From the sequence record DRR378314_1650: DNA of 33,482 nucleotides; one strand, 5' to 3'. Numbering within the stretch: position 1 is the stretch's first letter; every line of letters starts with the position of its first letter. A program made the translations under genes and the position numbers. Shown here in pieces: positions 1 to 33,482 of the stretch. Under the pieces are notes generated by a model. That model was given only the letters and a program-made list of their open reading frames with translations, made no database searches and was not told the origin of the DNA.

Positions 1-1
1 G

Positions 2-511
2 CTGTTGATCGATGAGATCGACAAGGCGGACATCGAATTCCCCAACGATCTGCTCCAGGAGCTGGATCGCATGGAGTTCTTCGTCTACGAAACCGGTGAA
101 ATGGTCCGCGCCGAGAAGCGCCCGATCGTGATCATCACCTCCAACAATGAGAAAGAGTTGCCCGACGCCTTCCTGCGTCGCTGCTTCTTCCATTACATCA
201 ATTTCCCCGATGCCAAGACCATGATGCAGATCGTGGACGTGCATTTCCCGGAAATTAAAAAGGAGCTGGTCACCGAGGCGCTGGAAATCTTCTTCGACCT
301 GCGCAAAGTGCCGGGCATGAAGAAGAAGCCCTCCACCAGCGAGCTGATCGACTGGCTCAAGCTGCTGATGGCCGACGACATTCCCCAGGACATTCTGCGC
401 AACCGCGACACCAAGACTGCTGTCCCGCCGTTGTACGGCGCCCTGGTCAAGAACGAAGCGGACGTACAGCTGCTGGAACGGCTGGCTTTCATGAGCCGCC
501 GGGAACGGTAG
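2..511 (+). CDS. MoxR-family AAA+ ATPase, C-terminal part (5' end outside window)
   Basis: Walker B LIDEIDK, sensor-1/Arg-finger IITSNNEKELPDAFLRRC, KKPSTSELIDW; immediately upstream of a VWA gene, as is typical for MoxR. Confidence 0.9.
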   Translation: MLIDEIDKADIEFPNDLLQELDRMEFFVYETGEMVRAEKRPIVIITSNNEKELPDAFLRRCFFHYINFPDAKTMMQIVDVHFPEIKKELVTEALEIFFDLRKVPGMKKKPSTSELIDWLKLLMADDIPQDILRNRDTKTAVPPLYGALVKNEADVQLLERLAFMSRRER

Positions 512-535
512 ATCCTTTAACCGATAGAGGTTTCT

Positions 536-1714
536 ATGCTGATCGGTTTTTTCGAGGACCTGCGCGCCCATAAAGTGCCGGTGACGCTGCGCGAGCTGCT
601 GGACCTGTTCGGCGCGCTCAAGCACCACGTGGCGTTCGGGTCCATCGAGGACTTCTACATGCTGTCGCGGACGGTGATGGTCAAGGACGAAAAGTACTAT
701 GACCGTTTCGACCGCGCCTTCGCGCACTATTTCGAGGGCCTGGAAAGCATCGAGCCGGGCTGGCTGAGCCAGACCATTCCCGAGGAATGGCTGCGCAAGC
801 AGATGGAAAAGACCCTGTCCGCCGAAGAGCGAGAAAAACTGCAGGGTCTCGGCAGCCTGGAAAATATCCTCGAGGAGCTTAAAAAGCGCCTGGAAGAGCA
901 GGAAAAGCGCCACCAGGGCGGCAACAAGTGGGTCGGCACCGGCGGCACCAGCCCGTTCGGCGGCTACGGCGAGAACCCGGAAGGGGTGCGCATGACCGGC
1001 CCGTCGCGCAACAAGAGCGCGGTGAAGGTCTGGGAGAAGCGGGAATTCCGCAACCTGGACGACTCCGTGGAGCTGGGCATCCGCAACATCAAGCTGGCGC
1101 TGCGCCGGCTGCGCCAGTTCGCCCGCACCGGACGCGACGAAGAGCTGGATATGGACGACACCATCCGCTCCACCGCGCGCAACGCCGGCCTGCTCGACAT
1201 CAAAATGCGCCCGGAACGTGAGAACCGCGTCAAAGTGCTGCTGTTCTTCGATATCGGCGGGTCCATGGACCCCTATATCAAGCTCTGCGAGGAGCTGTTC
1301 TCCGCCGCCCGGCTGGAGTTCAAGCACCTGGAATACTTCTATTTCCACAACTTCATCTATGAATACGTGTGGAAAGACAACCGGCGCCGCTGGGACGAGA
1401 AGGTCTCCACCTGGGACGTGCTGCACAAGTACGGCAGCGACTACAAGGTGATTTTCATCGGCGACGCTGCCATGAGCCCCTATGAAGTGAACTCGGTGGG
1501 CGGCTCGGTGGAGCACTGGAACGACGAACCCGGTGCGGTGTGGTTCCAGCGCCTCAAGGAAACCTACGAGAAAGTGGTGTGGATCAACCCGGAGCCCGAA
1601 AAGGCCTGGCAGATGACCACCTCCACGCAGTGGATCAAGCAGCTCAACGACCACCGCATGTACCCGCTCACCCTGGACGGGATCGAACGGGCGATGCGTT
1701 ACTTGAGTAAATAA
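536..1714 (+). CDS. VWA domain protein (CoxE-like), MoxR partner
   Basis: MIDAS-like FFDIGGSMD, VIFIGDA, VWINP motifs; RBS AGAGG upstream; adjacent to MoxR. Confidence 0.88.
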   Translation: MLIGFFEDLRAHKVPVTLRELLDLFGALKHHVAFGSIEDFYMLSRTVMVKDEKYYDRFDRAFAHYFEGLESIEPGWLSQTIPEEWLRKQMEKTLSAEEREKLQGLGSLENILEELKKRLEEQEKRHQGGNKWVGTGGTSPFGGYGENPEGVRMTGPSRNKSAVKVWEKREFRNLDDSVELGIRNIKLALRRLRQFARTGRDEELDMDDTIRSTARNAGLLDIKMRPERENRVKVLLFFDIGGSMDPYIKLCEELFSAARLEFKHLEYFYFHNFIYEYVWKDNRRRWDEKVSTWDVLHKYGSDYKVIFIGDAAMSPYEVNSVGGSVEHWNDEPGAVWFQRLKETYEKVVWINPEPEKAWQMTTSTQWIKQLNDHRMYPLTLDGIERAMRYLSK

Positions 1715-1747
1715 GAGCTAAGTAAATAAGGGCTGAGTAAATAGAGC
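1703..1747 (+). repeat. Three tandem ~15-bp copies of the VWA gene 3' end (Leu-Ser-Lys-stop)
   Basis: TTGAGTAAATAA gag CTAAGTAAATAA ggg CTGAGTAAATAG, all in frame with the VWA gene. Confidence 0.9.
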
Positions 1748-1751
1748 CTCC

Positions 1752-1780
1752 CGTGGCGGCGGCGCTCAGCCGTCGCCACG
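1752..1780. terminator. GC-rich hairpin between convergent VWA and AraC genes (probable terminator)
   Basis: CGTGGCGGCGGC-GCTCA-GCCGTCGCCACG, a 12-bp stem with one G:T pair; overlaps the AraC stop codon; no clean U-tract. Confidence 0.55.
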
Positions 1781-2776
1781 CCTCGTTTTATGCGCTTTTC
1801 GATAGTTCAAGGGCGTTTGTCCACACCAGCTTTTGAACGCTCGGGTAAACGCGCTTTGCTCTGAATAGCCCAGCATCATGGCTATCTCTGGCAGCGACAG
1901 ACGTGGGTCCGCAAGGTATTGTCGAGCCAGTTGAAACCGTAATCCGCCAAGCAGGCTCTTGTAGGTCAGAGCGCGTTGCTGCAAGTGGCGGTACAGCGTC
2001 CGCACTGGCAACGCCATCCGTCGAGCCACCTGTTCGGCTGATGGTTCCCCTTCCTGAAGCGCAATCGACATCTGATGTTGTAACTCGGCGAGGAAAGCGT
2101 CCGGCCGAGGTAGTGTCTGTAACTGTGCCTGAGCTTGCTGATCAAGCAGGCCGCGTAAATGCGGATCGCTGCCATTTATGGGCAGGCTGAGTATCTCTAA
2201 CGGCCAATGAATGGTGAGGGTGCGCGCCTCAAAGCGCACCTTGCATCCCAGTAACGTTTCGTAAAGTGTTTGATCCGCCGGCCACGGGCCAGGAAATGCC
2301 ACATACGAGGGAGCAGGGGCCTTATCGGCAGTCAATGTTCTGAGCATCCACAGCAGGCCCGACACCAGCACTTCATTCGAAAGTTGGGTGGATTTCCCAT
2401 AAGAGGGATCCCAGCTGAACCGAAATGCACCGGACTCCTGGCCGATGAGACTCGGCGTCAAATTATGAAGCAGTGGTTGGAAGCGTTGGAAACGCAGCAG
2501 CACCTCTCCCAGGGTTTCGCAGGAGGCAGCAAGGTAACCAAGGACGCCGAGCTGATGAATTTTGACCTGCTGGCCGATAAACACCCCCAGTGCCGGTGTG
2601 GGCTGGCATTGGGACACGTGCTCAAGTAACGACCACCAAACGGTGATTGGCATGCGCCTGGCGGGGTCATATTGCTGGAGTTCATGACGAAGCGCCGGCG
2701 CATCAAGCCCGTTCTCATCCAGATAACCGACCAATAAATCCGCAAGCCCGCCCCATACATAAATCTCTTCTGTCAC
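1766..2776 (-). CDS. AraC-family transcriptional regulator (N-terminal Arabinose_bd_2-type domain + C-terminal HTH)
   Basis: C-terminal EIAMMLGYSEQSAFTRAFKSWCGQTPLNYR AraC signature; LGVLGYLAASCETLGE N-domain motif; GTG start with AGGAGG RBS. Confidence 0.93.
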   Translation of the reverse strand: MTEEIYVWGGLADLLVGYLDENGLDAPALRHELQQYDPARRMPITVWWSLLEHVSQCQPTPALGVFIGQQVKIHQLGVLGYLAASCETLGEVLLRFQRFQPLLHNLTPSLIGQESGAFRFSWDPSYGKSTQLSNEVLVSGLLWMLRTLTADKAPAPSYVAFPGPWPADQTLYETLLGCKVRFEARTLTIHWPLEILSLPINGSDPHLRGLLDQQAQAQLQTLPRPDAFLAELQHQMSIALQEGEPSAEQVARRMALPVRTLYRHLQQRALTYKSLLGGLRFQLARQYLADPRLSLPEIAMMLGYSEQSAFTRAFKSWCGQTPLNYRKAHKTRRGDG

Positions 2777-2885
2777 GCTCGCACCTCCTTGGCACAGAAT
2801 GTCAAAAAATCAATCCGGGCGTCAAGACGGACAGAGAACCAACAGAGAGAATAAGCGCCAAATCCAAACACCTTGAGGTAACTGT

Positions 2886-3893
2886 ATGCAGGACTTCATT
2901 GCCTGGGTCAGCGCCCACATAGCACCCTGGTTCGGCTGGATGCAAATTGTACTTATTCTTGGCTTGCCCGCGTTTCTGCTCAGCTTTGGGTTCGAATGGG
3001 CCGGGGTGCGCTATCGTAGCGGCTCATGGCAGGCGTCTTCGCCAGGGCAGCGGTTTTACTGGAAGGAAGTGCTGGCAAATCTAACCCTTGGCCAAGGCTA
3101 TTACGTGTTTGAATTTCTGATGCACCTTGCGTTTCTGGGTGCGGGCATGGCCCTGGTTTGGCAACACCGGTTGTTCACCGTGGACATCAATGCCTGGACT
3201 TTGCCTTTGATCTTCCTCGTCGAGGAACTCTGTTACTACACCTATCACCGTAGTGCACATCGCGTACGCTGGTTCTGGGCGCAGCATGTATCCCACCACA
3301 CCGGTGAAGTCATGAACCTGACCACGGCAGGCCGACAAAGCATACTCAATGGCATTGTCGGGGTGTGGCTGTTTTTCATACCGCCGATACTGCTCGGCGT
3401 ACACCCTGCGGTTATCACCGCCATGCTCGGACTTAATCTCGCCTTCCAGTGGTTTGTGCATACCGAAACGGTACCGAGGCTGCACCCGGTGCTGGAATGG
3501 CTGTTCAATACACCGTCGAACCATCGCGTGCACCATGGCCGCAACCCGCAGTACATCGATAAGAACTACGGTGGTGTGCTGATGATCTACGATCATCTGT
3601 TTGGCACCTATGAGCCTGAGGTCGAGAAGGTGGAGTATGGCACCACCCGCCAAATCAAGAGCTACAACTGGTTTGTACTCAATCTGCATGAGTTCGTGGA
3701 TATGTGGCGTGACGCGCTGGCTCCCGGTTCATTGTGGCAAAGGCTGAAGCATTTCTGGATGCCGCCGGAGTGGGAGCGTCCCGGGCACACACCGATTCAT
3801 ACCTGGACGATAGAACGCAAGGGTGGCGCGCAAACAGAGCCACGCCAGCCCAAGCAGGGCAGCAGCTCAATAGAGATCAACGAGGCGGTGTAA
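2886..3893 (+). CDS. Sterol desaturase / fatty-acid hydroxylase family membrane di-iron enzyme (alkylglycerol monooxygenase-like)
   Basis: His boxes HRSAH, HVSHH, HTE, HRVHH; PSNHRVHHGRNPQYIDKNYGG...DHLFGT; several TM segments; divergent from AraC. Confidence 0.9.
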   Translation: MQDFIAWVSAHIAPWFGWMQIVLILGLPAFLLSFGFEWAGVRYRSGSWQASSPGQRFYWKEVLANLTLGQGYYVFEFLMHLAFLGAGMALVWQHRLFTVDINAWTLPLIFLVEELCYYTYHRSAHRVRWFWAQHVSHHTGEVMNLTTAGRQSILNGIVGVWLFFIPPILLGVHPAVITAMLGLNLAFQWFVHTETVPRLHPVLEWLFNTPSNHRVHHGRNPQYIDKNYGGVLMIYDHLFGTYEPEVEKVEYGTTRQIKSYNWFVLNLHEFVDMWRDALAPGSLWQRLKHFWMPPEWERPGHTPIHTWTIERKGGAQTEPRQPKQGSSSIEINEAV

Positions 3894-3922
3894 CGCACCG
3901 ACAGGGTCTCTGGTATCCCCCC

Positions 3923-3941
3923 GGGTGGCCTCATGCCACCC
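3923..3941. terminator. Hairpin between convergent genes
   Basis: GGGTGGC-CTCAT-GCCACCC, a perfect 7-bp stem. Confidence 0.45.
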
Positions 3942-3966
3942 TTACGCGACAAGGCGCGCTGAACCC

Positions 3967-4719
3967 TTATTCATCGCGCTTTAAGAAGCTGTCGATCATA
4001 TCCATGGGCAGTGGGAAGACCACCGTGGTGGTGCGGTCATTGGCCACCTCGGTGAGGGTCTGCAGATACCGCAGTTGCAGGGCCTGGGGCTGTGACGATA
4101 GGGTGCGGGCCGCGTCCAGCAGCACTTCGGAGGCCTCTTTCTCGCCGTTGGCGTGAATCACCTTGGCGCGCCGCACCCGCTCCGCTTCCGCCTGACGGGC
4201 GATCACCCGCACCATGTCTTCGTCCAGGTCCACGTGTTTGATTTCCACGTTGGTCACCTTGATGCCCCAGGGGTCGGTCTGCTCATCCAGGATTTCCTGA
4301 ATGTCCCGGTTCAGTTCGTCCCGGGAGGCCAGCATTTCGTCCAGCTCGTGCTTGCCCAGCACCGAACGCAGGGTGGTTTGCGAGAGCTGGCTGGTGGCGT
4401 CGTAGAAGTCCTCCACGTTGATCACCGCTCGTTCCGGATCGACCACCCGGAAGTAGAGCACCGCGTTGACCTTCACCGACACGTTGTCGCGGGAAATCAC
4501 GTCCTGGCTGGGCACATCCAGCACCCGCACCCGTAGGTCCACCTTGACCATCTGCTGAATCACCGGGATCACCAGAATCAGGCCCGGGCCCTTGACCTTG
4601 TGATAGCGCCCCAGCATGAAGATCACACCGCGCTCGTACTCGCGCAGAATACGGAACATGCTGACCACGAAGCCAACGACAAGAATCGCCAGCGCGATCC
4701 AGAAATATTGAAAGATCAT
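3967..4719 (-). CDS. Slipin / stomatin-like SPFH (band 7) membrane protein
   Basis: [59 protein letters not shown]; overlaps the nfeD stop (ATGA). Confidence 0.95.
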
Positions 4720-6155
4720 GATTTGTCTCCTTTGCGGGACACATGAAGAGTGAGGCCGTCGCGGCGGCGGATGGTTACCGTTTCGCCCTCAAAGACCGCC
4801 TCGTCGGTGGTGGCGCGCCACAGCTCACCGGCGGCGTGCACCTGGCCGGTACCGCCCGGCCCGAAATCCGTCGCCGCCACGGCGTCCTGTCCGATCAGCG
4901 TGTCGCCGCCGGTCACCACCGGGTGGCCGTGGGCCTTGAAGGCCAGCCGCACCGTCAGGCCGGTGAGCGCCAGGCTGCCCACGCCCACCGCCGCGATCAC
5001 CGGCACCGCGATCTGGAAGGCGGGCAGGTCCGTGTCCATCAGCATGATCGAGCCAATCACCAGGGCCACCGCGCCGCCCACGCCGAGGACGCCGAAGCTG
5101 GGCGATAGCCCCTCCGCCACCATCAAGCCGATGCCGAGCAGGATCAATCCCAGGCCCACATAGCTCACCGGCAGCATCTGCAGCGCGTACAGCGCCAGCA
5201 GCAGGCAGATGGCGCCGAGCACGCCGGGGATGCCGAAACCCGGGTTGGAGAATTCCAGAATCAGCCCGTAGATGCCCACCAGCATCAGAATGTAGGCGAT
5301 GCTGGGGTCGGTGATCACCGCCAAAAAGTGTGTGCGCCAGTCGCGCTCCAATTCCACCAGCCGGTAATCCTTGAGCGCCAGGGCGCGCTCGGCGTCGCCA
5401 TCGCGTACGGTAAAGCCGTCCAGCCGGGTAAGCAGGGTGTCCAAATCCGGCGCCACCAGGTCGATCACCTGCTGGGCCTCGGCCTCGGTGGCGGTCAGGC
5501 TGACGGCCTCGCGCACCGCGCGCTCGGCCCAGTCCGCGTTGCGCCCGCGCAACTCCGCCAGGCCGCGAATATAGGCCACGGCGTCGTTGACCTGCTTGCG
5601 GCGCAGCGCGGAGGCATTGTCCTCAATATTGTCATCGGCCTGGGGCTTGGCGTCGTCGCCGGCCGGGGAGGGCGCGCCACCACCGCCCAGCTGCACCGGT
5701 GTGGCAGCGCCCAGGTTGGTGGCCGGAGCCATCGCGGCCACGTGGGAGGCGTAGAGCAGATAGGTCCCGGCGCTGGCCGCGCGGCTGCCGGAGGGTGACA
5801 CATAGGTGGCCACCGGGACCCGGGAATCGAGAATCGCCTGGATCATGGTGCGCATGGATTTATCCAGACCGCCCGGTGTGTCCAGGCGCAGCACGAACAG
5901 CGCCGCGCCATCTCGGTTGGCGTCCTCCAGGGCACGCACGAAACCGTCGCTGACCGCGGGGCCGATGGCGCCTCGGAGATCCATGACCCGCACTTCCGGC
6001 CCCTCGGCGGCGGACGGCTGGGACGCGGTTTGCGCCCGGGCGGTGGCGGCGAGCAGCAGCAGGGCGGCGAGGGCGATAAGGTATCCGCCCAGGCCGCGCC
6101 CAAAGGGCCGCTTCCCGGGTGAAGAGTGTCGATCGCTGCCGGCTACAAGGATCAT
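4716..6155 (-). CDS. nfeD: NfeD long form (ClpP-class membrane serine protease + TM + OB fold)
   Basis: [15 protein letters not shown] (catalytic Ser), [13 protein letters not shown] (Lys), C-terminal GELWRA OB domain; operon with slipin. Confidence 0.92.
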
Positions 6156-6319
6156 GCGCGCCTCTTAGCTGCTTGGCTGCTTGGCTGCTGCTTCCATGAA
6201 AACGCAGTTCAACGGTCCCGGCAATGGAAACCGGCGGCGCCCCCTTTTCGCCATCCGCAGCATGCTGCATAGTACGGCCAGTGTGCCGCACCGCCATTCA
6301 CCCGCCCATAAAGCCCGCG

Positions 6320-7231
6320 ATGACCACTTCCAACGCCGTGAAATGCCTGATTGCCACCTTGTTGCTGGTCGTGCTGGTCCAGCCGGCCGCGGCCGCGGGC
6401 CTGTTCCAGGGGCTCACCAGCGTCGATGCCGGTCCCAGACTGGACGACGATGGCGTGATCCGGCAGCAGGTGGAGCAGGACGAGATGTTTCTGGAGGCCG
6501 GCTCCGGCGCACGCATCCAGCTGCCCACCCAATGTGTGTCTTCAGCGCTGGTGGCGCGCAGCCACAGCCGTTTCAGCGCCCTGTTCCCGGAAACCGAGGG
6601 CATGGTCGGCAGCGGTACCGTGACCAACGAAGCCGGCCTCACCGTGGAGCGCCTGTTCGGCGCGGCGGCCAGCCCGTACCGGCTGGAGACCGCGTTCAAG
6701 GCACACCGCATCGACCTCTACAGCTACGAACTCAGCCATCAGCAGACGTTCGGTTCCGCCTTCGACAGCCCGGTCACGGTGAGCGAGCAGCAGGGCTTTA
6801 ATGTGGATACCCGGCTGAGCCGCTCCTTCGGTGAGCTGGATCTGGCCCTGCGGGTGGAAAAACTGTTCCCGGACCGGGGGCCGGGCAGGGTGGCCAGCCC
6901 CTACACCCTGAAAGCCCACGCCGAGCTGACTACCGGCTTTCAATACGCGGGCCTGCCCACCCGGCTGAACCTCAACCTGGACCGATTCCAGGCCCTGGAG
7001 CGCGAACTGGACGCCCGCTACGCCGGCGCCCGCCTGCAGTGGGGCGCCGCCGACCGCACCCGGCTACGCCTGGGTTATCGCCACGACCTGGTCGCCAATC
7101 TTGATTCGGTGGCCACCCTGGGCCTGGTGTTCCCGCTGTTCCATGTGTTCGATCTGGATATCTCCGGCACCAAGAACCCCGGCGACGCCTACGGCGTGCT
7201 GGCGCGGCTGGCCGCGCCGTTCTCGTTCTAG
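6320..7231 (+). CDS. Secreted/outer-membrane beta-barrel protein with TraF_2-like C-terminus
   Basis: Signal peptide MTTSNAVKCLIATLLLVVLVQPAAA; C-terminal LRLGYRHDL...VATLGL..FHVFDLDISG resembles the TraF_2 family; terminal Phe. The start at 6320 is inferred. Confidence 0.55.
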   Translation: MTTSNAVKCLIATLLLVVLVQPAAAAGLFQGLTSVDAGPRLDDDGVIRQQVEQDEMFLEAGSGARIQLPTQCVSSALVARSHSRFSALFPETEGMVGSGTVTNEAGLTVERLFGAAASPYRLETAFKAHRIDLYSYELSHQQTFGSAFDSPVTVSEQQGFNVDTRLSRSFGELDLALRVEKLFPDRGPGRVASPYTLKAHAELTTGFQYAGLPTRLNLNLDRFQALERELDARYAGARLQWGAADRTRLRLGYRHDLVANLDSVATLGLVFPLFHVFDLDISGTKNPGDAYGVLARLAAPFSF

Positions 7232-7244
7232 GGCCTGTTCACTA

Positions 7245-8798
7245 CTACTCGGGAATGCGGAATGAGGTCACCAGCGACTTCAGATGGCTGGCCTGATCTT
7301 CCAGCGAGCCGGCCGCGCTGCTGGATTGCTGCACCAGCGCCGCGTTCTGCTGGGTGACCGCGTCCATCTGCGTCACCGCGGTGCTGATCTGCTGAATGCC
7401 GCCGATCTGCTCGGTGGTGGCGGAGGCCACATCCCGCATCAGCTCCGCCAGCTTTTTAATCGATTCGACGGTGCCGTTGAGCGTTTCACCACTGCGCTGG
7501 GTCTGGTCCGCGCAGGTGGCGATCTGCGCGCCGGTGCTTTCCAGCAGGGCACGGATCTCGCCGGCGGAATCGCCAGCGCGGCTTGCCAGCAGCCGCACTT
7601 CACTGGCCACCACCGCGAAGCCACGGCCTTTTTCCCCGGCCCGGGCCGCTTCCACGGAGGCGTTCAGGGCGAGAATATTGGTCTGGAACGCAATATCGTC
7701 GATGGTGGCGATGATGCCGTTCATCTTCTTTGAGCTGGCCACCACCTGCTCCATCAGGTTGATGTTGGCGCGCATCTCCTCACCGCCGTGCTGGGCGCTG
7801 CGCGAGGCGGCGTCCGCGAGCCGGTCGGCCTCGCGGGTGTTTTTCTCATTGTGCTCCGAGGTGGCGCTGATCTCTTCCATACTGGCGGCGGTCTCTTGCA
7901 GAGCGGCGGCCTGCTCCTCGGTACGGGAGGAGAGGTCCTGGGCGCCCAGAGCGATCTCATTGGCACCGATATACACGGTCTCGCTGGCGCCACGTAACGC
8001 GGACACCAGCTTGACCAGGGAATCGCTCATTTCCGCCATGGCGGCCAGCAATTGCGCCGGCTCATCGCGCCCGCTGGCGACGATGCGCTCGCGCAGATCC
8101 CCCTGGGCGATGCGGCGGGCCACGCCCAGGGCATCGGCGAGGGGGAGGGTGATGCTACGGGTGATCACCACCGCCAGAACCACCGATACCAGCAGCGCCA
8201 CGGCGGCGAACACCACCAGGCCGAGCAACGCCTGGGTGACCTGCGCCTGCAGCGTCGCGCCCAGACCACCGAGATTCTCCATGGCGATGTCATGAATACT
8301 CTGGGCCGCTTCCTCAAGCTGGTAGATGCCTTGCTTGTTCTCCGAAAAGGCCGCGTTGGCGGCGGCCGTATCCTGGTAGTCGCCGTTCATGATCGCGCCG
8401 TAGATGCGGGTGAAATCCGCCTCGTAGGCGCTCAGACCCTCCCGGGCGTCCCGGTAGCGCTGCTGTAGCGCCGGCGCCACCGCCAGTGCCTCGCCTTCAT
8501 CGAGCACGCTTTTCAGCTGCGTGACGGTGTCGCTCCATTGGCTGAAATAGCCGTTCAAGGCGCTGAAATCCGCCATGTTGATAAAGACATCTTTCTCGTA
8601 TCGACGCAGTTCCAGCGCCAGGCGGCGCACCACGCCCGCGTTCGACGCCACGGCGCCGTCGGTCTGCAACGCCTCGCGGGTGGTGTCCGCGATCCGCGTT
8701 ACCGAAAACAGGCCGGTGCCCGAGGCGGCCAGCAGAAGAAGCAAAATAACAGCGAAGGCGCCGCCGAGACGGGCGCCGATCTTGAATTGACTAAGCAT
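7245..8798 (-). CDS. Methyl-accepting chemotaxis protein (2 TM, four-helix sensor, HAMP, signalling domain)
   Basis: [34 protein letters not shown] hairpin tip; HAMP IAQGDL..RDE. Confidence 0.96.
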
Positions 8799-8949
8799 GA
8801 GGGGATACCAGGAATGACAGTGACAAGGTTGGGGGAGTTGTCGGCGTGTGCGGCAAAATCTTTAGCCTTAAAATGCCGATCTGGCCCGACACTTGAGAAC
8901 CTGCCCGGGAATTGGCATGGTTCGCCCACCTAACTGGCCCGAGCGCGCT

Positions 8950-10221
8950 ATGCCCATTGATCTCGATTTCGACCGTGACCACCTCTGGCACCCCTATACC
9001 TCCACCTCCAAGCCGCTGCCCACATACCCGGTGGCGCGCGCCGACGGGGTACGCCTGGAGCTGGAAGACGGCCGCACGCTGATCGACGGCATGTCGTCCT
9101 GGTGGGCGGCGATCCACGGCTATAACCACCCGCGCCTCAACCAGGCCGCCAAGGATCAGATCGACAAGATGGCCCACGTGATGTTCGGCGGCATCACCCA
9201 CGAGCCCGCGGTGGAGCTGGGCAAACGGCTGGTGCGGATGACGCCGGAACCGCTGAACAAGGTGTTCCTGGCCGACAGCGGCTCGGTGTCCGTGGAGGTG
9301 GCGATCAAGATGGCGCTGCAATACTGGCTCAGCCAGGGGCAGTCCGAGAAACACCGGCTGATCGCGCTGCGCAACGGCTACCACGGTGATACTTTCGGCG
9401 CGATGGCCACCTGCGACCCGGTCAACGGCATGCACCATCTGTTCAGCAAGGTGCTGCCCAAGCACCTGTTCGCGGACGCGCCGGCGGTGGGTTACCACGA
9501 CGACTGGGACGAGCGGGACCTGGATTCCCTGCGCGGCCTGCTGGAACAGCACGGCCACGAAGTGGCGGCGGTGATTCTGGAGCCGATCGTGCAGGGCGCC
9601 GGCGGCATGCGCTTCTACCACCCGGAATACCTCCGCGGCGCCCGCCGTCTGTGCGACGAGCACGGCGTACTGCTGATTTTCGATGAAATCGCCACCGGTT
9701 TCGGCCGTTCCGGCGAACTGTTCGCCATGGACCACGCCGGTGTGTGCCCGGACATTCTCTGCCTGGGCAAGGCGCTCACCGGCGGCTACATGACCCTGGC
9801 GGCGACCCTGTGCAACGACCGCGTGGCCGCCGGCATCTGCGACGGCGAGGCCGGCGTGCTGATGCACGGGCCCACCTTCATGGGCAATCCGCTGGCCTGC
9901 GCGGTGGCCAACGCCAGCATCGATGAGCTGCTGGAGAACGACTGGCGCGGGCGCGTGGCGGGGATCCAATCCCAGCTGCGCCGGGAACTGGAACCGCTGC
10001 GCGGCGCCCCCGGTGTCGCCGACGTGCGTGCCCTGGGCGCCATCGGCGTGCTGGAACTGGAAAAACCCTGCGACGTGGCCGCCACCCAGAAGCTATTGGT
10101 GGAGCAGGGTGTGTGGATCCGGCCGTTCGGCAAGCTGGTCTACATCATGCCGCCTTACGGCATTGAGCCGGAGCAACTGAGCCAGCTCACCGGGGCCATG
10201 GCCGCCATATCGGAGTCCTGA
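8950..10221 (+). CDS. bioA: Adenosylmethionine-8-amino-7-oxononanoate aminotransferase
   Basis: [47 protein letters not shown] (PLP Lys), [16 protein letters not shown] 8950 preferred over the ORF-track start. Confidence 0.97.
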
Positions 10222-10353
10222 GCGTAGCTATCCCGGTACCTTGTAGAACGAGTAAGCCGGGGCATGAGCAACGGTTTAGGACTTGGCCAGCCTCGGCAGC
10301 CCTTTAACAATTGGGTTCAACCATCGTGATTTCAGCAGAAATCGTGATTTTTG

Positions 10354-11076
10354 CTAGTCAGCCGCACGGGTAAAAGTGATCCTGCCTGCGGTATTGCCAG
10401 CTCTGCGCCAATTCCGTTTGGTCCAATAGTATCCCTCTAGAACCAAATTATTAGCATCACCAGTTAGATCAATCCAGGCCGCACCATAGTGCTCACTGTC
10501 GTCATCTGAAGGTGTGTCTCTACGCTTCGACATATACACGTACGTCAATTGATGCTGAGTGGTGCCATTTACTTTCTTTATTGGAGAAGCGACTAAAGTA
10601 ATTGATTCAGACGACGGATTTACCCCGTCATCGAAGCTCGTCTTGACAGACACATCAAGGAAAGTAACTTTTATTTTAGCCGTTCCGCTCATCTTTTTCC
10701 GTTCAATCTTATCAACATCGATAGGCGAAAAGACGTCAAAGCTTGTATCCTTATCTGTTGCGGCTTCAGCCATCGCGAGATAGACAGGATAGTTTGACTG
10801 CAACTCAACCTTCCAATTCCCACTGATGTCTGGATAGGCTTCTTTATCGATCTTCATATACAGACCCCAGACCACCCTAAAAAAGCAAACATTATTGGCA
10901 AAAAAAATCAGCGCCGTTACGGATAACGTCGTAGACAGTCCCAATACCCTCAACCAAATTTCCGATATCGGCGCTCCAGTAACAAAGAAATAGGCTGCCC
11001 CTACTATCGCGACAAAAACAAAGTAAACCGCAATAACTAGCCTGATCAATAACTTAGCATCGAATATTCGGTACAT
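10354..11076 (-). CDS. cap15: CBASS effector, Cap15 family (2TM + beta-barrel, S-2TM-beta)
   Basis: Two N-terminal TM helices, then YPDISGNWKVELQS, LTYVY, HYGAAWIDL, LEGYYWTKR, TAGRITFTR strands typical of Cap15; adjacent to the CD-NTase; AGGTGG RBS. Confidence 0.85.
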   Translation of the reverse strand: MYRIFDAKLLIRLVIAVYFVFVAIVGAAYFFVTGAPISEIWLRVLGLSTTLSVTALIFFANNVCFFRVVWGLYMKIDKEAYPDISGNWKVELQSNYPVYLAMAEAATDKDTSFDVFSPIDVDKIERKKMSGTAKIKVTFLDVSVKTSFDDGVNPSSESITLVASPIKKVNGTTQHQLTYVYMSKRRDTPSDDDSEHYGAAWIDLTGDANNLVLEGYYWTKRNWRRAGNTAGRITFTRAAD

Positions 11077-11169
11077 GCCGCCACCTAATACAATTTCTTG
11101 AAATTTGGCTATAAGCCCCCATGATATTACTCAGATAGCAGTATTGACCACAAAAAAGGGCTATTTGAG

Positions 11170-12399
11170 ATGCTAAAACTTAATTTACATGGCTTGCTGT
11201 ATTCCTCAAACGCACAAACCGATTGTTTCTTCAGCAATATTTCCCTTAGCAAATCGTGCAAGGAGGATTTGCTTGATGCGCGAAGAAGCATCCGTGAACA
11301 TTTAAAGAAGAATCTTGCCACCAAGCTGGCCGCAAAAGCGCCTGGCGCCACGGCCTCAGGTGTTAAAGGAGCTAGCCCGAGGTTTTTTACTCAAGGATCC
11401 TGGGCATACAAAACGATAAACTCACCATGTCAAACTCCGCCCCAACAGGCCGATTTGGATGACGGGACCTACCTTCCGTTTAGCTATATAGAGACAAAAC
11501 CTCCGCATGAGATGAGTGAGATTCTCTTTGCTAGTGTTGAAGAATTGCTGGAGGAAATTGCCGAGGAAAAGAAGTGGCAAGTCTGCAACAAGAATAATAA
11601 CTGTACAAGAGTCATAATTTCATATGACAAACATATTGACGTTCCAGTTTACAGCATCCCGGACGAAGATTTTGTTACCCTAACCGCCAGCCTCGAATTG
11701 GCAAAAAGTCACGTAATGGCGATTAATGAATCGCTGGAAAGTATTTTCGCGACAGATCGAGATCGCGCGTATGCAATTCTGGAGTCCCTTGACGAGCAAC
11801 AGTGGAACGATATGCCTGAAGGTGTACTGATGGCTACCAAGGACAAAGGCTGGGTAGAAAGTGATCCAAGGCCTATACGAGACTGGGTTACAGAGCAGGT
11901 TAAAACTAAGGGAGAGCAGCTACGTAGGGTTATGCGATATATGAAAGCTTGGCGTGACCATGAGACCTGGAAAATCGATGACCCAAAATCGATTCTTCTA
12001 ATGGTTGCGGTTGATCGCGCTTTCCAGGCAGCAAAGCCAGGCCGTGATGACTTAGCTCTTCTTGACGTCCTCCAGAAACTTCCCAGTATATTGCAAGGTC
12101 AGGTTCTCAATCCGGCGACCCTCGATAGACCACCGGAAGAGCAGGAAGACTTGGCACTTAGACTCGATAAGAAATGCATCCGCCAGGATGTTGTCCAACG
12201 ACTCGAGCGTTTTTATGCAGAATTGGAAGTGGCTGTAAATAATAGTCCTTCGCCCGAACATTCATGCGATATTCTAGTTAAGCATTTAGGCCAAAGAGTT
12301 CCTTATCAGCCTAGCCGCGTAGGTCAAGACACTGTTCGTAGCACCACTGTGGAGAAGACCAAGGCAGTGGCGCCTATCGGGCAGGTTCACTCGGCGTGA
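11170..12399 (+). CDS. cdnA: CBASS cGAS/DncV-like nucleotidyltransferase (clade A, CdnA-like; probable 3'3'-cGAMP synthase)
   Basis: PRFFTQGSWAYKTIN, QQADLDDGTYLP, HIDVPVYSIP, SDPRPI, GEQLRRVMRYMKAWRD match DncV and Pseudomonas CdnA motifs; flexible tail ending VHSA. Confidence 0.93.
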   Translation: MLKLNLHGLLYSSNAQTDCFFSNISLSKSCKEDLLDARRSIREHLKKNLATKLAAKAPGATASGVKGASPRFFTQGSWAYKTINSPCQTPPQQADLDDGTYLPFSYIETKPPHEMSEILFASVEELLEEIAEEKKWQVCNKNNNCTRVIISYDKHIDVPVYSIPDEDFVTLTASLELAKSHVMAINESLESIFATDRDRAYAILESLDEQQWNDMPEGVLMATKDKGWVESDPRPIRDWVTEQVKTKGEQLRRVMRYMKAWRDHETWKIDDPKSILLMVAVDRAFQAAKPGRDDLALLDVLQKLPSILQGQVLNPATLDRPPEEQEDLALRLDKKCIRQDVVQRLERFYAELEVAVNNSPSPEHSCDILVKHLGQRVPYQPSRVGQDTVRSTTVEKTKAVAPIGQVHSA

Positions 12400-14075
12400 A
12401 GGTCGATTTCAGCGAGGTTAATCGCGCGTTATTTGAACACGGCTTTACTAACCAGAGGAATAAAAAAGGTATTTCAGTATACTCAGGGTTTTTACACGTG
12501 GCATCGAAAGAGGAAAATGTTAAAGCCACTATAATATTTCTAGATAGAGACATGAAAAAGCCACCGTACATTAGGCTGGATTCAATGCCTGATTGGGTTC
12601 CCATAGTGTGCCCACATATTTCCCATGATGGGTTGCTCTGTTACTTAGATTCCCAAAGAGCCTATTTGCCTAGGTGGGAGTTTCCCGGTGCAGTGATTAG
12701 TTGCATTCATGCAGCTGAAGCAATGTTGGATAAAATCGCCAGAGGAGAGATCGAGAGGGATATCGAGGATGAGTTTCTTGCCTATTGGGCTGGAAAACCA
12801 CTGTTGATCGATTTGCCAGATTTTTCAAAACGCAGGAATTTTGATGACCTTGGTTTTTTTGATATTGAACTGGACGAGCAAAGGAGCATCCAGTTAATTG
12901 GGGTTAGTCCATCTTATTTGGCGTCGGCTTATGAAGACTTTGTAAAGCCCGACCGCATCCACAGCACACCGTTGCACTTTGTTGAGATTGATTCGCCTCT
13001 AGGAGCGTCGGGTGACAATTGGCCACCAAAGACGGTGTATGATCTCCTAGAGTGGTCAAAAAAAATATCACCTTCAATACAGGATTGCGTTAGAAATGCT
13101 CTCTGCGACATCAGCGATCCATCGAAACCTCAGAGTCTTGTTCTGATTAAAGGTACAAATAAATCTTGCGCTGTAGCAATAAAAGGGAATATTGATTTCT
13201 TCCTATATAAGAAGTATAGAAGCCCCGAACAATTCGCACAAAGAGTTACAAGATTTCAAAAGCTTCAAAAAAGATTTGAATTAATTCGATTTGAACCCAC
13301 CCCGACGGACCCAGAGTCTTGGCTCACACGAAACAACCAAGATAAACACTTGGGGCTTTCAGGAAAGAGGGTTATACTTTTGGGCTGTGGTTCCGTGGGC
13401 GGGTATTTAGCGGACATACTTGCGAAGATGGGTGCCGGCCAACTCGGCGGAGAACTTATTCTTTCAGATGACGATTCATTACAGCCTGGGAATCTCGGTC
13501 GTCACATTCTCGGTTTTGCTGATATAGGCGGGAAGAAGTCACTTGGCATGCGCAATAGACTTAGGTCGATGTATCCTCATATTGAAGTAAACGTTAGTAC
13601 TGACGCGGAAATTAAAGATCGGTCTACGCACCTTGTTATTGACGCGACAGGCAGCAAGGAAGTATCTCACTATATCAATGAACTTAAAGTTGAAGGCGAA
13701 ATTTCCGCTGACGTGATATTTACTTGGGTGGCCGGTGAGGGTATCGGTGCTCAAGCGATACTTGTTTCTGATCTAAATTACGCGTGCTTGACCTGCCTAG
13801 AAACAGACAGACCTGGCGGCATTCATTCGGTCCTGAAGAATGGTTACGAAACTGGATTCAAGGAAGGCTCCGGAGGTTGCGGCGACTTCTTAGTTCCATT
13901 CGATGTCACCGCCGCAATTCATGCTGCTTCCCTCGCTGGGAAGATGGTTCTTGATTGGTCTAGAAATCGTCCCCACCCAACGCTGAGGACCATTTTGCTC
14001 GACAGGAAAAACGGTGCAGCCGTCACGGACGCATCTCCAAAGCCCAATAGGCAATGCCCTATATGTGCGAATTGA
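12396..14075 (+). CDS. cap2: CBASS Cap2, E2-E1 (ThiF) fusion ubiquitin-transferase-like enzyme
   Basis: N-terminal E2 with PHISHDGLLCY; E1 with VILLGCGSVGG, DDDSLQPGNLGRH, VIDATG, CLTC, GGCG and C-terminal CPIC; GTGA overlap with the cdnA stop. Confidence 0.93.
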   Translation: MKVDFSEVNRALFEHGFTNQRNKKGISVYSGFLHVASKEENVKATIIFLDRDMKKPPYIRLDSMPDWVPIVCPHISHDGLLCYLDSQRAYLPRWEFPGAVISCIHAAEAMLDKIARGEIERDIEDEFLAYWAGKPLLIDLPDFSKRRNFDDLGFFDIELDEQRSIQLIGVSPSYLASAYEDFVKPDRIHSTPLHFVEIDSPLGASGDNWPPKTVYDLLEWSKKISPSIQDCVRNALCDISDPSKPQSLVLIKGTNKSCAVAIKGNIDFFLYKKYRSPEQFAQRVTRFQKLQKRFELIRFEPTPTDPESWLTRNNQDKHLGLSGKRVILLGCGSVGGYLADILAKMGAGQLGGELILSDDDSLQPGNLGRHILGFADIGGKKSLGMRNRLRSMYPHIEVNVSTDAEIKDRSTHLVIDATGSKEVSHYINELKVEGEISADVIFTWVAGEGIGAQAILVSDLNYACLTCLETDRPGGIHSVLKNGYETGFKEGSGGCGDFLVPFDVTAAIHAASLAGKMVLDWSRNRPHPTLRTILLDRKNGAAVTDASPKPNRQCPICAN

Positions 14076-14545
14076 TTTTTTTCTCCTCAGAGCACGGATC
14101 CATAGTTCTAATATTGGCAGAGGTCCTTACGGAAATCGGCTCTTATATCCAAACGGATCAGTCCTTTGAGGAAGCGGGCGGGTTATTGATCGGCGAGAGG
14201 AGAGGCGGGCACTTCATTGTTAACGGCATCAGCTCACCACAACCAACAGACGTCAGGAGAAGGTCATCATTTGTTAGGAATGTACCGGGACATTATCGGA
14301 TAGTACAGTCGGCATTTAGAATGTCAGGGGGAACGTCAAACTATCTGGGCGAATGGCATACTCATCCAGAGGATATCCCTAGGCCTTCTTCTGTAGATAA
14401 AGAGAGCTGGGTCAAAAACTCACTAGAACTGAAAAAGCATACTTTGGCGTTAATTCAAGGGCGGAAAGGAATATATTTCTCGCTGATCCTTGCTGACGGG
14501 CGAGTTCTTGAGCTAAAGCAAGTCACGGATAGGCATCCAAAATAG
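14054..14545 (+). CDS. cap3: CBASS Cap3 JAB/MPN metallopeptidase
   Basis: EAGGLLIG and YLGEWHTHP...PSSVD JAMM motif; overlaps the cap2 end; start may be ATG 14063. Confidence 0.93.
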   Translation: MPYMCELIFFSSEHGSIVLILAEVLTEIGSYIQTDQSFEEAGGLLIGERRGGHFIVNGISSPQPTDVRRRSSFVRNVPGHYRIVQSAFRMSGGTSNYLGEWHTHPEDIPRPSSVDKESWVKNSLELKKHTLALIQGRKGIYFSLILADGRVLELKQVTDRHPK

Positions 14546-14813
14546 TTTATCCCTTATACGCCTAAACGGTGCCTGATGCGGGGTTTTCAGGATCGCGCGC
14601 TAGTTGCTCAACCACCCACAGATTTCATAGCTTGGCCGGCGGGGTACTCGAAGCCAGCGGGATCGATCAAGTAGCTGTCGAGGGCTCACCATAAGGCTTA
14701 GATGCCGTGATTTCGGCGGGAGTGGGAAAGCCGTAACGCCAGGATTTCGAAGTCCGTAATCAATCTCCATGTGGGAGACAAGATATCGGTATACCTGTCT
14801 GAGCAAACAATCT

Positions 14814-14841
14814 ATTTAACATAATATATATTACACGTAGT
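14814..14841 (-). other. dif: dif site (XerC/XerD chromosome-dimer resolution site)
   Basis: Minus strand reads ACTACGTGTAA-TATATA-TTATGTTAAAT. The XerD arm is identical to E. coli dif, the spacer is 6 bp and the XerC arm is a variant. It is intergenic, and KOPS converge on it. Confidence 0.88.
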
Positions 14842-15174
14842 TATGGATTTGGGCCGGTGGGACGAAGCGCTCTCAGAATCCTCGTCCTTTCGGCGGTTCC
14901 GGCTTGTCCCCGGGACCGCCCCCAGGCCGGTGCCGGGTCTGCACTGCGAGCGTTCCGCTCGACAGGTTCCGGACTTCATATGACGAAACTTAAGGTCGCA
15001 CCATTAGGCGGCGATTCCATATAAATCATTGGCTTGGAAGGTATACCTGAGGTCGTTTCTATTTTATTGGCGGGTGACATTCGCCGGCCTTCGCGGGTCT
15101 TTCATGGCAAACCATTAGGCTTGGGCTGTCCGCTTGACCTGTTTCCGGCGGGCTGCGTTAATCCGGCCGCCGCC

Positions 15175-15193
15175 GATAAAGGGAATCATTGTC
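15175..15193 (+). promoter_or_regulatory. Fur-box-like operator upstream of the RND efflux operon
   Basis: GATAAAGGGAATCATTGTC matches 15/19 of GATAATGATAATCATTATC; followed by a -10-like TATGAT at 15197-15202. Confidence 0.65.
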
Positions 15194-15258
15194 GTTTATG
15201 ATGGTCCACTCCCTGGGCGAGAGTAACCACACCGAAATCATTGGGGGTAACGGTACGG

Positions 15259-16356
15259 ATGCGCGATTGCGATACTGCAGGGCTGGCCGGCGTTCTGGAC
15301 GCCCGGCGTCTATTTTTCGGGCTGGCCGGGTTGCTGGCGCTGTTCGCATTCGAACCGGCGGCCGCCCGGGAGCCGGTCTCCCTGGTGACGGTGGAATCCC
15401 GCCAGCTTGAAGAGCGCCTGCCGCTCACCGGCACCCTGACGGCCAAGCGCGCCGCCCTGCTTTCCACCTCGGTGTCCGGCCTGGTGACCGCCCTTAATGT
15501 GGACCTGGGCGACCGCATGGAACAGGGCGACGTGCTGCTGGAGCTGGATTCGGAACTGAACCGCCTGGCCCTGGAAGGCGCCCGCGCCGCCGCCGCCGAG
15601 GCGGAAGCCACCCTGGCGGACGCCCGCCGGCGCCTGGAGGAAGCCAGCACCCTGGCGGCCCGCCAGAGCATTGCCGCCACCCAGGTGCGCGGCCTGGAAT
15701 CCGAGGTGGAGGTGGCCCGCTCCTCCCTGGCCGGTGCCCGCGCCGAGGCGCGCCGGCAAAGCGCCCTGCTCGCCCGCCATTCCTTGAAAGCCCCGTTCGA
15801 CGGCGTGATCAGCCAGAAGCAGACCGAAGTCGGCGAGTGGGTGACGCCGGGCACCTCGGTGCTGGAGCTGGTCAGCCTGGAGGATCTGCGCGCCGATCTG
15901 TCGGTGCCGCAGGAGTATTTCCCACGGGTGTCCAAGGACGACCGGTTGGAAGTCCGGCTGGGCGGCGACAGCGGCCCGGCCTACCCGGCCACCATTTCCG
16001 CCATCGTGCCGGTGAACGATCCCAGCGCCCGGACCTTCCTGGTGCGCGCGCAGTTGGAGTCGCCGCCGGCGATGACGCCGGGCATGTCGGTGCGCGCCAC
16101 TCTCTTCCTGCAGGGCGATGAGGCCAGCCTGGCGGTGCCCCGGGACGCTCTGGTGCGCTACCCGGACGGCCGGGTGTCGGTGTGGCTGGCGGAGGAAGGC
16201 GACGACGGCCTGGTGGCGCGCGAGCAGCGCATCCGCATTGGCGACGGGCTGGCCGACCTGGTCACCGTGAAGGAAGGGTTGTCCGCCGGCGACCGGGTGG
16301 TGGTGCGCGGCAACGAAAGCCTGACCGACGGCCGCGCGCTGCGGGTGTCCGAATGA
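15259..16356 (+). CDS. RND efflux periplasmic adaptor (membrane fusion protein)
   Basis: Lipoyl half-motifs VSGLVTALNVDLGDRMEQGDVLLELD and LKAPFDGVI; RTFLVRA, PGMSV, GLSAGDRVVVRG; start inferred. Confidence 0.93.
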   Translation: MRDCDTAGLAGVLDARRLFFGLAGLLALFAFEPAAAREPVSLVTVESRQLEERLPLTGTLTAKRAALLSTSVSGLVTALNVDLGDRMEQGDVLLELDSELNRLALEGARAAAAEAEATLADARRRLEEASTLAARQSIAATQVRGLESEVEVARSSLAGARAEARRQSALLARHSLKAPFDGVISQKQTEVGEWVTPGTSVLELVSLEDLRADLSVPQEYFPRVSKDDRLEVRLGGDSGPAYPATISAIVPVNDPSARTFLVRAQLESPPAMTPGMSVRATLFLQGDEASLAVPRDALVRYPDGRVSVWLAEEGDDGLVAREQRIRIGDGLADLVTVKEGLSAGDRVVVRGNESLTDGRALRVSE

Positions 16357-16365
16357 GGTCTCGCC

Positions 16366-19300
16366 GTGTTTGAAAAGATTGTACGCAACGGCACCCTGAT
16401 GACCGTGGTGGTGCTGATCATCACCATTCTCGGCGTGCTCGCGGCGCTGCGCATTCCGGTGCAGATGATTCCCGATCTGGAAGTACGCACCATCACGGTC
16501 CAGACCAGCTGGCCCGGCGCCACGCCCCAGGACGTGGAAAAAGAGATTCTGATCGAGCAGGAAGAATACCTGCGCAATATTCCCAATCTGCGCCGTCTCA
16601 CCGCCACCGCGCGCAGCGGCGACGCGGAGATCGAGCTGGAATTTCCGTTCGGCGTGGACATCACCGAGACGCTGATCCGCGTTAATAACGCGCTCAGCCA
16701 GGTGCCCTCCTACCCGGATAACGTGGACCAGCCGCGCATTCTGTCCACCTCGTTCTCCGCCAACGCGTTCATGTACTACCGGGTCTCGCCCCAGGAGGGC
16801 AATCCCAAGGACCTGGACATGGACATGATGCGGGACTTCATCGACGACAACGTGCGCACCCGCATGGAGAGTGTCGACGGCGTCTCCCAGGTGGAGCTGC
16901 GCGGCGGTGCCGAGCGGCAGATCCGCGTGCTGCTGGACCCGCAAAAGCTGGCGGAGCGCGGCTTCACGGTGACGCAGGTGCGCGAGGCGCTGCTGAGCCG
17001 CAACCAGGATGTGTCCGGCGGTGAAGTGGACAGCGGCAAACGGCGCTATCTGCTGCGCACCGTGGGGCGTTTCGACCAGGTGCCGCAGTTGCTGGACCTG
17101 ATTCTGGAGCGCCGCGAGGACAGCGTCACCCGCCTGCGCGACGTGGCCACCGTGGAGCTGGACCATTTCCCGGTGCGCGCCGAGTCGTTCGTCAACGGCG
17201 AGCCGGTGATCAGCCTGGCGGTGCGCCGCGAGACCGGCTCCAACGTGATCGACATCAAGTACGCCATGTTCGATCAGGTGGACCTGATCAATAAGGAGGT
17301 GCTGGAACCCGCCGGCATGCGCATGTCGCTGATCTCCGACGACGTGCGCTATGTGGAAGCCTCGGTGGCCAATGTCTGGACCAACCTGGCGATCGGCGCG
17401 GCCTTCGCCACCCTGGTGATGTTCCTGTTCCTGCGTTCGGTGCGGGTCACCGCCGTGGGCGTGGTGGGCATTCCGATCTGTACCATCGCCGCCTTCCTGG
17501 GCCTGTTGCTGGCCGGGCGCACCATCAATGTGATCTCCCTGGCCGGGGTGGCGTTCGCCATCGGCATGACGCTGGATAATTCCATCGTTGTGCTGGAGAG
17601 CATCGAGATCGAGCGGCGCAAGGGGCTGGACCGGTTCCGCGCTTCGGTGGAGGGCATCCGCAAGGTGTGGCCGGCGGTGTTCGCCTCCACCATGACCACG
17701 GTGCTGGTGTTCCTGCCGGTGGTGTTCATCTCCCAGGAAGCCGGGCAGCTCTATTCCGACATCGCCATCGCCGTGTCCGCGTCGATCCTGATCTCCATGC
17801 TGGTGGCGATGACGGTGATTCCGACCCTGGCGGCGCGGCTCGATTTCGGCGCCGTGTTCGACCACGACGGCCAGGACAGCGGCTGGCTGCGGCGCGTGCA
17901 CGGCGTCTCCCACTGGCTCAGCGCCACCGCGCCCCGGCGCCTGGCCACCATCGCCGCCACGGTCACCGGCGGCGCCCTGGTGCTGGTGCTGCTCACCCCG
18001 CCGGCGGAGTACCTGCCCGAAGGCGAGGAAGCCAAAACCTTCGCCTCCATGAACGCGCCGCCGGGCTACAACCTGAACGCCATGGTGGAGATCGGCAAGG
18101 AGGTCCAGGCCCACTTCCTGCCGCTGGTGGACGCCGACCCGGCCGCCTGGGAGCGCGGCGAACTGCCGGCGCCGCCGATCCGCTACCTGAACCTGTCCAT
18201 CGAGGCCCAGAGCCTGCGCATCATCGCCGAGCCGGTGGATCCGGATCATATGGAAGCGCTGATGGACTCGCTCACCGAATACTACGAGCGCTACCCGGGC
18301 ATGCGCGCCTTCGCCGCGCGCGGCTCGATCATTTCCAGCAACGATGGCGGCACCCGCAGCGTCAATCTGGATATCTCCGGCAACGACCTGGCCACTCTTT
18401 ATGAGGTGGCGCAAACCGCCTACCGGCGCGCCGAAGAGGTGTTCGACAACCCGCGCATCCAGAGCCAGCCGGCCAGCCTGTCCCTGGCCCAGCCGCTGCT
18501 CGAGGTGCGCCCGGACTGGGAGAGAGCCGCCGAGCTGGGCATGGGCGCCGGCGACATCGGCTTCACCGTGGCGGCGCTCACCGACGGCGCCTTCATGGAC
18601 GAGTTCTTCCTCGGCGACGACAAGGTCGACATCTACGCCTACAGCAACGCCGGCGTGGATCCGGACCTGGCCGCCCTGCCCTCGCTGCCGGTGCACACGC
18701 CGCAGGGCGCCACCGTGCCGCTGTCGTCGGTGGCGCGGCTGGTGGAAACCGTGGACACCAGCAGCGTGCGCCGGGTCAACGGCCGCCGCACGGTGACCCT
18801 GAACATTATTCCGCCCCGCTCCGTGGCGCTGGAAACCGGCGTCGCCATGGTCCGCAACGACGTGATCGGCGCCCTGCGCGAGGCCGGCGAGATCCCGGCG
18901 GAGGTCAACGTGGATATCTCCGGCGCCAGCGACCAGCTGCAGGCCACCCAGGAGGCCCTGGGCGGCAACTATGTGGTGGCGGTGTTGCTGGTCTATTTGC
19001 TGCTGGTGGCGATCTTCACCCACTGGGGCTACCCGCTGCTGATCATGACCACCATTCCGGTGGGCATCGCCAGCGGCATCCTGGGTCTGGCGCTGTTGAA
19101 CGGACTGGGTGAACTGATGCCATTGCTGGGCCTGCCCGGCTTCAGCCAGCCGTTCGACATGATCTCCATGCTCGGCTTTTTGATTCTGATGGGCACGGTG
19201 GTCAACAACCCGATCCTGATCGTGCACGAGGCGCTCACCAACCGGCGCGGCGGCATGGCGGTGGCCGAGTCTGTCAGCGAGGCGGTGCGCTCGCGGCTGC

Positions 19301-19506
19301 GGCCGATCGCCATGACCACCATCACCACGGTGTGCGGGCTGGCGCCGCTTGTGCTGATCCCCGGCGAAGGCACCGAGCTGTACCGCGGCGTCGGCGCCAT
19401 CGTGCTGTTCGGCCTGCTGGGCACCGCCATCGTCACCGTCACCTTCCTGCCCGCGCTCACCGCCACGGTGTTGCGCCTCACCGAGCGCCGCGCCGCCTCA
19501 TCTTGA
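16366..19506 (+). CDS. RND efflux transporter permease (AcrB/AcrD/AcrF family)
   Basis: 1046 aa; WPGATPQDVE, AIGMTLDNSIVVLE, GTVVNNPILIV, SRLRPIAMTT motifs; GTG start with GAGG RBS. Confidence 0.95.
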   Translation: MFEKIVRNGTLMTVVVLIITILGVLAALRIPVQMIPDLEVRTITVQTSWPGATPQDVEKEILIEQEEYLRNIPNLRRLTATARSGDAEIELEFPFGVDITETLIRVNNALSQVPSYPDNVDQPRILSTSFSANAFMYYRVSPQEGNPKDLDMDMMRDFIDDNVRTRMESVDGVSQVELRGGAERQIRVLLDPQKLAERGFTVTQVREALLSRNQDVSGGEVDSGKRRYLLRTVGRFDQVPQLLDLILERREDSVTRLRDVATVELDHFPVRAESFVNGEPVISLAVRRETGSNVIDIKYAMFDQVDLINKEVLEPAGMRMSLISDDVRYVEASVANVWTNLAIGAAFATLVMFLFLRSVRVTAVGVVGIPICTIAAFLGLLLAGRTINVISLAGVAFAIGMTLDNSIVVLESIEIERRKGLDRFRASVEGIRKVWPAVFASTMTTVLVFLPVVFISQEAGQLYSDIAIAVSASILISMLVAMTVIPTLAARLDFGAVFDHDGQDSGWLRRVHGVSHWLSATAPRRLATIAATVTGGALVLVLLTPPAEYLPEGEEAKTFASMNAPPGYNLNAMVEIGKEVQAHFLPLVDADPAAWERGELPAPPIRYLNLSIEAQSLRIIAEPVDPDHMEALMDSLTEYYERYPGMRAFAARGSIISSNDGGTRSVNLDISGNDLATLYEVAQTAYRRAEEVFDNPRIQSQPASLSLAQPLLEVRPDWERAAELGMGAGDIGFTVAALTDGAFMDEFFLGDDKVDIYAYSNAGVDPDLAALPSLPVHTPQGATVPLSSVARLVETVDTSSVRRVNGRRTVTLNIIPPRSVALETGVAMVRNDVIGALREAGEIPAEVNVDISGASDQLQATQEALGGNYVVAVLLVYLLLVAIFTHWGYPLLIMTTIPVGIASGILGLALLNGLGELMPLLGLPGFSQPFDMISMLGFLILMGTVVNNPILIVHEALTNRRGGMAVAESVSEAVRSRLRPIAMTTITTVCGLAPLVLIPGEGTELYRGVGAIVLFGLLGTAIVTVTFLPALTATVLRLTERRAASS

Positions 19507-19544
19507 TGCAGGTCAATAGACCGCCCCTTCCGCGCTGCTACCTT
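19503..19544 (+). promoter_or_regulatory. FNR/Anr-dependent class II promoter of ccoN
   Basis: TTGAT-GCAG-GTCAA (19503-19516, 9/10 to consensus); extended -10 TGcTACCTT (hexamer 19539-19544) places the box centre at about -41.5. Confidence 0.85.
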
Positions 19545-19575
19545 TGCAGCCGCCTGAAACCGGAAGGGAAACATC

Positions 19576-21006
19576 ATGCGAGATGGCAACGGCACGCCGT
19601 ACCACTACCGAGTGGTACGGCAATTCACGGTGGCCACCGTGGTCTGGGGAGTGGTGGGGATGCTGGTCGGCGTGTGGATCGCCGCGCAGCTTGCCTGGCC
19701 CGCCCTTAATTTCAATCTGCCCTGGTTGAGCTTCGGCCGCCTGCGGCCGCTACACACCAATGCGGTGATCTTCGCCTTCGGCGGCTGCGCGCTGATCGGC
19801 ACCTCGCTGTACGTGGTGCAGCGCACCTGTGAAACCCGGCTCGCCTTTCCCCGCCTGGCCACCTTTGTGTTCTGGGGCTACCAGGCGGTGATCGTGCTGG
19901 CGGCGATCACTTTGCCGCTGGGCTTCACCAGCACCAAGGAATACGCCGAGCTGGAATGGCCCATCGACATCCTCCTGGCGGTGGTGTGGGTGGCCTACGC
20001 GGTGGTGTTCTTCGCCACCATCGCCCGGCGGCGCACCAGCCATATTTACGTGGCCAACTGGTTCTACGGCGCCTTCATCATCACCATCGCGCTGCTGCAT
20101 ATCGTCAACAGCGCCGCCATCCCGGTGTCGCTGACCAAGTCCTATTCCGCCTACGGCGGCGCCATCGACGCCATGGTGCAGTGGTGGTACGGCCATAACG
20201 CGGTGGGCTTTTTCCTGACCGCCGGCTTCCTCGGCATGATGTACTACTACGTGCCGGTGCAGGCGCAGCGCCCGATCTACTCCTACCGGCTGTCGATCGT
20301 GCATTTCTGGGCGCTGATCGCCGTGTACATGTGGGCCGGCCCCCACCACCTGCACTACTCCAGCCTGCCCGACTGGGCGCAATCCGTGGGCATGGTGTTC
20401 TCCATCGTGCTGTTGGCGCCCAGCTGGGGCGGCATGATCAACGGTGTCATGACCCTCTCCGGCGCCTGGCACAAGCTGCGCACCGACCCGATCATCCGCT
20501 TCCTGATCGTCGCCCTGTCGTTCTACGGCATGAGCACCTTCGAAGGCCCGATGATGTCGATCAAGACCGTCAACGCGCTCAGCCACAACACCGACTGGAC
20601 CATCGGCCATGTGCACTCCGGCGCGCTCGGCTGGGTGGCGATGATCACCTTCGGCGCCGTCTATGTGATGACGCCGCGGCTGTTCGACCGCCGCCGGATG
20701 TTCTCGGTGGGCTGGATCAACGTGCACTTCTGGCTTTCCACCATCGGCACGGTGCTCTACATCGCCGCCATGTGGGTATCCGGGATCATGCAGGGCCTGA
20801 TGTGGCGGGCGGTCAACGACGACGGCACCCTCACCTACAACTTCATTCAGGAGCTCTCCGAACGCCAGCCGTTCTACATCGTGCGGTTGCTGGGCGGCGT
20901 CATCTTCCTCGCCGGCACCCTGCTGATGGCGGTGAACGTCTGGCGCACGGTGCGCGGCGACCGTGACGACAACGGCGACCTTAATGTGCTCCGGGAGGCG
21001 GCGTAA
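19576..21006 (+). CDS. ccoN: cbb3-type cytochrome c oxidase subunit I
   Basis: [48 protein letters not shown] heme/CuB ligands. Confidence 0.98.
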
Positions 21007-21008
21007 CC

Positions 21009-21644
21009 ATGGCCAATCACCATGCGGTTATTGAAAAGAACATCGGCCTGATGATCGTTCTGATCCTGGTGGCGGTGAGCTTCGGCGGCCTGGCGGAAAT
21101 CGTGCCGCTGTTCTGGCAGAAAGCCACCACCGAGCCGATCTCCACCCTGCGCCCCTACTCCGCCCTGGAGATGGCCGGCCGGGACGTCTACATCCGCGAA
21201 GGCTGCCACGTCTGCCATACGCAGATGGTACGGCCGCTGCGCGCGGAAACCGAACGCTTCGGCGATTACACCGTGGCCGGCGAGGATGTCTGGGAGCATC
21301 CGTTCCTGTGGGGCTCGAAACGCACCGGGCCGGACCTGGACCGGGTCGGCCTGCGGCCGATCACCGAACAGTGGCACCGCGAGCATCTGCGTGATCCGCG
21401 CGCGCTGGTGCCGGAATCCAACATGCCGGCTTACCCCTGGCTGCAGCACGCCACGGTGGACTGGTCGACCATGGCGCGCACGCTGACCGTGTTCCAGCGC
21501 CATTTCGGGGTGCCGTACAGCGACCAGGACATCGAAGAGCAGATGGCCAGGGTCAATGGCGAGTGGGCGGACGCCACCGAGGAAGACGCCCTGGTGGCCT
21601 ACCTGCTGTCCCTGGGCCAGGCCCGGCGGGAGCAGCGCCAATGA
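21009..21644 (+). CDS. ccoO: cbb3-type cytochrome c oxidase subunit II
   Basis: GRDVYIREGCHVCHTQMVRP, WGSKRTGPDL, SNMPAYPWL. Confidence 0.97.
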   Translation: MANHHAVIEKNIGLMIVLILVAVSFGGLAEIVPLFWQKATTEPISTLRPYSALEMAGRDVYIREGCHVCHTQMVRPLRAETERFGDYTVAGEDVWEHPFLWGSKRTGPDLDRVGLRPITEQWHREHLRDPRALVPESNMPAYPWLQHATVDWSTMARTLTVFQRHFGVPYSDQDIEEQMARVNGEWADATEEDALVAYLLSLGQARREQRQ

Positions 21645-21805
21645 ACTACCACGCCGTGATCACCGTGATCTTCTTTATCGCCTTTATCGCCCTGGTGGCC
21701 TGGGTGTACCGGCCCGGCCGCAAGCGCGACTACCAGAAACTGGGGGAGATTCCGCTGCGCACCGACAGCCACGGTCGCCGGAACCCGAAAGGAGACCGCC
21801 CATGA
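21641..21805 (+). CDS. ccoQ: cbb3-type oxidase small subunit (54 aa)
   Basis: MNYHAVITVIFFIAFIALVAWVYRPGRKRDYQKLGEIPL; single TM between ccoO and ccoP with ATGA overlaps at both ends. Confidence 0.9.
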   Translation: MNYHAVITVIFFIAFIALVAWVYRPGRKRDYQKLGEIPLRTDSHGRRNPKGDRP

Positions 21806-22704
21806 GCGACTTCTGGAGCGTTTACATCATCGCCATCGTGGTGCTCAACCTGGTCGGTTGCGCCTTTCTGTTGTTCGCCAACCTGCGCATGACGCCGGAG
21901 GAAACCCGCAGCGACACCACCGGCCACAGCTTCGACGGCATCCAGGAACGCAACCAGCCGCTGCCGCGCTGGTGGCTCTACCTGTTCGTGCTGACCCTGC
22001 TGTTCTCGGTGGTCTATCTGGTGCTGTACCCGGGGCTGGGCCGGTTCGGCGGGCTGCTTAACTGGAGCAGCGTGGGCCAGTGGCAGGAAGAGGTGGACTG
22101 GGTGGAAAAACAGACCGCGCCGCTGTTCGAACAGTTCGCCAAGGTACCCATCGAGGAGCTGCACGCCTACCCGGAGACCCGCGACGTGGGCGGCCGCCTG
22201 TTCGCCAACAACTGCGCCCTGTGCCACGGCTCGGACGCCCGCGGCGCCAAGGGCTACCCGAACCTGACCGACGACGACTGGCTCTACGGCGGCAGCGCCG
22301 ACGCCATTCTCACCAGCATCCGCGACGGCCGCCACGGGCAGATGCCGCCCATGGCCGCCGCCGTCGGCGGCACCGACCAGGCGGTGCGGGACATGGCGCT
22401 GTACGTGCAGAGCCTGAGCCGCCCGTCGATGACCGACCAGCCCGAGGTGGCCGCATCGGTGGCCCGCGCCGAGCCGCGCTTCGCGGTGTGCGCCGCCTGC
22501 CACGGGCAGGACGCGCGCGGTAACCAGGCCCTCGGCGCGCCCAATCTGACCGACGGCATCTGGCTGCACGGCGCGCGCCTGGAGGACATCGAAACCACCA
22601 TCCGGGAAGGCCGCAGCGGGCGGATGCCGCCGCATGAGTCCGTGCTCAGCGAAGAGCGTCTGCATGTGCTGGCCGCCTACGTTTACGGGCTGTCGCAACC
22701 ATGA
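21802..22704 (+). CDS. ccoP: cbb3-type cytochrome c oxidase subunit III (diheme)
   Basis: MSDFWS start after AGGAG; TTGHSFDGIQE.NQPLPRWW; CALCH and CAACH. Confidence 0.97.
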   Translation: MSDFWSVYIIAIVVLNLVGCAFLLFANLRMTPEETRSDTTGHSFDGIQERNQPLPRWWLYLFVLTLLFSVVYLVLYPGLGRFGGLLNWSSVGQWQEEVDWVEKQTAPLFEQFAKVPIEELHAYPETRDVGGRLFANNCALCHGSDARGAKGYPNLTDDDWLYGGSADAILTSIRDGRHGQMPPMAAAVGGTDQAVRDMALYVQSLSRPSMTDQPEVAASVARAEPRFAVCAACHGQDARGNQALGAPNLTDGIWLHGARLEDIETTIREGRSGRMPPHESVLSEERLHVLAAYVYGLSQP

Positions 22705-24101
22705 ATTCCGGCCGTATTCCCAGCCAGGATCTCAGCCCGGACGGCGGTTCCGGGCTGTACGCCAAGCGCCGGCGCATCCAGATCAAGGATGTGAAGGGCC
22801 ATTACCAGCGCCTGCGCGACACCAGCGTGCGTCTGGTGGTGGCGCTCTATCTGGTGCTGCCATGGCTGACCTGGAACGGGCGCCAGGCGATCCTGTTCGA
22901 TCTGCCGGAACGCCGTTTCCATATCTTCGGCGTCACCTTCTGGCCGCAGGACTTTTTGTTCCTGGCCTGGGCGCTGATCATCGCGGCGCTGGGTCTGTTT
23001 TTCGTCACGGTGTTCGCCGGGCGGGTCTACTGCGGCTATGTCTGCCCGCAAACCGCCTGGACCCGACTGTTCATGGCCATCGAACAGCGCTGCGAAGGCG
23101 ACCGCCACCAGCGTCTGAAATGGGACCGCGCGCCCTGGGGCGCGGAGAAACTCCTGCGGCGCGGCCTGAAACACGTGCTGTGGCTGGCCCTGGCGCTGGC
23201 CACCGGCGTCACCTTCGTCGGCTATTTCACCCCGATTCGCGAGCTGCTGCCGGCCCTGGTCAGCGGCGAGGTGGGCGGCTGGACGCTGTTCTGGTCCGGC
23301 TTTTTCACCGTCGCCACCTATGGCAACGCCGGCTTTATGCGCGAGCAGGTTTGTCTGTACATGTGCCCCTACGCCCGCTTCCAGAGCGTCATGTTCGACC
23401 GCGACACCCTGGTGGTGTCCTACGACCGGGCCCGGGGTGAACCGCGCCGGCGCGGCGCGCGCAAATCATCCGGGCAGGAGCCGGCCGGCGACTGCGTGGA
23501 CTGCGGGCTGTGCGTGCAGGTCTGCCCCACCGGCATCGATATCCGCGACGGGCTGCAGTACGAGTGCATCACCTGCGCCGCCTGCGTGGACGCCTGCGAC
23601 CAGGTGATGGCGCGGATCGGCCGGCCCCGCGGGCTGATCGACTACACCACCGAAAACACCCTGAACGGCCGGCGCAGCCGGGTTCTGCGGCCGCGCCTGA
23701 TCGGCTACGGGCTGGTGATGGTGCTGATGATGGGCTGGTTCGCCGCCGGCCTGGTCCAGCGGGTGCCGCTGCAGGTGGACGTGCTGCGTGACCGCAACCA
23801 ACTCTACCGGCTCACCGCCGACGGGCGCATCGAGAACAGCTACCGGCTGGAGATTCTCAACAAGGATCAGCAGGCCCACGATTACCGGCTCAGCCTGGAC
23901 GCGCCGGAGGGCCTCACCCTGGTGCAGGGCAACCCCACCTTTACCCTGGCCGGCGGCGAGCACCGCAGCCTGCCGGTCACCGTCAGCGGCGACCCCTACG
24001 TCGGCGAGGTGCGCTCCGCCACCGTTCGTTTCCGGGTACGCAGCAGCGAGCCCCGTTCCACTATGGAGACCACCCATGAGGCACGTTTCATCGCGCCCTG
24101 A
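22701..24101 (+). CDS. ccoG: Cytochrome c oxidase accessory protein CcoG/FixG (4Fe-4S)
   Basis: GRVYCGYVCPQT, MCPYARFQS, CVDCGLCVQVCPTGIDIRDGLQYECITCAACVDAC. Confidence 0.96.
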   Translation: MNSGRIPSQDLSPDGGSGLYAKRRRIQIKDVKGHYQRLRDTSVRLVVALYLVLPWLTWNGRQAILFDLPERRFHIFGVTFWPQDFLFLAWALIIAALGLFFVTVFAGRVYCGYVCPQTAWTRLFMAIEQRCEGDRHQRLKWDRAPWGAEKLLRRGLKHVLWLALALATGVTFVGYFTPIRELLPALVSGEVGGWTLFWSGFFTVATYGNAGFMREQVCLYMCPYARFQSVMFDRDTLVVSYDRARGEPRRRGARKSSGQEPAGDCVDCGLCVQVCPTGIDIRDGLQYECITCAACVDACDQVMARIGRPRGLIDYTTENTLNGRRSRVLRPRLIGYGLVMVLMMGWFAAGLVQRVPLQVDVLRDRNQLYRLTADGRIENSYRLEILNKDQQAHDYRLSLDAPEGLTLVQGNPTFTLAGGEHRSLPVTVSGDPYVGEVRSATVRFRVRSSEPRSTMETTHEARFIAP

Positions 24102-24588
24102 TCCCGAGCGCCCCTGGTACCGCCACGGGCTGGTATGGCTGGTGATCGCGCTGCCGGCGGCGTCGGTGGTGGGCGGCCTGGCCACCCTGGCGATCGCCAT
24201 CACCCACGCCGACGCCACGGTGGCCGATCACTGGTACCAGGACGGCAAGGCGATCAACCGGTCGCTGGAAGAGGAGCGGCGGGCGGAATTTCTCGGCCTG
24301 CGGCTGGAAATCGACCGGGCCCGGGGTATCCGGTTGCGCAGCGAAACCGCCCTGCCCTGGCCGGACCAGCTGGACGTCACCCTGCGCCATCCAGTGTTCG
24401 CCGAGCGCGACCGGCAGCTGCGCCTGGGCCATCGCGGTGACGGCCGCTACGGCCCGGCGGACCCGATCCCCGCCGGCGGCGACTGGACGGTGACGGTGAG
24501 TCCGCCGGACGGCCGCTGGCGGCTGAGCCGGCGGGTGGACCTGGACGCCGGGACGGTCCACATCGGCACCCGGGCGGGGTCCGGATGA
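24076..24588 (+). CDS. ccoH: FixH/CcoH family protein
   Basis: PWYRHGLVWLVIALP..VV, WYQDGKAIN, LRHP...RD; ATG 24076 after GGAGA; lies between ccoG and ccoI. Confidence 0.88.
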   Translation: MRHVSSRPDPERPWYRHGLVWLVIALPAASVVGGLATLAIAITHADATVADHWYQDGKAINRSLEEERRAEFLGLRLEIDRARGIRLRSETALPWPDQLDVTLRHPVFAERDRQLRLGHRGDGRYGPADPIPAGGDWTVTVSPPDGRWRLSRRVDLDAGTVHIGTRAGSG

Positions 24589-26975
24589 GCAGCGCCTGCG
24601 CCCACTGCGGCGAACCGGCGGCGCCTGACCTTTACGTGGAACAGGACGCGCAACGGCTGCCGGTCTGTTGCCCCGGGTGCGCCGGCGCGATGACGCTGGT
24701 CCATGAGCTGGGCCTCGACAACTACTACCGCCTGCGCACCGGCCGGGCCCGGCCCCACGGCGGGGACGAGCCGGGCGAACGGGAGCGCAATCTGGCGCTG
24801 TTCCGAATGCCGGAGCTGCTGGCCGAGCATGAAAGCGTGACGCCGGAGGGACGGCGCCTGACGCTCTCCCTGTCCGGCCTGAACTGCGCCGCCTGCTGCT
24901 GGTTGATCGAAAAGGCGGCGGCGGACATCCCCGGGGTGGTGTCCGTGGGCACCGACCTGGCGGCCATGGAACTGACCCTGGTGTACCGGCGCGCGGACGC
25001 CCCCGCCGCCGTCGCCGAGCGCCTCGACCGGCTCGGCTACGGAGTGACTCTGCCGGGCGATCCCCGTGGCCGGGCGCTGCGCCGCCGCGAGCAACGCCGG
25101 CTGCTCGGCCGCCTGGCCCTGGCGGGCATCGGCGCCATGCAGGCGATGATGTACTCCGCCGCCCTCTACATCGGCGCGTTCGACGACGGCGACCAGGTCT
25201 ATCAGTGGCTGTTCCGGCTGGTGGGCCTGCTAATCGCCACGCCGGTGGTGTTCTACGCCGGCTGGCCGTTCTTTCAGAGCGCCTGGCGCGGCCTGCGCGC
25301 CGGCAGCCCGGGCATGGACCTGCCGGTGGCACTGGCGTTGTCGCTGGCCTGGGGCGGTTCGGTGGTGAACATGGCGCTGGGCGGCGAGCACGTGTATTTC
25401 GATTCCGCCGCCATGTTCGTGTTCTTCCTGTTGCTGAGCCGCTGGTTGGAGCAACGCCAGCGCCACCGGGTCGGCGCCGCCTGGCAGCAGCTCAAGGACG
25501 CCCTGCCCCTGCTGGTGCGTCGAAGCACGGACGGCGACGAGCAGTGGGTGACGAGCCGGCGGGTGGTGGCCGGCGACCTGCTGCGGCTCGGCCAGGGGGA
25601 AGTGCTGCCGGTGGACGCGGTGGTGGTGGAAGGCCAGGGGCAGGTGGAGCAGGCCGCGCTCACCGGTGAACCGCTGCCCTGCCGCCGTGGCCCCGGCGAC
25701 GCCGTCCAGGCGGGCGGGCGTCTGTTGGAGGGCACGCTGCTGGTGCGCGCCGCCGGGCCAGTGGGCGACAGCCTGGTGGCCCGGATCGCCGACCAGGTCG
25801 CCCGGGCCCGGTCCGAGCCGCCCCCGATGGTGCGGGACTGGCGCCGGGTGGCGCCGCTGTTCACGGTGGCGGTGCTGGCCCTGGCGGCGCTCACCTTCGG
25901 CCTGCATTGGGCCGCCGGCCCGGCGCGGGCGTTTGAACATGCGCTGGCGGTGCTGGTGGTCACCTGCCCCTGCGCCCTGGCCCTGGCGGTGCCGCTCAGC
26001 GTTTCCGGCGGGCTGGGCGCGGCGCTGCGCCACGGCGTTCTGGTGGCGTCCCCGGGGCAGCTGCTGGCCGTCACCGGCCTGCGCGGCGTGCTCTTCGACA
26101 AGACCGGCACGCTCACCAGCGGTCACTTCCGGGTGATCCGGCATCAACCTCTCGGCGACGGCGGCCACAGCGAGGCGGTGTTGCTGTCGATCGCCGCCGC
26201 CCTGGAACGCCACCACCCCCACCCGCTGGCGCGCGCCTTTGACGCCTACCCCGACGACCCGGCGCTGGCGGATGCGGAGGTCCTGCATCAGGGTGCCCGG
26301 GGGCGCCGCCTCGGCGTGCTCTGGCGCATCGGCCCGGACCCCTTCGACGACGCCGGCAACGCGGCCACGCGCGGCGCCACCCGCCTGCTTCTGTATGAAA
26401 ATGACCAACCGCGCCTGCGTCTGTGGCTCAGCGACGAACCGCGCCCGGAAGCGGCGGCGGTGACCCGCGCCCTGGGCGCGCAAGGATGGCGCCTGCGCCT
26501 GGCCAGCGGCGACGGCGAAGGTGCCGTGGCCACGCTGGCCGACACCCTGGGGCTGGACGACTGGCGCGCCCGCCAGACCCCGGAGCAGAAAAAAGCCTGG
26601 TTGGAGCGGCTGGCCACCGAGGAAGGCCCGCAGATGATGGTCGGCGACGGTATCAATGACGCCCCCGCCCTGCTGGCGGCCTCGGTGTCGGTGGCCACGG
26701 CGGACGCCAGCGCCCTGGCCCGTAAAGCCGCCGGCCTCTATCTGCTCAAGCCGGGCCTGGCGCCGTTGGCTGCGTTGCCGGCCCTGGCCCGCCGCGTGCG
26801 CCGCGGCATCCGTCAGAACCTGACCTGGGCGCTGGCCTATAACCTCATCGCCGTGCCGCTGGCGGTGGCCGGGCTGGTGCCGCCCTGGGCCGCCGCGCTG
26901 GGCATGTCGGCCAGCTCGCTGCTGGTCACCGTCAACGCATCGAGGATCGCCCGATGGCAATCATCATCCTCCTGA
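24585..26975 (+). CDS. ccoI: P1B-type (Cu) ATPase CcoI/FixI
   Basis: N-terminal CAHC/CCPGC, HMA CAAC, TGE, CPCAL, FDKTGT, HP, GDGINDAP, YN. Confidence 0.95.
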   Translation: MSSACAHCGEPAAPDLYVEQDAQRLPVCCPGCAGAMTLVHELGLDNYYRLRTGRARPHGGDEPGERERNLALFRMPELLAEHESVTPEGRRLTLSLSGLNCAACCWLIEKAAADIPGVVSVGTDLAAMELTLVYRRADAPAAVAERLDRLGYGVTLPGDPRGRALRRREQRRLLGRLALAGIGAMQAMMYSAALYIGAFDDGDQVYQWLFRLVGLLIATPVVFYAGWPFFQSAWRGLRAGSPGMDLPVALALSLAWGGSVVNMALGGEHVYFDSAAMFVFFLLLSRWLEQRQRHRVGAAWQQLKDALPLLVRRSTDGDEQWVTSRRVVAGDLLRLGQGEVLPVDAVVVEGQGQVEQAALTGEPLPCRRGPGDAVQAGGRLLEGTLLVRAAGPVGDSLVARIADQVARARSEPPPMVRDWRRVAPLFTVAVLALAALTFGLHWAAGPARAFEHALAVLVVTCPCALALAVPLSVSGGLGAALRHGVLVASPGQLLAVTGLRGVLFDKTGTLTSGHFRVIRHQPLGDGGHSEAVLLSIAAALERHHPHPLARAFDAYPDDPALADAEVLHQGARGRRLGVLWRIGPDPFDDAGNAATRGATRLLLYENDQPRLRLWLSDEPRPEAAAVTRALGAQGWRLRLASGDGEGAVATLADTLGLDDWRARQTPEQKKAWLERLATEEGPQMMVGDGINDAPALLAASVSVATADASALARKAAGLYLLKPGLAPLAALPALARRVRRGIRQNLTWALAYNLIAVPLAVAGLVPPWAAALGMSASSLLVTVNASRIARWQSSSS

Positions 26976-27103
26976 TCCCGCTCGCCTTGCTGTTCCTGGG
27001 CCTGGCGCTGTGGGCGCTGTTCTGGGCCATCAACCGGGGCCAGTTCGAGGATCTGGAGCACCAGGCCTGGCGCGTGGTGTTCGAGGACCGCGACCGTGAT
27101 TGA
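26954..27103 (+). CDS. ccoS: cbb3 oxidase assembly protein CcoS (49 aa; not in the ORF track)
   Basis: MAIIILLIPLALLFLGLALWALFWAINRGQFEDLE matches the CcoS LIP...FWA..GQFxDL pattern; GAGG RBS. Confidence 0.92.
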   Translation: MAIIILLIPLALLFLGLALWALFWAINRGQFEDLEHQAWRVVFEDRDRD

Positions 27104-27818
27104 ACTGATGCTGCCGCAACTGAGCGCCGCCGCGCTGCTGGCGGTGGCCGGCGCCGCACACTGCGTGGGTATGTGCGGCGGCATCGGCACCGCCCTCACC
27201 TTCACGGTGCCCGCCGCCCGGCGTGAGGGCCTGCGTCTGTGGGGCTGGCAGCTGCTGTTCGGCGTCGGGCGCATCGGCGGCTACGCGGCGTTGGGTGCGG
27301 TGGCCGGCGGGCTGGGTAACGGGCTGCTGCGCGTCCTGCCGTGGCAGGGCCCGGCCTGGCCGGCGCTGTTTTCCGGCGCCCTGATGCTGCTGCTGTCGAT
27401 CCACTTTCTCACCGGCGGCGGGCTGCTGCGTCGGCTGGAACGGCCCGGCGCCGTGGTCTGGCGCCGATTGCAGCCGCTGGTTCGGCGCCTGTTGCCGGTG
27501 GATCGCCCCGCCAAGGCGTTGATGCTGGGCGCGCTGTGGGGCTTTCTGCCCTGTGGTCTGGTCTATTCCGCGCTGCTGCTCGCGGCCAGCAGCGCCAGCG
27601 TGGTCGGCGGGCTGCTGGTGATGACGGTCTTCGGGGCGCTGACCCTGGCCCCGGTGGCCGCCGGCGGGGTGCTGGGCGGCCAGATGCGCCGGTTCCACGG
27701 GGCCGGTGGGCGCCGGGTGGCCGCCGCCCTGGGCCTGCTGCTGGGGGCGGTGTTCCTGGCCCAGGGGCTGGCGCCGGGGTCGCTGCACCGCTGGGCGGTG
27801 TTCTGCGGCCTGGCCTGA
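27096..27818 (+). CDS. DsbD_2 / TauE-SafE-like membrane protein of cco clusters
   Basis: HCVGMCGGI and WGFLPCGLVY motifs; about 6 TM; usual position after ccoS. Confidence 0.88.
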   Translation: MIELMLPQLSAAALLAVAGAAHCVGMCGGIGTALTFTVPAARREGLRLWGWQLLFGVGRIGGYAALGAVAGGLGNGLLRVLPWQGPAWPALFSGALMLLLSIHFLTGGGLLRRLERPGAVVWRRLQPLVRRLLPVDRPAKALMLGALWGFLPCGLVYSALLLAASSASVVGGLLVMTVFGALTLAPVAAGGVLGGQMRRFHGAGGRRVAAALGLLLGAVFLAQGLAPGSLHRWAVFCGLA

Positions 27819-27831
27819 ATCACACCGGGCG

Positions 27832-27845
27832 TTGATCCATATCAA
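27832..27845 (+). promoter_or_regulatory. FNR/Anr box upstream of hemN
   Basis: TTGAT-CCAT-ATCAA, a perfect consensus. Confidence 0.92.
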
Positions 27846-27901
27846 TATTGGCGGGCGGCAACACTGAGACCATACCCCGGTCTACGTTTGGAGCAGCCCC
27901 C

Positions 27902-29275
27902 ATGACCATCTGGAACCCGGACCTGATTCGCCAATACGGCGGCCCCGGCGCCCGCTACACCTCCTACCCGGCGGCCACCCGGTTCCATGAAGAAGTGAGC
28001 CTCGGCGACGTTCAGCGTTCCGTGGCGGCGGGCAACCGCGCCCACCGCAATCTGTCCCTGTATTGCCATATTCCGTTCTGCGCGTCGGTTTGCTACTACT
28101 GCGCCTGTAACCGGGTGATCACCGCCAACCGCGAGCGCGCCCTGCCCTACATCGCCCATCTGAAAACCGAGATCCGGCAGAAGGCGGCGCTGATCGACCG
28201 GCAAAGGCCGGTGGTCCAGATGCATTGGGGCGGTGGCACGCCGACGTTTCTGAGCGACGCGCAAATCACCGAGCTGGTGTACGAGCTGGCGCGCTATTTT
28301 CACCTCCTCGAAGACGACCGCGGCGACTACGCCATCGAAATCGATCCGCGCACGGTCGACCGCGCGCGGCTGGGGCTGCTGCGCGGGCTGGGCTTCAACC
28401 GCCTTAGCCTGGGGGTGCAGGACCTCGACCCGCGGGTGCAGCAAGCGGTGAACCGGGTACAGCCGGTGGCGATGATCCGTCGGGCGTTCGAGGACGCACG
28501 GGCCTTTGATTTTCATTCCATCAACGCGGACCTGATCTACGGCCTGCCCTGGCAGAGTGAAACCAGCCTGGCCCATTCGCTGGAGCAGTTGATCGCGCTG
28601 CGGCCGGAGCGCATCTCCCTGTACAACTACGCCCACCTGCCGGCGCGCTTCAAAATCCAGCGCCAGATACCGGAGCGCACCCTGCCCAGCCCCGAAGAGA
28701 AGCTGGCGATGCTGGTGCGCGCCGGCGGCATGCTGCAGGAGGCGGGCTACGAACTGATCGGCATGGACCACTTCGCCCTGCCCGACGACGACCTGGCCCG
28801 CGCCCGCCGCGAAGGCACCCTGCACCGCAACTTTCAGGGCTACACCCTGCACGGCGATGCCGATCTGATCGGCTTCGGGGTAAGCGCGATCAGCGATCTG
28901 CACGACCTGTACGCGCAGGCGCCGAAACGCATCGAGGACTGGCAGGACAGCGTCGCCAAAGGCGACTGGCCCCTGGAGCGCGGCTATTTGCTTAACCGCG
29001 ACGACCGCCTGCGGCGCTGGGTGATCATCGGCTTTCTCTGCCAGCTGCGCCTGGATCTGGCCGAGTTCCGGCAGGTGTGGGGGGTCGATTTCGTCGATTA
29101 CTTCAACGACGTCCTGCCGCAACTGGCGGTATTCGAAAAGCAGGGGCTGATCGCCATGCAGGACAGCGCCCTGGTGATCACGGATGCGGGGCGTCTGGTC
29201 GCCCGGGCGTTGGTGATGCCCTTCGATAATCACCGGGACCCGACGGCCGGCGAGCGCTTCAGCCGGATTATCTAA
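27902..29275 (+). CDS. hemN: Oxygen-independent coproporphyrinogen III oxidase
   Basis: RYTSYP, HIPFCASVCYYCAC radical-SAM motif, HWGGGTPT, IGMDHFA, LHRNFQGY; ATG 27902 after GGAG. Confidence 0.96.
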   Translation: MTIWNPDLIRQYGGPGARYTSYPAATRFHEEVSLGDVQRSVAAGNRAHRNLSLYCHIPFCASVCYYCACNRVITANRERALPYIAHLKTEIRQKAALIDRQRPVVQMHWGGGTPTFLSDAQITELVYELARYFHLLEDDRGDYAIEIDPRTVDRARLGLLRGLGFNRLSLGVQDLDPRVQQAVNRVQPVAMIRRAFEDARAFDFHSINADLIYGLPWQSETSLAHSLEQLIALRPERISLYNYAHLPARFKIQRQIPERTLPSPEEKLAMLVRAGGMLQEAGYELIGMDHFALPDDDLARARREGTLHRNFQGYTLHGDADLIGFGVSAISDLHDLYAQAPKRIEDWQDSVAKGDWPLERGYLLNRDDRLRRWVIIGFLCQLRLDLAEFRQVWGVDFVDYFNDVLPQLAVFEKQGLIAMQDSALVITDAGRLVARALVMPFDNHRDPTAGERFSRII

Positions 29276-29291
29276 TAAATTTTATAGGCCC

Positions 29292-29297
29292 TATAAT
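29292..29297 (+). promoter_or_regulatory. sigma70 -10 element for fnr
   Basis: Exact TATAAT in an AT-rich intergenic gap; supports ATG 29344 rather than 29296. Confidence 0.55.
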
Positions 29298-29343
29298 GAA
29301 CCAAGCCGCTTCCTTGCTACGTAGCCCGCCCGAAGGGGGGATC

Positions 29344-30054
29344 ATGACACGCAGTGTATCCTGCAACCAATGCAGCCTGAGCCCGATCTGCCTGCCGCTG
29401 GCCGTCGCGCCGGATCAGCTGGAAGAGCTCGATCGCATCATGCAACGCGGCCGCCCGCTGAAGCGCGGCGAGCACCTGTTCCGCGCCGCCGACGACTTCC
29501 ACGCGGTCTACGCGGTGCGCTCCGGCGCCCTCAAGACCTACGCGGTGTCCGACGACGGCGACGAACAGGTGACCGGCTTCTATCTGCCCGGCGAGATCGT
29601 CGGCATGGACGGTATCAGCACCGCCCGCCATCTGAGCAACGCCAAGGCGCTGGAAACCGCCACCGTTTGCGAGATCCCCTTTCACCGGCTTGAAGACCTG
29701 TCGCAGCGCATCCCGTCTCTTCAGCACCACTTTTTCGGGCTGATGAGCAACGAGATCCGCGCCGACCGCGAGCTTCATATGCTGCTCAGCAAAAAGAGCG
29801 CGGACGACCGGGTGGCGTCGCTGCTGCTGTCCCTGGCGGCCCGGCAACAGCGCCGGGGCCTGAGCGCGAAGCGTTTCCGCCTGCCCATGTCGCGCTACGA
29901 CATTGCCAACTATCTGGGGCTGGCGGTGGAAACCGTGAGCCGGATTTTTACCCGTTTTCAGCAACAGAAAACCCTGTGGGTGGACGGCCGTGAAGTGGAA
30001 ATTCTCGACCGTGAGACGCTGTGCGGCAGCGGCCGCCTGGGTGTGGAGGCCTGA
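29344..30054 (+). CDS. fnr: FNR/Anr oxygen-sensing transcriptional regulator
   Basis: C-X2-C-X5-C (CNQCSLSPIC) plus TVCEIP Cys; HTH DIANYLGLAVETVSR. Confidence 0.95.
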   Translation: MTRSVSCNQCSLSPICLPLAVAPDQLEELDRIMQRGRPLKRGEHLFRAADDFHAVYAVRSGALKTYAVSDDGDEQVTGFYLPGEIVGMDGISTARHLSNAKALETATVCEIPFHRLEDLSQRIPSLQHHFFGLMSNEIRADRELHMLLSKKSADDRVASLLLSLAARQQRRGLSAKRFRLPMSRYDIANYLGLAVETVSRIFTRFQQQKTLWVDGREVEILDRETLCGSGRLGVEA

Positions 30055-30056
30055 TC

Positions 30057-30977
30057 ATGAGCAATGCTATGGATGGTAACGGTATTCTGGTTTTTCTCGA
30101 CCGCGATCTGAAAGCGCCGCAGCCGGCGCTGACCAAGGGCCTGAAGCTGGCGCGCGCCGCCGGCCTGCCGTTGACGGTGATGGTCAACAGCGACTCGGCG
30201 GCGATGCGCCGGGCGGTGGGCCTGGACGAGGAACGGCGGCAGGCGGCGGAGAAACAGATTCGAAAGGCCTGGGACAAACGCATCGACGCGCTGTGCGGCG
30301 ACCACCAGGTGGACAAGCGCATCGTCTCCTCCCGGGACAGCGAACAGGCGCTGCGGGACACGGTCCGCGACTGCCGCCCGGTGCTCAGCGTGGTGCACAC
30401 CAGCGAGGAAGGCCGGCTGCGCCGCCATTTGTTCACGCCCCGCGACTGGCTGCTGATTCGCCATGCCCCCGGCGCGGTGCTGTGCGTGCATTCCGACCCC
30501 TGGAACGACACGCCCCGGTTCACCGCGGCGGTGGAGCCGGAACAGTATGAAGGCGGTCTGGACGACCGGGTGATCGGCGCCGCCGGTTATTGGTGCGAGC
30601 AGATGCACGGCGAGCTGGAGGCGGTGCATGTTCTGGAGCACCCGGACGAAACCCTGCTGCTGGTGGCCGGCGAAGCCCTGCCGGAATACGCCGCCAGCGC
30701 CGCCAACATTCGCGATTACCACCAGAAAGCGCTGGACGCCTTCGCCGAGCGCCACGCCCTGCCCAAGGACCGCGCCACCCTGCTGGAAGGGCCGGTATCA
30801 CGGACCCTGGCGGGCTACTGCGAGGAACAGGGCAGCGACTGCCTGGTGGTGGGCACGGTGCGCCGCAACCCGGTGGAGCGGCTGCTGCTGGGCGCCACCG
30901 CCGAAGGGCTTCTTACCCGTGCCGGCTGTGACGTGATGGTGGTCAAGCCGGACGACTTCGAGTCCGACTGGTTGTAA
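30057..30977 (+). CDS. Universal stress protein, tandem Usp domains (UspE-like)
   Basis: LFTPRDWLLIRHAP and LVVGTV...LLGATAEGLL...CDVMVVKP; downstream of fnr. Confidence 0.88.
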   Translation: MSNAMDGNGILVFLDRDLKAPQPALTKGLKLARAAGLPLTVMVNSDSAAMRRAVGLDEERRQAAEKQIRKAWDKRIDALCGDHQVDKRIVSSRDSEQALRDTVRDCRPVLSVVHTSEEGRLRRHLFTPRDWLLIRHAPGAVLCVHSDPWNDTPRFTAAVEPEQYEGGLDDRVIGAAGYWCEQMHGELEAVHVLEHPDETLLLVAGEALPEYAASAANIRDYHQKALDAFAERHALPKDRATLLEGPVSRTLAGYCEEQGSDCLVVGTVRRNPVERLLLGATAEGLLTRAGCDVMVVKPDDFESDWL

Positions 30978-31001
30978 CCCTCCGGCGGCCAAGGGAGGGG
31001 C

Positions 31002-31781
31002 TCAGGCGGCCCCTTCCGCGCGCCGGAACACCGGCTTGGTGTCGGTGGAAGCCGTCTTGTCGTAGCGGTAGCCGGCGACCCGGAACTTGTTCAATTGCGC
31101 CGGCGTTTCAATCCCTTCCTGCAGAATCCAGGCGGCCATCAGCCCGCGCGCCTTCTTGGCGTAGAAACTGATCACCTTGTATTTGCCGTTCTTCTCGTCC
31201 TGAAACACCGGTTCAATCACCGGCCCGGGCAGCTGCTCGGTGCGCACCGATTTGAAGTACTCATTGGACGCCAGATTCACCAGCACCTCGGTGCCGGCCG
31301 CCTTCATGTCTTTTTTCAGCTGTGCGGTGATAATGTCGCCCCAGAACTGGTAGAGATCCTTGCCGCGCTCATTGTCCAGGCGGGTGCCCATTTCCAGCCG
31401 GTAGGGCTGCATCAGATCCAGGGGGCGCAGCACGCCGTACAGGCCGCTGAGGATGCGCAGGCGGCTTTGCGCGGCTTTCAAATCGTCGCCGTCGAAGCGG
31501 CTCACGTCGAGGCCGGTGTACACATCGCCCTTGAACGCGAACAATGCGGGCCGGGCGTTGTGTTTATCAAAGGGGCGCGACCATTGCGCGAACCGTTCCA
31601 CGTTCAGGTGGGCGATCTTGTCGCTGACCTTCATCAGGCTGGCCAGATCCGCCGGTGACAGCTTGCGGGCACGCTCCACCAGTTCGGCGCTGTGTTCCAG
31701 AAGGCGCGGCTGGGTGGCGCGCAGCGACGGCAGCGGCGAGTCGTAATCCAGCGTTTTGGCCGGCGATACCACGATCAACAT
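31002..31781 (-). CDS. yaaA: Peroxide stress protein YaaA (UPF0246)
   Basis: MLIVVSPAKTLDY, FKGDVYTGL, LSGLYGVLRPLDLMQPYRLEMGT, NLASNEY, ISFYAKKARG. Confidence 0.96.
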   Translation of the reverse strand: MLIVVSPAKTLDYDSPLPSLRATQPRLLEHSAELVERARKLSPADLASLMKVSDKIAHLNVERFAQWSRPFDKHNARPALFAFKGDVYTGLDVSRFDGDDLKAAQSRLRILSGLYGVLRPLDLMQPYRLEMGTRLDNERGKDLYQFWGDIITAQLKKDMKAAGTEVLVNLASNEYFKSVRTEQLPGPVIEPVFQDEKNGKYKVISFYAKKARGLMAAWILQEGIETPAQLNKFRVAGYRYDKTASTDTKPVFRRAEGAA

Positions 31782-31911
31782 GCGGTTCTCCTTTACAAGA
31801 TGCAGACCCGATTATAAGAACACCGTCGAGAGAAGAAACAGGCTTTATACTATGGGCCCCTTGGCGAGATGCTATCGTAACCTCAACCGAACCGGGGAGT
31901 GATCCAGTCCG

Positions 31912-32388
31912 ATGCGCTTTTTGTTGGTGTTAACCGTGACCGTCGCCGTTGTCGTGCTGCTTTGGGGCAGCTGGCAAGCGGGCCGCAAGCCTTTTTACCT
32001 GGTCCTCGCCGGCGTCGCGCTGGCCGGCTCCATTTTCCTCGGCGCCATGCTGCTCACCGACCAGGAACGCCGTGTGCCCACCGACCCGGAGACCGTGGAG
32101 ACCAGCATCTCCAGCGTGCACGAAACCGAAACCACCTATCGCCTGCGCGGTGAAATCATCAATCGCGGCGAGAACGCGGTGGCGCGCACCGAAATCATGG
32201 CGGAAGCGCTCAGCTGCCCGCCGGCCAAAGCCTGCGAGGTGTTGTACGGCGAGCGCATGACGCTGTCCATGCACATCCCCGCCGGCGGACGCTACCCGCT
32301 CAATCTTTCCGTGCCCCGCCCCGACCGGGAAATCCAGGCCGAACGCTGGCGCGCCCGGGTGTTGCGGGTGGAAGCCTACGACCGCTGA
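31912..32388 (+). CDS. Hypothetical membrane protein (2 TM + beta-rich soluble domain)
   Basis: Two hydrophobic N-terminal segments; host-like codon usage; a Cys pair; GGGGAG upstream. Confidence 0.65.
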   Translation: MRFLLVLTVTVAVVVLLWGSWQAGRKPFYLVLAGVALAGSIFLGAMLLTDQERRVPTDPETVETSISSVHETETTYRLRGEIINRGENAVARTEIMAEALSCPPAKACEVLYGERMTLSMHIPAGGRYPLNLSVPRPDREIQAERWRARVLRVEAYDR

Positions 32389-32481
32389 TCACCGGGCCGT
32401 GGCATGGACCACTAGGCAATCGCCGACTAAATGGTCACAATGCCGGCTCCTCGAAGCACAGCAACGGCTGTAGGAGAGATA

Positions 32482-33315
32482 ATGGCAGCGCTCATTCCTG
32501 GCCACCCTACCCCAATCGCACCCAACGCCTGGCGGGTACTCGGCCGCAACCCGGGAATGATGACCGGGCCCGGCACCAACTCCTATCTGGTCGGTGACCG
32601 CGCGCTCACGGTCATCGACCCGGGCCCGGTGGACCACGAACACACCCAGGCGCTGCTGCACGCGGCGGAAAAGATCGGCCGCCCGATTGAACAGATTCTG
32701 GTCACCCACACCCACCGCGACCACTCCCCCGGCGCCCGCGAACTGGCCGAGGCCAGCGGCGCGCGCCTGCTCGGCCCCGACGTGCCCGACGACGGCCTGC
32801 AGGACGAAACCTGGGCCCCGGAACGGCGCCTGCGTCACGGCGAACGGGTGGATTGCGGCGGCACCGAACTGGAAGTGATCGCCACGCCCGGACATGTCGG
32901 CAATCACCTGTGTTATCTGATGGTGGACCAGAACCTGCTGTTCACCGGCGACCACCTGATTCAAGGCTCCACCGTGGTGATCGCCCCGCCGTCCGGCTCC
33001 ATGGCGGCCTATATGGACTCCCTGGCCCTGCTGCGCGACTACCGCATCGACCTGATGGCGCCGGGCCACGGCGACGTGATCGACGACCCCATGGCCACCG
33101 TCGACAAAACCCTAGCCCACCGCCGCGACCGCGAACGCAAGGTCGTGGAAGCGCTGGACTCGGACCCGATCACCGTCCAGGAACTGGTCACCCGGGTCTA
33201 CGAAGACGTCCCCGCCTTCCTGCACGGCGTCGCCTGCCTCTCCCTGGAAGCCCACCTGATCAAACTCCGCGACGAAGGCCGCGTCAGCCACACCAGCGGG
33301 AAATGGGCAGTCTGA
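32482..33315 (+). CDS. MBL-fold metallo-hydrolase (LACTB2-like, C-terminal winged helix)
   Basis: NPGMMTGPGTNSYL, VIDPG, THTHRDH, TPGH, FTGDH, PGHG, AHLIKL; ATG 32482 after AGGAG. Confidence 0.92.
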   Translation: MAALIPGHPTPIAPNAWRVLGRNPGMMTGPGTNSYLVGDRALTVIDPGPVDHEHTQALLHAAEKIGRPIEQILVTHTHRDHSPGARELAEASGARLLGPDVPDDGLQDETWAPERRLRHGERVDCGGTELEVIATPGHVGNHLCYLMVDQNLLFTGDHLIQGSTVVIAPPSGSMAAYMDSLALLRDYRIDLMAPGHGDVIDDPMATVDKTLAHRRDRERKVVEALDSDPITVQELVTRVYEDVPAFLHGVACLSLEAHLIKLRDEGRVSHTSGKWAV

Positions 33316-33321
33316 AACGGC

Positions 33322-33482
33322 AGTGAAGAGTTAACAGTTAATAGTTAACAGCTAAAAGACGCGGTCTTGTCCTTCCCCCACAGCTAGGCCGTGCCCGCGA
33401 AGTGGTGACGCGGGCACGGCCTAGCCGTTTATCCGGACCCCCGATCGCGCAACTATTAACTGTTCACTATTAACTATTAACT
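33322..33482. repeat. Inverted heptamer tandem arrays flanking a perfect 17-bp hairpin
   Basis: Five AG(T/C)(T/G)AAN units at 33322-33356; four reverse-complement units at 33455-33482 (running off the window); central IR GCTAGGCCGTGCCCGCG-9nt-CGCGGGCACGGCCTAGC at 33383-33425. Confidence 0.88.

Follow-up and report, generated by a model that had tools for sequence, protein, structure and literature searches.

In Acinetobacter, pdif modules sit between paired, inverted pdif sites. The IMEX (CTXphi, TLCphi, VGJphi, GGI, EludIMEX-1, Legionella LME-1 and PM2-like prophages) integrate as circles and lie between two dif-derived sites, where the foreign DNA abuts an intact dif and carries no recombinase of its own (PMC5357621, PMC10272882, PMC11630473, PMC9765430, PMC12715192). 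Genes next to dif are known to vary (PMC9765430). Horizontal transfer hotspots free of integrases have been described as moving by double homologous recombination (Oliveira 2017, PMC5635113), and core defence hotspots have been described in P. aeruginosa (PMC10250203). The word dif is absent from the main text of both of the latter papers and from that of the E. coli defence-island paper (PMC10121019).

The locus described here lies in a window of 33,482 nucleotides, the whole stretch of DNA analysed (sequence record DRR378314_1650). It consists of a CBASS cassette between bioA and dif, with the following features.

8950-10221, plus strand: bioA, host biotin aminotransferase, the left anchor of the slot (NCBIfam TIGR00508, 590 bits, cut-off 405).
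10323-10348, plus strand: terminator-like hairpin between bioA and cap15 (11-pair stem, then a T run; scan count not above shuffles).
10354-11076, minus strand: cap15-type two-TM effector, divergent (Pfam PF18153, 35.3 bits, cut-off 31.2; PADLOC 2TM effector, E 9e-52; two N-terminal hydrophobic stretches).
11170-12399, plus strand: DncV-like CD-NTase (CBASS cGAMP synthase), 409 aa (NF041078, 322 bits, cut-off 150; PDB 4txy, E 3e-36; GS and DxD motifs conserved).
12396-14075, plus strand: cap2 (E2-E1 fusion), 559 aa (Prok-E2_B and ThiF in Pfam; PADLOC E1-E2, E 4e-117).
14054-14545, plus strand: cap3 (JAB isopeptidase; Prok-JAB in Pfam; PADLOC JAB, E 6e-43; NF050170, 144 bits, below the cut-off of 200).
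14546-14810, no strand: cassette-specific non-coding end (no homology to relatives without the cassette; the match to relatives begins at 14811).
14814-14841, minus strand: chromosomal dif, 28 bp (XerD arm 14814-14824, 6-bp spacer 14825-14830, XerC arm 14831-14841).

All four CBASS genes are present and open, between bioA and an RND efflux pair that begins at 15241. Searches with Pfam, PADLOC and NCBIfam confirmed their identity and, with it, the view of an earlier note on this DNA that a CBASS with cap3 at its end occupies the interval. The nucleotidyltransferase motifs of the CD-NTase are intact in alignment, Cap2 (E2-E1) and Cap3 (JAB) adjoin the cyclase, and the effector combines a Cap15_CD_rec domain above the Pfam cut-off with its two hydrophobic stretches. 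A sequence search with the effector gave no relative of solved structure. By gene content, the cassette is a complete, ordinary type II CBASS operon in the sense of the preprint that defines the class (10.1101/2022.03.31.486616). It differs from other type II CBASS with Cap15 in that the effector gene runs divergently; no functional difference was seen. Like other members of the class, it is predicted to respond to phage infection by triggering the cyclase, which Cap2 would prime and Cap3 would temper, and the cyclic dinucleotide would then activate the membrane effector and kill the cell. Promoter and terminator scans stayed at chance level.

The host is likely an Alcanivorax-like marine gammaproteobacterium, since the best bioA match (76%) is to an uncultured Alcanivorax sp.; this was the one near relative in a search of the genome collection, the rest being distant, and it has no XerD arm within 10 kb. 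The genome nearest to the host (G001) was used as the centre of comparison. The closest named relatives of the cyclase are CBASS cGAMP synthases of Pseudomonas and Halopseudomonas (53-54% identity), and the three nearest cyclases (P0002-P0004) are 62-78% identical. Relatives occur in 4 of 401 genomes of the order (31-36% identity) and none adjoins dif: they lie 0.35 and 1.2 Mb from it in two closed genomes and on other contigs in two. No cyclase more than 60% identical was found in plasmids, and no relative was confirmed in viral contigs with the window's cyclase as query. None of the 19 genus genomes holds an NF041078 gene above the cut-off, and no donor was found among them.

The XerD arm at 14814-14824 is the sole perfect XerD arm in the window and points to the cassette. 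The cap3 stop, at 14545, lies 268 bp before dif, much as the earlier note had it (a 28-bp dif about 270 bp after cap3, XerD arm towards the island). The site is single-copy in 18 of the 19 genus genomes, its XerC arm is identical to the window's in 6 of 18, and KOPS motifs change direction there, with counts of 134:8 to the left and 117:4 to the right in 32 regions. This combination of one copy in kin, a XerC arm shared with some of them and KOPS pointing inward from both sides marks 14814-14841 as the true chromosomal dif, a single 28-bp XerC/XerD site kept in kin at the point of KOPS inversion. In the genus, bioA adjoins dif in 13 of 18 genomes, as it does in 16 of 20 metagenome loci (chosen by exact dif); the dif pattern has no match in viral contigs. 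The spacer carries a variant base at 14829, found among the 20 metagenome loci only in the window and in L170, which holds the same CBASS, and in 1 of 18 genus genomes. The spacer variant is linked to the cassette.

Like the IMEX, the window has foreign DNA that abuts an intact dif without a recombinase of its own: no integrase or transposase family was recognised among the 28 non-shadow ORFs scanned and no tRNA was found in it, as the earlier note had also reported. The likeness ends at the far side. IMEX have two dif-derived sites and integrate as circles, whereas the window has one site, its other end lies in bioA, and host DNA (the bioA tail and the host spacer) has been replaced rather than left unchanged around a clean insertion. 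A dif profile was scanned over both strands and compared with shuffled sequence; the best score near the cassette was 8.8 (9500-14800), within the range of the shuffles (2.6-14.2). As a positive control, the identical scan picked out second sites 11.5 kb away in two relatives, G002 (28.4) and G017 (13.4), and the weaker of these keeps a perfect 17-bp XerC arm and spacer. Each bounds a PM2-like prophage that carries P2 capsid and GPA replication genes, gave no integrase match and agrees with the prophages of the dif type in PMC12715192. The cassette is, as far as its sequence can tell, not an IMEX, because it lacks the second dif-like site that these prophages have. The Acinetobacter pdif modules resemble the window in their small cargo beside a XerC/XerD site; here, however, the single site is the chromosomal dif, and the scan of both strands gave no paired inverted pdif sites around the cargo. 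For the earlier note's comparison with IMEX and pdif modules, and its call to look for further dif-like sites, the answer is thus negative.

Between bioA and dif lies a variable slot, occupied in some loci by defence cassettes. It ranges from 0.08 to 6.3 kb and holds about nine cargo types in 29 related loci: apart from defence, it is empty or contains a hydrolase, a metallophosphoesterase, dehydrogenases, a two-component pair or unknown genes. Slot genes were called by an in-house script, which may miss short genes, and one representative per cluster was scanned. Most loci are metagenome contigs or draft genomes, and joins at a shared 28-mer can be chimeric. Defence genes were recognised in two of the 29 slots, L170 and L176, which are 2 of the roughly nine cargo types. 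The second of these cassettes is unrelated to the CBASS, abuts the same XerD arm and consists of a WYL gene and a 6A-MBL pair over the NCBIfam cut-offs (the 6A-MBL label is that of NCBIfam). It replaced 95 bp, from the end of a resident hydrolase to 1 nt before dif, and its left junction has no donor homology, so that a first capture would need another step. With 27 of 29 slots free of recognised defence genes, the locus does not have the mostly defensive occupancy of a core defence hotspot; of the defence-cassette hotspot envisaged by the earlier note, the variable slot with a second, unrelated cassette remains. The locus does resemble the integrase-free hotspots, with variable cargo at a fixed spot, no recombinase and a recombined flanking core gene (bioA). 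It differs from them in that the right anchor, where the switch falls, is a 28-bp site and not a core gene, with breakpoints a few bases away.

The bounds of the foreign DNA were placed by comparison with relatives, and involve four further features.

4716-10154, no strand: left flank of lineage-B ancestry (nfeD, a hypothetical gene, an MCP and the body of bioA; 318 of 323 diagnostic sites as in G010/L168, 4 as in L182/L174/L175).
10123-10154, plus strand: last strongly conserved bioA block, the putative left crossover zone (19 loci 93-100% identical in the first 30 nt, then 68-80% over the next 60).
10155-10221, plus strand: foreign bioA tail (last 21 codons) that moves with the cassette (at most 80% identical to any of 17 loci; in frame, with a normal stop).
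14842-19506, no strand: right flank of lineage-A ancestry (intergenic region and RND efflux pair; 166 of 173 diagnostic sites as in lineage A).

Foreign DNA starts at about 10155, inside bioA and not at 10222, where the earlier note had set its left bound, and it ends 3 bp short of dif. The body of bioA is 98% identical to that of G010, unlike the tail. In the window, L168, L176 and L184 the tail tracks the cargo and not the gene body; by likeness, the tail of L168 is of the G017 type, that of L176 of the G001 type and that of L184 of the G010 type. The pattern suggests homologous crossovers within bioA, with DNA from a chromosomal donor outside the sample. Contigs of two sequencing runs branch at 10123-10125. 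Unique conservation of the 32-bp block was considered and rejected, two other 30-nt blocks being equally conserved. On the right, the edge at 14810/14811 is sharp in alignment with relatives, where identity resumes at 14811 and not well away from dif. It is the alignment that gives this edge: GC content climbs gradually, from 45.7% in the cassette genes through 52.6% (14546-14813) and 56.9% (14842-15240) to 67-68% in the core, and composition by itself gives no abrupt end at dif to the AT-rich segment that the earlier note saw ending there. The non-coding end (14546-14810) has no plasmid match, and its phage match is limited to the dif core in one phage. No repeats or tRNAs mark the junctions.

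Ancestry switches across the cassette. The left flank is 99% identical to G010 and 92% to lineage A, while the right flank is 98-99% identical to five of the seven lineage-A loci and 94% to lineage B. L170 matches the window without a difference across 4,936 bases (4,908 bp up to dif plus the 28 bp of dif itself); to the right there are 12 differences in 282 bp, the first at the base just after the XerC arm. At all 282 of these bases L170 agrees with the cassette-free locus L174, from which it differs by one spacer base and then from 4 bases left of dif onwards. Given a cassette-free parent with the common spacer, one crossover would be confined to ~12 bp, namely the last spacer base and the XerC arm. 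XerC acts at the XerC-arm end of dif, and ~12 bp is too short for RecA. G008 is a second mosaic, with 252 of 258 left-hand sites as in lineage A and 241 of 272 right-hand sites as in L179; its flanks diverge 1 nt to the left and 0-4 nt to the right of dif. The left flanks of 39 loci fall into 19 types and the right flanks into 20, which reassort; identity ends 1-3 nt left of dif (9 pairs) and 0-7 nt right of it (20 pairs), in pairs that are not independent and include some prophage insertions. The ancestry switch and the behaviour of the bioA tail support swapping between flanks, which the earlier note had offered as one option, and the variation of cargo among relatives that it anticipated is borne out by the slot contents above.

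Further details bear on the position of the switch. In five lineage-A flanks, an invariant 32-bp block follows immediately to the right of dif. The first 11 bases of the window after dif agree at 10 positions with the lineage-B flank of L168 and at fewer with lineage A, so the window's own crossover could lie 8-11 bp beyond dif. Four sequencing runs were compared, letters past dif being taken as counts. In runs X3 and X9, window-type bioA occurs together with a right flank of the L170 type. A contig of run X1 that covers 10125-14859 has 4 other letters, as many as the L170 flank would give. Among the letters listed for bioA beside the cassette, runs X1 and X7 have only lineage-A ones, so the lineage-B tract could be a separate event ending in bioA. 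At least half of the cassette's words occur in 17 runs, and 10 of the rows listed may be the window's source.

Based on these observations, the reading that we favour by a little is that two crossovers brought the CBASS cassette in, a homologous one in bioA and another at dif, the latter probably the work of host XerCD. The incoming DNA would have been a linear piece of a relative's chromosome; the comparison with relatives shows that it extends from about 10155 (final 21 bioA codons included) across the cassette and up to a few bases short of dif. On the left, RecA would have acted within or ahead of the last conserved bioA block; on the right, the crossover would be due to XerCD, whose role is deduced from the position of the breakpoint. 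A gene for XerC is present in both G001 and G010. With a XerCD crossover at dif, the donor would need homology on one side only, bioA and dif would stay functional and no second site would be left. Some points speak against this reading. The minimum homology for RecA is about 23-27 bp, so that a shared dif of 28-31 bp comes near it and could serve RecA as well, and selection that keeps dif would make it a natural edge.

A rival reading is plain double homologous recombination, with RecA acting at bioA and at either the short dif identity or homeologous DNA just to the right. We regard this as rather unlikely, and with the same reserve its corollary, that dif seems to be the breakpoint merely as the sole conserved stretch of a variable region. 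This is the established route of integrase-free hotspots (PMC5635113) and has been suggested for defence hotspots (PMC10250203), and both the invariant 32-bp block and the lineage-B character of the window's first bases after dif agree with it. However, once the variant spacer is kept, only ~12 bp of identity is left before L170 and the window diverge, and in L176 the host spacer is gone entirely, as far as 1 nt from dif, where a random end would rarely fall. An assembly artefact, in which strains sharing dif were wrongly joined and the ancestry switches are unreal, would dispose of the matter differently. It draws on the preponderance of metagenome contigs among the loci, on the several runs that may be the window's source and on the lack of a single contig across the whole stretch in the four runs compared. 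The ~12 bases shared between the variant spacer base and the first flank difference are nevertheless too short for a k-mer join, the X1 contig fits the L170 flank with X3 and X9 in agreement, and the occurrence of at least half of the cassette's words in 17 runs also tells against an artefact, which we consider very improbable.

There are two further accounts. In the first, an element that brought a XerD arm and spacer of its own might have entered at dif by XerCD; a later deletion, running into the end of the gene upstream, would have removed the left hybrid site and the backbone, so that the CBASS stayed behind. This could be the origin of the cassette in the donor and is compatible with later swapping. 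In the genus, the IMEX prophages of G002 and G017 do use dif, att sites made up of just a XerD arm and a spacer have been described in phages (PMC12715192), such phages carry defence genes (PMC11630473), and the linkage of the spacer variant to the cassette would follow. We nonetheless think it improbable: the scan left no candidate for the left site, the slot is without a phage or plasmid gene, the genus prophages sit on the XerC side of dif, the bioA tail points to chromosomal donor DNA at the left junction, and viral contigs gave no relative of the window's cyclase. Illegitimate capture at a fragile site, in which foreign DNA repairs breaks that Topo IV or stalled Xer complexes made close to dif, has in its favour the left junction of L176, which is without homology, and the Topo IV cuts described near dif (PMC10117906). 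Those cuts, however, fall on the XerC side and more than 30 bp away, whereas on either side the junctions seen here are 0-7 nt from an arm, and the bioA tail would go unexplained; the account is scarcely credible.

Returning to a homologous crossover in bioA paired with XerCD at dif, a more general form would make dif a one-ended gateway, at which XerCD gives the second crossover for incoming chromosomal DNA. This is put forward tentatively, as a possibility somewhat short of an even chance. If it held, a fragment with one-sided homology would replace everything up to dif, even between species, and both flanks of dif would be freely reassorting slots with no mobile element and no att scar. Defence cassettes would spread in this way, among them the window's CBASS, the 6A-MBL cassette of L176 and an Avs3 and restriction island in G109. 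If XerCD makes the crossover, gene replacement at the terminus requires only half as much homology, thanks to a housekeeping enzyme; this would account for the variability of dif flanks and would provide a scarless interspecies route for defence systems. The interest of the locus lies in its junctions and not in the CBASS, transfer hotspots without a recombinase being usually ascribed to two RecA crossovers. Integrase-free hotspots and variable dif flanks are known; what is new here is the junction anatomy. A literature search, with supplements and subscription papers outside its scope, found no paper joining CBASS to dif or XerCD and no description of one-ended replacement at dif.

Defence genes near dif were also sought more widely. 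At the family level, 83 candidate ORFs came from G048 and 11 genomes of the family, and the 46 of them that were scanned gave no convincing defence match. At the order level, 40 of the 81 genomes with a dif match were picked for canonical spacers and distance from contig ends. A short regulator-like Csa3 match near one of these sites was dropped. Three of the 40 have a strong PADLOC match within 2.6 kb of dif (196 ORFs), a raw count and not an enrichment. Two of the three matches adjoin an integrase. The third, in G109, shows no integrase among the 9 ORFs scanned and no second dif-like site in 20 kb; it is a 17-kb island of Avs3, Mrr and type I restriction genes that begins ~590 bp from the XerD arm.

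The XerC side of dif carries PM2-like prophages in several related genomes (G-numbers; loci are given as L-numbers):

L140:8300-19900, PM2-like prophage of G002
L148:50-11560, PM2-like prophage of G017
L164:4986-17882, PM2-like prophage of G048
L161, PM2-like prophage of G035

In the loci L165 and L184, partial prophages of this type occupy that side of the site as well. The gene content of these elements includes a P2 capsid and a GPA replication protein, and no integrase match was found in them. In the G002 and G017 prophages the XerC arm and spacer of the second site are perfect and the XerD arm is decayed, while the G048 prophage has two near-full dif-like sites. These examples extend the known range of dif-type double-jelly-roll prophages to the family of the window's relatives.

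Other cargo is found on the same side of dif:

L091:6307-18904, mercury-resistance transposon of the Tn3 family that carries a tyrosine recombinase (G001, the nearest of the genomes compared)
L146:7911-19564, Rhs locus of 12 kb that includes low-GC orphan genes, directly at the XerC side (G010)
L144:18689-19813, 374-aa HSDR_N-domain protein, close to dif (G007)

The transposon is inserted ~390 bp to the right of dif, in place of the RND pair, and its locus contains a weak dif-like res site at +1677. The Rhs locus is common to G010, L178 and L181, and its first bases are similar to the ends of the dif prophages. The HSDR_N-domain protein, possibly a nuclease, is encoded near the XerC side in five genomes (G003, G006, G007, G012 and G017) by a gene of 50–55% GC, and has no PADLOC match. 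Among five flanks of lineage A, the ancestry group of the window to the right of dif, the first eight bases past the XerC arm (window 14842-14849) contain four variable positions, and the 32 bases that follow show no variation.

Defence genes lie beside the XerD arm in two further loci:

L176:6074-11274, 6A-MBL anti-phage pair together with a WYL regulator and an unknown gene of 254 aa, abutting the arm
L234:832-17806, Avs3a, HerA-domain protein, Mrr and type I restriction (G109, an order-level sample)

The first cassette has a GC content of 44–48%, and a hydrolase upstream of it appears to be frameshifted on this contig. The G109 defence island spans 17 kb as provisionally delimited at its far end; neither an integrase nor a second dif was found in the 20 kb examined.

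Elsewhere in the window the following features were noted:

1715-3966, AraC regulator and fatty-acid hydroxylase pair, 56% GC
19576-30977, cluster of cbb3 oxidase genes, hemN and fnr
33329-33482, AT-rich 35-nt inverted repeat

The AraC and hydroxylase pair is not at the matching place in any related locus covering its interval. The cbb3 cluster is absent from the corresponding place in G008, G014, L168 and L179, so that patchiness extends over a larger part of the terminus. The inverted repeat lies at the right end of the window.
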